Assembly: GCA_030427825.1 (NCBI GenBank)
Contig: JAUICO010000002.1
Location: 25,634-89,633 of the forward strand
Origin: a bacterium
GTDB lineage: Bacteria > Myxococcota_A > Bradymonadia > REDH01
DNA length: 64,000 bases
Direction: 5' to 3'
A model generated the notes under the pieces. That model had not been told where the DNA came from. It worked only from the letters and a program-made list of their open reading frames with translations, and searched no databases. The first letter of the stretch is position 1, and every line of letters begins with the position of its first letter. The position numbers and the translations under genes were made by a program. Positions 1 through 64,000 of this stretch are shown here, in pieces.

Positions 1-602
1 CGCTGCTGCGCAGCGCGTTTACCGGCACCGAGTTGATGCGGGTCGTGTGCAGAACCGCAGACTCGGCGACTCTGGTCGGCCAGCTTCTGCTGCATCAACT
101 CGATGTTATCCTCAGCGATGTTCCCCTGGCCCCGGAGCCGTCCGTGAACCTTTACAACCGCTTCCTGGGCGAGAGTGGGGTCTCGTTCTTTGGTGAGCCG
201 ACGATGGCAGAGCAGTGCAGGTCGGACTTTCCGCGCTGCCTGGAGCGGACCGGCGTACTGGTTCCCACGACAGGTACCGAGATGCGTCGCAATCTGGACG
301 CCTGGTTCGCTCGCATGGCCATCGACCCGATGATCACGGGAGAATTCGACGATCTGGCGCTGATGAAGACCGCAGGCGCCAGTGGTCTGGGCCTCTTTCC
401 GGTTCCCGACTTCGTCGCCGATGTCGCAGCTGCACATTACGGCGTCCGTGCTGTAGGCAGAGCAGAGGGCGTACGGGAACGCCTGTTTGCGGTGTCTGCG
501 GAGCGGCGAATCAACCATCCCGGCGTCGCCGCGATCGTCGAACATGCCGCGCAGTTCTTTGCCGAGGCCGCAGCTCCGGACCGGCTGCAGGGGCGCGAGT
601 AG
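1..602 (+). CDS. LysR-family transcriptional regulator, C-terminal (substrate-binding) portion; 5' end truncated by the window edge
   Basis: The ORF 33..602 stays open back to nt 3. The translation resembles a LysR/NhaR-type effector-binding domain (LLHQLDVILSD..., GLGLFPVPDFV). No HTH is visible because the N-terminus lies outside the window. Confidence 0.5.
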   Translation, partial: LLRSAFTGTELMRVVCRTADSATLVGQLLLHQLDVILSDVPLAPEPSVNLYNRFLGESGVSFFGEPTMAEQCRSDFPRCLERTGVLVPTTGTEMRRNLDAWFARMAIDPMITGEFDDLALMKTAGASGLGLFPVPDFVADVAAAHYGVRAVGRAEGVRERLFAVSAERRINHPGVAAIVEHAAQFFAEAAAPDRLQGRE

Positions 603-759
603 CTACGAGCGCGAGTGCCCGCGCCGACAGGGCGAAGCTTGATGGGGCTGTCGTGGCCCCGGGCGGGTGATGTCGGCCCTACGATCGTCGGGGGCTGGGG
701 CTGCGCCGGGAGAATCCCGCCGACATCGTCGGACGTTTGACTTCGCATCGAAACCAATA

Positions 760-777
760 TAATCAATCGATTGATTA
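760..777. promoter_or_regulatory. Perfect 18-bp palindrome TAATCAATCGATTGATTA, with an adjacent partial third half-site AATTGATTG at 778-786, in an AT-rich patch 45 bp upstream of the tetR start; candidate TetR operator
   Basis: Read directly from the sequence. The reverse complement is identical. It sits in an AT-rich island inside a ~70% GC context, immediately 5' of the TetR gene at 823. Confidence 0.5.
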
Positions 778-822
778 AATTGATTGTGAGCGGAACTCGC
801 GGGAGAAGCGGCCCTGGCACGC

Positions 823-1416
823 ATGGCACCACATCAGGTTGAAGAGACGCGATCGCAGATACTCGACGCCGCGATCGCGTGCTTTGCGCGCGAAGGTTTC
901 AGCGCCACGTCGACGCGCTCCCTCGCCGCCGAAGCGTCGGTCAACTCTGCGACCCTCGCGTACCATTTCGGAAGCAAGCAGGGCGTGTACGACGCCGCTG
1001 TCGCCGAGGTGTATGAACGATTCGGACGCAGCGCTGCGGAGCTCTCCGGCGAGCTCGGAGCGATGAACGGCCGGCAGCGACTCGCGGCCGTGTATGCCCT
1101 TGCCCGACGTGAAAGCGCAGCGACGCGCCTGCTGCTGCGCGAAATTCTCGATCACGGACAGCTGCGGGATGAGACCGTACGGGCACACTTTCTGCCCAGT
1201 GTGGAACAGAACGCAGCGGCGCTCGCGTCACTGCTCGGTGTCGAGCCGACCCTGGCCCGACAGGCGATGACAACGATGAGCTTCCTCATCGGACGTATCG
1301 CCGTGCAGAGTGAAGATTCCCTTATGGACGCCTACGGCACAAGCGATGCGTCCGAAACTCAGGAGCTGATTGTCGATCACCTCCTCGCCATCTGGCAGAC
1401 ACTGACGGAGACATGA
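823..1416 (+). CDS. TetR/AcrR-family transcriptional regulator
   Basis: N-terminal TetR HTH signature (RSQILDAAIACFAREGFSATSTRSLAAEASVNSATLAYHFGSKQGVY). The ORF is about 197 aa. Confidence 0.8.
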   Translation: MAPHQVEETRSQILDAAIACFAREGFSATSTRSLAAEASVNSATLAYHFGSKQGVYDAAVAEVYERFGRSAAELSGELGAMNGRQRLAAVYALARRESAATRLLLREILDHGQLRDETVRAHFLPSVEQNAAALASLLGVEPTLARQAMTTMSFLIGRIAVQSEDSLMDAYGTSDASETQELIVDHLLAIWQTLTET

Positions 1417-1417
1417 G

Positions 1418-2248
1418 ATGCGATTTCCCCTTCCCGTAACGAACCCGCCACCGAACGCCTCCTGGGAGTGGAACGGCAAGTTCACCGATGAGCAGGCGCG
1501 CTTCCTGGACGAGCACGGCTTCATTCGCTTCAGCAACTTCGCATCGATGGACGAAGTCCAGATGATACGCGATGAGCTTGCCGCCGTCGAAGCGCAGTGG
1601 GTGCGTGAAGACCGAGAGTTCGTAAACGGAATTCCGATCAAGTACGGAATCAACGATCTTGGCGAAAAGTTTGTTCAGCGCTTCGCGTTCGCGTCGCTCT
1701 TCTCGGAGAAGATGACCGCATTCTTTGGCGACCCGCGCTGGGAGATTGTGAAGACAATGTGTGGTGAGGGATTTCGCATCGGGTTGGACGAGAAAGACGG
1801 TGTGGTCGTGAATCACTATCTCAATGTGCCCGGCTCCAAATACAAGCGGCTCGGCTGGCACATCGATGCGCTACGTGATGTCTTCTACGGAAAGATGCCC
1901 GAGCCGATGTGGAATGTCGGCATGTACCTCGATGATTCGCACATCGACAAAGGTGCCCTGCGGCTGATCCCCGGCACACACAAACAGAGCTTCCCTGCTC
2001 TTCTGTTCGGCAAGCGACACTTCATGGACAACCGCGACGACCCGCGGGAGTACATCGTCGAAGCGGACGCCGGCGACCTCACCCTGCATGACGGTCGACT
2101 CTGGCACCGGGTCGGGAAGTCGCTCAACACCGGTCCGGCAAGCCGCCGACGAACCATGTACATTCCCTTTCTGAACGGCGATGTCCTCAAGAAGAATGAG
2201 GGCAGCAAGACGCCATTCTACCACCGATTTTCGCGACTGATCGGTTGA
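1418..2248 (+). CDS. Phytanoyl-CoA dioxygenase (PhyH) family Fe(II)/2-oxoglutarate oxygenase
   Basis: PhyH-like motifs are present (WHIDAL ... LIPGTHKQ ... LHDGRLWH). A 1-nt gap after tetR suggests translational coupling. Confidence 0.7.
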   Translation: MRFPLPVTNPPPNASWEWNGKFTDEQARFLDEHGFIRFSNFASMDEVQMIRDELAAVEAQWVREDREFVNGIPIKYGINDLGEKFVQRFAFASLFSEKMTAFFGDPRWEIVKTMCGEGFRIGLDEKDGVVVNHYLNVPGSKYKRLGWHIDALRDVFYGKMPEPMWNVGMYLDDSHIDKGALRLIPGTHKQSFPALLFGKRHFMDNRDDPREYIVEADAGDLTLHDGRLWHRVGKSLNTGPASRRRTMYIPFLNGDVLKKNEGSKTPFYHRFSRLIG

Positions 2249-3222
2249 ACGCGCCGAAGCAGGAAAGGGTACTTGTCACCGGCGCTACGGGTTTCATCGG
2301 TCGCGTCACGGTATCGAAGCTGCTGGCGAGCGGCCGAGCAGTTCGTGTGTTTGCTCGCGCCTCGAGCAACCTGAGCTGTTTCGAAAAGCTGCCGATCGAA
2401 GTGCATATCGGCGACCTGGGAGCCCCGGCATCTGTCAGAGAGGCGGCGGTCGGCGTCGACGTAATTGTCCACGCCGCCGGCGGTGGACAGGCGCTCAGCG
2501 TCGATGCCCTGCGCGCGATGAACGTCTCAACCACACGAGCCGTCCGCGACGCCGCGCTCGCGCAGGGCTGTCGCGTCGTGTTTGTATCGTCGCTCGCAGC
2601 ATCGGGTCCACTGGACGGTGACGAGGGCGCACACATCGGGCCGGTGTCGAACTACGGCCGCGCGAAGCTCGAAGCCGAAGCGATACTACTCGGAAGCTCG
2701 TCCACTGTTCACGTGACCGTCCTGCGGCCGCCCGCAATCTATGGCCCGGGCGACCACCGCATGCTGCCGGTGTTCAAATCGGCGGCCCGCGGCCTCATCG
2801 CACTTCCCGCTCCTGCACGGCGCGCTTCCTTCATGCACGTGGATGATTGTGCCGCAGCGATTGTGTCGGCGACCGAAGCTTCGGAGCGCGCTTCGGGCGC
2901 CGTGGTCTCGGTCACCGATGGCCCGGCACCGGAGACGGAAGCGGTGATGCACCTCATCGCTGCGGCGCTCGGAACAAAGGCGCGAATCCTGCGAATTCCA
3001 CTGCCCGTCTTGCGGATTCTCGGTGCCACAAATGACCTTCTCTCGCAGCTTCGACGACGGCCGGTACTGCTTTCTCGTGACAAAGTCCGCGAACTGGCGC
3101 AGAGTTACTGGGTCGCTGACTACCAAACCATGGGGCCGATGCTGGGATTCACTCCGAGCATTACGTTGGCAAATGGGATGGAGCAGACAGCGCGCTGGTA
3201 TCGTGACGAGGGCCTGCTTTGA
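2245..3222 (+). CDS. NAD-dependent epimerase/dehydratase (extended SDR) family protein
   Basis: Rossmann motif VLVTGATGFIGRV near the N-terminus. There is a TTG start overlapping the upstream stop (tTGA). Confidence 0.8.
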   Translation: MNAPKQERVLVTGATGFIGRVTVSKLLASGRAVRVFARASSNLSCFEKLPIEVHIGDLGAPASVREAAVGVDVIVHAAGGGQALSVDALRAMNVSTTRAVRDAALAQGCRVVFVSSLAASGPLDGDEGAHIGPVSNYGRAKLEAEAILLGSSSTVHVTVLRPPAIYGPGDHRMLPVFKSAARGLIALPAPARRASFMHVDDCAAAIVSATEASERASGAVVSVTDGPAPETEAVMHLIAAALGTKARILRIPLPVLRILGATNDLLSQLRRRPVLLSRDKVRELAQSYWVADYQTMGPMLGFTPSITLANGMEQTARWYRDEGLL

Positions 3223-4079
3223 TGTACGAAATGCCCGCTCGGCTCCTGATGGGAATGTACCGTTTGGGGTCACAAGGCGGTGCGCTCACCGATCTCTCGG
3301 TGTTGCGCTGGAATCCGTACAACCAGGCGTTGATGTTCATCACGATGGCCGCTGCCATCATGCTGACGATCCATCGATACGGACTCGACGTAGGGCGTAT
3401 CCAGCAGCGACTGCTCGGGAGCTCGAACTCCGCTGAGGGCGCACAGACCCGTGCGGTCATCATCAGCCGAATTGGCGGCGGCGTGCTGTTCTTCACCGGC
3501 TCCATCGGCTCCATCCTGGTCGTGGGGCGCGATCCCTGGAGCTATCGTATTCTTAGCGGGGACCCGATGTGGATGGTCCTCGGTGTCGTTGTCCCCCTGC
3601 TTGTGGTCCTTCCCTTCCTCTACGCAGCGGCGCAGCAGCCCTCGATGCAGGCACGATACCCGGAGATTCGCGCGCGCTGGGTGCCTTCCTCTCTGGCACT
3701 CACGAGCGCCGCGGCCTGGCTTGTGTACCTGGTCGGCTACGAGTTCATGTTCCGTTCCCTGCTGTTGTTTACGTACCGAGCGGCGTGGGGCACCTGGCCC
3801 GCGATCTTCGTCACCACTGCGCTATATGTCCTTGCACACTTCCAGAAGGACGGTGCCGAGACCGCCGGCTGCTTCTTCATGGGCTTCGTGTTTGCGGCGA
3901 TCGTGCTTGTTTCAAACAGCATCGTGCCCGCGATTCTCCTGCACTTTGCGATTGCCGTTGTGTCGGAGAACCTGAGCGCTCGCGCGAATCCGAACATGCA
4001 CTGGTGGAAGACACGGCCGCGAAGAACGAGCAGCGATTTCAGAAAGATCGGCACGGACACCTTCGACAAGGTTCAATGA
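3219..4079 (+). CDS. Polytopic membrane protein, putative CPBP-family (CAAX-protease/Abi-like) intramembrane metalloprotease
   Basis: About 7 predicted hydrophobic helices. It carries an E..FR motif (YEFMFRSLL) and two His-containing TM motifs (LAHFQ, LLHFAIAV), reminiscent of CPBP motifs 1-3 but not canonical. The start overlaps the upstream stop (TGATG). Confidence 0.45.
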   Translation: MMYEMPARLLMGMYRLGSQGGALTDLSVLRWNPYNQALMFITMAAAIMLTIHRYGLDVGRIQQRLLGSSNSAEGAQTRAVIISRIGGGVLFFTGSIGSILVVGRDPWSYRILSGDPMWMVLGVVVPLLVVLPFLYAAAQQPSMQARYPEIRARWVPSSLALTSAAAWLVYLVGYEFMFRSLLLFTYRAAWGTWPAIFVTTALYVLAHFQKDGAETAGCFFMGFVFAAIVLVSNSIVPAILLHFAIAVVSENLSARANPNMHWWKTRPRRTSSDFRKIGTDTFDKVQ

Positions 4080-4900
4080 AGACAGACCGCAACTTCCGAG
4101 GGCGTACTGCCTGGGTCACGGGCGCCGGTTCAGGGATCGGGGCGGCGTTGGTGACGACTCTGCTTGCGCGCGGGACCAACGTGGTTGCAGTGGACCGGGA
4201 CGCAGACAGACTCACAGAGCTGCAGGAGCACAGTCCCGCAGGGCGCCTGCACTGCGAAACCGTTGACGTCACGGACGCAGAGGCGGTCGCCGACAGTGTT
4301 GATGGTCTTGTCCGTCGACACGGCAGGTTGGACTACGTCTTCAACAACGCCGGTATCGGCCAGGCAGGCGCGGTCTCGGACCTGAGCCTCAGCGACTGGC
4401 GGCGTTGTATCGACGTTAACATCGGTGGCGTCATCAACGGGATTCACGCCGCCTGGCCGCATCTGGTCGCGCAGGGCAGGGGACACATCGTGAACACTGC
4501 CTCTGGAGCCGGCCTGGTTCCACGTCCGGGCATGGTACCGTATTCGATGTCAAAGTGGGCTGTGGTTGGTCTCTCGATCTCGCTTCGAGAAGAAGCCGCA
4601 GCGCTCGGGATTCGCGTGAGCGCCGCCTGCCCCGGGCACATCCAGACACGCATTCTCGATGACGCCGACATGCCCGGCCTCGATCGCGAGAGTCTCCTCT
4701 CGTCGATCCCGGGCACGGGAATCGCCGCCGAGGACTGCGCCCGGATCATGCTTCGCGGTGTGCGGGCGAACCGCGCGGTGATACCGGTCGGCGGCCTCAT
4801 CAACGCGGAGTGGCGGCTGTATCGACTCGCGCCTCCTGTAGGCGCCGCGCTCGGCCGCGTGCGCAATCGGATGATGCTGCGACACCGCCGCAGGGGTTGA
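4076..4900 (+). CDS. Short-chain dehydrogenase/reductase (classical SDR) oxidoreductase
   Basis: TGAGSGIGAAL glycine motif, NNAG, and the catalytic YSMSK (YxxxK). The ATG at 4076 overlaps the upstream stop (ATGA). The track ORF 3569..4900 carries a non-coding N-terminal extension. Confidence 0.85.
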   Translation: MKTDRNFRGRTAWVTGAGSGIGAALVTTLLARGTNVVAVDRDADRLTELQEHSPAGRLHCETVDVTDAEAVADSVDGLVRRHGRLDYVFNNAGIGQAGAVSDLSLSDWRRCIDVNIGGVINGIHAAWPHLVAQGRGHIVNTASGAGLVPRPGMVPYSMSKWAVVGLSISLREEAAALGIRVSAACPGHIQTRILDDADMPGLDRESLLSSIPGTGIAAEDCARIMLRGVRANRAVIPVGGLINAEWRLYRLAPPVGAALGRVRNRMMLRHRRRG

Positions 4901-4901
4901 G

Positions 4902-5819
4902 TCAGACCGTCGGATTCTCTGCGACGAGCGCCTCCGGCTGTGACGCGCCTGCGCTTTCACTTGCTGCAGCAGCGTCCTCTCGCTTCGCGATGCGCCGCAG
5001 CGCAAGCGCAAGCGGGGGCAGGAAGATGTAGGAAACCAGCGCATAGAGCAGCACTTCAAAGCTGGTCTGGTCGCCGAAGTACTCGTCCGCGATCAGAAGC
5101 GCGACCGCTGTCCCGCGGGTGGCGCTCGTAAAGAGCAATGCGACGCGCTGCCCACGTGAACCGGGTACGAGAAGGGCACAGACGGACATTACCGCAATGA
5201 ACAGGATGGTAGCGACCGGTGGCATCCAGCCGTGTTCCGTGGCGGTCCCGCCCTTGAAGATGATCAGCGCTGTGGCCAGGATCGCCAGACAGACGTTTGC
5301 CAGAATGTTCAGAATCGGATCGAGTCGCCCGGATATGTCCTCGCGAAAGTGTCGTAGTGTGAGTCCGGCGAATAAGGGCAGCATGACGAAGGTGAGGATG
5401 GTCCAGAGTGCGCTGACTGCAGAGAACCTGTGGTCGCCGCTTGCGACGTCTGAGAGCAGGTAGGAGGCGATCGGCGGCGCAAACGCGATCGTCGCAAACA
5501 CACAGATGATCATCAGAGCGATCGCTGTTGGCAGGTCGCCCTTTCCCCACTGTGTGAAGACAGGTCCGGCGACGGCGCCCGGTGCAATCGCACACAGGAC
5601 CAGGCCGGCTCCGATCTCTGGCGGCAAGCCGAAGAGCTCGATCAGTCCCATCGCCAGTGCGACGGAGCCGACGAAGTTCAGAACCAGAACAACGGCCATC
5701 AGGCGCACATTCATGATGGCGCGCCCCAGCTGCCGGAAGGTGAGGTTCATGCCCATCGAGGCCATGAACGACACCAGCAGTGTACGGACGAGAACCGTCT
5801 GCAGAATGTCTACGCTCAT
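4902..5819 (-). CDS. Polytopic membrane transporter, BASS (bile acid:sodium symporter)/AEC-like family
   Basis: 305 aa and highly hydrophobic with about 9-10 TM segments. Its overall resemblance to the sodium-dependent transporter family is an inference. Confidence 0.45.
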   Translation of the reverse strand: MSVDILQTVLVRTLLVSFMASMGMNLTFRQLGRAIMNVRLMAVVLVLNFVGSVALAMGLIELFGLPPEIGAGLVLCAIAPGAVAGPVFTQWGKGDLPTAIALMIICVFATIAFAPPIASYLLSDVASGDHRFSAVSALWTILTFVMLPLFAGLTLRHFREDISGRLDPILNILANVCLAILATALIIFKGGTATEHGWMPPVATILFIAVMSVCALLVPGSRGQRVALLFTSATRGTAVALLIADEYFGDQTSFEVLLYALVSYIFLPPLALALRRIAKREDAAAASESAGASQPEALVAENPTV

Positions 5820-5877
5820 CCAAAAGCCGTGGAGTCATGGGTGCGAGAGTTCGCTGCACCGCGCAGCGAACCTGCAC

Positions 5878-7047
5878 TCATGGGCATACGTTGATCGAGC
5901 CGTTGGGCGGCGCCTCAAAAGCGTCGTCATCGATGCGAATGGCGCCCCATGTTGCGCCGTCCAAAGGCAGAGCCAGAGGCGAATATGCCTCGCCGTCGCC
6001 GACGCCACACATGGTGTCGCTGTCCTTGATGATGCCGCGCAACGCGATGTCTGCACGAACCTCGCCGAGTGAGGACTCCGTGACGAGGTCGCAGATGACG
6101 AGTCCGAACTCGCCGTTGTCATCCACCGTCGTCGAGAAGCTGGCGATAGCCGGTTGTAGGGGGCCCTGAGCGGGCGAACGGATGAAGCCGTCGAGCGTGG
6201 CGCCGTCTCCAGTTTCGCGGTACACCGTATCCATGATCAGCCCGATCTGTGTCGCACCGCTGAGCAGGTTGGCCTCGAAGAAGTAGCGTCCGGAGACGTC
6301 GGTCGGCACACCCTCGCCCAGGTCTTCAATCGGCGGCGCGAGGGTCTCTGTGCAATCCCCCGTTCCCGCGTCTCCGTCATTGCCGGCGTCCTGATTGGGG
6401 TCGACGATGTCTACTGCGGGGCAACGGTCGGGCACTTCAGTAGGCTGTGTTCCGTCGTCGCTGTAGGGCTGCGCGCCGAAGATCGTGTTGATGAGTGGGA
6501 AGTTGCGCGGCGCATACACGACGCTGTCCTCGTCCTGGATGCTTCCACACATGAATCCGTTGTCGATCACGATGACCGAGAGCGTAAAGTCCGTATCCAC
6601 CTCTGTGTTTGGAATCGGCGACAATTCACCCGGGACCAGGACGCGGCCGGTGGCGATCTCCATTCGGCCGTCCTCTGTGAGCTGCGTCGTGAAGCTCGCG
6701 AGGGGAGGGGAGTCGACCGGCGCATTCGCCATCCTGAACTCACCGGTGATGTCTGCGATGTCACCGGTGTCGTTCAGCTGAAAGGTGATGAAGGTCGTGC
6801 GCAGCTCCAGGAGCACGTCGCCGAGGGGCAGGAGATAGATGTTGAACAGCCAATCACCGCGGACGTCGACGAGCCGGCCTTCAAGATCGTCGTAGCTGAA
6901 TGACGTGCCACCGGTGCGTTCAGTCGCGGTCCGGTCGACGAAATCGTTATAGATTTCGAGCGGTGCGTCTTCGCATGCGGAAGCGAACACAAGGACGGCA
7001 GAGACGGCAGCGACAATTTGTAGCAGCGGAGATCGCGTGATGGTCAT
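5878..7047 (-). CDS. Hypothetical lipoprotein
   Basis: Signal peptide plus lipobox (LVFASAC). The gene overlaps the upstream FadL-like gene (ATGA), suggesting an operon. Confidence 0.55.
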   Translation of the reverse strand: MTITRSPLLQIVAAVSAVLVFASACEDAPLEIYNDFVDRTATERTGGTSFSYDDLEGRLVDVRGDWLFNIYLLPLGDVLLELRTTFITFQLNDTGDIADITGEFRMANAPVDSPPLASFTTQLTEDGRMEIATGRVLVPGELSPIPNTEVDTDFTLSVIVIDNGFMCGSIQDEDSVVYAPRNFPLINTIFGAQPYSDDGTQPTEVPDRCPAVDIVDPNQDAGNDGDAGTGDCTETLAPPIEDLGEGVPTDVSGRYFFEANLLSGATQIGLIMDTVYRETGDGATLDGFIRSPAQGPLQPAIASFSTTVDDNGEFGLVICDLVTESSLGEVRADIALRGIIKDSDTMCGVGDGEAYSPLALPLDGATWGAIRIDDDAFEAPPNGSINVCP

Positions 7048-8462
7048 CAGAATCTCCCTGCGAGTGATACGTTCAGAAAGAGACGTGTGTCTGTGTAGGC
7101 ACCGTTCGACCGGGGCTCGTGAACACTCTCGGTGACGGTGACTTTGGGGTAGATGTCGTGTGTGTACGATGCGAGCAGTGTGAGGTTGTCCGAGAGAATC
7201 GCCTGGATGCCGACACCAATCTGAGCCTTGTTTGCGTCGGACAGCGACGGGTCAACGCTGGTGTTTGGAATCGCGCTCGGGTCGAAACCGGCCATGAAGG
7301 AGAGCATCCAACGATCAGTGAGCTGCTGGTCGAGACGGAGCCGCGCGCTGACAGTGTTGTTAAAGTTGCGGGGGATCTTCAGCAGAATGACGTCACGATC
7401 CTTCTCGTCACGAATGTCGTTCTCCTCGATGACCGACCACTCCGTCCAGTCGACCGTTAGAGTGAGCGAGGTGTTGTTGAAGATGCCGGTAAGCGCGCCC
7501 TGCAGCATGCGCGGCAGGGGAAACTGCGTGTACGCGTCTTCGCGAACCGGTGCGACGGTGGCGAAGGCGCTCGACAGGGGCCCGACGAAATCGAGGTCGT
7601 ATCCGTGTCGATACACGATCGACGCGCGGGTACGCTCACGATCGCAGGCGACTGCGAGAGTGAATGTCGGCTGCACGTCTTTCGCGCCGAAGTGGACCAT
7701 GCCTTCCTGCAGGTTCCCCTGCAGATCGATCGGGGCATCCCCGGCGTTCAGGTTTCGCGAGCGGACAACGCTGAGCTCGGCGGTCGCCAGGATCAGGCTG
7801 CCGCCGAACATGAGTCCGAACTCCTTCAGGGCGACGCCCACCGAGAGAGTGTGTTGGATTACCGTGAGCCCGCCGGAGAGTGAGTTCCAACGCTGGGGGC
7901 CGTAGATCGCGCCGGGAAACTCGGAAGGTGCGCCCTCATTGCGGTCCCACTCACCACCGCCTCCGAAAGCAGCGACGGGAGCGTAGGCAAAGCCCGCGTT
8001 GATGGTGTCGAACTCGTGCACGTAGCCGAGGGAGGCGTAGGGCAGGACCGCAGTCGTCGACGTTGTGGCCAGGCCCGTATTCGTCCGTACCCTCGCGTCG
8101 TAGCGCGCAAGCTCACCTTCTGTAGGGTTCTCCGGGTCCTCGGCGTCTTCTGCGCCGAAGGGTGCGATGACGCGATTGTACGTCGCCGAGCGGTGGATGA
8201 GCGTTCCGTCCACCGAGAAGATGAACCCGGGGTTCAGCGAGAGCAACGCCGGGTTGTAGAAGGTCGCAAGCCCTCCGTCCGAGTTCGGTGTTCCATAGAT
8301 TCCTCCGAAGCGTTGCAGCGTCAGTCCCGCCGCTTCTGCACTTCGCGGCGCAGCGGCCTGGAACACCAACAGCATCGAGGCCAGCGCCAGGACAGCGGGC
8401 GTCCGGCCTGCAGCTGTGCAGCAGGGATTCGCCGGGTTCCGGCGAAAGCTCTCGGTTCTCAT
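7047..8462 (-). CDS. Outer-membrane beta-barrel transporter, FadL/OMPP1/TodX-like (hydrophobic compound uptake)
   Basis: Signal peptide, an N-terminal NPA-containing region (FYNPALLSL) and a C-terminal aromatic residue (…SLAGRF), typical of OM beta-barrels. 471 aa. Confidence 0.55.
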   Translation of the reverse strand: MRTESFRRNPANPCCTAAGRTPAVLALASMLLVFQAAAPRSAEAAGLTLQRFGGIYGTPNSDGGLATFYNPALLSLNPGFIFSVDGTLIHRSATYNRVIAPFGAEDAEDPENPTEGELARYDARVRTNTGLATTSTTAVLPYASLGYVHEFDTINAGFAYAPVAAFGGGGEWDRNEGAPSEFPGAIYGPQRWNSLSGGLTVIQHTLSVGVALKEFGLMFGGSLILATAELSVVRSRNLNAGDAPIDLQGNLQEGMVHFGAKDVQPTFTLAVACDRERTRASIVYRHGYDLDFVGPLSSAFATVAPVREDAYTQFPLPRMLQGALTGIFNNTSLTLTVDWTEWSVIEENDIRDEKDRDVILLKIPRNFNNTVSARLRLDQQLTDRWMLSFMAGFDPSAIPNTSVDPSLSDANKAQIGVGIQAILSDNLTLLASYTHDIYPKVTVTESVHEPRSNGAYTDTRLFLNVSLAGRF

Positions 8463-8573
8463 GTATCCCCCATGATTTCGCGGCCTGAAGTGTGCCGGGA
8501 GCCGCTGGTCACGTCAACGTGCGTGGGCCCATGGCAACCCGGTGGGATCCGAGGGAAGAGTCGTCGCCGGCGC

Positions 8574-9473
8574 CTATTTTCGACGCTGAAGCTCGAGCAT
8601 GATCGAGCCGTAGCGTCCCGAACGATCGGTCTCCGGTGCCCAGCCTACGACGTGTTGTCGGCCCGTCGACTCGCACCACTCGATCAACGCGCGCTTGAGG
8701 ACCGGCTCTCCCGCGGAGCGTTTTCCTTTGCCGGTGATGACGCGGCAGAAGCGCAGGTTGCTCGCTCGCGTGGCGATCACAAAGGCCTCGATGCGGGTCA
8801 GGGCCGCCGTGCGCCGCTCCATGCGAACGTTCATGACCGGCAGCTCCCGGGCTCGCCGGGATCTGCGCAGGCGCTCGCGCTGTGCCGCCGTCAGGGTGGG
8901 CTCGTAGAGCTCGTCAGCGCTGAGGGTCGCAAGCTCCTCGTCATCTGCCCAGTGAAGGCCCGGGTCAAAGCCGCGCTTCAGTGCGACGGTGCGTGTGTTG
9001 TCGATACGTCGAATGTCGCCGGACATCTGCTCGTAAAAGAGCAGCTCTTCGGCCCGCATCAGGTCGCCCGGTGCGATGTCTTTGTCGCCTTCGCCGCCGG
9101 TCACATCGTCATCACCGGCGTCGGCTACCACTTCGACATCCGAAACAGCGACCCCTTCGCCAAGAAACTTCTTTGCCGGGTCGAAGTCGTCGTGCTCCTC
9201 GAAGGCACGTCGCATCAGCTCTTCGGGCGAGATCTGCTCCACTCGCGCCCTGGTTGCGGGTCTCGGTGCAGGCAGTGCTGTACGCGTTGTGGTCCCGCCA
9301 CTCGGCGCTTGCGCCGGCCGCTGTTCGGCGGCGGGGCGAGCTGCGCCTGTTTTCGGGGCAGGTGGATTCTCTGACCGAGGCGGAGCGTCGAAAAGGTCGG
9401 CGAAACTCCCAAGGGAGTTGTTCAACTTCGGCACACTCTTCTGCGCGGTCTTTCGCTTCTTCCGCCGTGCCAT
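8574..9473 (-). CDS. Smr (small MutS-related) domain protein with a basic/Pro-rich N-terminal region
   Basis: C-terminal Smr-like block (…AFVIATRASNLRFCRVITGKGKRSAGEPVLKRALIEWC…). Confidence 0.55.
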   Translation of the reverse strand: MARRKKRKTAQKSVPKLNNSLGSFADLFDAPPRSENPPAPKTGAARPAAEQRPAQAPSGGTTTRTALPAPRPATRARVEQISPEELMRRAFEEHDDFDPAKKFLGEGVAVSDVEVVADAGDDDVTGGEGDKDIAPGDLMRAEELLFYEQMSGDIRRIDNTRTVALKRGFDPGLHWADDEELATLSADELYEPTLTAAQRERLRRSRRARELPVMNVRMERRTAALTRIEAFVIATRASNLRFCRVITGKGKRSAGEPVLKRALIEWCESTGRQHVVGWAPETDRSGRYGSIMLELQRRK

Positions 9474-9528
9474 CAGTACGACTCTGTCGGGCAGACGTCA
9501 GGGTCGTCGACATCGATCGTCAGGCGGC

Positions 9529-10302
9529 TCACGACGGAATCCGAGGTGTGACAACGAAACGCTGCATGTCATCCGGGAAGGTGACCTGCCCCGCGAAGGT
9601 CTTGCGGATCAAGTCGTCGACGTCTGTGCCCATCACCCACGGGTAGCGGTGCACCACGAGCAGGTGGCCGACATCAGCCCGTGATGCGGCGTCCGCCAGG
9701 GTGCCGGGCGAGAGGTGCGTTGGCAGCGGCATTTCGTCGGGTGTCGAACACTCAACGATCGCGACATCTGCGCCGCTCAGGCTGTTGATGAGTGCCTCAC
9801 AGGGGCCGGAGTCACCGGGGATCGCCAGCACGCCGCCGTCAGGTGCAGAGAATCTCCATGAGATGGAAGATTCCGTGTGGCTCACTGTGCCGGAGCGCAC
9901 CCGAAGCGGTCCGGCGTCGAATTGCACGCCGCGCTCGATCGTGTGCATCCGAACCTGGCTCGGCGGCGGTCGCAGCCAATCTCCGAAAGCGTCCTGCGCC
10001 CTCCCAATGATATCGTGTGTCTCCGCTGAGGCGTAGATGTCCAATGGCAGGGCGCGCGTGTACCCGGGCACGTGCAGCGCAAAGAGCAGCGGCATCAGGT
10101 CGGCGATGTGGTCGAGGTGCGCGTGCGTGATGAAGAGCGCGTTGAGGGTCAGCGCGCTGCCGCCGGCACGATGGAGCTTCTGCAGGGCGCCGCTGCCGAT
10201 ATCGACGAGAGCGGCGTAGTCGCCACAGCGAAGGAGGTGCGAAGTGGGACCTCGCTCCGCTTCAGGAAACGCGACGCCGGTGCCGAGCGTTGTCAGCTCC
10301 AT
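9529..10302 (-). CDS. MBL-fold metallo-hydrolase
   Basis: HxHxDH motif (ITHAHLDHIADL). The start is trimmed to the internal M (MELTTLGTG…), which is typical of the MBL N-terminus and avoids overlap with the neighbouring gene. Confidence 0.8.
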   Translation of the reverse strand: MELTTLGTGVAFPEAERGPTSHLLRCGDYAALVDIGSGALQKLHRAGGSALTLNALFITHAHLDHIADLMPLLFALHVPGYTRALPLDIYASAETHDIIGRAQDAFGDWLRPPPSQVRMHTIERGVQFDAGPLRVRSGTVSHTESSISWRFSAPDGGVLAIPGDSGPCEALINSLSGADVAIVECSTPDEMPLPTHLSPGTLADAASRADVGHLLVVHRYPWVMGTDVDDLIRKTFAGQVTFPDDMQRFVVTPRIPS

Positions 10303-10316
10303 GCCGGCGGCCATCC

Positions 10317-11402
10317 CTACTCCTGCGCGTCCGGCGCGTCCTGCGTGGGCTGGACCGGCGGCCGCCACTCTTCGGGAAGCGGTGGGTCCGACCAGGTGTA
10401 TGGAACGTTCACGCGGGTCAGGCCGGTGCGCCCGACGCGCTTGCCGTGAAAAAGGAAGGTCAGGTTGCCTGCGCTGCCCTGTGCGGGCCGGTCGAAGTAG
10501 AGCACTTCGTTGATGGTCGCGCCGGCCGCGATGGGGCTGGCCGCAGTAATGCGTCCGGCGACAGTGATGCCGGCCGGGAAGGTGGCAAAGTTCAGCGGCA
10601 CCATGTCCGCGCCGACAAGAGAAGGCGTGCGCAGGTCGCGACTTGTGTTCGGCGGACGATAGGTCAGCGCCTCGCCCCCTGTGTTGCTGATCGCCAGCTC
10701 GAGCTTCACGACCGGCTGCCCGGTGATGCCTTCCTCGCCTGAGGTGTTCGTAATTCGCTCGTACACCGTAGAGATGCGCTGCACGTTCAGGGCGTAGCCG
10801 TCGCCGGCGACCGGAGTGCCCATGGTCCCCACGGGCAGCGCCGCCACATCGGCCGCGCTCGGCGCGTCAAAGCGAATGTACCCCGGCAGCTCAACCTCTG
10901 AACCGAAGACCCGGGGTGGAATGCTGAGCAGCAGCGAAGTCACGTCCGCGCTCGGCGCGCTGAAGAGCAACAGGTCGTTGAGGGTGGCGCCGGGCTCAAT
11001 CGTCGTGACGGCGGTCACGGGATCCGCCGGGTATCGAGTCAGAATGGTATCGATGCCGGGGATGTTGTCCGCCTGTTGCGGCTCCGGCGGCGTGCCGCCC
11101 GGATCAGCGAAGAGCAGCACGGACTGCGCCTGCGTGGCGGCGGTCGCGGCCCAGCCCAGGTCGTAGCTCAGCGGACCGGCTCCGGTGTTTGTGACCGAAA
11201 GATCCAGTTGGAGCACCGGTTCGCTGACGATCACCGCGCCGGCCGCATCTTCGAGATCGATGCGAACGTACGTAGCGCTGTTGAGCACCACCTCAGCAGA
11301 TCCCTGAGCAAGCGGCTGCCCCATCGTGGTGACCACTGGCTTCTTACAAGCGATCGCCGTCAGGCAGACGAGCACACAAACGAAAAATCGGGCCACACGC
11401 AT
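10317..11402 (-). CDS. Hypothetical lipoprotein
   Basis: Signal peptide plus lipobox (CLTAIAC). 361 aa. The sequence is Thr/Ala/Gly-rich and the function is unknown. Confidence 0.5.
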   Translation of the reverse strand: MRVARFFVCVLVCLTAIACKKPVVTTMGQPLAQGSAEVVLNSATYVRIDLEDAAGAVIVSEPVLQLDLSVTNTGAGPLSYDLGWAATAATQAQSVLLFADPGGTPPEPQQADNIPGIDTILTRYPADPVTAVTTIEPGATLNDLLLFSAPSADVTSLLLSIPPRVFGSEVELPGYIRFDAPSAADVAALPVGTMGTPVAGDGYALNVQRISTVYERITNTSGEEGITGQPVVKLELAISNTGGEALTYRPPNTSRDLRTPSLVGADMVPLNFATFPAGITVAGRITAASPIAAGATINEVLYFDRPAQGSAGNLTFLFHGKRVGRTGLTRVNVPYTWSDPPLPEEWRPPVQPTQDAPDAQE

Positions 11403-11534
11403 GAATCAACCGGGTCCAAAACAGGGGCCGGAAGCTAACACGACGCCAAAATGGGTGTCAAACTACCGTTAGCGCGTCAAAAACCACGTCCGCCGCCACG
11501 GTCAACAGCTTGCGGAGCTCCCCGACAACGGTTT

Positions 11535-12134
11535 TCAGCTCGAACTGTCCCCGGTCGCCGACGCAAATGCCCGCGAGAAGTAGCTGAGAGCGAGCTGAAC
11601 TCCGGCTTCAACCTCCTCCTCGTCCTTCTGAAGGAAGTCCAACGCGAAGCCGTTGAGTGCGCTGAAGAGTACCTGAACCCCGGCGCGGATCACTTCGGGA
11701 TCGTCGATGTGATCGGCAAGCAGCGACTCCGCGACCGCGTTTGCCGTGGCGTCGAAGCGCTTCATCATGAGACGAAACTCCGGGCCAAGCACATCATCAG
11801 TTCGTGCCGCGACCGCGAGCTCAAGCCAGACCGAGAACGTTGGGCCCCGCAGCGCCGACCACAGATGCGGCAGCAGCTCGGCGGGTCCACCGGTGAAGCC
11901 CTCGAGTTCTGCAGCGAACTCCGCGGCCCGACGCATGAGAAGATCGTCAATCGAAGCCAGCATCAGCGCCTGCTTGCTCGGAAAGTGGTGCAGCATCGTG
12001 CCGCGAGCCACGCCCGCGCGCTCACACACCGCGACCGTCGAGCTTCGATGGTAGCCCAGCTCAGCAAGGCACGCGAACGCGGCGTCCATCAGGGCCCGGC
12101 GCGTGGCGGCGGCGTCGTTCTTTCTTCGAGTCAC
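11535..12134 (-). CDS. TetR-family transcriptional regulator
   Basis: TetR HTH (ATRRALMDAAFACLAELGYHRSSTVAVCERAGVARGTMLHHFPSKQAL). The GTG start at 12134 is preceded by GGAG with 5-nt spacing. The track ORF extends to 12407, but that extension would overlap the divergent gene and lacks a TetR-like N-terminus. Confidence 0.7.
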   Translation of the reverse strand: MTRRKNDAAATRRALMDAAFACLAELGYHRSSTVAVCERAGVARGTMLHHFPSKQALMLASIDDLLMRRAAEFAAELEGFTGGPAELLPHLWSALRGPTFSVWLELAVAARTDDVLGPEFRLMMKRFDATANAVAESLLADHIDDPEVIRAGVQVLFSALNGFALDFLQKDEEEVEAGVQLALSYFSRAFASATGDSSS

Positions 12135-12164
12135 CGAAGCTCCGGATCGATGAAGGGCGTCGAA

Positions 12165-12229
12165 ACAGTCAGGCTTGACTGTTGTAGCGGAAAGTGGTTG
12201 GGCGAGTAAACCGTCAGCATTGACGGTTT
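12165..12229. promoter_or_regulatory. Two inverted repeats sharing a GTCA-N4-TGAC core in the divergent tetR/desaturase intergenic region: ACAGTCAggctTGACTGT (12165-12182) and AAACCGTCAgcatTGACGGTTT (12208-12229)
   Basis: Read directly from the sequence. They sit between the divergently transcribed TetR gene (minus) and the fatty-acid hydroxylase gene (plus). The second repeat abuts the RBS of the plus gene. Confidence 0.5.
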
Positions 12230-12253
12230 GTGCCTCGCGCAGGAGTTCTCGCG

Positions 12254-13231
12254 ATGAAACACATCCTGGATTTTCTCTCAGAGCTGATCGACGGCGGCGA
12301 CATCTATCTGATCCTGCTGCCGGTGTACGTGGTTCTGCTCGGTGGCGAACGCATTGTGCATGGCCTGCGCGGATTCGGGAGCTGGGACTACCGCGACAGC
12401 GCGGCAAACATCGCGATCACGCTCTGGTTTCTGCTCGTCGATATCGTCGTCGGTGGCCTTGTGCCTCTGGCCGTCGTGGCGCTCCTTCACGAGCACCTTT
12501 CCCTCTGGACCTTCGAATACACCGCAATCGGCTGGGTCCTCGCGTTCCTCGCCTGGGACCTCTGCTGGTACACCGACCATCGAATCGCCCACAGCACCGG
12601 CTTCTTCTGGGCCATGCACCACGTCCATCACTCGTCGGCCGAGTACAACATGACCGTGGCTTCCCGTGGCTTCCTGGCCGACGAAACCCTGCTGAGCCGG
12701 CCACTGTTCTACCTCCTGCCGATCATCGGCCTGACCCCCTTCCACTTCGTCGTGGTTCGCATCGTGACCAACATCTGGGGCATCGCCCAGCACACACGAG
12801 TCGTCGACAGGCTGCCCGTGCTTGACCGGATCTTCGCCACCCCGTCGAATCACCGCGTACATCACGGCTCCGACCCGAAGTACCTCGACCGCAATTACGG
12901 TGAGGTGTTGATCATCTGGGACCATCTCTTCGGCAGCTACACCGCAGAAGAAGAGGAGCCGACATACGGCGTGACCGAGCCCATCGACACGTACAACCCC
13001 GTGAAGATACAGATCGCAGGCTTCCGTTGGCTCGGTCAGAAGATGAGACGCGCAGACGGGTGGCTGAACAAGCTGCGGTGTCTGTATCGCAAGCCGGGCT
13101 GGGAGCCCTCGGCTGCTCAGAAAAAGCGCCGAGCCCGCAGGCTCAACTCGCCGCCTGAACCCGACTTCGTCGGCGCTGCGCGAGAAGCGCAAGGCCGATC
13201 AGCAACACACCCGGCGGAATCGTCCGCGTAA
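12254..13231 (+). CDS. Fatty acid hydroxylase / sterol desaturase superfamily integral membrane protein (di-iron His-box enzyme)
   Basis: His boxes HRIAH, HHVHH and HRVHH. The ATG at 12254 is preceded by AGGAG. The track ORF uses a GTG at 12230. Confidence 0.7.
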   Translation: MKHILDFLSELIDGGDIYLILLPVYVVLLGGERIVHGLRGFGSWDYRDSAANIAITLWFLLVDIVVGGLVPLAVVALLHEHLSLWTFEYTAIGWVLAFLAWDLCWYTDHRIAHSTGFFWAMHHVHHSSAEYNMTVASRGFLADETLLSRPLFYLLPIIGLTPFHFVVVRIVTNIWGIAQHTRVVDRLPVLDRIFATPSNHRVHHGSDPKYLDRNYGEVLIIWDHLFGSYTAEEEEPTYGVTEPIDTYNPVKIQIAGFRWLGQKMRRADGWLNKLRCLYRKPGWEPSAAQKKRRARRLNSPPEPDFVGAAREAQGRSATHPAESSA

Positions 13232-14726
13232 GCGAGTAGGTCGCGCACCCGCTGTCGTCCACCGGCCCGCCGTTCGCCGCATTGAACTCCGCGAGCCCCT
13301 CCTCGACCTCTTCGCTGCGGTCCATCGAGAGCATCGGTGGTCCGCTGTCGCCGGCTTCGTAGGAACGCAACAGAGACGGTACACTGCCGATCGTCGGTCC
13401 ACCGGGAAAGCCGCCCAGCGTGACCGTGGAGCCGTCATCGAAACGCAGTTCCTGCGTGAAGCGGTTATTGCGACAGTCACGCACCCCTTCGACGGTGTGC
13501 ACGTTGTCCACCTCAGGCAGGTCGCCGTTGAAGACGAACACCGGATCCATTGTCATCTCCTCCGGGTCCAGGGTGGTGAAGAGGCGTGTGATCACGTCCT
13601 GCCGGCGAAGCGCGGCGGCAGCTTCTTCCAGAGGTTCGACGATGCGTTCCGAGATCGCATCGTAGAGCCCCGCCGAATCGAGACCGCTTTCGTTGATCGT
13701 GTTGTCGTCGATAAGCTGCTGCAGCTCCCGGTCGAGCTGAAACCCGTTGTTCTGCAGGACAAAGCCAACGTCGAAGGCGTTGGCGTCCGCGAGGTCAGCG
13801 GGCTCCAGCGTCTGCAGTGCTTCCAGCTGCGCAACGATCGAGTCCACCGGGCCCGAGTAATCCGTCGCGAAGCCATGTCCTCCGGCTTCATCTGCAGCCG
13901 CAGTCACGACGCTGCGGTAGTTTCCGCCGCCGCTCGCCCAGGAGATCATCGCAGGATTCAACTCCAACAGCTGGTAGTTCTCGGGCACCGCGCGCTCCGG
14001 GCCGACGATGTGCACAAGCAGCCCCATGTCGTCCTGCGCGGCGACCGCCGTCAGCTGAATGGGAATCATCGGCTTGTCGGCCTCGTACGTCACCACCAGC
14101 GGTTGGATGTTCCCCACCTCCTGGCCCTTGCTGAGGCGCACCGCGACGAAGCGTGTGCCGGCCATGTCGATGTACGGCTGCGTCAGATTCACCGTCTCAG
14201 CGGGGATGTCGTAGTCGTTGTTGTCGAGCCACTCGAAAAGCGCCTGCGTGTCGGTCGCTGCGAGCACTACGGTGTCGAAGGGGCCGACCTGCTCAGAGGA
14301 CAGGACCTCAACGCCGTTTCGACCTCCGCTTTCGTCGTCGCTCTGCGCGGTGGCGCCGTCCGCCGCGCCGCACGCCATGCTGAAGCCCTGGCCGCGATTG
14401 CAGTTGCCCAGCTCACGCCAGTTCACCGAAAACTGCGGCTGCAGCGTCGCGTTCAGCTGCGCAAAAAGCTGGTCAGATGACACCTCGATCGTCGGGGTGT
14501 CGGGCACCGGAAGGATCCAGCCGAAACTCTCGGCGGTACCCGTGTACTGAATCTGAATGTACGCAGAGATCCGATCACCATCCGCAATGAAGAGGATCTG
14601 TTCGCCCGTCTGATCGATGGGCTGGCCTGCATTGCAGAAGAAGCCGCCGCAGGCCGCAGCGATGGAATTCACCGCGCACACCGCCGCAAACGTCGCGGCG
14701 CATACAAGACGCGTGCTCAAGTTCAT
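13143..14726 (-). CDS. Secreted lipoprotein with a CGGFFC motif and a MYXO-CTERM-like C-terminal tail
   Basis: Signal peptide plus lipobox (SIAAAC). The C-terminus reads …DDSGCATYSLTRTIPPGVLLIGLALLAQRRRSR, i.e. Cys followed by a hydrophobic stretch and an Arg cluster. The start is trimmed to MNLSTRL. Confidence 0.55.
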   Translation of the reverse strand: MNLSTRLVCAATFAAVCAVNSIAAACGGFFCNAGQPIDQTGEQILFIADGDRISAYIQIQYTGTAESFGWILPVPDTPTIEVSSDQLFAQLNATLQPQFSVNWRELGNCNRGQGFSMACGAADGATAQSDDESGGRNGVEVLSSEQVGPFDTVVLAATDTQALFEWLDNNDYDIPAETVNLTQPYIDMAGTRFVAVRLSKGQEVGNIQPLVVTYEADKPMIPIQLTAVAAQDDMGLLVHIVGPERAVPENYQLLELNPAMISWASGGGNYRSVVTAAADEAGGHGFATDYSGPVDSIVAQLEALQTLEPADLADANAFDVGFVLQNNGFQLDRELQQLIDDNTINESGLDSAGLYDAISERIVEPLEEAAAALRRQDVITRLFTTLDPEEMTMDPVFVFNGDLPEVDNVHTVEGVRDCRNNRFTQELRFDDGSTVTLGGFPGGPTIGSVPSLLRSYEAGDSGPPMLSMDRSEEVEEGLAEFNAANGGPVDDSGCATYSLTRTIPPGVLLIGLALLAQRRRSRVQAAS

Positions 14727-14787
14727 GATGTCCTCAACCGGGTGGGGGCGCCACACCCAAGCAGTGTGACGGTCCCTCGACTGAGCG

Positions 14788-16527
<1,740 letters not shown>

Positions 16528-16932
16528 AGCATCTCAGCGCGCGATTGTGCGGCCGGTCGGGAGGCAACGCGGCGCGCAGAAAATGGCGGCGCTGCGTCAG
16601 CTGCAGCGTCCGTACCACGGGTAGAAAAAATGGCGGTCGAGAGAAGCGCGAGGGGATCTGGGACGCGATCCGAAAACCGCCCGGGAGACACCCCGCAGAT
16701 TGATTTCCAGCGGCTTTCGTTCCGATGTCCTGCGTCGCTGCCAGACTCGGGTCGGAAGACAGTTGAGTGTGTTTCGCACGTCTTCATAAACGTGTCCCGC
16801 ACACCCGATCTCCGACTCCTTGTGTCAGCAGCCCTATACCGCAGGGTGCGGAGGGCGATGCCAGGGGAAACCGCAGCGAAGTGATCGGCGGACGCACAGT
16901 CGTGTCCATGCCGGCTCAACGCTTCAATCGAC

Positions 16933-17997
16933 CTACAGTACACTTATGACCTCATCGACCTGAGCGTCAACCTCATGCAGAGGCAACCCGCCTTCTTCGC
17001 CGAGTCGCATCTTGTAGTACTCGCTCTCGGCGAACATTCGCAGCGCGCGGACGCGCTTGGGCAGGTAGGGGTGGCTGAGCAGGTATTCAGACACGCGGCC
17101 GATGCCCTGCTTGATGTCGTCGAGCTGCTCCAGATAGGCGTCCACGTCGAGCTCGTCGACCAGCGCCTGCGAACCGACCGCGAGCTTGATCATCGTGGTC
17201 TGCGCGGACTCCATGCTGCCCACGCAGAGCAGTCCGGCCCGGTCGCAGGTGATCTCGGCGCGTCGCTGCCAGCCGCGCAGGGCGATCAGCGCCGGCGTGG
17301 TGATCCACCGAACGAACATGCCGCCCATGTTGGTGAGGAAGTGCAGCGCGGTCATGTACGTGACGTGGCTGTTCTGGATGTGGCCGCACTCGTGTCCGAT
17401 CACGAACTTGAGCTCGTCGTCGCTGAGGCGGTCGACCGTCGCGGAGTTCACCAGAATGAACGAGTCCGTATCCGTACCGAAGGTCGCCGCATTGATGCTC
17501 GCGAAGTTCTGCGTCACGTATACAGTCGGGATCGGGATGTGCAGCATCTCTGCACACTCGGCGACCATCTTGTGGATGCGCGGAAACTGGCGCGGGCTGA
17601 CCCGAACCGACGAGCCGAGAATATCCGACTGGCTCCACGCCTTGAACGCGCGGACGGTAGCTTCAGCGGCAAGCCGCACGGGCTTGGCGTAGCTGAGCGT
17701 CTTCAGGATGCGCAGGTCTGTAGAATAGGCGTACTCGCCGAAGCCGCCCTGCTCGGTGCGCGCGGACTCGGGGTTCTTACGTACGTCGACGTAGCGCTGA
17801 AAGTTGAAGTCGGGTGTCATGCGAAGGCTCCGAGGGCGTATGGCACTGTCTGCATATGGCTCAGGCGGCGTGTAACCTTGCGGTCTCCCGGCGCCCGTGC
17901 GTCGGTGCGGGCGACTTTGTGCGCCCCGAAGTCGCTTGTCACGTTCGGGAGGCAAAAGCGTTCTCACGGCAGTGTGTGCGCCGCCGCCTACATGCAA
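16933..17997 (-). CDS. M48-family zinc metallopeptidase (HtpX/Ste24-like)
   Basis: HExxH motif (IGHECGHIQNSH). 354 aa. Confidence 0.75.
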   Translation of the reverse strand: MHVGGGAHTAVRTLLPPERDKRLRGAQSRPHRRTGAGRPQGYTPPEPYADSAIRPRSLRMTPDFNFQRYVDVRKNPESARTEQGGFGEYAYSTDLRILKTLSYAKPVRLAAEATVRAFKAWSQSDILGSSVRVSPRQFPRIHKMVAECAEMLHIPIPTVYVTQNFASINAATFGTDTDSFILVNSATVDRLSDDELKFVIGHECGHIQNSHVTYMTALHFLTNMGGMFVRWITTPALIALRGWQRRAEITCDRAGLLCVGSMESAQTTMIKLAVGSQALVDELDVDAYLEQLDDIKQGIGRVSEYLLSHPYLPKRVRALRMFAESEYYKMRLGEEGGLPLHEVDAQVDEVISVL

Positions 17998-18012
17998 CCC
18001 CGCAGGGCCGCG

Positions 18013-18915
18013 TCAGCTTCCCCGAGAGAGCGCATATCTTCGCCCCCATCGTAGCAGCAGCCAACCGGAGAAGAGCAGAATCGACGCGATGATGCCGTAG
18101 ATGATCACAAACACGAGGCTGGACTTCGGCGCCTTGTCCGCGTGCATCAGCCACGCAGTCTCGCAGCTCGGGCCGATCTCTTCCCGCAGCTCGGCGTCGG
18201 TCGCTTCGCGGCCATGTTCATCGAAGAAGGCGAGGCGTGCGCGCTCTTCCCGGGAGCGGTACATCGTGTTGACCGGTTCCGAGGCTTTCACCCCGCAGTA
18301 GCGAACGCCGTAGGTGTCTGAATAGTAACGGAGAATCGGCGTGTATGAACGCGGCAGCTTGTCGAAGCGCACCAGGCGCCCCGGTCCGTCGTGGTAGTAT
18401 CGAGCCGAGCCCGAGTCCGTGAACTCGCCCCATGTCATCGCGTCCGGCGCGGCCAGCGCCTGGAGACGTTCCTGCTCTGTTTCGACGTAGATGTGGGTAC
18501 CGAGCAATTTGAACACTACCGTGTCGCCCGATGACGTCAGACGCTCGGATACGCCTGCGAGAGAGACGTAGCGGTTCGTGGGCAGGTCGATGACGCCGCC
18601 GTCCGACCACTCGCTGTCGCCTCGCAGGGCCTCGACATCGCCGATCTCGATGAGCTCAGATGGCGTGAAGAAGTATAGGAAGCGTTGGTAGTACTCGGCG
18701 GCGAGAAATACCGCGAAGGCCGCTACTAACAGGATCAGCAGCGGCTGGGCGTAGTTGACCGAGAGTTCGATCTCGTCAAAGCCCGCGTCCACGTGATCCG
18801 CTGGCAGTGGGCGCCCGTCGTAGTCGTCCGTCTCGAAGAAGGACGCTTCGATGTCCTTGGTATTTCTGGGTGGGTCCGGACTCAATTTCCCGCTCGGTGC
18901 AGAGTCGGTGAACAC
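18013..18915 (-). CDS. Hypothetical membrane protein with two TM segments
   Basis: N-terminal TM (LLILLVAAFAVFLAA) and C-terminal TM (LVFVIIYGIIASILLFSGWLLL). It lies 15 nt upstream of the M48 peptidase gene on the same strand. Confidence 0.45.
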   Translation of the reverse strand: MFTDSAPSGKLSPDPPRNTKDIEASFFETDDYDGRPLPADHVDAGFDEIELSVNYAQPLLILLVAAFAVFLAAEYYQRFLYFFTPSELIEIGDVEALRGDSEWSDGGVIDLPTNRYVSLAGVSERLTSSGDTVVFKLLGTHIYVETEQERLQALAAPDAMTWGEFTDSGSARYYHDGPGRLVRFDKLPRSYTPILRYYSDTYGVRYCGVKASEPVNTMYRSREERARLAFFDEHGREATDAELREEIGPSCETAWLMHADKAPKSSLVFVIIYGIIASILLFSGWLLLRWGRRYALSRGS

Positions 18916-18960
18916 TAAACGCCGCGCGTCTTCATGTCACCGTTTGAGGACCACGGACGC

Positions 18961-19815
18961 TCAGTACCGTGATCGATGACGCTCTTTCGCCGGCAGGATC
19001 TCGAGGCAGGTCGTCCACCAGCCGGTGTTGATGGTCTCGACAAACTCTTCAGGCAAGCCCTCTGCGCGCATCTCCGCTGCCAGACGTTCATGGTCATATG
19101 CCACCGACACCAGCTCGTGGACCAGGTCCTTTGTAGAGGGATCAACGTGCAGCAGGCAGTACCAGACCGCAGTGCTTCCATCGTTCGCCGGTCGTCCTAT
19201 CGCGCCGACGTTGATGACGCCGCGGCCGTCCGGGAGTTGTCGGGACCAGTGGATTCCGGTGTGAGTGACAAGAACAAGGTCTGCGTCATGTTCGGCAAGA
19301 AGCCGCTCGATAAAGGGGTCTGGTGTCGTCGACTCCCATAGGAACTCGTTGACCCGCCTCGGTGATCCATGCGCCAGCAGCACCCGCCGGCCGGCGAGCG
19401 AGAGACGCAGCTCCGGCGGCAGCGCGCGAAGCCACTCGCAGTTCTCGGGTGAGGTGTTCGCCCGAGTGTACTCGTAGCTGATCTGCGCGAAGTGATTGTC
19501 CCGGGGGTCGGTGTAGCCGCAGGCGCAGTCGTCGAGTCCGTGGCCGATCGAGTGATCGTAGTTGCCCTGCACGCAGCGCACGCCGTGGTCACGCAGCAGG
19601 GGAAACACCCGATCGGGGTGCGGGCCGAAGCCGCCCATATCGCCGAGGCAGTATTTGGACACGGCGCCCCGGGCCTGAGCGTCCTCAAGAACGGCCTCGA
19701 GCGCCAGGTAGTTGTTGTAGACGCCGCCGAAGACCGCGATCGTGAATCGATCCGAACCCGGGGTGTCGGTCGATCTCCCGCTCATGTGCGGCAGCTCACG
19801 CCTTCTACGTGGCAT
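18961..19815 (-). CDS. Metallophosphoesterase (calcineurin-like phosphoesterase) family protein
   Basis: A block resembling MPE metal-binding motifs (IAVFGGVYNN…; GNYDH; LVTHTGIHW). An alternative start MSGRS exists at 19785. Confidence 0.7.
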   Translation of the reverse strand: MPRRRRELPHMSGRSTDTPGSDRFTIAVFGGVYNNYLALEAVLEDAQARGAVSKYCLGDMGGFGPHPDRVFPLLRDHGVRCVQGNYDHSIGHGLDDCACGYTDPRDNHFAQISYEYTRANTSPENCEWLRALPPELRLSLAGRRVLLAHGSPRRVNEFLWESTTPDPFIERLLAEHDADLVLVTHTGIHWSRQLPDGRGVINVGAIGRPANDGSTAVWYCLLHVDPSTKDLVHELVSVAYDHERLAAEMRAEGLPEEFVETINTGWWTTCLEILPAKERHRSRY

Positions 19816-20663
19816 GTGTAGCAGGCGGGGTGATCGAGTCGGATCGCCCGGGTCGCGTCTTCAAGCGTACCACCCATGCGTGCACCCGACTCCTCAATCA
19901 GGATCGGGCATGGATACCAGCCTTTGGCAGTGACCATGCGGCTCGATGCGCATTGCAGCAGCTCCTCTTCGCCCTCGATCAGGTCGCCTTCGGCGAGGCG
20001 TTCAAAGCGTTCGTAGCTGCGCCCGCGTCGCTCCTCGCGACCGATGCGGAACGGCGCCAGAAACTTCATCCGCGGTCGCTGCAGACCGGCCGCCGCCAGT
20101 AGCGTCCGAAACTTCTCGCGTGATTCCGGCGTTGCCTCATCGACCTCGGTGACGGTCAGCACCGGGTTGAGCCCCGCGTCGGCCAGAGCGCGAATGCCGG
20201 CCATGATCTTCTCAAAGCTGCCTCCGCCGCGAATCGGGTCGTTGGCCGCCGCGCTCGTGCCGTCCAGGGACACCCGCAGGTCGAAGCTGTGCCGCGAGCT
20301 GTCGAAGATCTCGCGGCAGCGCGCCGCTTCGTCGGCACCGATCAGAATCCCGTTCGTGAGAATCGTGAGCGGTCCGGCATCCAGCGCGATGTCGATCAGC
20401 CGGAAGATATCCGGGTGCATGAAAGGCTCGCCGCCGGTGAAATAGTAGTCGCGCACGCCCTTTGCCCGCGCGCCGGAGATCGCCTCGGCGACCTGCGATA
20501 CGCTCATGAAGGGGTGGTTGTCGTTCTTCGGGCCGCAGCTGATGAAGCAGTGTCTGCATGCCAGATTACAGAGCGTGCCGGTCACCTGCAGCCACAGCGT
20601 ATCCAGCGCGTTCAATGTAAGGAGCGGCGCGGGTGGGTGACTCTGTTGAGCGTGCAGGTGCAT
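19782..20663 (-). CDS. Radical SAM enzyme with a C-terminal Cys cluster (SPASM/twitch-like)
   Basis: CxxxCxxC motif (CNLACRHC) and GGEPFMHP. The C-terminal Cys residues read CPILIEE…HPACYTCHVEGVSC. It overlaps the upstream TPR gene (ATGA). Confidence 0.75.
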   Translation of the reverse strand: MHLHAQQSHPPAPLLTLNALDTLWLQVTGTLCNLACRHCFISCGPKNDNHPFMSVSQVAEAISGARAKGVRDYYFTGGEPFMHPDIFRLIDIALDAGPLTILTNGILIGADEAARCREIFDSSRHSFDLRVSLDGTSAAANDPIRGGGSFEKIMAGIRALADAGLNPVLTVTEVDEATPESREKFRTLLAAAGLQRPRMKFLAPFRIGREERRGRSYERFERLAEGDLIEGEEELLQCASSRMVTAKGWYPCPILIEESGARMGGTLEDATRAIRLDHPACYTCHVEGVSCRT

Positions 20664-21415
20664 CAGTGTGGGGCGTGGGAATCAGGATCAGCGGAGCCGT
20701 CATCACCGTGTACGTGCGCGTGGTCTTCGTGGTTATCCTCGTTTTCACGACCGAGTAGCCCCTCGATGGCCTCGATCTCACTGCGAAGTGTCTCGGCGTT
20801 AAAACCACCGTAGAGCGAGAACTCCGGATCGAGCTCAAGGACGCGAACAAATGCGTCGCGCGCCTGCGGTAGCACCGAGATGTCGTCGCCGCTGCGCTGG
20901 CCGTAGCAGAAGCCCAGTACGAAGTGCCCGAAGGGGTCGTCGGGGAGGCCTCGGACTGCCAGCTCGGCCTGTTCGAGAGCCTCGGTGTCCATTCCGAGCC
21001 GCTGATAGAGGTACGCCAGCCGAGCGCGCAGCGGACCTGTGGGGTTCCGCTCAACCGCGGCCTTGTAGAAGTCCGCCAGCTCGAAGGTGCGACCCAGTGA
21101 GAAGAACACGAGCTCCATTTCGTGCAGCACCTCAGCGGGCGGATTTCGATCCAGGATCTCTGCGTGGCGCTGTGACACTTCGTTCAGGATCTCAAGGTAA
21201 CGGTCCTCGACGTCCTGCACCTCGTCGTCATTCGACGGAGGTCGCACAAGGTCGCCACGCCACGGCCTGCGGAAGAAGCCGCTGTGGTCGGCCTCACCGG
21301 TAGGGTAAGGCTCGGCGATTCGGTCCCGGCAGGCGGCGAACGAAAGGGCAAGGGTCGCCACGACGGTGAGCGTGATGGTCCGGGCAGGAAGAGAACACGT
21401 CATCAGGTCTCTCAT
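20663..21415 (-). CDS. TPR-repeat lipoprotein with a His/Asp-rich C-terminus
   Basis: Signal peptide plus lipobox (LALSFAAC). TPR-like helices are present, and the C-terminus reads …NEDNHEDHAHVHGDDGSADPDSHAPH. Starting at MRDLMT abuts the folK stop. Confidence 0.55.
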   Translation of the reverse strand: MRDLMTCSLPARTITLTVVATLALSFAACRDRIAEPYPTGEADHSGFFRRPWRGDLVRPPSNDDEVQDVEDRYLEILNEVSQRHAEILDRNPPAEVLHEMELVFFSLGRTFELADFYKAAVERNPTGPLRARLAYLYQRLGMDTEALEQAELAVRGLPDDPFGHFVLGFCYGQRSGDDISVLPQARDAFVRVLELDPEFSLYGGFNAETLRSEIEAIEGLLGRENEDNHEDHAHVHGDDGSADPDSHAPH

Positions 21416-21954
21416 CGCCCATCTCCTGCGGCCCGGCCATCCACGGTGTCTTCGTCCAGGCGCCACACGCCGGGGTCGGCCCCAACGCGCACAACCTGCG
21501 AAAGCAGCTCGGCCATGCTGCGCTGCAGCACGGGGTGTACCCAGTCGGGTCGGAGTTCTGTGGCAGGCAGCAACACGAAGGCGCGTTCGTGCATCCGTGG
21601 GTGCGGAATCGTCAAGCCGTCTTCGACCACGACTCGCGGCCCCGCCGCGACGATGTCCAGGTCCAGCGTTCTGGCGCCGAAGCGGTGCTCGGGATCGCGC
21701 ATTCGTCCGTGTTCGCGTTCAATCCGCATCAGCTCTGCCAGGACTTCGGCCGGCTGCAGGGCGCTGCGGATCTCGATCACGGTGTTCAGGTAGGGCGGCT
21801 GGTCATCGTCGTACATCGGCGCGGACTCGTAGATCGGCGCCATCCGGGCTCCCGGAAAGCGCGCGCTGAGGCTCTCGTATGCTGATCGGATCGCGGCGTG
21901 TCGGTCTCCGAGATTCGCGCCCACGCCGAGCAGGTATGTTGTCGATTCAGCCAA
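21412..21954 (-). CDS. folK: 2-amino-4-hydroxy-6-hydroxymethyldihydropteridine pyrophosphokinase (HPPK)
   Basis: HPPK signatures (…RTLDLDIV…TIPHPRMHERAFVLLP…). 180 aa. Confidence 0.8.
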   Translation of the reverse strand: MAESTTYLLGVGANLGDRHAAIRSAYESLSARFPGARMAPIYESAPMYDDDQPPYLNTVIEIRSALQPAEVLAELMRIEREHGRMRDPEHRFGARTLDLDIVAAGPRVVVEDGLTIPHPRMHERAFVLLPATELRPDWVHPVLQRSMAELLSQVVRVGADPGVWRLDEDTVDGRAAGDGR

Positions 21955-22077
21955 GATGATCCGCGGTATCTGGGGAGGAAGTTCGCAGTGCGCTGAGGGT
22001 TCTCGCCGCAGGCGTCGTCGTTTGACGCCTCAGCGGGGACTCGTTACCTTCTTTCGGCACGGGCGCCGGGAGTTGCA

Positions 22078-22815
22078 GTGGAGCTTTCATACATCGAGTT
22101 TGACGAACGTGTGGACGCGCAACTGGCGCTTGAGAAGCGAGCGCGCAAGGGGCTTCGACGTCGCTTCGACACGCAATTCCAGCGCAGCCGCCTCTATCAC
22201 GAGCTGCATCTCGAAGGCGTCGCTGTCGCGCAGGATGACGTTGAACGAGCTCTGAAGGGTAAAGAGGGGACTGACTACTGTGACGGTGTGCTCCTCGATC
22301 GTGTCCGATGTTTCGACGCCGCGTGGCGCCGAATGGAGGAGGCCCCGGACGCACCCCTCACGATGGAAGTGCTGAAGGAGTACCACACCCTGCTCAATGG
22401 CGCCGAGGACGAGAAGTGTTTGCGCAACAGCGCAGGCGCTACCGAGCAGTATAAGCACGAGGTCGTGGACCCCGAGGGAATCGCCGCATCGGTTGAAGAG
22501 GCGTTGGCGCTGGTCGAAAAGAACAGTCACACGCGGCACCCGATCGAGGCCGCAATCGATCTGCATTTCGCGTTGATTCGCGCCTGGCCTTTCGATACCT
22601 GGAGCGCGGCGATCGCGCGGCTTGCGGCCAACAGGGTACTGCTGCGAAACGAGATCTTTCCTGTAATCATCGCCGCGGATCTGCGGCAGCAATACTACCA
22701 GGCGATGCACTACGACCATACGCGGTTGCGCGACCTCTACATTGAGGCCCTACAATCTCAGCTGGACCTTCGAGAGCGCTTCTTCGGTGCGCCGCGAGCG
22801 GCCGCGCGAGCGTAA
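22078..22815 (+). CDS. Hypothetical protein, Fic/Fido-like with a degenerate motif
   Basis: The region HFALIRAWPFDTWSAAIARL aligns to the Fic core HPFx[DE]GNGRxxRL at the PF and RL positions but lacks DGNGR. The call is inference only. Confidence 0.3.
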   Translation: MELSYIEFDERVDAQLALEKRARKGLRRRFDTQFQRSRLYHELHLEGVAVAQDDVERALKGKEGTDYCDGVLLDRVRCFDAAWRRMEEAPDAPLTMEVLKEYHTLLNGAEDEKCLRNSAGATEQYKHEVVDPEGIAASVEEALALVEKNSHTRHPIEAAIDLHFALIRAWPFDTWSAAIARLAANRVLLRNEIFPVIIAADLRQQYYQAMHYDHTRLRDLYIEALQSQLDLRERFFGAPRAAARA

Positions 22816-22932
22816 GCGGGGCGCCATGCGGGAGCGAATCCCGCCCCGAATCTGCGGCGATCGAAGCCGGACCCGAGTGAACAGTTTCGGGGTCAGATCG
22901 TCGTTGGTAGCAACTGAGTTCTGGATTCCGGC

Positions 22933-23655
22933 ATGATCGTGACTAAGCTGGTGACGCTGGCAAGCACCCATAAGGACGCAGAAATGACCAAATCTTCGAT
23001 GCGCACGGACCGAGTCAATACATGGCGAGGCGAACCGGGCGACGCGATAGAGTTTGCTTCAGGGCTTGAAGTCTCTGTTTTCGCCCGGGCTCAGCTGCCT
23101 ACGCGGCACGGCCAGTTCGAGATCGTGGCTTTTCACAACAACCACGACGCGAAGGACCATGTCGCCTTCGTAAAGGGCGACGTGGTCCGCGGCGAAGGCG
23201 TACGTCTTCGTGTGCACTCTGAGTGCCTCACCGGTGACGTGTTCGGTTCCATCAAGTGTGACTGTCGAGCCCAGCTTGATCGCGCGATCGATGAGCTCGC
23301 GAACCACGAGTCCGGCGTCATCCTATATATGCGGCAGGAAGGCCGTGGCATCGGACTGGCGAACAAGATTAAGGCCTACAGTCTGCAGGATCAGGGCCTC
23401 GACACTGTAGAGGCCAATCTACATCTTGGTTTCGACGACGACCTCCGCGAGTACGACGTCGCCGCTGCGATGGTTCATCTACTCGGCATCGAATCGATCG
23501 AGCTGATGACGAACAATCCGAAGAAGGTGCTCGGACTGAAGCGACACGGCGTCAACGTTCGGGATCGCCGGGCAATACGCACGGCGCCGACGGACTACAA
23601 CGTCGACTATCTGAGGACCAAGCAGGCAAAGTCGGGTCATCTGCTCGATTTCTGA
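22933..23655 (+). CDS. ribA: GTP cyclohydrolase II
   Basis: Zinc and active-site motifs (HSECLTGD…CDCRAQ) and an R/K-rich GTP-binding block. The true start is possibly at MTKSS (22981). Confidence 0.8.
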   Translation: MIVTKLVTLASTHKDAEMTKSSMRTDRVNTWRGEPGDAIEFASGLEVSVFARAQLPTRHGQFEIVAFHNNHDAKDHVAFVKGDVVRGEGVRLRVHSECLTGDVFGSIKCDCRAQLDRAIDELANHESGVILYMRQEGRGIGLANKIKAYSLQDQGLDTVEANLHLGFDDDLREYDVAAAMVHLLGIESIELMTNNPKKVLGLKRHGVNVRDRRAIRTAPTDYNVDYLRTKQAKSGHLLDF

Positions 23656-23682
23656 ACCCGTGTGTCGACGGGTCTGACCGGC

Positions 23683-25287
23683 TCAGACGATGTGCACGAC
23701 CGCGTCGATGACGGGTTTTCGTCCGGTCTCGTTCTTGAAAAGACGTCGCAGCGCGACTCGTATCGCCTCAGCGCAGAGTGCGCTGTCTGTACGAGCGGTG
23801 CGATTCAGAGCCCGGATCGCGTCGGAGGCTGCGTGGCGGGCATCGGCCAGAATCTCCCGTCCGTCTTCGTCTTCTTCGAGGACTCCGCGGTGCAGCACGA
23901 TGGGCTTGGCCAGAATCTTGCCCGAACGGCGGCTGATCACGACCGACACGGTCACAGAGCCTGAGCGGGCGAGCTGACGCCGTTGTCGGAAGGCTTCCCC
24001 GTCGAAAGCGCTCAGGGGGCTGCCGTCGACCAGAATGCGCGCCGTTTCGATCTCAGCGATGCGGCGGGTGTGCTCCGCTGTAAACTCCAGCATTTCGCCG
24101 TTCTCGAGCACATGCGCCCTGGCGCCTGCTTCGGCGCCGAGCCGGGCGTGCTCGGTGAGAAAGCGGTGGTCGCCATGGACGGGGACGAGCTCGGCAGGCT
24201 GCACGAAGGAGAGCATCTCCCGCAGCTCGTCGGCCTTCGCGTGACCCGAGCAGTGCACCGGATGCGTGACCGGCGTGATCACGCGCATGCCGCGGCGGGA
24301 GAGCTGATCGTAGATGCGAAAGCGATACTGCTCATTGCCGGGGATGATGCGCGCGCTGAAGACGATGGTGTCGTCGTCTTTGAGCTTTGCATGGGGGAAC
24401 TCGTCGAAGGCGAGACGGCTGAGAGCGGCGCGCGGCTCGCCCTGGGTACCCGTGCAACACGCGATGATGCGGTCATTCGGGTAGTCGTCCATCTCGCTGG
24501 TATCGACGATCAGGTCGTTTCGCCCGACCCTGAGCAGGCCCATGTCGCGGGCGATGCGCACGGCGTTGCGCAGACTGCGTCCCATGAAGGCGACGTGCCG
24601 CCCGGTCTCGACGCCGATGTTGAGGAGCGCCTGCACGCGGTGCAGGTTGCTGCTGAACATGCCCACAAGGACCCTTCCCTCGGCTTCGCTGACGACCTCG
24701 GCGAGGGCCTCCATCGCGTCCGACTCGGAGCGTGTGCGCCCGGGAACCTGCGAGTTTGTGGAGTCGGAGAAGAGGGCACGTACGCCCTCGGCACCGATCG
24801 CACGGAAGGGCTCAGCGTCAAAGGCCGGGCCCAGCAGCGGACGGTCGTCGATCTTGAAATCGGCGGTGTGCAGGAATGTGCCGACTTCGGTGTCGATACG
24901 CACTGCGAAGGTGTCCGGCACGCTGTGGGTCACGGGCACGAAGCTGAGGTCGAAGGTCTTCAGCTCGATGTGGCTGTGCTCGTCGTATTCGATCAGGTCC
25001 ACGTCATCTTCGAGGCCGCGTTCTGCCAGCGAGCGCCGGATCAGAGCGGCGGCGAAGCGCGGCGCGTACACCGGCACGTCGTACATTTCGCAGAACCAGG
25101 GGACCGCGCCGATGTGGTCCATATGCCCGTGCGTGACCACGAGCGCGTCGACACGGTTGATGATCTCGTCGATGATCTCGAAGTCCGGGATGATGACGTC
25201 GATCCCGTAGTGGTGACTTTCGGGAAAGGTCACCCCGCACTCGAACATGATGTAGCGCCCGTCCGCCTCGAAGAGCGCGCAGTTCAT
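23683..25287 (-). CDS. rnj: Ribonuclease J (MBL/beta-CASP RNase)
   Basis: HGHMDHIGAVPWF metallo-beta-lactamase motif, followed by a beta-CASP and C-terminal domain. 534 aa. Confidence 0.85.
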   Translation of the reverse strand: MNCALFEADGRYIMFECGVTFPESHHYGIDVIIPDFEIIDEIINRVDALVVTHGHMDHIGAVPWFCEMYDVPVYAPRFAAALIRRSLAERGLEDDVDLIEYDEHSHIELKTFDLSFVPVTHSVPDTFAVRIDTEVGTFLHTADFKIDDRPLLGPAFDAEPFRAIGAEGVRALFSDSTNSQVPGRTRSESDAMEALAEVVSEAEGRVLVGMFSSNLHRVQALLNIGVETGRHVAFMGRSLRNAVRIARDMGLLRVGRNDLIVDTSEMDDYPNDRIIACCTGTQGEPRAALSRLAFDEFPHAKLKDDDTIVFSARIIPGNEQYRFRIYDQLSRRGMRVITPVTHPVHCSGHAKADELREMLSFVQPAELVPVHGDHRFLTEHARLGAEAGARAHVLENGEMLEFTAEHTRRIAEIETARILVDGSPLSAFDGEAFRQRRQLARSGSVTVSVVISRRSGKILAKPIVLHRGVLEEDEDGREILADARHAASDAIRALNRTARTDSALCAEAIRVALRRLFKNETGRKPVIDAVVHIV

Positions 25288-25361
25288 TCCTACCTCGCCG
25301 AGCCCTCCGAGGGCGACGAAACGAAAGTAGGGCTCATCAAGGGCCTCTGGAAATACGTGTC

Positions 25362-25670
25362 TCAGAGGTACTTACGCGAGTCGCCCGCCTGATGGACGGC
25401 TTCGGTGACGCGACCTTTCAGCCGCGATTTCTTCCGGTATCCACCCTCTTCGAGCAGCTGGAGTCGCTTCTTTCGGGCTTCAGCGCTGTTCGTGAGGTCG
25501 GCGCCGAACTCTTCGATCAGCGCGGCTTCAATGTGCTGCGGGATGTCGATATTCGAAGCCTTGTACGCCTCGCAGATCGGACACTCCATCGACGGCTGGC
25601 CGCCCTTGAGCGTGAAGCCGCAGCTGCCGCAGCACCAGATCAACGATTGCATGTACACACCAGCCTTCAT
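25362..25670 (-). CDS. Small zinc-ribbon protein (CxxC…CxxC)
   Basis: MKAGVYMQSLIWCCGSCGF…MECPICEAY. GGAG sits 8 nt upstream of the ATG at 25670. The N-terminal extension in the track is low-complexity and probably non-coding. Confidence 0.4.
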   Translation of the reverse strand: MKAGVYMQSLIWCCGSCGFTLKGGQPSMECPICEAYKASNIDIPQHIEAALIEEFGADLTNSAEARKKRLQLLEEGGYRKKSRLKGRVTEAVHQAGDSRKYL

Positions 25671-25993
25671 CAACGACTCCACTCGCAACCCTGAAGATGG
25701 GCGTGTCGATAAACGAGACCTGTAGCGCAGACAAGGGGCGCGAGGGCCATATCGACGCGATTCTGCGTAATTCCGGCGGGGAGATGCGAGACTCCGTCTC
25801 GCGCTCTGCCAAAGGGATGTTCGCCTGCGGCGACCACCGCTACCGCCCTCTTCGCCTTGCCGCCGGCAACGCTCTTCGGTTGCTCCTTTGGAATCCCGGC
25901 GGAAAGCTGCGCTTTCCTTTAGGCGGTGGATTCTTCGATTGGTGACGATCACACTCGTTCGCGAGCCTGGCGTTACTGCAGGCTCAGGTGATC

Positions 25994-26863
25994 TCAGACC
26001 CGCTTGATGTAGCGATTCAGCAGTAGGCCGGTTCGCTCCCACTCTGAGTCCGGAATCACGTCCGGCCGCGTCATGATCGCGTGCTCAAGGGCGCGCGACG
26101 CTTCGCATTCCTCTTCCTGACCGACGGGGATCATCGGAATCACACGGCGCAACAGCTCCTGCACGTTAGCGGTGTTTGCGCCGACATTTGCCATCACGTC
26201 GTGCACGTCGACGTGGTCGTCGTCGCGCCACACGTCATAGTCCGTGGCCAGGCAGACGCCGCCGTAGCACATCTCGGCCTCACGACAGAGTTTGGCTTCG
26301 GGGACTGCCGTCATTCCTATCAGGCTGGCGCCCCAGGAGCGGTGCAGATTCGATTCTGCGCGGGTGCTGAAGAGCGGCCCCTCCATGCAGACGTAGGTGC
26401 CGCCGTCGTGTGTTTTCACGTCGAGGCCGGCCGCCGCTTCGAGAAGCAGCTTTCGCATATCCGGGTGGTACGGGAACGAAAAGCCGGCGTGCACAGCGAT
26501 CTCGTCGAAGAAGGTGTTTACGCGGCTGCGGGTGCGGTCGATGATCTGATCGGGGATCACGAAGTCGCGCGGCACAATTTCTTCACGAAGCGAACCGACG
26601 GCGGTCACAGCGATGGTCCAGAACACCCCCAGGGACTTGAGCGCCCAGATGTTTGCGCGCACCGGGATCTCGGTCGGGTTGTACCGGTGCCCGCGTCCGT
26701 GGCGCGGCAGGAAGGCGATTTTGCGGCCGGCGAGCCTGCCGATGATGATGGCGTCTGAGGGGGCCCCGAAGGGCGTGTCGATTACGCGCTCTTCGATGAC
26801 CTCGAGGTCATTCATCCCGTAGAGCCCGCTGCCGCCGATTACGCCGATCTTGATCTCATCCAT
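25994..26863 (-). CDS. mtnP: S-methyl-5'-thioadenosine phosphorylase
   Basis: MDEIKIGVIGGSGLY… and PNP/MTAP-family blocks. 289 aa. Confidence 0.85.
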   Translation of the reverse strand: MDEIKIGVIGGSGLYGMNDLEVIEERVIDTPFGAPSDAIIIGRLAGRKIAFLPRHGRGHRYNPTEIPVRANIWALKSLGVFWTIAVTAVGSLREEIVPRDFVIPDQIIDRTRSRVNTFFDEIAVHAGFSFPYHPDMRKLLLEAAAGLDVKTHDGGTYVCMEGPLFSTRAESNLHRSWGASLIGMTAVPEAKLCREAEMCYGGVCLATDYDVWRDDDHVDVHDVMANVGANTANVQELLRRVIPMIPVGQEEECEASRALEHAIMTRPDVIPDSEWERTGLLLNRYIKRV

Positions 26864-27110
26864 CGCCCGTCTTCTCCGTGTCGTTGGGAACGCCGGGGCG
26901 AATAGCGTGGCCTCAGATCGGCGTACAGAGTCTATTGCGGCGGCCTCACAGAGGACTTACAATTCAGGGGTGAATTCGGGCTGCGGTGTTCGTCGCATCC
27001 ACGGAATTTGTCCCGCCCTTTATTTCTCCGAAAGGGGGCCGAGGTGTCTGGTCTGGTGAGCATGCCCACCGTTGTAGTGGGACGCCTAAAGGGCCGCCGA
27101 CGCTCCCACC

Positions 27111-30053
27111 TTACATGAGTAAGGTCGGGTCATTCCGAATAACCGACGGCACTTGCGGCTCGTTTTCCGTTTTTGCGGCGGCTCCGGCTGCCGAGCGGAC
27201 GGCATTTCGGTGCGCCAGCACTTCCTCTGCGGTACGTGTTGCCGGGGCAGATCCTTCGCCGACCGTGATCGGATCGACATCGCCGTCGTCAGTGCGTAGC
27301 ACACCGGCCAGGCGTGCCATCGCCAGCGGCTCGGGCAGGTTGTCGCCGCCGAGGACCGCCGCGGCGGCCTCCTGCGGCTTGAGCGTTGCCTCGTTGTCGA
27401 AGCGAATCCGAAGGCGAAGACCGACCAGGGTCGGGTCAATGCCGGCCCAGTCGGGGAGCTCTGCGGCGTCAAAGGGAGACACCGAGAGCAGCACCTCACG
27501 CAGGTCCAGTGTGCGCGACTTCTTCTTGCGCAGAATCGTTACCGGAACGCTGTCCGTCGCGGCGATCGTTTCGATGCGTTCCTTCACCCGCGCCCGTAGC
27601 ACGGTCATCTCAGTGGTGCCGGCCCACGCGAGCAGGTCGGAGCGCTCCCAGAGCACGGCGTAGTCAAAGGCGTTGATGCTATGGCTCAGGGCCGTCAGCG
27701 CTCCGTTCAGGCGACGGACACCGGTGACGATGAAGCCGTCTGCTGCGGCCGCGTTGAGTCCTTCGAGCAGAACCTGCGCCTCGACCTCCTCACAGAGCGC
27801 GACGTCGACGTACTCACCGAGCGCGATCGTACCCAGTGAAAGCGCGGTTCCAAACATCATGACGGGCTTGGGCGAGAACCCCTGGCTGTACCAGGGCTCG
27901 TATCCCGCGCGTCGCAGCATGCGGGGCACGACACGCACCATGTCCAGATGGCCACGCAGGGCAACGGCGCCGGTGCGCGCGTATCGCAGACGGTAGAAGC
28001 GCTTTTCGCCCTGGTCGAAGTCGTGAGGCGAGAGCCCCTGCTTCATTCGTTCTTTCGCCGTCGCAACCACGGTGCGCCTTTCGTCACGCTGCGGCGGTCG
28101 CTCGGCCCCCATCTTTTCGAGAAAGTCCAAGCGTTCCTGACGCATCCCGCTCATGTCGCAGGCGATGCCGCAATTGTAGCACACAAGTTTGCGGGCGTCG
28201 GCGTTGGCATCCTCAAGATTTGTGTGGTGCACTTTCGCACCCACCGGCTTGCCGCAGGGGGGACTGAGCCGGCTCTTCACAGCGCGCTGGTATTCGCGCC
28301 GCAGAAATCCGTCTTTGAGTCCCACGTCGATGTGGTCCCATGGCAGCTTTCCGTCGACCGGCAGGGTGTCGAGAAATACGCGTCGTTCGATGCCCTCTGC
28401 TTCTTCCCACTCGTCGAGGGCTGCGTACCAGGCGTCCTTGTTCAGCTTCTCATCCCAGCTGTCGAAGCGTGCGCCCTTGCGCCAGGCCAGCTCGATCAGG
28501 TCACCGACCCGGCGGTCACCGCGCGCGATGATACCTTCGAGGTGCGACACGTGCATGTCATGGCGCCTGAACGCGAAGCCGTCCTTGCGCGACCGGAAGA
28601 GAAGGAATCGTTGTTTGCGATCGATCTCTTCCTTGGTGTCCATCCGAGCCCACTGGAAGGGCGTGTGTGGTTTGGGCACGTGACTTGATACCGACACAGT
28701 CACTTTCGTGGCGCCGGAGTACTTGCGTCCGATGCGCAGCGCCTGCAGGCCCATCTCGGCGACGCCTTCGACGTCTTCGTCCTCCTCGGTCGGCAGCCCG
28801 ATGATGAAGTAGAGCTTCATTCGTCGCCATCCGCGTGAGAACACACGGTGACACGTCGTGAAGATGTCTTCTTCGCTGATGTTCTTGTTGATAACATCGC
28901 GCATTCGCTGGGTGCCGGCTTCCGGGGCAAAGGTGAGCCCGGTCGCCTTCACGCTCTGAATGTCATCCAACAGGTCTTCGTCGAGTCCATACGCGCGCAG
29001 GCTCGAGATCCCGAGTGACACCTTGCGCTCACGCAGCTCGTCCATGAGCTGTTTGACCAGCGGCGACACACACGAGAAGTCTGCTGTTGAGAGCGCGGTG
29101 AGCGAGGCCTCGTCGTAGCCGCCGGTGTCCACCGCCGAGAGTACGGTGTCGATGATTTGTTTGGGATCGCGCTCGCGCACAGGGCGGTAGATCATCCCGG
29201 CCTGGCAGAATCGGCACCCTTCGGTACAGCCCCGCGCGATCTCCACGGACATGCGATCGAAGATCGCTTCGGCGACGGCCACCGGCGAGTCGCTGGGGAA
29301 AGCAAACTTGTTGATGTCATCCAGCAGCACGCGCTCGACTCGAGCGGGGACGCGCGCATCGACGGTACCGTCGACATACATCAGGTCAGACCGTTCGCAC
29401 TTTGCAGTGGTGTAGAGCGAGGGACAATAGACGCCGCCACCGGCTGCAAGCTCGATCAGGATCTCCTTTCGGCTGCGACCACCCTCAGCTTTCAGTTCTG
29501 CGTATTGCGTCAGCAGCTGCGGCAGGCGCTCCTCGGCGTCACCGATCAGGAAGGCGTCGATGAAAGGCGCGATCGGCTCCGGGTGCGTACACGTCGGACC
29601 GCCGGCCATGATCAACGGGTCATCCAGGCTGCGGTCATCGGTACGCAGGGGAATCCCGCCGAGATCGAGCATCGTCAGAACATTCGTGAAGGTCATCTCG
29701 TACTGCAGCGAGAAGCCCACAACGTCGAAGTCCTTCAGCGATCGGTGGTTTTCCAGACTGAGCAACGGCAGGTTTCTGGCGCGCAGCTCTTCCTCCATGT
29801 CCGGCCAGGGGCAGAACACGCGTTCCATGAGAAGGTGCTCGTGATTGTTGATCACGGAGTAGAGGATCTTGGTCCCCATGTGGCTCATCCCGATGTCGTA
29901 GAGATCGGGAAAGCCCATGCAGAAGCGGCAGTCGACGGAGTCCCAGGCCTTGCGAACCTGGTTGTATTCGCCGCCGAGGTAACGCGCCGGCTTCTGCACC
30001 CCTTTTACGAAGGAGGCATAGGGGTGGATATAGTTCTGCTCGGAGATCGTCAT
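27111..30053 (-). CDS. B12-binding-domain radical SAM protein (TIGR03960-like) fused to a DUF2344-like C-terminal domain
   Basis: 980 aa. Radical SAM CxxxCxxC (CTEGCRFCQAG) occurs at about residue 270. The N-terminal B12-binding-like region and the long C-terminal extension match the architecture I recall for this fused family. Confidence 0.7.
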   Translation of the reverse strand: MTISEQNYIHPYASFVKGVQKPARYLGGEYNQVRKAWDSVDCRFCMGFPDLYDIGMSHMGTKILYSVINNHEHLLMERVFCPWPDMEEELRARNLPLLSLENHRSLKDFDVVGFSLQYEMTFTNVLTMLDLGGIPLRTDDRSLDDPLIMAGGPTCTHPEPIAPFIDAFLIGDAEERLPQLLTQYAELKAEGGRSRKEILIELAAGGGVYCPSLYTTAKCERSDLMYVDGTVDARVPARVERVLLDDINKFAFPSDSPVAVAEAIFDRMSVEIARGCTEGCRFCQAGMIYRPVRERDPKQIIDTVLSAVDTGGYDEASLTALSTADFSCVSPLVKQLMDELRERKVSLGISSLRAYGLDEDLLDDIQSVKATGLTFAPEAGTQRMRDVINKNISEEDIFTTCHRVFSRGWRRMKLYFIIGLPTEEDEDVEGVAEMGLQALRIGRKYSGATKVTVSVSSHVPKPHTPFQWARMDTKEEIDRKQRFLLFRSRKDGFAFRRHDMHVSHLEGIIARGDRRVGDLIELAWRKGARFDSWDEKLNKDAWYAALDEWEEAEGIERRVFLDTLPVDGKLPWDHIDVGLKDGFLRREYQRAVKSRLSPPCGKPVGAKVHHTNLEDANADARKLVCYNCGIACDMSGMRQERLDFLEKMGAERPPQRDERRTVVATAKERMKQGLSPHDFDQGEKRFYRLRYARTGAVALRGHLDMVRVVPRMLRRAGYEPWYSQGFSPKPVMMFGTALSLGTIALGEYVDVALCEEVEAQVLLEGLNAAAADGFIVTGVRRLNGALTALSHSINAFDYAVLWERSDLLAWAGTTEMTVLRARVKERIETIAATDSVPVTILRKKKSRTLDLREVLLSVSPFDAAELPDWAGIDPTLVGLRLRIRFDNEATLKPQEAAAAVLGGDNLPEPLAMARLAGVLRTDDGDVDPITVGEGSAPATRTAEEVLAHRNAVRSAAGAAAKTENEPQVPSVIRNDPTLLM

Positions 30054-30123
30054 CGAAACTCATTCGCGGTTGCCGAAGGACAGACCCTTACAGCACAGCC
30101 GGCGAAGCGAGGCAAACGAAGAC

Positions 30124-30597
30124 CTACGCTGAGGGCTTCCACTTTGGGTTCAGCACGCGAAAGCCGGCCGGCGTCAGGGTGTTCATCTGCAGGTCGCTGA
30201 TTCGAACCCCCTGGCCGAGAAAGCGCAGACTGTTGTCCGGGCTCAGCTGCGCCGGAAAAATCAGCGCCTCAGCATTCGGTGTGTAGGACAGGTGCACGAG
30301 CAGCGTCTCTGGAAGACGGTTTCCATTGCCGATGAGAAGGTCCTCGCCGAGTCGATAGTAGCCCTGATTTCGTAGCGGAATCAGGCTCGCACACCAGCCT
30401 TCGTCGTTGACGAGGGCGCCGTTGCGGCCAAACTCCCAGCGGTTGTTGCGCAGTGTCGTAGGTGCAATGACCAGCGGCGGGCCCTGCTTGGAGCTGGGGT
30501 GAAACAGCACCAGGCGTCCTGCCGGCACGTCGCCATTCTTCGCCTTGAAGGTGAACGCGGTTCGGTACAGGCCACGGGGCGGTAGCAGAGCGCTCAC
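30124..30597 (-). CDS. Hypothetical protein
   Basis: 157-aa ORF of non-repetitive composition with no recognisable motif. Confidence 0.35.
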   Translation of the reverse strand: MSALLPPRGLYRTAFTFKAKNGDVPAGRLVLFHPSSKQGPPLVIAPTTLRNNRWEFGRNGALVNDEGWCASLIPLRNQGYYRLGEDLLIGNGNRLPETLLVHLSYTPNAEALIFPAQLSPDNSLRFLGQGVRISDLQMNTLTPAGFRVLNPKWKPSA

Positions 30598-30666
30598 GAG
30601 TCCTGCTCCACCTGCTGTAGAACACGCTCTGCGGGGTGTGCGACGCGCTTGTTCACCGGCTCTGCC

Positions 30667-31287
30667 TCATCGAGGGGCGGGGCCGACGCCGATCGTGTCG
30701 ATGACGGCATCGAGGCGGGCCGCGAGCTCTTCTTCGCCGGGGTAGGTCTGGCGATATCCAACCAGGGTTTTTCCGCTCTCCTCAAGGGCGAACGCGCGCA
30801 CCCGGGCGCGGGTCGCGCCGGCGCGAATCGAGAAGGTGTAGCCTACAGCGCTCTGTCCCATGACCTGCAGAATGCCGGGCGTGGGATCGATGCGAGCCGC
30901 GTCCGGGAACGCGGCCTGTACGCCCGCGACGACCTGATCGAGGGCGAGCTGCGTATTCGTTCGTCCCTGCGGGTCATCAATCTGGAGGGCGTGATGAAAG
31001 ACCGAGACAGAGAGAAAGGACTCGCCGGCGCGGTTTCCGGTGGCCGCATCGATCGGCGAAAAGGTGATGATGTCGACCTCGCCTTCAGGGGCGCGATGCT
31101 GTGAGTGCTCGAGGACCACACCGGGGCCCGGTGTAAAGTGCAGACCGCCTGCCTCGAAGACCTGGGGGCCGTCCTCCTCGCTCTCTTCCGGTGTCGCCTC
31201 GCATCCGAAGCTCAAGAGCATCAGTGCGATTGCGCTCAGGCTGATGGCGAGGGCGCGGGAGCCGGGGTGTTGGGGTCGGTTCATCAT
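30667..31287 (-). CDS. Hypothetical lipoprotein
   Basis: Signal peptide plus lipobox (LLSFGC). 206 aa. Confidence 0.5.
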   Translation of the reverse strand: MMNRPQHPGSRALAISLSAIALMLLSFGCEATPEESEEDGPQVFEAGGLHFTPGPGVVLEHSQHRAPEGEVDIITFSPIDAATGNRAGESFLSVSVFHHALQIDDPQGRTNTQLALDQVVAGVQAAFPDAARIDPTPGILQVMGQSAVGYTFSIRAGATRARVRAFALEESGKTLVGYRQTYPGEEELAARLDAVIDTIGVGPAPR

Positions 31288-31480
31288 CGCTTCTCCATGG
31301 GGAGTTGGGGCTCCTACAACGCCACGTGCGCGTCGTCACTGCCCCAGCCGGTCACACGCGCAGCGTCACTGGCGCAAAATCGCTGTCGCAGCAATACCGG
31401 CCGGGATCGATCGCCGGGACACGGACGCAAAGAAGCGCCGCCGCCCGAAGGCAAAGCGACGCTTCGAGTGGCTGCACTTC

Positions 31481-32197
31481 CTACTCTTCAGCTGCGTCGT
31501 CGTCGCTGAACAGGAAGAGAGATACGCCGCCTGCCAGTGCGCCACCGATCATCGGGGCGGGCAGGAAGCAGAGGAAGAACTGTCCGATCATCTTGAACTC
31601 ACCCTCGAAAATCGCCGGTCCCAGACTTCGTGCCGGGTTCACCGAAGTACCAGTGATCGGAATTCCAACAAGATGAACGGCGACCAGAGCAAAGCCGATG
31701 GCGATGCCTGCGAACGCCGCGTTCGCTTTCTTCGCGGTTGCACCGAGCACGACCATCACGAAAATGAAAGTGAGCATGATCTCGGCGACGAAGCACGAGG
31801 CATAGGTAAACGCCCCTTCTTCATGCCCGTAGGTATTCGCGCCCATCGTTGTGATGCTGCCTGCGCCCTTCGCGATCAGCCACAGCGTAAACGCGCCGAC
31901 GATGCCGCCGACGAACTGTGCTCCGACGTATGTCGCGGCGGTCACAGGAGTGATGCGCCCGCTGATGGCCGCCCCCAGGGTGACTGCCGGGTTCACGTGG
32001 CAGCCTGAGATCGGGCCGATCGAATATGCCAGCATTAACACTGCGAGCCCGAAGGCCATCGCGATGCCGAGGATGCTGAATCCCGGCCCTCGCCCGCCGC
32101 TTTGGACGAAGGCGACGACGGAGCCGCAACCGATGATGACGAGGATCGCCGTGCCCATAAACTCGGCGAATATCGCCTTTGCGTTGATACCATCCAT
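31481..32197 (-). CDS. aqpZ: Aquaporin Z / MIP-family channel
   Basis: Two NPA boxes (HVNPAVT and SVNPARS) and six TM helices. 238 aa. Confidence 0.85.
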   Translation of the reverse strand: MDGINAKAIFAEFMGTAILVIIGCGSVVAFVQSGGRGPGFSILGIAMAFGLAVLMLAYSIGPISGCHVNPAVTLGAAISGRITPVTAATYVGAQFVGGIVGAFTLWLIAKGAGSITTMGANTYGHEEGAFTYASCFVAEIMLTFIFVMVVLGATAKKANAAFAGIAIGFALVAVHLVGIPITGTSVNPARSLGPAIFEGEFKMIGQFFLCFLPAPMIGGALAGGVSLFLFSDDDAAEE

Positions 32198-32592
32198 GTT
32201 GCGCCTCCCGCAGAATATGTCGCGTGATGCCGACCGGCACCACCACGTGGTCAGGGCCTCCTTAGATCAGAGTGCGCCCCATTGCGCAATATCAGACGTC
32301 AGGCACGCCGTTTCGCCGGCACCCGGCGACCGGGGCGCGATCAAGGCCCGCAGACATCGTCCCGGGCAGCGTGCCGGTCCGGGCTGATGGTACGGGGGCG
32401 GCCTGCTTGTATGCCGCAGCAGCATGGATGCCAGTTGAATGCAGCAGCTCCCCGTCATTCTTACCCGGCCGTGGGAATAGGCTGCCCACTACCGTGACTT
32501 GCAGTCATGCGATCGATCGGTGCCCGATCTGACGGACGACGTCAGGCCCGGTACGCGCTGACGACCGCTATGCTAACAAGACTACGAACGGA

Positions 32593-34065
32593 TTGGCCGG
32601 GTTGCCTCGGTGCCTCGTTCCGCTGAGATTTTCGCGCCCGACACACCTGGTTGCTGTGCCCCTTCGCTCACTCATCATCGCCGTGGGACTCGTTCTGTGC
32701 GGGTGCGGCGCCCGCCACACGGTCCGAGCGGAGGCCGTTGTCGAGGCCCCCGAGGCGTTCTCGGCAGCCGTGCAATCCGGCATCGAGCCCCTCGACGAGC
32801 GTTGGTGGACCGCGTTCGATGATCCGGGCCTGAATGAGGTTGTTGACGCCGCGCTGGACCAGAACCTTGCGTTGCGGGCCGCGTACGAGCGCATCCGCGC
32901 CGCCGACGCAGTGGTCGCGCGCGAGCGCGGTGGTCGCCGTCCCGAGGTCGATGCCACAGCGTCGGCCGGCTATGGACCGTCGCAGTTTGAACGGGACGGA
33001 TGGCGCGCAGGCGTGGGCATGCAGGCCAGCTACGAGATTGACCTCTGGGGACGTGTACGCGCCGGCGTGCGGGCAGAACAGGCCCGTGCCGATGCGATAG
33101 CCGCAGACTACGAAGCCGCCGCGATCAGCCTTGCGGCAGAGACCTCGCTCGCCTGGTTGCAGCTTGCCGCGTTTGAAGAGATCCTCGCCACGATCGACGA
33201 ACAGCTCGCCCTCAACGAGACTACGTTGCGCCTGCTTGAGCGCCGGTTTGAAGGCGGCGCCGGCAACGCATCCGAGGTGCTTCGGCAACGCGCTCTGGTC
33301 TCGTCGACGCAGCAGGAACGGGATATCACGCGGACCGATCGGGACGTCGCCGCGCAGGCCCTCACTGTCCTGCTCGGCCGGCCATCGGCGACGCCGCCAA
33401 CATACCCGCCCGCATTGCCGGTTCTGCCTGCGCTGCCCGAAGCCGGCGTTCCCGGAGAGGTCATCGCGCGACGTCCTGATGTGCGTCGCGCGCTCTTCGA
33501 GCTCGAAGCTGCGGAGCAGGACGCGGCGGTCGCGGCCGCGGAGCGCCTGCCGCGGTTCTCGCTGACCGCCGGCTTGAACAGCGGCACCTCGGGCGCCGAG
33601 AACATCTTCCGTGAATGGACCCTATCCGTGCTGGGCGGGGTGCTGGCGCCGATATTTCACGGGGGCGCCCTGCGCGCAGAGCAGGAACGCGCCGTCGCTG
33701 TCAGGGACGAGCGCTGGTACACATACGGCGAAGCGGTCCTGGCGGCGCTCGTGGATGTCGAAACCGCAATCGCCCGTGAGCGGGGCGAGATCGTGCGGGC
33801 AGACTGGCTGCACGAGCGCGTCACCCTGCTGACCGCAGCGCTGGGTCAGCTTGAGCACCAGTTCTTCAACGGCACGGCGGACTACATCGACGTGCTGACC
33901 GCGCGCGGCGAATTGCAGCGGCTTGAGCGCGAGTTGATAGTGTCCCGGTGGGATCAGCTGAACCACCGCGTCGCGCTGTACCGCGCGATCGCCGGCGGAA
34001 TTACCGAGGCGTCCACCGGCACACCAACCGGAGCGCCTCCCGACGACCCTTCTCAGGAGCCGTAG
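32593..34065 (+). CDS. RND efflux outer-membrane factor (OMF/NodT-TolC family) lipoprotein
   Basis: Signal peptide plus Cys (LVLCGC) and tandem TolC-like coiled-coil repeats. 490 aa. Confidence 0.8.
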   Translation: MAGLPRCLVPLRFSRPTHLVAVPLRSLIIAVGLVLCGCGARHTVRAEAVVEAPEAFSAAVQSGIEPLDERWWTAFDDPGLNEVVDAALDQNLALRAAYERIRAADAVVARERGGRRPEVDATASAGYGPSQFERDGWRAGVGMQASYEIDLWGRVRAGVRAEQARADAIAADYEAAAISLAAETSLAWLQLAAFEEILATIDEQLALNETTLRLLERRFEGGAGNASEVLRQRALVSSTQQERDITRTDRDVAAQALTVLLGRPSATPPTYPPALPVLPALPEAGVPGEVIARRPDVRRALFELEAAEQDAAVAAAERLPRFSLTAGLNSGTSGAENIFREWTLSVLGGVLAPIFHGGALRAEQERAVAVRDERWYTYGEAVLAALVDVETAIARERGEIVRADWLHERVTLLTAALGQLEHQFFNGTADYIDVLTARGELQRLERELIVSRWDQLNHRVALYRAIAGGITEASTGTPTGAPPDDPSQEP

Positions 34066-35235
34066 ATGCGCCTCGTCGTTTCCCTCATACTCTGCGCTGC
34101 CATCGTCGTGGGCGGTGTGCTCGCCACGAAGTTCATCTTCGCGACGGAGCCGGTCGCCGAACGCTACGGTGCCGTGCGGCGCACTGCGATGCTCGTCGAA
34201 GTCACGGCCCCTGAGCACGGCACCTTTTCGCCGACGATCAAGGGCCTGGGCACGGTCGAGGCGTCACAGACGCTCTCGCTGAGCTCACGCATCGCCGGCC
34301 GCGTCACAGAGGTGGCTGACTCTCTGGTACCCGGCGGTGAAGTCGCTGCTTCGGACCTCCTGGTTACACTCGACCGCGAAGACTATCGCAACGTACTCGA
34401 ACAACGACGCGCCGAGCTGGCGCAGGCAGGCGCCGATCTGCGGATCGAGGAAGGCCGCGGAAACGTAGCAAACTACGACCTTGAGGTGGTGGGCGTGAAC
34501 GTCGCGGACGACGACCGCGACCTCGTGCTGCGCGAGCCGCAATACGCCGCTGCCGAAGCTCGAGTCGACGCTGCGCGGGCAGCCCTCCGTCAGGCCGATC
34601 AAGACCTGCGGCGCACGCGAATCTCGGCTCCCTTTGACGCACATGTGCTGCGCCGGGACGTCGAGGTCGGCGCACAGGTGAGCGCCGGGCAGCCTCTCGC
34701 GGAGCTGATCGGCATTGATGAGTTCTGGGTGATGGTGACGGTGCCGCAGGCCAGGCTCCCGTGGCTGGCGCTGGGGCGGAACGCCCCGGGAAGCAGGGCG
34801 ACGGTTCGCCTGCGTGACTGGCCGGAAGGTACGGTTCGTGAAGGCCGCGCGGTGCGCGTTGTGGGCGCACTCGATGAGACCACACGACTGGCGCGGGTCG
34901 TCGTCGAAGTACAGGACCCTTTGGCTCGTTCTCCCGAGAACGCTGCTCTCGAGCCGCTGATGGTCGGCGCCTTTGTAGAGGTTGAGATGGAGGCGGTTCA
35001 GGTAGAGGACGTCGTCAGAATCCCCCGCGATTACGTACGGGCCGGGGACACGGTTTGGGAGATGGATTCCGACGACCTTCTACAGATCCGCGAGGTGGAC
35101 ATCGTGTTTGAAGACGATGACTGGGCGTACATCAGCGTAGGCCTTTCGCCGGACGCCCGGGTCGTGACATCGAACCTCGCAACCGTGCGTGCCGGCGCCG
35201 AGCTACGTTTGAGTTCGGATGGGGAAGCGCTGTGA
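34066..35235 (+). CDS. RND efflux periplasmic adaptor (membrane fusion protein, HlyD family)
   Basis: N-terminal TM, coiled-coil hairpin and beta-barrel-like regions. It starts 1 nt after the OMF stop. Confidence 0.8.
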
Positions 35236-38200
35236 GCGACAAGACGATGCCGCACGCGAACGGGCCCATCGCGTTTATGGCCCACAACCCGATCGCGGCC
35301 AATCTGTTGATGGTCATCCTGCTGGCCGGCGGCTTGTGGACGATGGCCAACATCCAGAAAGAGGTGATTCCCGAGTACGCCCTCGACATGGTCGAAATCG
35401 AGGTCGGGTACCCGGGGGCTGCGCCCACCGAGGTTGAGCAGGGCATCTTGCGTCCGATCGAGGCCGCAATACGCGGCATCGACGGCATCTCCGAGGTGAC
35501 CTCAACCGCCCGTGAAGGCCGCGGCAGCGTCTCCGTTGAGCTGGTGTCCGGCACGGACCGCATGAAAGCGTTTCAGGACATCGATCAGGCGGTCAGCCGG
35601 ATCCGGACCTTCCCGGATGACATTGACCAGCCTGAGGTCGCGTTGGCATCCAACCAACGTCAGGTCCTGGTCGTCTCGCTCTATGGTCCGCTCGACATCT
35701 GGGAGCTTCGCCAGACCGGCGAAAGCGTTCGCGATACGCTGCTCAGTACGCCCGGAATCACGCAGGTCGAGCTCCGCGAGATGCCCGGCTACGTCACCCA
35801 CGTCGAGATCGAGCATGACACGCTCCGAGAGTACGGCCTCACCCTTGACCAGGTCAGCGCGGCGATCGCGCAGGCAAGCACCGACGTGCCGGCCGGGTCC
35901 ATTGAGACGGCAGGCGGCGAGATTCTGCTGCGTGTGCAGGAGCGCAAGCAGTGGGCCGACGAGTTCGCCGAAATTGAAGTGCTCTCGTCGCACAGCGGTG
36001 GTCGGGTTCTGCTCGGTGACATCGCGACTGTGCGAGACGACTTCGAAGAGGCAGGATTTTTCGGCGAGTTTAACCGCAATCCGGCTGTCGATATTCGAGT
36101 GTATCGGGTCGGTGATCAGTCGCCGATCGAGGTCGCAGATGCCGTCATCGACACCATGGAGTCGCTGGCGGCAACGCTGCCGCCGGGGCTCGACTACCGT
36201 ATCGATAACAACGCGGCCGACGACTATCGCGAACGCCTCGATCTGCTGACCGAGAACGCCCTCACCGCCATCATCATCGTCTTCTTCGTGCTGGCGCTGT
36301 TCCTCGAGCTCCGCCTCGCGTTCTGGGTGATGATGGGGATGTTGATTTCGTTCGTCGGAGCGTTTGTCTTCATGCCGATGGTCGATCTGACCGTGAACAT
36401 GGTCTCGATGTTCGGCTTTCTGTTGGTTCTCGGCATTGTTGTCGACGACGCGATCGTCGTTGGCGAAAACGTGCACGAGTACCGTGAGAAGGGGATGACG
36501 CCGATTCAGGCGGCGATCCAGGGGACCCGTGACATGGCACGACCGGTGATCTTCGCGATCCTCACCAACATCATCGCGTTCGTGCCACTGCTGATGATCC
36601 CGGGAGTGAGCGGCAAGTACTGGCGTCCGATTCCACTTGTGGTGATCATCGTGCTGCTGGTCTCCCTGGCCGAAGCGCTGTTCATTCTTCCGGCGCATCT
36701 CGCGCACGCGAAAGAGCCGCGCAAGCACGGTCCGCTGGCATGGATCGCAAGGCTCCGGCTGGCGTTTTCGCGGGGCTTCGAGCGGGCCGTCGTGGCCGTC
36801 TACAGGCCGATATTGCGCGTTGCCGTCAGGTATCGATACGTGACGATTACAGGCGCGGTGACATTGCTGACGATTGTCGGCGCCTACGCGAAGTCTGATC
36901 ACATGGGCACCGTGCTGATGCCCGAGAGCGCGGCCGACGAGATCGAGGCCGGCGTACGGCTACCGGTAGGCGCAACGGTCGAGCAGGCGGAGTCGATGGC
37001 GCGTAGCGTGACCGAGGCGACGCACCGGATGTTCGAGCGGCACAACCTGTTTGAGCAGGCTGAGGGCATCAAGACAAATGTTCGCGGATCGAGCTTTATC
37101 GATGTTGAGTTGGTGCTCCGACCCCCGAATCAGCGCACGATGACCGCTCAGGAGATTATCGAACTGTGGCGCGACGAAATTGGGGACATTCCGGGCGTCA
37201 GCCAGATCACTTTTGAGGCGGAGCGGGGACCGGGCGGGCACCGAAAAGATATCGAAGTGGACCTCAGCCACAGCGACCTCGCGATGCTCGAAGGGGCGAC
37301 ACACGCCTTCGTCGCCGCGCTTGAGCAGTACGCCTCGGCGCGGGACATTTCCGACAACTACAACGCAGGCAAGCAGCAGCTGGATGTGCGCCTGCGCGAC
37401 GAGGGCCGGCGCCTGGGCCTGACCGCCGCGTCGGTTGGCAGACAGCTCCGCAGCGCCTTCTACGGCGACCTCGCGATTCGTGAACTCCGCGGCACCAACG
37501 AGTTCGAGGTGCGTGTTCGCCTGCCGCGTGAGGAGCGACTCGACGCGCGCTATCTTGAGTCATTCATCGTACGGACGCCGGACGGCGTCGAGGTACCTCT
37601 GCTCGAAGTCGCAGAGCTGACACCCACCGCAGCCTTCAACTCGATCGACCGTCGAGGTGGACGGCGCGCTGTCACGGTCGCGCTCAATGCCCAGCCTGCG
37701 AACGCAGCGACGCAGCTGGTCGCCGCCATTTCAGAAGATGTGCTGCCCGGCATACGCGACCAGTATCCCGGTCTGACCTGGGTCTTCAACGGCAGCCAGG
37801 CAGAGATGCGCGAGTCCACCCGCTCTCTCTATGGCGGCTTTGGCCTCGCCCTGTTCGCTATCTACGCGCTCCTCGCCGTCGCTCTTGGCAGCTATGTCCA
37901 GCCGCTTATCGTCATGGGCGCGATCCCCTTTGGAATCGTCGGCGCCGTTCTCGGTCACATGCTGCTCGGCCACGACCTGTCCCTGGTCAGCGTGATGGGT
38001 GTCATCGCGCTCTCGGGGGTGGTGTTGAACGACTCGCTCATCATGGTCGACTACGCCAACAAGCACCGCGGCGACCGCTCGGTGGTTGATGCCATCGCCA
38101 ACGCCGGCGTTCGCCGCTTTCGCCCCATCATGCTCACGACCCTGACAACCTTCGGAGGTCTCGCGCCCATCATTGCGGAGACGTCAGCGCAGGCACGGCA

Positions 38201-38369
38201 GTTGATTCCGATGGCGATCTCACTTGGCTTCGGGATCGTTTTCGCCACCGCGATCATCCTTGTGATTGTGCCGTGCCTGTATGTCGCGGTTGACGACGTT
38301 GCGCAGCTGTTGCGCCGGTTGTCAGGCATGAACCCGCTCGCTGACGCGGAGGCAGAGAGCGCGTCGTAG
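35232..38369 (+). CDS. RND efflux permease (AcrB/CzcA family)
   Basis: 1045 aa with 12-TM architecture and large periplasmic loops. It overlaps the MFP stop by 4 nt. Confidence 0.9.
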
Positions 38370-38557
38370 CGGCTCCGCGCATGCCACGGCACGCCACAAC
38401 GAGCAGGGAGCAGGCGAACTTCGCCGTTGGCCCCCACACCATAGTGCCACGGCCATGTGCGCCCGCGCGCTTCCTTCAACCGCGCACCGCGCGCCGAACG
38501 GGCAGTCACGAGCACACACTGCGCCCCACTGCGCAATCATCATCCCACTCAGAGCAG

Positions 38558-40078
38558 CTACTGCTGGATGCGGTCCAGGCGCTGCTGCACCTCGGCCGGA
38601 CTGTAGGCGCCGTTGCCGCTGGTTGCGCGTACGCGCTGCACCGCGTCCTCCAGCTCGTCGGCGGCAAGGGGCGCCGCCAGCTCGTCAGCCGTTGCCTCAC
38701 GACCCTCGGCGCGCGCGGCTTCGATGCGGCGGGCCTGCACCTCGCGGACCACACTCAACAGCGTCTCGTCGACGGCGAAGAGTCCCGCGGCCGGGGAATA
38801 CTCCGCGCCACAGGCGTACTGTCCGCCCTGCACACTGATGCCTCGCGTACTCCGGACACGGTACACTCCGCCGGCGACCGTGAGCCCATGCACACTTCCT
38901 GCGTTCAGTGTTCCTGCCCACACCTGCTCGCCGTCCCGAAGGTCCGTCACGGTGACGTCACTGCCGTCAAAGTAGGAGAATACCCACAGCTCAGCCGGTG
39001 TCGGCAGAATGAAGTCGTTCTCGATGCCCGTTCCTTCGCCGCCCATGCTGAAGTGATGCTCAGCATAGCCGCCGCTGGCTTCGATCTCTGCGAGAGGCGC
39101 CACATAGGCACTGATGTCGACATCCGATGTAATCTCTACGTGACGGCGAATCAGCGTGAGGTTGTGGGCGGTTCCTGCTTCGAGCACGCCGGCCCAGATT
39201 TCGCTGCCGTCATTGATGTCACGCACACGCACATTTGCGTCAGTATAGTACGAGATCAGGGCGAGGTCGTTTCGCCCCTGGGTGATGTCACCCACATACG
39301 TATAGAAGCGTGTTCCCGACGCTCTGCCGTCTTCTGACGGGACGGCAAAGCCCTCATCGTAGTATACCTGCACCGCGACATTCGCCGCTTCGGCCTCAAT
39401 GTGCAGCACCTGGTTGGCCATCCCGCCCAGCGCCGGTGACAGAATCTCGTGGTAGGATCCTCGTTCAATCGAGCCGGACCACACTTCGGTGCCGGTCGTT
39501 TGATTGCGAATCGTGACCTGTGTGTCATCCCAGGACCACACAATTACCCGCGCGTCAGCCGCCGAGATCGAACTCGGGAGCTGCGTGAAGAAATCGTCGC
39601 CGCGAAATGCGCCTTCCTGATCGCGTACCCAGTAGCCGACCGCTGTGCATGCGGAGGGGGTGCCGACCAGAATAGCGGCCTTCTTGTCGGCGAGGAAACC
39701 AAACACGCCGGCCCCCGTGGGGATCAGCTGCGTCTCGCCGCGCTCTACGGTTCCGTGCCAGATGGTGCCGCCGTCAGCGACGCTCACGATACGTACGTTC
39801 GTGCCGTTCTCATAGCCGTGTACGACAGCTTCTGCGGCCGTGTAGAAGTACGTAGTGTAGAAAAGTTCACCCGAATCGGAGGAAGCGCCGGCCTCGGGTC
39901 CGGGCACCTGCGCCGGCGGTTCACTGCTCGTGCCGTCGCCGACAACGGCGACACTCGATGCGCCTGTGACCGGCTCGATGGGAGGCGAGTCGTCGGCCAT
40001 CGCCGCGACACATGCCGATAAGAGAATGCCCAGCGAAAGCGCGGCGGTGAAACGAAGTACAGACGTCCGAACGGTCAT
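38558..40078 (-). CDS. Secreted lipoprotein built from a repeated ~60-residue module (…YY.DG..V.V.D..DG..IW.G.LE.G..H.L…)
   Basis: Signal peptide plus lipobox (ILLSAC). At least 4 copies of the WxG-containing module are present (TIWHGTVERGE, EVWSGSIERGS, EIWAGVLEAGT, QVWAGTLNAGS). Confidence 0.5.
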   Translation of the reverse strand: MTVRTSVLRFTAALSLGILLSACVAAMADDSPPIEPVTGASSVAVVGDGTSSEPPAQVPGPEAGASSDSGELFYTTYFYTAAEAVVHGYENGTNVRIVSVADGGTIWHGTVERGETQLIPTGAGVFGFLADKKAAILVGTPSACTAVGYWVRDQEGAFRGDDFFTQLPSSISAADARVIVWSWDDTQVTIRNQTTGTEVWSGSIERGSYHEILSPALGGMANQVLHIEAEAANVAVQVYYDEGFAVPSEDGRASGTRFYTYVGDITQGRNDLALISYYTDANVRVRDINDGSEIWAGVLEAGTAHNLTLIRRHVEITSDVDISAYVAPLAEIEASGGYAEHHFSMGGEGTGIENDFILPTPAELWVFSYFDGSDVTVTDLRDGEQVWAGTLNAGSVHGLTVAGGVYRVRSTRGISVQGGQYACGAEYSPAAGLFAVDETLLSVVREVQARRIEAARAEGREATADELAAPLAADELEDAVQRVRATSGNGAYSPAEVQQRLDRIQQ

Positions 40079-40158
40079 TGTGTGTCCCCAGAACTGAGAT
40101 TGGTAGAGCGTGCAGCTGTGCGCCGCTCAAGCTCAAACGGGGGACCTCACAGATCGTT

Positions 40159-40926
40159 TCAGCCGTTGACGCGAAAGACGCGGAGGGTGACGGGCCAGAC
40201 CACATCGCGCGCTCGCCCGGGATCACCCCACGCAGCCGCAAACTCCCCGGCGACGATGGAATAGGGATCGTGTCCCCGGGCCGCCCGGTAGCGCTTCGCC
40301 GCGGACCAGGTTCCCAGGTAGCCGGCGTACTCCTCGAGGGTCCACGACAGCCGCATCACAAAAGGCGGCACCGCATCGAGCTCGTCGAAGGGCAGATCGA
40401 TGTCCGCATAGCGAGCGACGACGTGGCTGCGTTCTGCGGGCCAGTACGGGCCTACGACCTCGGAGTAGTAGCGCACGAATACGGCGTCGATCTCGGGGCT
40501 GACCTCCGAAAAGGAATAGGAGATGAGCGCGAGCAGCCCGTTGGGCCTCAGGACGCGCTGCACTTCGTCATAGAATCGCCGATGATCAAACCAGTGAAAG
40601 GCCTGCGCCACCGTGACCAGATCGCAGCTCGCCGAATCCAGGCCGGATGCCTCAGCGGGAGCGACCGCGAAGCGAAGGCCCACCGACGGCGCATCATCGT
40701 CCTCCAACGCGTTTCGGATCTGTTCCGGGCTGGCGTCTGTCGCGGTTACGCGGGCAAAGTAGGGCGTCAGCAGACGCGCGGCCTGCCCGTTTCCCGTCCC
40801 GCAGTCCAGCGCGTGCTCTGTCCTCGGTGCTATCGACGCAAGCCACGCGAAGAGCTCGGCGGGGTAGCCGGGTCGGTACCTGCGGTACTCGTCAGCATGG
40901 CCTGAGAAGTGGTCCTTAAATCCCAA
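40159..40926 (-). CDS. Class I SAM-dependent methyltransferase
   Basis: Motif I LDCGTGNGQAARLL. 255 aa. Confidence 0.75.
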   Translation of the reverse strand: MGFKDHFSGHADEYRRYRPGYPAELFAWLASIAPRTEHALDCGTGNGQAARLLTPYFARVTATDASPEQIRNALEDDDAPSVGLRFAVAPAEASGLDSASCDLVTVAQAFHWFDHRRFYDEVQRVLRPNGLLALISYSFSEVSPEIDAVFVRYYSEVVGPYWPAERSHVVARYADIDLPFDELDAVPPFVMRLSWTLEEYAGYLGTWSAAKRYRAARGHDPYSIVAGEFAAAWGDPGRARDVVWPVTLRVFRVNG

Positions 40927-41107
40927 ACCTGCCTCCCGGTGTCAGCGACCGGGACAGCCTGTACGCGGCCTTTCCGTGACGGTCGAGGGGGCGAAAGCCC
41001 GCTCGCGGAGCGCGGGGCAGAGCCTCGCACACTCGAATCCACATCATTGACGCCATGCGTCATTCGTACCACATGAAGCCCCTGCATTCGACAAAAGGAG
41101 AGCTGTT

Positions 41108-41992
41108 GTGGCGATGCCGACCGGTGTGGGAGCGATTGACCTGATGATGAACATCCCCGGCTCTGATCAGAAGAGCTGGTACGAGTTCATGAAGCCTCTG
41201 TTTCTCGATTACGAGAGCCGGAACGTGTTCGAGTTTCCCGCTCAATACATGTTCCGAAATGTGCCGAAGATCGAGGAGTGCGGCGACTACGTCGAGTACA
41301 CCATCCAGCAGATGGACCTCTGGGGCGTCGAGCGAGCGATGCTCGGTATCGACTACGCAACCACGATCAACATGGAGGCGGTCAAGCGTTACCCGAAGCG
41401 CTTCATCCCGACCCTCGGTGTGAACCCGAACAACGCGATGGAAGAGGTCCGTAAGATCGAGCGCTTTCACAAAGAGTTCGGCATCAAGTCGCTGACCGGT
41501 TTCCCATCCGGTCTCTGCCCGCAGGTTCCGCTCAACGACAAGCGCTGGTATCCCATCTACGCGAAGTGTGTGGAGCTGGACCTGCCAATACAGCTCTGTG
41601 TCGGTGTGCCCGGTCCGCGCATCCCGATGGCACCTCAGAAGGTCGAGTTGATCGACGAGGTGTGCTGGTTCTTCCCCGAGCTGAAGTTTGTCATGCGCCA
41701 TGGCGCAGAGCCGTGGACCGAGCTCGCCGTGAAGCTGATGCTCAAGTACCCGAACCTGTACTACTGCACGAGCGCGTTTGCGCCGCGACACTACCCTAAG
41801 GCGATCATCGACTACGCAAACACACGCGGGTCCGACAAGATCATGTATGCCGGGTACTTTCCGATGGGCCTCTCGCTGGAGCGCATCTTCACCGACATGA
41901 AGCAGGTCCCTTTCAAAGACAATGTGTGGCCGAAGTTCCTGCGCGAGAATGCACTCCGCGTGTTTGGTTTGGATGACACAGACGGCGAGTGA
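41108..41992 (+). CDS. Amidohydrolase-2 family (TIM-barrel metal-dependent hydrolase)
   Basis: The family resemblance is inferred from length and overall pattern. The overlapping antisense ORF 41060..42469 is judged spurious. Confidence 0.6.
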   Translation: MAMPTGVGAIDLMMNIPGSDQKSWYEFMKPLFLDYESRNVFEFPAQYMFRNVPKIEECGDYVEYTIQQMDLWGVERAMLGIDYATTINMEAVKRYPKRFIPTLGVNPNNAMEEVRKIERFHKEFGIKSLTGFPSGLCPQVPLNDKRWYPIYAKCVELDLPIQLCVGVPGPRIPMAPQKVELIDEVCWFFPELKFVMRHGAEPWTELAVKLMLKYPNLYYCTSAFAPRHYPKAIIDYANTRGSDKIMYAGYFPMGLSLERIFTDMKQVPFKDNVWPKFLRENALRVFGLDDTDGE

Positions 41993-42004
41993 CGGGGTTC
42001 TCAG

Positions 42005-42826
42005 ATGCAATACAATGAAGAGGTGTCCCTTGCCATTGAACTCGCGCGTCAGGCCGGCGAGATCGCTATCGAGATCCATGATCGCGAATACGACGTCGCA
42101 CTGAAGTCGGGTGACCGCGGGCCGGTCACGGAAGCCGACCGGCGAATCAACGAATTCCTCGTTCAGCGGGTGTCTCAGGCCTTCCCCGACGACACGGTGC
42201 TCGGCGAAGAGACAAAGGCCGCCGTCGATCTGAACGCCGATCGCCTCTGGATTATCGATCCGATCGACGGAACCAAGGACTTTCTCAAGAAGAATGGGGA
42301 GTGGTCGATCATGATCGGCTTTACGGTCGGTGGATCCGCGAAAGTGGGCGTCGTATATCAACCTTCGGTTGGCAAGCTCTACAGCGCTGTCGAAGGGCAG
42401 GGCGCGTGGGTCGAACGCGCGGGCGTCAGTCGGCGCCTGCACGTGAGCAGAGACGCTGACAGTCGGCACGCGACGATTGTCAATTCACGCTCACACCCGG
42501 ACGATCGCATCGATCGCATTCAACAGCGGCTGGGTGTCCGCGTGGGCTACCGCCACGGTTCGGTGGGTTGCAAACTCGCGCACATCGCCGAGGCACGCGC
42601 TGACATGTACTTTAATCTCTCAGGCCGGTGCGGCATGTGGGACACCTGTGGCCCCGAGGTGATCATCCGGGAAGCCGGCGGCGATCTGACTGATCTCGAC
42701 GGTCATCCACTGCACTATGGCGGCGAATCAACCCTCGTAGACGTACCCTTCGTAGCGACGACCGACGCCCTGAAGCCTGCGGTGCTCGCCGCATGGGCAG
42801 AGCTCCGCGAAGAGCTGTCGGAGTAG
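42005..42826 (+). CDS. Inositol monophosphatase family / CysQ-like 3'(2'),5'-bisphosphate nucleotidase
   Basis: IMPase motifs (LWIIDPIDGTKDF; WDTCG). Confidence 0.8.
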   Translation: MQYNEEVSLAIELARQAGEIAIEIHDREYDVALKSGDRGPVTEADRRINEFLVQRVSQAFPDDTVLGEETKAAVDLNADRLWIIDPIDGTKDFLKKNGEWSIMIGFTVGGSAKVGVVYQPSVGKLYSAVEGQGAWVERAGVSRRLHVSRDADSRHATIVNSRSHPDDRIDRIQQRLGVRVGYRHGSVGCKLAHIAEARADMYFNLSGRCGMWDTCGPEVIIREAGGDLTDLDGHPLHYGGESTLVDVPFVATTDALKPAVLAAWAELREELSE

Positions 42827-42884
42827 GGCGCGACCTCACCCCCGTCCCCTCGCCATTCATGGAGAGGAAAAGAGGTGAGGCCGC

Positions 42885-44624
42885 CTACATGCGCGCGGGC
42901 AGAGGTACGCCCAGCAGACCGAGCGAGGTGGCCAGGGTGCGGCGCGTCGCGTTTGCCAGGGTGATGCGGGCTGCAGAAAGTGCCCTGTCCTCGGACACCA
43001 CCTTGTGTCCGCCGGAGTAGAAGCTGTTGAAGAGTTCGGCGATCTCGATCGCATAGCGCGAGACCTGCGCCGGCTCGTAGTCCCGGGCCGCGTGCCGGAG
43101 CAGCTCCGGAAACTTCTCGATGTGTGTAATCAGCGCCCTTGCAGCATCTTCGCCCAGGAGAGCGTAATCGACTGCGGCGGGATCCGGCAGCTCGCCGTGT
43201 GTTTCGATGTACTGGCGCTCAAGGCTCGCCAGCCGCGTGTGCGTGTATTGCAGGTAGGGGCCGGTCTGGCCGCTCTCGCCGGGACGAAGCCCTCGTAGCA
43301 TGAGGTCCCAATCGAAGTCGTAGTTCTTGATGCGGTTTCGACTGAGGTCGTAGAACAAAACGGCACCGACGGTGACCTGTTCGGTAATCAGCTCCCGCTC
43401 CTGGTCACTGAAAGGTTTGTCGGCCATGATCTCAGCGACGCGCTCTTTGCCCTTGTTCAGGATGTCGTCGAGAAAGACGAGTGTCCCCTTTCGTGTGGAG
43501 ATCCCGTGGATGCGCCCGAATGGAATGTGGTGGCAGTCCTCAGCCCAGCTGTAGTTCATACGCCGCAACACCTCGAAGACCTGCCTGAAATGCACGGTCT
43601 GTTCGGCGCCGACGATGTACAGAAACTGTTTGAATTGCAGCTGTTCGTATCGATAGCGGGCGGCAGCAAGATCTCGCGTTGCATAGAGCGTCGCGCCGTC
43701 CGCCTTCACGATCAAACACGGCGGCATGTCGAGCTCTGACATGTCGACGACGACTGCCCCGTCGCTCACTTCTGTCAGACCGGCCCTGTCCAGATCTTCA
43801 ACCAGGGGAGCGAGCATGTCGTTGTAGTAGGCTTCGCCCCAGTAGTGCTCGAACGAAACACCGAGTCGCTCGTAGATTCGTTCGAACTCGCGCAGGCTGA
43901 GATCGCGAAAACGCTGCCAATATGCCGTCGCCTGCTCGTCACCGTCTTCGAGTCGTTTGAACCAGGCGCGGCCCTCGTCGAGCAGAGTCTCGTCTTCCTC
44001 GGCCGCTTTGTGAAAGCGGACGTAGAGATCGTAAAGGTGTGTGATCGGGTCTTTGACCAGCGCTTCTTCGTTCCCCCAGCTCTCATAAGCAAACATCAGC
44101 TTGCCGAATTGTGTGCCCCAGTCGCCCAGGTGGTTGATTCCCACGACCCGGTAGCCGAGCATGCGAAAGATGTTTCCGAGGGCGTTGCCTATGGATGTCG
44201 ATCGCAGGTGACCGATGCCGAACGGCTTGGCGATGTTGGGGCTTGAGAAGTCGATCCCGATCGTCTGTCCTTCGCCCTCACTGCCGCGACCGTATCCTTC
44301 GTCGGTCGCTGCGCGCAGAACGCCGGCAGCATGATACGCCGAGTCGACCGTGAAGTTCAGATAGGGGCCTGCAGCGTTGACGCCGCCGAGGGCCGGCGCG
44401 TCGGATACGGCGCCCGCGATCGCGTCGCAAAGGGTCGTGGCGATCGCCGCCGGCGAGGTGCGTAGCTGTTTTGAGAGCACGAAGCAGGGAAACGCGATGT
44501 CCCCCATCTCGCGACGCGGCGGCTCGGTGAGCAGGTCCCGGGCTTCATCTGTGCTCAGGGTAGCCCCCGCATCTTCGGCGGCCTGTGACAGGAGGGTAGC
44601 GAGCAGCGATCGAGTGTCGGTCAT
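42885..44624 (-). CDS. argS: Arginine--tRNA ligase
   Basis: Class I aaRS catalytic core (SSPNIAKPFGIGHLRS) and C-terminal anticodon-binding DALR-like region. The start is trimmed to MTDTRSLL. Confidence 0.85.
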   Translation of the reverse strand: MTDTRSLLATLLSQAAEDAGATLSTDEARDLLTEPPRREMGDIAFPCFVLSKQLRTSPAAIATTLCDAIAGAVSDAPALGGVNAAGPYLNFTVDSAYHAAGVLRAATDEGYGRGSEGEGQTIGIDFSSPNIAKPFGIGHLRSTSIGNALGNIFRMLGYRVVGINHLGDWGTQFGKLMFAYESWGNEEALVKDPITHLYDLYVRFHKAAEEDETLLDEGRAWFKRLEDGDEQATAYWQRFRDLSLREFERIYERLGVSFEHYWGEAYYNDMLAPLVEDLDRAGLTEVSDGAVVVDMSELDMPPCLIVKADGATLYATRDLAAARYRYEQLQFKQFLYIVGAEQTVHFRQVFEVLRRMNYSWAEDCHHIPFGRIHGISTRKGTLVFLDDILNKGKERVAEIMADKPFSDQERELITEQVTVGAVLFYDLSRNRIKNYDFDWDLMLRGLRPGESGQTGPYLQYTHTRLASLERQYIETHGELPDPAAVDYALLGEDAARALITHIEKFPELLRHAARDYEPAQVSRYAIEIAELFNSFYSGGHKVVSEDRALSAARITLANATRRTLATSLGLLGVPLPARM

Positions 44625-44843
44625 GGTTCGTTCGTGTGCACAAATGGGCCGCGATATTGCGACAGTGTTCGCGGGTGTGCGGCCTAGACCAGTCGCCGTG
44701 AGCCCGCAACGCGTGGAGCGATGATGGTTGGGAGCGGGCGACACATTTCGGCGGACGCGGTGCCGAATTGCGGACGTCGCAGGTGTACAACCGGGTGCAC
44801 CGAGGGTACAGGGACGGCGCGCCCGGCGCGGCGTACACCGAAG

Positions 44844-45314
44844 ATGGTCATGAAGCTCAGCGTTCTGCTCGCAGTCCTGTCGTTACTGACGTCAGCGTGC
44901 ATCGGAGGCACAGATTTCTCCGGCGCGTACGTCGAAACTATCCCGGAAGATGGTCTCGACGACGGTCGCCTGCGCGCGCTCCGGGTCATCGTCCATGAGT
45001 ACAACAGCGCTGTGGGCGGCTACGTCGAATTCTACGAGATTGGCGACATCAACGACCGCTTCGCCCCCTGGTCCCAGGTCCACGCCTGCGCGTACTACGG
45101 CGATCTTCGGCAGGTTGGCGACGCGGTCCCCGCTGTCATCGTGCACCCTGAGCTCGGCGAGCTGCGCATGCAGATTTCGCGCAGGAATCGGCGCCGCATG
45201 AGCGCCGTCGTTAGCGCGGGCGGCGAAATTCTCGGCGTTGAAGACGGCAGCGAGCTTGAGTTCGAAGGCGACGATCTGCCTGAGGGCCGCGTCTGTCCTG
45301 AGGTGACTCCGTGA
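44844..45314 (+). CDS. Small hypothetical lipoprotein
   Basis: MVMKLSVLLAVLSLLTSAC lipobox, about 156 aa. It overlaps the next gene (GTGA). Confidence 0.5.
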   Translation: MVMKLSVLLAVLSLLTSACIGGTDFSGAYVETIPEDGLDDGRLRALRVIVHEYNSAVGGYVEFYEIGDINDRFAPWSQVHACAYYGDLRQVGDAVPAVIVHPELGELRMQISRRNRRRMSAVVSAGGEILGVEDGSELEFEGDDLPEGRVCPEVTP

Positions 45315-46813
45315 GCCGCCCCCGAGGATCGAGACTACGTAGGGTCGCGACGCTGGCATTCGGGGCGCTCTGCCTCGTGCTTTTGACCCCCACGGGGCCG
45401 CACGCGCAAGTGCCTGATGAGCAGCTGCTGCAGCCGCCCTTTGTGCCGCGTACGGTGTTGGTGATGGATCCCGTCCGCGGATGGGACCTGACCGGCGGCG
45501 ACGCCGCGGCTATCGACACCGCAGAGATGGTACGTTCGATCCGCATGACCATCGCAGCGGACCCGCGCTACGAGCTTCTCGACGCGCCGATACCCCGTAG
45601 CGACACTCGTGCTGCCGCAGAGCAACGCACCGCCCTGGCTCAACAACGCATCGGCCTCGGTATGGACCTCTACCGCGCAGACCGCGCAGCAGAGGCGGCG
45701 GCGTCCCTCGAATCCGCCACCCGCGGCTTCAGCGAAGGGACGCTGCGTTGGACGGACGCCGGGCTCGTCGCCGAAGCGTGGCGCACCCTGGCCTTCGCGC
45801 ACCTGGAGCTATCGGCTGCGGGCGCCGAATCAGCGGTCAGGTCAGAGACGCGGGCTGCGATCGCCTTCCGCGAGATGATTCGACACCTGACGCCGGATCT
45901 CGTCGACCCCGCAGTGTGGCCTCCCGCGGTAGCCGACATCTACGAGCAGCAGCTGCTGACCCACGCTGCGTCACGGGGCCATGACCTGCGAGTTCGGGTC
46001 AGCGAGGCGCGAGCCGCCGCCGAGCTCTTCGATGCGGACGAGCTGCTGTTTGTGACGGTGGTTCAAGACGAGGGGGGCAGTACTGCTGCGTTGCAGTTCT
46101 TCGATACGGAGTCGGGCAGCTTTCACGCCATTGAGGTCGTTGAGTCGCCGGATGTCGGCGTCGACCTTGCTTCGCTGGCAGGCGCAGCGATCTCGCGGGT
46201 CGCAGCATGTCAGCGTCTCGCGCCCCCGGCTCCTGTGGACGAGGATCTCGAAGCCGGCAGCGTGTATCTCGCGGCCGGCTACACCGTCCGCGCGTTCCTG
46301 GACCGTCCGACCCGTCGCAGCTTCGCCAATCACGGCGTAGGCCTGCTGGGTGAGGTCATGGTGACAGGCTCCGTGGGTGTCTACGCAGGCGCCAACCTGC
46401 ACTTCAGCCGGCCGGACCGGCTCCATGACCTCCTGAACCGGGTGAACACCTTCTCGGGATCCCTGGGCGGCGTATTCGCGTGGCGCGGACACAGCGGGCG
46501 GGTGTTTCTTCGCGCGGGCGCCGAGATGTCGCGAGTTGGGGACCTGCGCGCCACCACGGAATACTGGTGCAAAGTCAGCCGCGGCGAAGCGCAGCAGTTC
46601 GACTCGATGCGCGCCTGTACGCCGTCGGACCTGACGATCGAAGACGCCTCGCCCCACTTCGGCCTCGCCGTCGCCGTCGGCGGCTCGGTCCGCATTTTCG
46701 GGCCGGTCTGGTTCTATGCGCAGGCAGAGGTGTCCCTCTTTGTCACGCCCCTCGACAGCGTCCCGCTGGCCTTTCCGGCCGGTGGTGGCGCAGGCGTCTC
46801 CTACCGCTTCTAG
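45311..46813 (+). CDS. Secreted protein, probable outer-membrane beta-barrel
   Basis: N-terminal signal peptide ([19 protein letters not shown]). The C-terminus GVSYRF ends in Phe, as OM barrels do. Confidence 0.5.
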
Positions 46814-46853
46814 ACCGTCGGGCTTGCCCGCCGTCGACGGCTGCGACAAGGCT

Positions 46854-48221
46854 ATGCTGACTATGTCGGACATCACCCGTACAGTTGTTCTCAGAGGCGG
46901 CGCGGAGTCATTGCTCCTGCGGCGCTTCTCACTGACGCCCGCGGGCGGCCGCAGAGCCTCCTTTGACACACGGCGCGTGACCATCGGGTCGAGCCCGGAC
47001 AACGACCTCTCGATCGATGATCCCGGCGTCAGCAGGCACCACTGCCGAATCGAAGTGAGCGCAGACGGCTATCGACTCGTGGACCTGCAGTCGAAGAACG
47101 GGACCTGGATCTCGTCGGTGCGCATTCACGACGCTGTGCTCGCCGATGGCGCTACCTTCAGCGTCGGTGACGCCAGGGTCCGCTTTGACATCGGCGATGA
47201 AGAAGTTGAAATCGGCTTCTCCGGTGACAATCGCTTCGGCTCTCTGCTCGGCCGATCTCTCGTCATGCGCGAATTCTTCGCTCTGCTCGAGAAGGTGGCG
47301 AGCACCGACGCGACGATTCTTATCGAAGGCGAGTCGGGCACCGGCAAGGAAGTCGCCGCCCAGGCCGTTCACGACGCGAGTCGGCGACGCAGCGGCCCCT
47401 TCATCGTCTTCGACTGTTCCGCCGTCTCGGGAGACCTGATCGAGTCCGAGCTCTTCGGCCACGTAAAGGGCGCCTTTACCGGGGCGCATGCGGACCGGGC
47501 GGGCGCCTTCGAAGAGGCAGCCGGCGGCACAATCTTTATCGACGAGCTGGGCGAGCTGGCCACTGAACTGCAGCCGAAGCTGCTTCGCGTGCTCGAAAAG
47601 CGAGAGGTTCGCCGCGTGGGCAGTAACGTGGCCATCCCGGTCGACGTGCGCGTGATTGCCGCGACAAACCGGCGCCTTCGCGAAGAGATGCAGCGCGGCG
47701 ACTTTCGCGAAGACCTGTACTATCGCTTTGCGGTGGTGAAGGCGCGGATTCCGCCGCTGCGCGAGCGTACCGAAGACATCCCGATGCTTGTCGACAACTT
47801 CCTCGCCGAGGTCGCCACGCAGCACGGCTTGAACGACCTGAATGTATCGTACCAGACGATGCAGAAGCTCATCGCGCACCCCTGGCCCGGCAACGTCCGC
47901 GAGCTGCGCAACTTTGTGGAGCGGGCCGCGGTGCTGTCTCAGGACGGCGATGTCGCGACGAACTTTCTGCGCACCGATGCGCCCGCCGCGCCGAAGGCGG
48001 ACGCGGCCGAGGAAGCCGTCTCCTGGATGGAAGCCGCCGGTGTAGACACCGAGACGCCTTTCAAGGAGGCCAAGCATCGCCTGGTTGAAGCCTTTGAAAG
48101 AGCGTATTGGGAGAAGCTGCTCCATAACGCAGACGGCAATGTGTCGCGGGCCGCACGAAAGGCAGGTGTCCATCGCAAGAGTGTGGAGTACATTCTGCGC
48201 AAGCTCGATTTGAAGCGCTGA
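46854..48221 (+). CDS. Sigma-54-dependent transcriptional activator (bEBP) with an N-terminal FHA domain and a C-terminal Fis-type HTH
   Basis: FHA domain (…[28 protein letters not shown]…). AAA+ sigma-54 interaction domain with ESGTGKE Walker A and the GAFTGA loop. C-terminal HTH ([24 protein letters not shown]). Confidence 0.85.
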
Positions 48222-48234
48222 ACAGGGAATCCAG

Positions 48235-49155
48235 ATGCCGGTACATCAGTCCATCACCCACACCGTCGGAAACACGCCGCTGGTCGAACTGCAGCGGGTA
48301 ACCGGCAACGCCGGCGCGAGAGTTCTGGTCAAAGTCGAGTTCTTCAATCCCCTCGCGAGCATCAAGGACCGTATCGGCCTCGCAATGATCGAGGCCGCAG
48401 AGGCAGAGGGTCGTCTTGGCGAAGGCTCGCTGCTCATCGAACCGACCTCTGGGAACACCGGGATTGCGCTGGCCTTCGTGGCGGCCGCGAAGGGATACCG
48501 GCTGATACTCACAATGCCCGACGCCATGAGCATCGAGCGTCGAAAGCTGCTCAAGCATATGGGCGCTGAGGTAGAGCTGACGCCCTGGTCTCTGGGTATG
48601 ATGGGCGCCGTTGATCGCGCGCGAGCCATCGCCAGGGAGCGCACGGATGCCGTGATCCTTCAGCAGTTCGAGAACCCGGCGAACCCGGCCGCACACGAGC
48701 GAACCACCGGGCCGGAGATCTGGACGGATACCGAGGGCAGGGTGGATATCTTCGTCGCCGGAGTCGGAACCGGCGGCACCATCAGCGGTGTCTCACGCTA
48801 CCTGAAGACCAAGAACCCGAACCTTCGCTCCTACGCAGTAGAGCCGGAGACTTCGGCGGTGCTGTCCGGCCGTCCACCCGGTCCCCATCCGATCGAGGGT
48901 ATCGGCGCCGGCTTCATTCCGCGAAACCTGGACATGAGCCTCGTCGATGAGGTCATCACAATGCGCGCCGAACGAGCCTTCGAGATGTCGAGACGCCTGG
49001 CTGTTGAAGAAGGCATCCTCGCAGGCATCTCCAGCGGAGCAAATGTAACCGCAGCGATCGAGCTGGCGAATCGCCCTGAGAATGCCGGCAGGACGATCGT
49101 CACCGTCGTATGCTCCTGCGGCGAACGTTACCTCTCTACGTCGCTCTTCGGGTGA
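48235..49155 (+). CDS. cysK: Cysteine synthase A (O-acetylserine sulfhydrylase)
   Basis: PLP-lysine motif SIKDR and TSGNTGIALAF. 306 aa. Confidence 0.9.
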   Translation: MPVHQSITHTVGNTPLVELQRVTGNAGARVLVKVEFFNPLASIKDRIGLAMIEAAEAEGRLGEGSLLIEPTSGNTGIALAFVAAAKGYRLILTMPDAMSIERRKLLKHMGAEVELTPWSLGMMGAVDRARAIARERTDAVILQQFENPANPAAHERTTGPEIWTDTEGRVDIFVAGVGTGGTISGVSRYLKTKNPNLRSYAVEPETSAVLSGRPPGPHPIEGIGAGFIPRNLDMSLVDEVITMRAERAFEMSRRLAVEEGILAGISSGANVTAAIELANRPENAGRTIVTVVCSCGERYLSTSLFG

Positions 49156-49366
49156 GCGCGTCTCAGGCGGTGATTTTGACCGCAACACGCAAATCCGCGA
49201 CCCTTGGGCCTATGTCGATCGATCTGTTCAGCACCGACTTCTTCAGCGTCAGAGTGTCTGCGTGAAGCCGAATGGAAAATGGAGCCTGCGTACCGCCCTG
49301 AACGGCCTTTTTGGCACGACAGAACGGCGAGGCAGCGAGAGCCGTGTTCGGGTCACACCGCCCGCC

Positions 49367-50092
49367 ATGCATCCTCGGGGCATGAGCGGGATCGTCGAGC
49401 TCGTCCGTGAGGATGTGCGCGCGGTGATGCAGCATGATCCTGCGGCAAGAAATGCGGTCGAAGTGCTGCTTTTCTACCCCGGCTTTCACGCCGTCTGGGG
49501 CCACCGCGTCGCCCACACCATGTGGCGAATGGGGCTCACGACCTCGGCCCGAGCCGTCTCACACGCGAACCGCTTCGTCACCGGAATCGAAATCCACCCC
49601 GGCGCTACCATCGGCCGCAGAGTATTCATTGACCACGGTATGGGCATCGTAATCGGCGAGACTGCGACCGTCGGCGACGACTGTCTGCTGTACAAGGGCG
49701 TCGTGCTGGGCGGAACTTCGCTGGAGCGTCGCGAACGCCATCCCACGCTCGGCTCCGGCGTCGTCGTCGGTACGAACGCATGCGTGCTCGGTGCCATCTA
49801 CCTTGGCGACGGAGCCCGCATCGGCTCCGGCTCCGTCGTGATCCGCGACGTTCCAGAGGGCGCTACCGTCGTCGGTATCCCCGGTCGCGTCGTCGAGATG
49901 GGCGGCATGCGCACCATCGAGCAGCTCGACCACGCCGCCCTCCCGGATCCCGTGGCCAACGCGATATCGTCGCTGCTTGGCGAGATTGAAGACCTGCGCC
50001 GCGAGGTGGCAGCCATTCGCGGCGACGAGCCGCCGCCCAGACGCGCCGGCCGCGACTTCGAACACGAGAGCTTTGACGGTGAGGAGGAGTGA
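49367..50092 (+). CDS. cysE: Serine O-acetyltransferase
   Basis: Hexapeptide-repeat LbH domain and SAT N-terminal helices (…VREDVRAVMQHDPAARN…IHPGATIGRRVFIDHGMGIVIGETA…). The start is trimmed from the track ORF. Confidence 0.85.
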   Translation: MHPRGMSGIVELVREDVRAVMQHDPAARNAVEVLLFYPGFHAVWGHRVAHTMWRMGLTTSARAVSHANRFVTGIEIHPGATIGRRVFIDHGMGIVIGETATVGDDCLLYKGVVLGGTSLERRERHPTLGSGVVVGTNACVLGAIYLGDGARIGSGSVVIRDVPEGATVVGIPGRVVEMGGMRTIEQLDHAALPDPVANAISSLLGEIEDLRREVAAIRGDEPPPRRAGRDFEHESFDGEEE

Positions 50093-50586
50093 GCGGGCTG
50101 CGCGATGATATCACGCACGCTCTCGCTCCCTTCGGAGAGCCCGAGCTCCGACTTCTCGGCGCCTGGCGATCGACTACACGGCTGCCGGGCCTTCGGGAGC
50201 TTCCGATGGTGCACGCAGTCGTCGCGTATCCCGCGCTACGCCTCGCCACGCTGCGTCATTGGCGCGACACCTTCGAGACGACTCTGACCGTCGGCGATGC
50301 GCCGGTACACCTGGTTGCCCACGAGGCCTCAAAGTGGGCGCGGCTGCTGCTCAAGGGCCACGGCGGAAGCCTCCTCATCGCAGGCCTGGAGCCCGTCTTC
50401 GATTCTTCACGGCTGCTGTCGAAGCTCGGCGAGATCGCCGGGTCGTGTGCGAATGCCGACACACGCGAGTGGTGTGAAGCGGCCAATGGACCCGCGCCTG
50501 CCGCGAACACGGTGAGCGCGCAGGCGCGCTTTGACGCGTTGGAGTCCTGGCTGACCGAAGCGCGATGCTTCGCGATCGGCGCCTGA
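50089..50586 (+). CDS. Hypothetical protein
   Basis: 165-aa ORF overlapping the cysE stop (GTGA). It has no recognisable motif. Confidence 0.35.
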   Translation: MSGLRDDITHALAPFGEPELRLLGAWRSTTRLPGLRELPMVHAVVAYPALRLATLRHWRDTFETTLTVGDAPVHLVAHEASKWARLLLKGHGGSLLIAGLEPVFDSSRLLSKLGEIAGSCANADTREWCEAANGPAPAANTVSAQARFDALESWLTEARCFAIGA

Positions 50587-50708
50587 GAGAAGGGCAGCGG
50601 AGGCTCGCATTCCGGCGCAGCGCGTGCGCCGCATGCTTTCCTCTGCCGCCGTCCATGCTACAGTGGGCCGATACGGGGATTACTGAGTTCGTTACGTACA
50701 GGGGCACC

Positions 50709-53700
50709 ATGACCACCAGATTCGGAAGCTACGGCACCGCTGCGGCCTTTCTCTTTGTCTTTGCTATCGCCGGCGTACTCGGCGCGTGTGATGGCTGTAG
50801 TTCGGACCCCGGTGTCGGTGAGACCTGCGAGATCGATGATGACTGCGCCGACGGCGCTATCTGCGACGACGGGCTTTGTGTGACCGATATCGTGGACGAC
50901 GTCGGGCTCGACACGCCGGACGGCGACGCGGACACGGACCTGGATGCCCCTGAAGAAGTCGACAGCAGCGAAACCGACGGCGAAGACACCGATACCGGTG
51001 AGACCGATGACGGCGGTGACGCCGGCTGCGACGGACAATATCAGTGTGAATGCACGACGGACGACGACTGCGACTCCAGCCTCTGTGTACGCACCGAGCT
51101 GGGCAACCTCTGCTCGCGCCTTTGCTTCGACGACGAAGACTGTGCGGACGACGCATGGGAGTGCCGCCTCCTACGCACCGGCTCCGGCGATGTCGCCGAG
51201 ATCTGCGTGCCGATCGCGGTGGGACTCTGCGCGGATTGTGAGACGGACGAAGACTGCACGGCGAACGGCTCCCTGTGCAATGCCCTCGCGGACGGAAACT
51301 TCTGCACCACCGACTGCACCGACTCCGACTGCCCTGAGGGCTACGGATGCGAAGAGATTACGCGGGTCGAAGACGGCACCCCGGTGAGCTACGATCAATG
51401 CGTGCCGCTTCTCGGTGTGTGCGGCGACTGCCTCGACGTGGACGGCGACGGTTACGGTACCGGTTCCGCCTGCCTGGGCGACGACTGCGACGACACCCTG
51501 ACCTCGGTGTACGTGGACGCGCCTGAGATCTGCGACAACATTGATAACGACTGCGATCTGGAGAACGACGAAGACTACACGGACGCCGACGGGCTCTACA
51601 ATTCGCAACAACACTGCGGTGGCTGCGGTCAGGTGTGCGCCGCTGACTTCGCGACGGTCGAGTGTCAGACTGCGGTCTGCACCCTGCTTGCATGCGACGA
51701 CGGGTACGCAGACTGCAACGATTCGCTGGACGACGGGTGCGAGACTCCGACAGCGAGTGATGAGGCGAACTGCGGTGGCTGCGGCGTCGTGTGCGATTTC
51801 GCGAACGCAAACGGTGTGTGCAACACCGGCGAATGTGCGCTCATCAGCTGTGAAACCGGTTGGGGCAACTGCGACGATAATCAGGCGAACGGCTGCGAAG
51901 AAGACGTCACGGACGACTTCTTCAACTGCGGCGTGTGTGGACAGACCTGCGACCTCGAGAACGCCGTCGCCCTCTGCGACAACTCCGCGTGCAGCCTGAT
52001 CGGCTGCGACTTCGGCTGGCAGGACTGCAACACCAACCTGGACGACGGCTGCGAGGCCTTCGTCGTCGAAGATGTGCTGAACTGCGGTACCTGCGGAAAC
52101 ATCTGCAGCGTAAACAACGCTGTAGCAGGCTGTGACGGCGGCGCGTGCGCCATCGCAGAGTGCCTGCCCGGCTTCGCGGACTGCAACACCAACAACCTGG
52201 ACGGCTGCGAGGTTGATCTCGGCGTCAGCCGCGACAACTGCGGGGCCTGCGGTGACCGCTGCGTCTTCGCGAACGGCGTCGGCGAGTGCGATGAGGGGAC
52301 CTGCGAGCTGGTCGCCTGCAACAACGGCTTCTCAGACTGCGACGGCAACAGCGCAAACGGCTGCGAGGTGGACCTGCGTACCGACAGCGCGAACTGCGGC
52401 GCCTGCACGAACATATGCGACGGCGACAACGCGTCGCTGACCTGCGTCGCCGGCGACTGCGAAATCGCCTCCTGCGATGCCGGCTTCGATGACTGCGACC
52501 TCAACGCAAACAACGGCTGCGAAGTGAACCTCGCGACCAACGTCAACAACTGCGGATCCTGCGGTCTTGTCTGCGCGGTTGGCGGCGGCGCCGCTGCCTG
52601 CGTGAACAATGTGTGCGGAATCAACAGCTGCGATACCGGGCTGGCGGACTGCGACGGTTTGCCCGGCAACGGCTGCGAGACCGATCTGACCACAAGCAAT
52701 CTTCACTGTGGCGCCTGCTTCCAGAACTGCACCTTCCCGAACGGCGTCGGTGACTGCGAATCCGGCGTGTGTGGTCTGGTCGGCTGCAACACGGGCTTCG
52801 CGGACTGCAACGGTGACCCGATCGACGGTTGCGAGATGGACCTTCGAACCAACTACAACAACTGCGGAACCTGCGGAAAGGTATGCGACCTCGCCGACGC
52901 GACCGGAAACTGCAACGCAGGAACATGCGAGGTGATCGGCTGCGATCTCGGCTTTGACGACTGCGATCAGGTCGACTCCAACGGCTGCGAAACCAATCTG
53001 CTCACCAGCACGCAGTCCTGCGGCGTCTGCGGTACCCAGTGTGAGGTCGCCAACGGTGACCCCGTCTGCAACGGCGGCGCCTGCGGTGTCGCGGGTTGCG
53101 ACCTGGGCTACGGAAACTGTGACGGAGGCTACGCCAACGGTTGCGAAGCCGAATTCGCAACCAACGAGCAGCACTGCGGCGGCTGCAACATCGCCTGCGA
53201 GTTTGAGAACGGCGTCGGAGCCTGTGTGGCCGGTGGCTGCCAGCTGGTCGGTTGTGATATCGGCTACGGAGATTGCAATGGCGAAGATTTCGACGGCTGC
53301 GAGGTGGACCTCAGAAGCAGCGTCGATCACTGCAACGCCTGTGGCAACGCGTGTTCAGACAACAACGCTACGCCCCAATGCGACGGGGGTGTGTGTGAGG
53401 TCTTCGATTGTGAAGACGGCTTCGAGGACTGTGACGCGAACCCGGCGAACGGCTGCGAGATCAACCTGAACACCAACGTGTCGAACTGCGGCGGTTGCGG
53501 CGACATCTGCAGCGTCGCCGGTGGCGACCCGGAATGTGTGCAGGGGAGCTGCGAAGTCAGTCTCTGCACCGGAGACCTGGCGAACTGTGACGGTGACCCC
53601 GCGAACGGTTGCGAGATCGACCTCAACGCTGACGAAAACAACTGCGGTGGCTGCGATAATGTGTGCTCCTACCCGAACGGAACGGGTGACTGCGCCGCCG

Positions 53701-56546
53701 GCTCCTGCGTCCTCGCCGGGTGTTCCGCGCCCTTCGCGGACTGCGATTCCGATTCTACGAACGGCTGCGAAGCCAACACCACGTCCGACGACAACAACTG
53801 CTCGTCCTGCGGCAATGTCTGCAATCTGCCGAACGCGACCAGCACGTGCTCGGCGTCAGAGTGCCGCATCGTGAGCTGCAACAGTGGTTTCGCGGATTGT
53901 GACGGAACCGACGCGAACGGCTGCGAAGTCGACCTGAGCGTCAACCGGAACAACTGCGGAAGCTGTGACAACGCATGCAGCGCAAACAACGGTACCGCAT
54001 TCTGCGATGGCGGCAGCTGCGCCATCCAGTCCTGCGACTCCACCCACGGTGACTGCGACGGATCTTACAGCAATGGTTGCGAGGCGCCGCTGAACATCGA
54101 CGAAGCCAACTGTGGTACCTGTGGAACCACCTGCGAATACGAAAACGGAATCGGACTCTGCACCGGCGGCAGCTGCTCGATGAGCGGTTGTCAGAGCAAC
54201 TGGGGCGACTGCGACAGCAGCAACGCCAACGGCTGCGAGACCTTCCTCGTCAACAACATCAACGACTGCGGCACCTGTGGAAACGAGTGCAGCTATCCGA
54301 ACGCCGCCGGCACGTGCAACACCACGTCGTGCGCCCTGCAGAACTGCAATCTGGGCTACGAGAACTGCGATGGCAGCGCCCTCAACGGATGCGAAGTGTT
54401 TGTCTCAGGCGACACAAACAACTGCGGTGGCTGTGGCTCGGTATGCAGCCTCTTTCAGGCCAGCGAGAACTGCACGAATGGATTCTGTGGCGTCGCGAGC
54501 TGCAACGGCGGGTTCGACAACTGCAACGGAATCCCGAGCGATGGCTGCGAGATCAACCTCAACTCTGACGTCAATAACTGCGGCAGCTGCGGAAACGTCT
54601 GCCCCTCCGCGGGTGGCACCGCGGTCTGCAACAACGGCACCTGCGGCATCTCCGGTTGCACCGCACCCCTCGCTGACTGTGACCTCGACGGCACATCGTG
54701 TGAGACAAATACCAACAACAGCGTCTCGAACTGCGGCAATTGCGGCAACGATTGCGACGCCGGCGCATCCAACGCGACGATGGAATGTGACTCGGGTGTT
54801 TGCGACATCGACCAGTGCGACACAGGTTTCGACGACTGCAACACTGTGACTTCGGATGGCTGCGAAACCAACATCACCAGTTCTCTGGCCCACTGCGGAG
54901 GATGCGGAAATGTGTGCTCTATCGGCGGCGCTGTCGAAGAATGCAGCAGCGCAACGTGCAGCTTTGTTACCTGTGACAGCGATCGTTACGACCTCGATGG
55001 CGACATGAACGACGGCTATCAGGGTGGCGACAACGGCTGTGAGTACTTCTGCACCGGTGACCCCCTGGCAACGGACTCGCCGGACTCCAACGGCACGGAC
55101 GACAACTGCGACGGCATCGACGGCGACATCGCCAACTCGATCTTCGTCGCGCGCAGCACAAACGGCGGCAGCAACTCGCACCCCGGAACTCCGGAGCAAC
55201 CGGTCGCCACCATCGCGTTCGCGATCAACGCCGCTGCGAGCTGCCCGGGCGGACCCTGCGACGTCATCGTCTCCGGCGGTACCTACGACGAGTCGATTAC
55301 AATGATTGACGGCGTGAACCTCTACGGCGGCTTTGACGCCGGCACCTGGACTCGCGACATCTCGATCAACGAGACCATCATTCGGGGCCAGTCGACCGTG
55401 GCTGTCACCGCAGACGCACTCACCACGGCGACCACACTCGACGGCTTCACCGTGCAGGGATTCGACGCCCCAGGTAGCAGCGGAGGCGCGACGATCGCTG
55501 TTCTCGTCAGCGACAGCAGCAGCAACTTCTCCATCGGCAACTGCACGATCGAAGGCGGTACCGGCGGGGACGGCGCGGATGGTGAAGACGGCACGAACGG
55601 CGCCAGCGGTCTCGCCGGTGGCTCCAGTAACAGCTCCAGCGGCGCCGCCGGTGCGACGAGCACCTGCGGTGCAGACGGCGGCGACGGCGCCAGCGGACGG
55701 GCGTGCACGGACGGCGCGCAGTCCGGCGGATCCGGCGACGCAGGCAGCGACGCCAGCAGCGGCGGCGGCGGCGGCAGCGCCGGATCAAACAGCTGCTCCT
55801 GCAGCGGCTTCTCAGGCGGTGATGGTGGCGACGGTGGCGCGGCAACGGCGGGCGGCAATGGCGCTCAGGGCGGCGCGGGCTCGAGCTCTTCGCTCTCGGC
55901 GGGCTCCTGGGTCGGCGGCGTCTGGACGCCGAGCACATCGGGCCCGGGCACTCGCGGTAAGAATGGTACCGGCGGTGGCGGTGGCGGCAGCGGCGGATCC
56001 GATCGTGACGGTCTCTTCGGCGGCTGCATCAACGCACGTACCGGCGGCGGTGGCGGCGGCGGTGGCGCCGGCGGATGTGCAGGCACAGCCGGCGGCGGCG
56101 GCACGCAGGGCGGCGCATCGTTCGCGGTGGTTGTCGTCAACTCCGTCGTCGACATCACGGATACAGAGATCAAGGTAGGTACCGGCGGCGACGGCGGTGC
56201 CGGCGGCCCCGGCGGCGATGGCGGTGCCAGCGGCGGTCTCGGCGCAGGCGCCGGCGGCTCAGGCGGCGGCTTCCTCAGCGAAGGCGCCGGCGATGGTGGC
56301 AACGGTGCAGCGGGTGGCAAAGGCGGCGGCGGTGGCGGCGGTGCCGGCGGCTGCGGTGGTCCCGCGATCGGCATTGCGCAGGTTGATGGCGGCACAGCGA
56401 ACCAGACCGCGGTGAGTTTCAGCGGCGGCACCGGCGGTGCGGTCGGCAGTGGCGGCCCCGGCGGCAGTCTCGGTGGCGACGGCGCAAACGCACCCTCGGG
56501 TGCGGACGGCTGCGTAGGCGCGGTCGAGGACACCTATACCTACTGA
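50709..56546 (+). CDS. Giant (~1,945 aa) secreted lipoprotein with several modules, listed in order. (1) An acidic linker. (2) A Cys-rich head containing a MopE-like putative metal-binding motif. (3) About 22 tandem 52-residue 8-Cys modules. (4) A beta-helix-like region. (5) A ~300-residue poly-Gly (GGxGG) tail.
   Basis: Uninterrupted 1993-codon ORF. The start is trimmed to MTTRFGS… with signal peptide plus lipobox (VLGAC). The repeated consensus is [NH]CGxCGxxC-x5-8-C-x3-4-C-x4-C-x2-GFxDCDxxxxNGCE-x-[DN]L. DVDGDGYGTGSACLGDDCDDT…EICDNIDNDCD matches the Cu-binding MopE-type motif known from Myxococcus. Confidence 0.8.
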   Translation: MTTRFGSYGTAAAFLFVFAIAGVLGACDGCSSDPGVGETCEIDDDCADGAICDDGLCVTDIVDDVGLDTPDGDADTDLDAPEEVDSSETDGEDTDTGETDDGGDAGCDGQYQCECTTDDDCDSSLCVRTELGNLCSRLCFDDEDCADDAWECRLLRTGSGDVAEICVPIAVGLCADCETDEDCTANGSLCNALADGNFCTTDCTDSDCPEGYGCEEITRVEDGTPVSYDQCVPLLGVCGDCLDVDGDGYGTGSACLGDDCDDTLTSVYVDAPEICDNIDNDCDLENDEDYTDADGLYNSQQHCGGCGQVCAADFATVECQTAVCTLLACDDGYADCNDSLDDGCETPTASDEANCGGCGVVCDFANANGVCNTGECALISCETGWGNCDDNQANGCEEDVTDDFFNCGVCGQTCDLENAVALCDNSACSLIGCDFGWQDCNTNLDDGCEAFVVEDVLNCGTCGNICSVNNAVAGCDGGACAIAECLPGFADCNTNNLDGCEVDLGVSRDNCGACGDRCVFANGVGECDEGTCELVACNNGFSDCDGNSANGCEVDLRTDSANCGACTNICDGDNASLTCVAGDCEIASCDAGFDDCDLNANNGCEVNLATNVNNCGSCGLVCAVGGGAAACVNNVCGINSCDTGLADCDGLPGNGCETDLTTSNLHCGACFQNCTFPNGVGDCESGVCGLVGCNTGFADCNGDPIDGCEMDLRTNYNNCGTCGKVCDLADATGNCNAGTCEVIGCDLGFDDCDQVDSNGCETNLLTSTQSCGVCGTQCEVANGDPVCNGGACGVAGCDLGYGNCDGGYANGCEAEFATNEQHCGGCNIACEFENGVGACVAGGCQLVGCDIGYGDCNGEDFDGCEVDLRSSVDHCNACGNACSDNNATPQCDGGVCEVFDCEDGFEDCDANPANGCEINLNTNVSNCGGCGDICSVAGGDPECVQGSCEVSLCTGDLANCDGDPANGCEIDLNADENNCGGCDNVCSYPNGTGDCAAGSCVLAGCSAPFADCDSDSTNGCEANTTSDDNNCSSCGNVCNLPNATSTCSASECRIVSCNSGFADCDGTDANGCEVDLSVNRNNCGSCDNACSANNGTAFCDGGSCAIQSCDSTHGDCDGSYSNGCEAPLNIDEANCGTCGTTCEYENGIGLCTGGSCSMSGCQSNWGDCDSSNANGCETFLVNNINDCGTCGNECSYPNAAGTCNTTSCALQNCNLGYENCDGSALNGCEVFVSGDTNNCGGCGSVCSLFQASENCTNGFCGVASCNGGFDNCNGIPSDGCEINLNSDVNNCGSCGNVCPSAGGTAVCNNGTCGISGCTAPLADCDLDGTSCETNTNNSVSNCGNCGNDCDAGASNATMECDSGVCDIDQCDTGFDDCNTVTSDGCETNITSSLAHCGGCGNVCSIGGAVEECSSATCSFVTCDSDRYDLDGDMNDGYQGGDNGCEYFCTGDPLATDSPDSNGTDDNCDGIDGDIANSIFVARSTNGGSNSHPGTPEQPVATIAFAINAAASCPGGPCDVIVSGGTYDESITMIDGVNLYGGFDAGTWTRDISINETIIRGQSTVAVTADALTTATTLDGFTVQGFDAPGSSGGATIAVLVSDSSSNFSIGNCTIEGGTGGDGADGEDGTNGASGLAGGSSNSSSGAAGATSTCGADGGDGASGRACTDGAQSGGSGDAGSDASSGGGGGSAGSNSCSCSGFSGGDGGDGGAATAGGNGAQGGAGSSSSLSAGSWVGGVWTPSTSGPGTRGKNGTGGGGGGSGGSDRDGLFGGCINARTGGGGGGGGAGGCAGTAGGGGTQGGASFAVVVVNSVVDITDTEIKVGTGGDGGAGGPGGDGGASGGLGAGAGGSGGGFLSEGAGDGGNGAAGGKGGGGGGGAGGCGGPAIGIAQVDGGTANQTAVSFSGGTGGAVGSGGPGGSLGGDGANAPSGADGCVGAVEDTYTY
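51610..55045. repeat. Coding tandem repeat array: about 22 copies of a ~156-bp unit (the 52-aa 8-Cys module) inside the giant gene
   Basis: The protein pattern recurs every ~52 residues (NCGGCG…NGCE). The copies have diverged at the DNA level but keep the same period. Confidence 0.7.
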
Positions 56547-56619
56547 TGCAGGCACAAGGAGCCGCGCGGGAAATCGCCGGCTTCCCTGGACTCCCGGCGA
56601 AGATGGGCGCTACCCTCGC

Positions 56620-58635
56620 TTGATGCACCCTACGTGTATCAAAGCAGGCGCGCTCATTGTCGCCCTCATGCTGCCAGCGTGCGAGGGCGGGGACGCCGGC
56701 GCAGGGGACACGGGTGCGGATTCTGGTCTTGCGTCCCCGGACGCGCTGGACCCGCTCGACCCGACGGCCGGTGGCGGATCGTTGCGTGTTGATTCGATTT
56801 CGCCGGGTACATCATCCGATGGCGCCGAGCTCAGCCATGCATCGGAAACGCCCGGGCGCACTGACGGCCCGGTGGAACGGATCTTTGAGCAGGTGGATGC
56901 CGGACCGCTCGGGCAGCATGCGTTGCCTCTGCGGGATGCCGACGTACTTGGCTATGGAAACGGTGGCGCATTCATCGACGCAGACGGGGACGGCGACGAT
57001 GATCTCTTTCTCGGCAGCCCCTGCGACGCTGCCCCGGTCGCCTGTGTGTACCGAAACGACTCGACACCGGGCACGATCCAGTTTGTCCGCCACGAACCCT
57101 GGTGCTTTGACACGTTGCCGATCACAACAGCAGGTGTCGCTGCGGACCTCGACGGCGACGGGCGCGAGGAGCTGATCCTCGGCGGTATCGGAACGGCGGC
57201 GATCGTCGACTTCACATCATCAGAGCCTGAGGTTGTGGACCTGCCACCGGGCCCGTTCTTTCAGGCTGACGAGGTGTGCGCCGTCGGTTCGATCCTCCCG
57301 TGGGACGCGGATCTGGACGGCGACTTCGAGCTTCTCTTCGGCTGCCGTTTCAGCTGGACGGACGGCGGTTGCAGGGGAATCGGTGTTCAGGGTTACTCCA
57401 CCGGTCGCAACGTGGTCCTGGACCGGGTTGATGGCGCATGGACCCCGAGCAGCGGCGCCGAAGTGGACCCCCTCCTGATCGCCGACAACACTCTGGCGAT
57501 CGCGGCGATCGACGCGAACCGCGACGGCGTGATCGACCCTGCGCTCGTCAGCGACACCTTCTCAAGTGTCTCCCGCATCAACACACATTTTCCGCCCGGC
57601 GGGGTGTTCATCTCGGATGTCGGCGCGGCTGATGGGCGCCGCGCGGGACTGCTCGGCTGGGGGCGCGGCAGCGACCGGTGGGGCTCGTTCATGGGGATTG
57701 CGCAAGTCGCCGATGACGCCTGGTTTCTGACGGACTGGGGACGAAACCGCGTGGCGCGCTGGTCCCGGGCAGAGCAACGCTTCCTGCAGGACGCGGCAGA
57801 TCCCGCGCTGAACCGGCAGCCGGACACCGATGACCCTGCCTTCACCTGGGGCGCTGTTGCGGACGATCTCAACGGCGACGGCTTCACCGATCTTGTGGTC
57901 GCCCGGGGAGAACTGCCGGCCATCGCTTCAGACACCTGGCCGACCCACAACGATTTTGTCCTGCTTGGCGCGGAGCCCGGCACCGATGGTGCGATGCGTT
58001 TCCTGGACGCCGGCGAATACAGCGGCTTCGACGGTCGCGCGAGCGCCGATGCCATGGGCCGAAGCGTGGCGAAGGTTGATCTTGATGGCGACGGCGGACT
58101 CGATCTGGTCTTCATTCCCTTTGTTGGAGCGCCCACGGTCTGGTCGTCGCGCGGTGCACAGAAATTCTGCACGATTGAAGTGCGCTCCCGCTACGTGGCC
58201 GCCGCCGGATACGGGGTCGCGATGCGACGAGTCGGCAGCTCGGTCTGGAACGTTCGGGACATTCAGGGCCTCCACGGTTTCGGGGGATCTGTACGAATCC
58301 TCGCCCCTGCAGATATCGCTGCGCTGCGCTTCCCTTCGGGCGCCGAGATGGCGGTAGAGTGCGACCCCGGCGAGCGGCTGACGGTGGAGGAACCGGAGTG
58401 GCTCAGGGTACAACACGCGGGCAACCTCTGGGAGGTACGGATCGCTCAGGACGCGGTCACAGCTCCTGAAGTGGATGGCGCGTGGCAGCGAGTCGGCGCC
58501 GAGGTCTTCTGGACAGAGGGAACCCGTGTCAGCCCTACGCTGGTGCGAATAGCGGCGCTCCCCGCCGGCGAATTCCTCGTCGTTGGGACTCGCGATCGCG
58601 TCGTCGCACTCCGCTGGTTCGCGCCTGCGGAGTGA
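56620..58635 (+). CDS. FG-GAP (integrin-alpha beta-propeller) repeat lipoprotein or secreted protein
   Basis: Signal peptide with Cys (LMLPAC). Repeated Ca-binding-like loops are DADGDGDDDL, DLDGDGREEL, DADLDGDFEL, DANRDGVID, DLNGDGFTDL and DLDGDGGLDL. Confidence 0.65.
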   Translation: MMHPTCIKAGALIVALMLPACEGGDAGAGDTGADSGLASPDALDPLDPTAGGGSLRVDSISPGTSSDGAELSHASETPGRTDGPVERIFEQVDAGPLGQHALPLRDADVLGYGNGGAFIDADGDGDDDLFLGSPCDAAPVACVYRNDSTPGTIQFVRHEPWCFDTLPITTAGVAADLDGDGREELILGGIGTAAIVDFTSSEPEVVDLPPGPFFQADEVCAVGSILPWDADLDGDFELLFGCRFSWTDGGCRGIGVQGYSTGRNVVLDRVDGAWTPSSGAEVDPLLIADNTLAIAAIDANRDGVIDPALVSDTFSSVSRINTHFPPGGVFISDVGAADGRRAGLLGWGRGSDRWGSFMGIAQVADDAWFLTDWGRNRVARWSRAEQRFLQDAADPALNRQPDTDDPAFTWGAVADDLNGDGFTDLVVARGELPAIASDTWPTHNDFVLLGAEPGTDGAMRFLDAGEYSGFDGRASADAMGRSVAKVDLDGDGGLDLVFIPFVGAPTVWSSRGAQKFCTIEVRSRYVAAAGYGVAMRRVGSSVWNVRDIQGLHGFGGSVRILAPADIAALRFPSGAEMAVECDPGERLTVEEPEWLRVQHAGNLWEVRIAQDAVTAPEVDGAWQRVGAEVFWTEGTRVSPTLVRIAALPAGEFLVVGTRDRVVALRWFAPAE

Positions 58636-58695
58636 AAGGCGGCGACGCATCTGACCACAGCGACCGCCGGACTGGGGTTCACATGCAATGCAGGC

Positions 58696-58701
58696 TATAA
58701 T
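58696..58701 (+). promoter_or_regulatory. Perfect TATAAT -10-like hexamer 45 bp upstream of the second giant gene
   Basis: Read directly from the sequence. The GGAGGA RBS is at 58737-58742 and the ATG at 58746. An AT hexamer is rare in this GC context. Confidence 0.4.
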
Positions 58702-58745
58702 ACCGCGAACGGGGCCCGCTGACATCAGCACAAATCGGAGGACGA

Positions 58746-61700
58746 ATGGCAGCTCTCAACGCCATAACGCGCTCAACAGTTCTGTTTATTTCCCTCTCGA
58801 CGCTGTCACTGGCGATGCTTCCGGGGTGCGGAGGCTGTGGCGACGACGCCCCGGGTGAGACAACCTGTGAGCTGGCCTCGGATTGCGGGATCGGAAGCAG
58901 CTGCATCGATGGGATCTGCGTGGTGGCTGACGCCTCTGTGGATGCGGACACCGACGTGGAAGGAGACATCGAAACCGATACCGATATTGATGTCGTCGAT
59001 GATGAAGACATCCTTGATGAAGACACCGGGACCTGCGCGCCGGGCGCATACCAGTGCGACTGCGAGCTGGACATCGACTGCGACTCCGGCACCTGTATCT
59101 CGACGAGCATCGGCGACGTCTGTTCGCGCCCCTGCTCGGAAGATGCCGATTGCGCGGACCCCGACTGGGAATGCCGCCTCCTTCAGACTTCGGGCGGCGA
59201 TGTCGCAGAGCTCTGCGTTCCGGCCAGAACCGAACTCTGCAACCCCTGCGAGGTGGACATCGACTGCGACGGCTTCAACACGCTGTGTACGGTGCTCGGA
59301 GACGGAAGTTTCTGCACCACGGACTGCTCTGCGACAGCCACGTGTCCCGAAGGATTCTCCTGCGAGACGGTCAGCCGCGTAGAGGGCGGCGAGCCGGTCA
59401 ACTACCAGCAGTGTGAGCCGGTGCTTGGGATCTGCGGCGACTGCCTGGACGAGGACGGTGACGGATTCGGAACCGGCTCCGGCTGCGCCGGCCCGGACTG
59501 CGATGACACCCTCGATACGGTCTACGACGGAGCCCCCGAGATCTGCGACGGCTTCGACAACGACTGTGACAACAGCACAGATGAAGACTTTGTGCTGGAA
59601 ACGAGCCTCGTTCACTGTGGCACCTGCGGAAACGCCTGCGACGCCGCCGACGCCACCTCCGAGTGCGTCTCCGGCGCCTGTGCCATCGTCAGCTGCGCGG
59701 AGGGCCTCGGCGACTGCGACCTTGAGTATGCAAACGGATGCGAGTCGAACACGAACACAGACGCGCAGAACTGCGGTACCTGCGGCGAGGCCTGCGAATA
59801 TGCGAACGGCGTTGGCGCCTGCAACGCCGGGGCCTGCGAGCTGGCCGGGTGCACGCAGGGCTTCTCAGACTGCGACGGCGACCCGACGAACGGATGTGAG
59901 GTCGAATCTGCGAGCGACGACAACAACTGCGGCGGCTGCGGAAATGTATGCTCAGATGCCGGCGGCGAGACGGAATGCACCAACGGCGTATGTACACTGA
60001 CGAACTGCGACGAAGGCTTTGCAGACTGTGACGCGATCGCGTCCAACGGCTGTGAAGTCAGCACCGACGTCAACGCATTGAACTGCGGTGTCTGTGGAAA
60101 CATCTGTACCGCGGACAACGGCAACCCGGTGTGCGTGGACGGAATCTGCGGCGTCGACGATTGTGACAGCGGGTTCGCCGATTGTGACAGCGACCCTTCA
60201 AACGGTTGCGAAGCGGTGCTTGACTCAAGCATCGTCAACTGCGGCGCCTGTGCTCTTGCGTGTACCTACCCGAACGGCATCGCGACCTGCGAGCAGGGAA
60301 CCTGTGCGCTTGCGGGCTGCAACAACGGCTACGCCGACTGCGACGGTGACCCGACCAACGGCTGCGAAGTGAGCCTGACGGACGACGAGGACAACTGCTC
60401 CGCATGCGGCAGCGCGTGCTCGCAGAACAACGCGAACACGGAGTGCGTCAACGCCGAGTGCACGATCATGGACTGCAGCGGTGGCTACGCAGACTGCAAC
60501 TCGTTGGCTGTAGATGGCTGCGAGATTGAGACGGATTCAAACATCAACAACTGCGGCACCTGTCTGCAGGTGTGCACCGCCCCGAACGGCGTTCCGATCT
60601 GCGATGGAGGGACCTGCGAGATCGGTGCCTGCGACCCGGGTTTCGTGAACTGCGACGGCAACCTCGCGACCGGGTGCGAGACAAACGTTACCACCGAGCT
60701 CGCCAACTGCGGCGCCTGCGGTGCCGTGTGCGAGTTTGACAATGGTGTTCCCGCCTGCAACGCGGGTACCTGCGCGCTGGCGGCCTGCAACGTAGGCTTC
60801 GCGGACTGTGATGGTGACCCGACCAACGGCTGCGAGGTTGACCTCAACGCGGACACCGCCAATTGCGGCACCTGCGACACCGTGTGTGTTGAAACCAACG
60901 GCGTCGCTGCCTGCACCGCCGGCGTCTGCGAGATCACCGGCTGCGATGCAAACTTCGCCAACTGCGACGGCGTGGCGCAGAACGGCTGTGAAGTGAACCT
61001 GCTGTCCGACGTCGAGAACTGCGCCGCGTGCGATACGGAATGTGTCGGAGACGGAACCGGTGATCCGGCGTGCCTCAACGGCGTGTGTGGTTTGGACAAC
61101 TGCGACGACGGGCTTGCCGACTGCGACGGAGACGGAACCACCTGTGAGATCAACCTCACGACCGACGCGAACAACTGCGGTAGCTGCTCAAACGTGTGCA
61201 GCTACGCAAACGGCAGCGGCGCGTGTGTGGGTGGAAGCTGCGAGCTGGTCGCCTGCGACGCCGGCTTCGATGACTGCGATGCCGACCCGAGCAACGGCTG
61301 CGAGACCTCGCTGGAAAACAACAACTTTGCGTGCGGTGCCTGCGGTCAGAACTGCGACATCGAAAACGGATTCGCCCTCTGCAACGGGACCAGCTGCTCA
61401 CTGCTTGGCTGCGATTTCGGCTGGCAGGATTGCGATGGAAACATCGACAATGGCTGCGAGGTCAATGTACTCGACAGCGTCACCAGCTGTGGCGGCTGCG
61501 GCAATGTGTGCAATGTAGCGAACGCGAACGCCACCTGCGCCGGCGGCGTGTGCGGAGTCGGGAGCTGCTTCGCAGGGTTCGACGATTGCGACCTGCTGCC
61601 GACGAACGGTTGTGAAACGAACCTGTCGGAGAACGACACGAACTGCGGCGTGTGCGGAAACTCGTGCACCTACCCTCAGGGCGCAGGTGAGTGTCTGGAC

Positions 61701-64000
61701 GGCACATGCGCGCTTGTCGGCTGCGCGAGTGGCTTCGCCGACTGCAATGATGTGCCTTCGGACGGCTGCGAAGTTGCTCTTGCGGGCGACTTCTTCAACT
61801 GCGGCAGCTGCGGCAACGACTGCGACGTCTCACAGGCATCGGCAGTGTGTCAGGCGGGCAGCTGCGACATCACCTTCTGTGATTTCGGCTTCCAGGACTG
61901 CAACGGTGCCGTGAGCGACGGCTGCGAGGTCAGCATCCTCGACAGCGAGATCCACTGCGGCGGCTGCGACAACCTGTGTCAGGTAAACAACGGCGACTCA
62001 GTCTGCGACGGCGGAATCTGCGAGGTGGATGCGTGTGACGGCGGCTTCGCCGACTGCAACGACGAGTACGACGACGGCTGCGAGATCGATCTACTCAACA
62101 ATAACAACAACTGTGGTGCCTGCGGAGTCGCCTGCGTGTTCCCGAACGGGGTGGGCGAATGCAACAGCGGCACCTGCGAGCTGGTGGGATGTACCGGCGG
62201 GTTCGCGGACTGCGACGGTCTGGCAACCAATGGATGCGAGACCGATCTCAACAGCGACGAGACCGCTTGCGGCAGCTGTACGACGGCCTGTTCAACGAAC
62301 AACTCCACCCCCAGCTGCAGCGCCGGTGTTTGCGAGATAGACAGCTGCGACTCCAACTTTGCCGACTGCAACAATACGGCCGCTGACGGATGCGAGATCA
62401 ATCTGCTGAGCGACGTGGCGAACTGCAATGGCTGCGGCTCTGTATGTACGGTTCCCAGCGGCACGCCGGTGTGCATCGGCGGCATCTGCGACGTGGACAA
62501 CTGCACCAGTCCCTTCGGGGACTGTGACGGAAGCAGCGCCAACGGCTGCGAGATCAACCTCAGCAACGACGCCGCAAACTGCGGCAGCTGTGGCAGCGCC
62601 TGTACCTACGCAAACGGAATCGGCTCCTGCGCCGGCGGCACCTGCTCACTGGCGAGCTGTACCGGTGGATTCGCGGACTGTGACAGCAACCAGGCGAACG
62701 GCTGCGAAGTCGACACCACAACAAACTTCTTCAACTGCGGAGGCTGTGGATTGGACTGCGACCTCAGCAACGCAAGCTCAACGTGTAGCGCGGGAAACTG
62801 CGGAATCACATCCTGTGACTTCGGGTTCGAAGACTGTGATTCCAGCGCGTCCAACGGCTGTGAGCAGAATGTCGCATCGAACGTGAACAGCTGCGGCGGC
62901 TGCGACACTGTGTGTCAGGTCGACAACGGCGACCCTTCATGTAGCGCCGGCGTCTGTGACATCGGAAGCTGCGATTCCGGCTTCGAAGATTGCGATAGCG
63001 ACTATGGCACCGGCTGCGAGATCAACCTGCAGTCCGACGACGACAACTGTGGTGCGTGTGGCAACAGCTGCGACTTCAACAACGGCGTTGGAGCCTGTGT
63101 CGGCGGCTCCTGTGAGCTTGTAGGCTGCGCGCCGGGGTTCGGAGACTGCGACGGTGACGACACCAACGGCTGCGAGATCAATCTCAACAGCAACCCGGAC
63201 TTCTGCGGCACATGTACGTCGGCCTGCTCGGACAACAACGCGACGCCCATCTGCACCGTCGGTGTGTGTGGAATCGACAGCTGCGATACCGGCTGGGATG
63301 ATTGCAACGGTTCCGCAGCTGACGGCTGCGAAGTGAACCTGCAGGCGGACATCAACAACTGCGGCACGTGCAGTGCGCAGTGCTCCATCGCCGGCGGAGC
63401 CGCGGCCTGCATCAACGGCAGCTGCGGGATCAACGAGTGCGACACGGGCTTTGCGGACTGCGACGGCAACGCGGCAAACGGTTGCGAGACCAACCTGAAC
63501 ACCAGCCTCGACCACTGCGGCGCCTGCAACAATGACTGTGACTATGCAAACGGCGTCGCCAGCTGTGGTAGCGGTGTGTGTCAGCTCTCCGGGTGCAATA
63601 CCGGCTTCGCAAACTGCGACGGCAACGACATCAACGGCTGCGAGAACGACCTGTCAAACAACTTCCTGAACTGCGGAACCTGCGGCAACGAATGTGACCT
63701 CAACCACGCGAATGCAGTGTGCAGCGCGGGCGCGTGTCAGGTTACAGGTTGTGACCCCGGCTACTTCGACTGCAACGGCCAGTCGGGAGATGGTTGCGAG
63801 ATCAACCTTCGTGATGACGAAGTGAACTGCGGTACCTGCGGGACTGTGTGCGCTGTCGCCAACGGAAGTCCGACCTGCAACAACTTCACCTGCGAAGTGG
63901 ACACCTGCGGCATCGGCTTCGACGACTGTGACAATGACTACAGCAACGGCTGCGAATCTGTTCTCGCCACGGATGTTAACGATTGCGGCAGCTGCGGCAA
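58746..64000 (+). CDS. Second giant Cys-rich repeat protein, paralogous to 50709..56546; 3' end beyond the window (>1,750 aa)
   Basis: Not listed in the ORF track because no stop occurs in the window. I translated manually from the ATG at 58746. The translation shows a signal peptide with LPGC, an acidic linker, a Cys-rich head with a MopE-like motif (CLDEDGDGFGTGSGCAGPDCDDT…EICDGFDNDCD), then continuous 8-Cys modules (HCGTCGNAC…NGCE…) to the window edge. Confidence 0.8.
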   Translation, partial: MAALNAITRSTVLFISLSTLSLAMLPGCGGCGDDAPGETTCELASDCGIGSSCIDGICVVADASVDADTDVEGDIETDTDIDVVDDEDILDEDTGTCAPGAYQCDCELDIDCDSGTCISTSIGDVCSRPCSEDADCADPDWECRLLQTSGGDVAELCVPARTELCNPCEVDIDCDGFNTLCTVLGDGSFCTTDCSATATCPEGFSCETVSRVEGGEPVNYQQCEPVLGICGDCLDEDGDGFGTGSGCAGPDCDDTLDTVYDGAPEICDGFDNDCDNSTDEDFVLETSLVHCGTCGNACDAADATSECVSGACAIVSCAEGLGDCDLEYANGCESNTNTDAQNCGTCGEACEYANGVGACNAGACELAGCTQGFSDCDGDPTNGCEVESASDDNNCGGCGNVCSDAGGETECTNGVCTLTNCDEGFADCDAIASNGCEVSTDVNALNCGVCGNICTADNGNPVCVDGICGVDDCDSGFADCDSDPSNGCEAVLDSSIVNCGACALACTYPNGIATCEQGTCALAGCNNGYADCDGDPTNGCEVSLTDDEDNCSACGSACSQNNANTECVNAECTIMDCSGGYADCNSLAVDGCEIETDSNINNCGTCLQVCTAPNGVPICDGGTCEIGACDPGFVNCDGNLATGCETNVTTELANCGACGAVCEFDNGVPACNAGTCALAACNVGFADCDGDPTNGCEVDLNADTANCGTCDTVCVETNGVAACTAGVCEITGCDANFANCDGVAQNGCEVNLLSDVENCAACDTECVGDGTGDPACLNGVCGLDNCDDGLADCDGDGTTCEINLTTDANNCGSCSNVCSYANGSGACVGGSCELVACDAGFDDCDADPSNGCETSLENNNFACGACGQNCDIENGFALCNGTSCSLLGCDFGWQDCDGNIDNGCEVNVLDSVTSCGGCGNVCNVANANATCAGGVCGVGSCFAGFDDCDLLPTNGCETNLSENDTNCGVCGNSCTYPQGAGECLDGTCALVGCASGFADCNDVPSDGCEVALAGDFFNCGSCGNDCDVSQASAVCQAGSCDITFCDFGFQDCNGAVSDGCEVSILDSEIHCGGCDNLCQVNNGDSVCDGGICEVDACDGGFADCNDEYDDGCEIDLLNNNNNCGACGVACVFPNGVGECNSGTCELVGCTGGFADCDGLATNGCETDLNSDETACGSCTTACSTNNSTPSCSAGVCEIDSCDSNFADCNNTAADGCEINLLSDVANCNGCGSVCTVPSGTPVCIGGICDVDNCTSPFGDCDGSSANGCEINLSNDAANCGSCGSACTYANGIGSCAGGTCSLASCTGGFADCDSNQANGCEVDTTTNFFNCGGCGLDCDLSNASSTCSAGNCGITSCDFGFEDCDSSASNGCEQNVASNVNSCGGCDTVCQVDNGDPSCSAGVCDIGSCDSGFEDCDSDYGTGCEINLQSDDDNCGACGNSCDFNNGVGACVGGSCELVGCAPGFGDCDGDDTNGCEINLNSNPDFCGTCTSACSDNNATPICTVGVCGIDSCDTGWDDCNGSAADGCEVNLQADINNCGTCSAQCSIAGGAAACINGSCGINECDTGFADCDGNAANGCETNLNTSLDHCGACNNDCDYANGVASCGSGVCQLSGCNTGFANCDGNDINGCENDLSNNFLNCGTCGNECDLNHANAVCSAGACQVTGCDPGYFDCNGQSGDGCEINLRDDEVNCGTCGTVCAVANGSPTCNNFTCEVDTCGIGFDDCDNDYSNGCESVLATDVNDCGSCG

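Follow-up and report, generated by a model that had tools for sequence, protein, structure and literature searches.

The question raised by positions 50709 to 64000 of the analysed DNA stretch (64,000 nucleotides; hereafter the window) is what purpose two giant, cysteine-rich lipoproteins encoded there may serve, and whether they form one system with the FG-GAP repeat lipoprotein whose gene lies between them. All three genes are located on the + strand. The first, g1 (50709 to 56546), codes for 1945 amino acids, among which 307 acidic residues (Asp plus Glu) stand against 25 basic ones (Lys plus Arg). Its start was placed at the ATG at 50709, with AGGGG located 6 nt 5' of it; the stop codon ends at 56546. 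The longest open reading frame in this frame opens at 50565, and the identical public protein P0001 is annotated with a start 18 codons upstream of 50709. The translated N-terminus, MTTRFGSYGTAAAFLFVFAIAGVLGA-C, contains a signal peptide and a lipobox (VLGA-C with Cys27; 50709 to 50789). There follow, in this order, an Asp/Glu-rich spacer, a cysteine-rich head (amino acids 106 to 301; 51024 to 51611) recognised by its similarity to g2 and to the public proteins P0002, P0012 and P0015, an array of 22 modules with eight cysteines each (51612 to 55046), found and listed with a regular expression for their spacing, and a C-terminal domain of 499 amino acids (55047 to 56543).

The second giant, g2, starts with the ATG at 58746, and its frame is still open at 63998. 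The part visible up to the window end (58746 to 64000) comprises at least 1751 amino acids with 299 acidic against 6 basic residues. Again, a signal peptide with lipobox (MLPG-C with Cys28; 58746 to 58829) could be read from the translation; it precedes a cysteine-rich head (amino acids 96 to 289; 59031 to 59612) and an array of at least 28 modules (59613 to 63998), identified by regular expression and a module HMM, which continues beyond the window end. The lipobox cysteine is followed by Asp in g1 but by Gly in g2. The two proteins are 50.5% identical over amino acids 10 to 291 of g1, a region that includes the head (E 2e-78), which marks the genes, judged by these sequences, as paralogues. 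A reading of this DNA from its letters and open reading frames (the sequence-only reading) had described two paralogous giant lipobox proteins with an acidic spacer in a head-to-tail order, and was right in these points; the common architecture that it ascribed to them holds as far as the window end; the C-terminus of g2 lies beyond it and can be judged by analogy with P0002 only. Its estimate of roughly 400 cysteines per protein was too high, the actual numbers being 219 in g1, 257 in g2 as far as the window shows it and 344 in P0002. The cysteine content of the giants amounts to 11–15% and their net charge to about −280 to −290.

Long repeat arrays in metagenome-type assemblies are a classic source of mis-assembly, and both genes could in principle be pseudogenes or artefacts of a repetitive region. 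This is extremely improbable in view of the following observations. The frames are intact over 5.8 kb (g1) and at least 5.25 kb (g2), the modules share with one another only about 42% identity at the protein level, and no tandem repeat was detected at the DNA level over the module arrays. Moreover, P0002 (2444 amino acids), which stems from an independent read set and assembly, is 59% identical to and collinear with g2 over 1765 amino acids, with the order of the modules conserved, and homologues are counted in thousands. An assembly artefact or chance origin was thus rejected on the basis of the intact frames, the divergent modules and the independently assembled P0002.

Dozens of 52-residue modules with eight invariant cysteines had been claimed, and this description fits the arrays well: 19 of the 22 modules of g1 and all 28 visible modules of g2 are spaced at exactly 52 amino acids, the last three of g1 being variants. 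Within the window, the module HMM matched g1 and g2 only. The consensus is NCGxCGxxCxxxNGxxxCxxGxCxxxxCxxGFxDCDGxxxNGCExxL, with cysteines at positions 2, 5, 9, 18, 23, 28, 35 and 43. Among 3,971 modules from 274 proteins, 89% have kept all eight cysteines, and further conserved positions are G42 (98%), E44 (99%), [DN]34 (95%), [DN]36 (94%) and an aromatic residue at position 32 (88%). At the level of sequence, this conservation of cysteines, glycine, aromatic and acidic residues fits a structural domain. Co-loss of cysteines across the same 3,971 modules yielded no usable disulfide pairing; the commonest variants resemble alignment shifts. An AlphaFold2 model of three consecutive modules (pLDDT 96.2, pTM 0.76) predicts that each consists of one main beta-hairpin plus short elements. 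The nearest solved folds are the EGF tandems of Notch, NELL1 and fibrillin, whose match to the model is below significance.

The module had been regarded as unusual and as lying outside well-characterised families. The first view did not hold, as a three-module profile has matches at E ≤ 1e-3 in 12,572 representative proteins, and 2,945 still match at E ≤ 1e-30. The second held for Pfam, in which no family matched the 52-residue module, whole or in pieces, and for the PDB, whose sequences were matched neither by a single module sequence nor by a profile. In NCBIfam, NF041328 (MXAN_6577-like cysteine-rich protein) is the sole curated model that recognises the modules, and this weakly. With a cut-off of 100 bits, this model scores 130.5 bits for g2, 61.6 bits for g1 and 165 bits for P0002. 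These scores of the giants are sums of 11 to 18 weak matches; g2 passes the cut-off because many such matches to the repeat add up, three modules alone reaching 30.1 bits. The model has 145 positions, corresponding to about 2.5 modules, and the family is named after a locus tag without functional information. Its architecture is not shared by g1 (1945 amino acids) and g2 (at least 1751), each of which has an extra head, and g1 also its C-terminal domain. A literature search on MXAN_6577 and the CGxCG motif found nothing about the module; the only match to the motif was the cysteine-rich stalk pattern of an amoebozoan integrin beta subunit, a repeat of another kind. Overall, g1 and g2 belong, as uncharacterised proteins, to a repeat family that is abundant and already catalogued.

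Other cysteine-rich families were compared with the module as well. The proposed distinctness from the CDDGN-type myxobacterial repeat is in line with the NCBIfam scans (whole proteins at E ≤ 0.1, pieces of one and three modules at E ≤ 10), in which NF041328 was the sole cysteine-rich family reported. Neither a CDDGN-type nor a TraA-type (TIGR04201) model appeared there; the release scanned carries TIGR-numbered models such as TIGR03901, the presence of these two models in it being unconfirmed. Membership in the TraA repeats was rejected, as no matching model was reported in these scans. EGF domains contain six cysteines in about 40 amino acids, compared with eight in 52 and a different spacing here. 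No Pfam EGF or integrin model matched g1, g2 or module pieces and, given the non-significant fold match to EGF tandems, membership in the EGF or I-EGF family was likewise rejected and the earlier separation from EGF upheld. A likeness remains in that both are small, disulfide-rich beta-hairpin modules joined head to tail, and the conserved Asp/Asn/Glu cluster of the module is reminiscent of the calcium sites of cbEGF domains. Stig1 (PF04885) and CPL1-like (PF21671) were also rejected, since even at E ≤ 10 neither matched the two giants or pieces of their modules. Stig1 does match the relatives P0007 and P0044, and CPL1-like matches P0008; the Stig1 stretch of P0007 (residues 897–944) is located in a simpler cysteine-rich segment and not in canonical 52-residue modules.

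The head of g1 is 66% identical to that of P0002 and 39–42% identical to those of P0012 and P0015. A putative metal-binding MopE-type motif, as noticed earlier, is present once in each giant, in the head and outside the modules, at amino acids 259–288 of g1 (51483 to 51572) and 251–280 of g2 (59496 to 59585). The respective Pfam family (PF11617, Cu-binding_MopE; cut-off 27 bits) scored 30.0 bits (E 6e-7) for an isolated 52-residue piece of g1 and 36.5 bits (E 5.6e-9) for an isolated piece of g2, while scans of the whole proteins gave no match, the cut-off being passed for such pieces only. Outside this motif, the head of g1 matched nothing in Pfam, NCBIfam or the PDB. The conserved head adjoins the anchor and could itself be the functional part, the array then being something other than a spacer.

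The motif in both heads, the high proportion of cysteines and the strong negative charge would suit metal-binding or buffering proteins, in which these features bind Cu, Zn, Cd or other metals in the manner of a metallothionein-type extracellular sponge. The genes directly upstream, which are cysK-like and cysE-like and thus related to cysteine synthesis, could be taken in the same sense. Nevertheless, we consider such a sponge quite unlikely. There is only one MopE-type motif per approximately 2,000 amino acids, and it lies outside the modules. The latter, with their fixed spacing, even number of cysteines, conserved glycine and aromatic residues and confident beta-hairpin model, are typical of exported disulfide domains, and peptidases as well as numerous further secreted proteins use such an array as a linker. 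The relatives lack adjoining cysK and cysE genes; a functional coupling to these genes was rejected as the neighbourhood is absent next to relatives. With respect to metallothionein-like thiolates, the indirect evidence from sequence points to disulfides instead. Nothing that was tested favours the metal-binding role earlier considered for the modules.

The non-repeat C-terminal 499 amino acids of g1 did not figure in the sequence-only reading. This part contains a right-handed beta-helix of the pectin-lyase fold, as documented by matches to solved beta-helix folds and by an HMM match (DUF1565, PF07602). About 180 of the 499 residues, i.e. about one third, align to solved beta-helices. The remainder is very rich in glycine, and DSSP applied to the model gave long stretches without regular secondary structure. 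Proteins of the pectin-lyase fold with which this domain was compared include pectin methylesterase, Pel9A, the adhesin PfbA, autotransporter passengers and phage tailspikes; the fold is common to polysaccharide-active enzymes, adhesins and phage tailspikes. The beta-helix of g1 may bind or cut a glycan.

In relatives of g1 and g2 the array is fused to a variety of domains: (i) S8 peptidase together with CUB and PKD domains; (ii) M14 peptidase; (iii) choice-of-anchor-D Ig domains; (iv) LamG; (v) fibrinogen-C; (vi) RHS/YD; (vii) RCC1; (viii) FG-GAP domains. In P0029 and P0095 an N-terminal enzyme is followed by the array in mid-protein and a MYXO-CTERM tag at the extreme C-terminus (TIGR03901, 20.9 and 22.7 bits, respectively; cut-off 20). 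In a set of 218 proteins that appear complete and have five or more modules, the median length of the flanks is about 228 amino acids on the N-terminal and 183 on the C-terminal side of the array. That the array recurrently has an anchor on one side and one of various enzyme or binding domains on the other speaks for a structural stalk, and favours this over a metal-binding role. Our preferred reading, with a probability of roughly 0.6, is that g1 and g2 are lipid-anchored proteins whose module array serves as a polyanionic stalk and presents a domain at its distal end. The N-terminal lipid would anchor them in the cell envelope, probably exposed at the surface, and the array of disulfide-stapled modules, which makes up most of each protein, would most likely be elongated and strongly negative, keeping the C-terminal domain at a great distance from the membrane. 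The beta-helix would be this distal domain in g1; the distal end of g2 lies beyond the window. All eight cysteines of a module may form four disulfides and, by analogy with EGF tandems, the array may be a rigid rod of approximately 3 nm per module. The conserved [DN]34-C-[DN]36...[ND]41-G-C-E44 cluster might bind Ca2+ and thereby stiffen the rod.

Comparable to this arrangement is the stalk proposed for TraA of Myxococcus xanthus, a protein with a PA14 domain, cysteine-rich tandem repeats and MYXO-CTERM. In both cases an envelope protein has a cysteine-rich tandem array with a signal for membrane attachment at one end and a recognition domain at the other, and MYXO-CTERM plays the same part in relatives of the two giants. 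However, the repeat unit of g1 and g2 is distinct, their arrays are much longer, and PA14 is absent; further, their anchor is an N-terminal lipobox, so that the polarity is reversed. As to the final location, g1 and g2 may instead be retained in the inner membrane.

The extreme acidity (6 basic residues in 1751 amino acids of g2) and the weak fold resemblance to the EGF tandems of fibrillin and Notch would also agree with released proteins, which after cleavage from their anchor or shedding on vesicles form a polyanionic, Ca2+-cross-linked matrix or fibrils. The lipobox is retained in g1, g2, P0002, P0012 and P0015, which argues for membrane attachment, and no self-association domain was identified in the giants; release is therefore regarded as unlikely. 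This alternative overlaps with the anchored stalk in that the rod is the same and only its final location differs.

The gene between the giants (56623 to 58635, + strand) was correctly described as encoding an FG-GAP lipoprotein. Its ATG is located at 56623, with a TTG at 56620, and the product of 670 amino acids has a lipobox (MLPA-C with Cys20). Two Pfam families score above their cut-offs, namely FG-GAP_3 (PF13517; 52.6 bits, E 7e-14, cut-off 26.9) and FG-GAP (PF01839; 31.3 bits, E 1.9e-7, cut-off 22.1), in line with a predicted propeller. The protein is identical to the public P0243 and has only 12 homologues among 5.8 billion proteins. Like g1 and g2, it has an N-terminal basic residue, a hydrophobic stretch and the sequence [LVI]-x-[GAS]-C. 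A proline at position −2 of the lipobox is atypical, and lipidation is predicted from the translations.

Three adjacent genes on one strand whose products all have a lipobox invite comparison with integrins, in which the alpha subunit carries an FG-GAP propeller and the beta subunit a stalk composed of I-EGF domains with eight cysteines each. The FG-GAP lipoprotein and the two stalks would accordingly be one receptor complex of a loosely integrin-like adhesion system, and in P0018 and P0027 a module array and C-terminal FG-GAP repeats are indeed part of one polypeptide. Yet the neighbourhoods of P0002, P0012 and P0015 contain neither an FG-GAP gene nor a second giant. The closest homologues of the FG-GAP protein (about 33% identity) adjoin unrelated genes, none of them with cysteine repeats, and a scan of species-representative genomes with this protein led to one unrelated Melioribacter locus. 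Between the FG-GAP protein and the propeller of P0018 only the generic repeat motif is shared (E 0.002), and no integrin beta or I-EGF structure was among the fold matches, just as Pfam gave no EGF or integrin match. A receptor complex of this kind is thus improbable. As none of the nearest relatives of either giant is found in such an arrangement, the dedicated three-gene system that the sequence-only reading had suggested is unsupported; the FG-GAP lipoprotein probably shares the envelope compartment with the giants as a neighbour rather than as an obligatory partner.

With its three-gene arrangement unconserved, the locus itself adds little beyond the module. Of those extracellular building blocks of Myxococcota that have gone unstudied, the latter is one of the more abundant; there is no Pfam entry, solved structure or paper for it. 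Should it prove to be a spacer that is rigid, stapled by disulfides and possibly dependent on Ca2+, an anchor-stalk-effector annotation could be given to thousands of giant "hypothetical" proteins; bacteria would then have a counterpart to the tandem EGF arrays of eukaryotes, and engineering would gain a modular scaffold of great stability. A far-reaching version of these ideas, which appears highly unlikely in its entirety, would see in the module a new Ca2+-stiffened rod domain without solved relative, which in Myxococcota builds the surface stalks, some 60–100 nm long, of thousands of proteins and which amoeba-like eukaryotes possess as well, its pairing with the FG-GAP propeller in this locus being the prokaryotic counterpart of that between alpha propeller and beta cysteine stalk in integrins. 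The sharing with amoeba-like eukaryotes is suggested by the AT-rich contig L009, on which two module-rich genes adjoin a RING-finger gene.

ORF calling and translation showed that three plus-strand genes fill positions 50709-64000. The first, g1 (50709-56546; 1945 aa), starts with an ATG at 50709 preceded by AGGGG 6 nt upstream. Its N-terminus (MTTRFGSYGTAAAFLFVFAIAGVLGA-C) carries a lipobox with Cys27 and is followed by a short hairpin with four Cys, an Asp/Glu/Thr-rich spacer, a Cys-rich head (aa 106-301), an array of 22 modules (51612-55046) and a non-repeat C-terminal domain of 499 aa (55047-56543). Spacing is exactly 52 aa in 19 of the 22 modules, the final three being variants. The second gene (56623-58635; 670 aa) encodes a protein with lipobox LPA-C and FG-GAP repeats (Pfam FG-GAP_3, E 7e-14; FG-GAP, E 1.9e-7). 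The third, g2, runs from 58746 to past the window end, where its frame is still open; it encodes lipobox LPG-C, spacer and head as in g1, and 28 modules within the window (59613-63998), all spaced exactly 52 aa. As the heads of g1 and g2 are 50.5% identical (E 2e-78), the two giants are paralogues. Three lipoboxes and an FG-GAP lipoprotein between two paralogous giants, as proposed by the sequence-only reading, were thus confirmed. Its estimate of about 400 Cys per protein was not: g1 has 219, and g2 at least 257 in the part inside the window. Both products are extremely acidic, with 307 D+E versus 25 K+R in g1 and 299 versus 6 in the part of g2 inside the window. A MopE-type motif had also been predicted in the heads, and one PF11617 motif was found in each (g1, 30.0 bits; g2, 36.5 bits; cut-off 27), detected only when the piece was scanned in isolation. 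The remainder of the heads had no match in Pfam, NCBIfam or PDB.

Both giant genes are real. An assembly artefact or pseudogenes, considered earlier as an explanation for such long repetitive ORFs, are very improbable: pairwise module identity is only about 42%, and Tandem Repeats Finder detected no DNA-level repeat over the arrays. Further, P0002, a relative of 2444 aa from an independent read set, is collinear with g2 over 1765 aa (59% identity), implying that individual modules are kept in order without homogenisation. Within the window, a module HMM search found modules in g1 and g2 only.

The module consensus is NCGxCGxxCxxxNGxxxCxxGxCxxxxCxxGFxDCDGxxxNGCExxL. Among 3,971 modules from 274 proteins, 89% retain all eight invariant Cys; other conserved positions are E44 (99%), G42 (98%), [DN]34 (95%), [DN]36 (94%), [ND]41 (89%) and an aromatic residue at position 32 (88%). 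In the same set, the residues at 13-15 are frequently N-[AG]-[TS], resembling a sequon (N 57%, T+S 53%). The g1 and g2 arrays show a weak super-repeat of period 3, identity being approximately 0.45 at lags 3, 6, 9 and 12 versus 0.40 elsewhere. Every third g2 module has a loop of the [YF]-x-N-G-[VI]-G type. A variant module with a substituted DCD cysteine (C..D.YD..G....GCEY.C), followed by a MopE-like CDG-x-DxDCDG motif, closes the g1 array (module 22, aa 1395-1446; 55788-55046 region of the window) and is interspersed within the arrays of the relatives P0012 and P0015. It explains most modules that seem to lack the seventh Cys.

The module had been thought to match no well-characterised repeat family, which proved correct in part. 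Pfam gave no match to the giants, scanned whole or as pieces, and searching PDB with a three-module piece and a 61-sequence profile yielded a single chance match (E 0.7). However, NCBIfam reported one family, NF041328 ("MXAN_6577-like cysteine-rich protein"), with 130.5 bits for g2 and 61.6 bits for g1 (cut-off 100). Since three modules alone score only 30 bits, the g2 value is the sum of many weak matches. No mention of MXAN_6577 was found in the literature. The module family is very large: the three-module profile matched 12,572, 7,521 and 2,945 cluster representatives (50% identity) at E ≤ 1e-3, 1e-10 and 1e-30, respectively. Matches to g1 came from Polyangiaceae, Polyangiales, Bradymonadia, Chondromyces crocatus and many metagenomes. 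The repeat family to which the giants belong is abundant and catalogued, yet uncharacterised.

AlphaFold2 modelled three modules (alignment A1) with pLDDT 96.2 and pTM 0.76, each as one main beta-hairpin plus short elements. Of the folds raised earlier, a disulfide-stapled beta-hairpin or a knottin-like fold, the model shows a hairpin, and its stapling by disulfides is presumed. Foldseek found nothing in PDB at E ≤ 0.001, so that the fold has no solved relative; the best match, Notch EGF11-13 (E 0.16, TM 0.43), indicates a likeness to EGF tandems in general form only. The module itself is a good target for structural biology.

In relatives, arrays are combined with (i) S8 peptidase with CUB and PKD domains; (ii) M14 peptidase; (iii) choice-of-anchor-D Ig domains; (iv) LamG; (v) fibrinogen-C; (vi) RHS/YD; (vii) RCC1; and (viii) FG-GAP repeats. 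P0029 (S8 peptidase) and P0095 (M14 peptidase) have the order enzyme, array and, at the extreme C-terminus, MYXO-CTERM (TIGR03901, 20.9 and 22.7 bits; cut-off 20). Polarity is opposite in g1, g2, P0002, P0012 and P0015, where lipobox, head, array and C-terminal domain follow each other. Among 218 proteins that seem complete and carry five or more modules, median non-array sequence was approximately 228 aa on the N side and 183 aa on the C side. The simplest reading of an array that is invariably placed between an anchor and a working domain of varying type is a spacer or stalk. Such a role has likewise been proposed for the Cys-rich repeats of Myxococcus xanthus TraA (PMC3325183), which differ from the 52-aa module; the architecture of the giants is one already proposed for myxobacterial surface proteins.

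We consider it probable (approximately 0.6) that g1 and g2 encode lipid-anchored, presumably surface-exposed envelope proteins whose arrays would form long, disulfide-stapled, polyanionic stalks displaying a distal domain, in g1 a beta-helix. Each module would hold four disulfides, and the stalk may be rigid, with some 3 nm per module by analogy to EGF tandems. The conserved D/N/E cluster is a putative Ca2+ site. A role of the giants as a metal sponge is improbable. A fibre shed into the matrix, which overlaps with the stalk model, has a small but appreciable likelihood.

For the distal 499 aa of g1, 1,112 homologues were found; many occur as free-standing proteins (500-870 aa) with the annotation hypothetical or "MopE-related". 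AlphaFold2 modelled this domain with pLDDT 93.4 and pTM 0.87 (alignment A2), and Pfam DUF1565 scored narrowly above cut-off on its first 163 aa. It adopts a pectin-lyase-type right-handed beta-helix, has stretches very rich in Gly, and may bind or cleave a glycan. The P0012 tail is 39.6% identical to that of g1 over 371 aa (BLAST). The P0015 tail was not picked up by BLAST with the g1 tail, and its Gly-rich C-terminal sequence looks alike by eye. The g1 tail defines a large, mostly unannotated family. Its long GGxGGxGG stretches were modelled with high confidence, yet DSSP assigned them no regular secondary structure.

The evidence speaks against a dedicated three-gene system, and conserved giant/FG-GAP/giant synteny, for which the sequence-only reading had proposed a check, was not observed. 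The neighbourhoods of P0012 and P0015 contain no FG-GAP gene, second giant, cysK or cysE, and the gene upstream of P0002 differs, showing no similarity to the FG-GAP protein. A search of 5.8 billion proteins gave just 12 homologues of the FG-GAP protein, the nearest of which (about 33% identity) adjoin unrelated genes. An integrin-like complex of the three products is therefore unlikely, although P0018 and P0027 join a module array and FG-GAP repeats in one protein, which shows that this stalk is able to carry propellers of that kind; the local FG-GAP protein matches their propellers at the generic repeat motif only. No genome close enough for fine-scale synteny comparison was found. As a "system", the locus is not special. 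Upstream of the g1-like P0015 gene in a Myxococcales MAG (contig L003, 1-9855) lies an operon of MoxR, DUF58, VWA, BatA and BatD genes, and genes for a 548-aa protein of no known family and an Rce1-like protease follow P0015; no link between this operon and the window locus was found.

Immediately ahead of g1, in the same orientation, are a cysteine-synthase-like gene (48235-49155; Pfam PALP, E 1e-73) and a serine-acetyltransferase-like gene (49082-50092; Hexapep and SATase_N). The two steps of cysteine synthesis thus precede genes for products with 11-15% Cys, a pairing that may be coincidental as it is absent beside P0012 and P0015. A plus-strand ORF of 165 aa with a GTG start (50089-50586) shares 4 nt with the end of the cysE-like gene; it lacks a Pfam match and could be either a genuine small gene or an ORF arising by chance in GC-rich DNA. 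Further upstream, 46716-48221 (+) encodes a sigma-54 activator (Sigma54_activat, E 1e-65) with an N-terminal FHA domain (E 9e-18), a combination typical of Myxococcota that would agree with the origin inferred for the window.

Two module-rich proteins, P0011 (2435 aa) and P0009 (2264 aa), are encoded on ENA contig ctg27207 (L009; 110,728 bp) at 1-2594 (-) and 6001-12795 (+), adjoining a RING-finger gene. With a GC content of 25-37% and poly-Asn tracts in P0009, this contig looks eukaryotic, possibly amoebozoan or dictyostelid-like, which suggests that the module is common to Myxococcota and amoeba-like eukaryotes.
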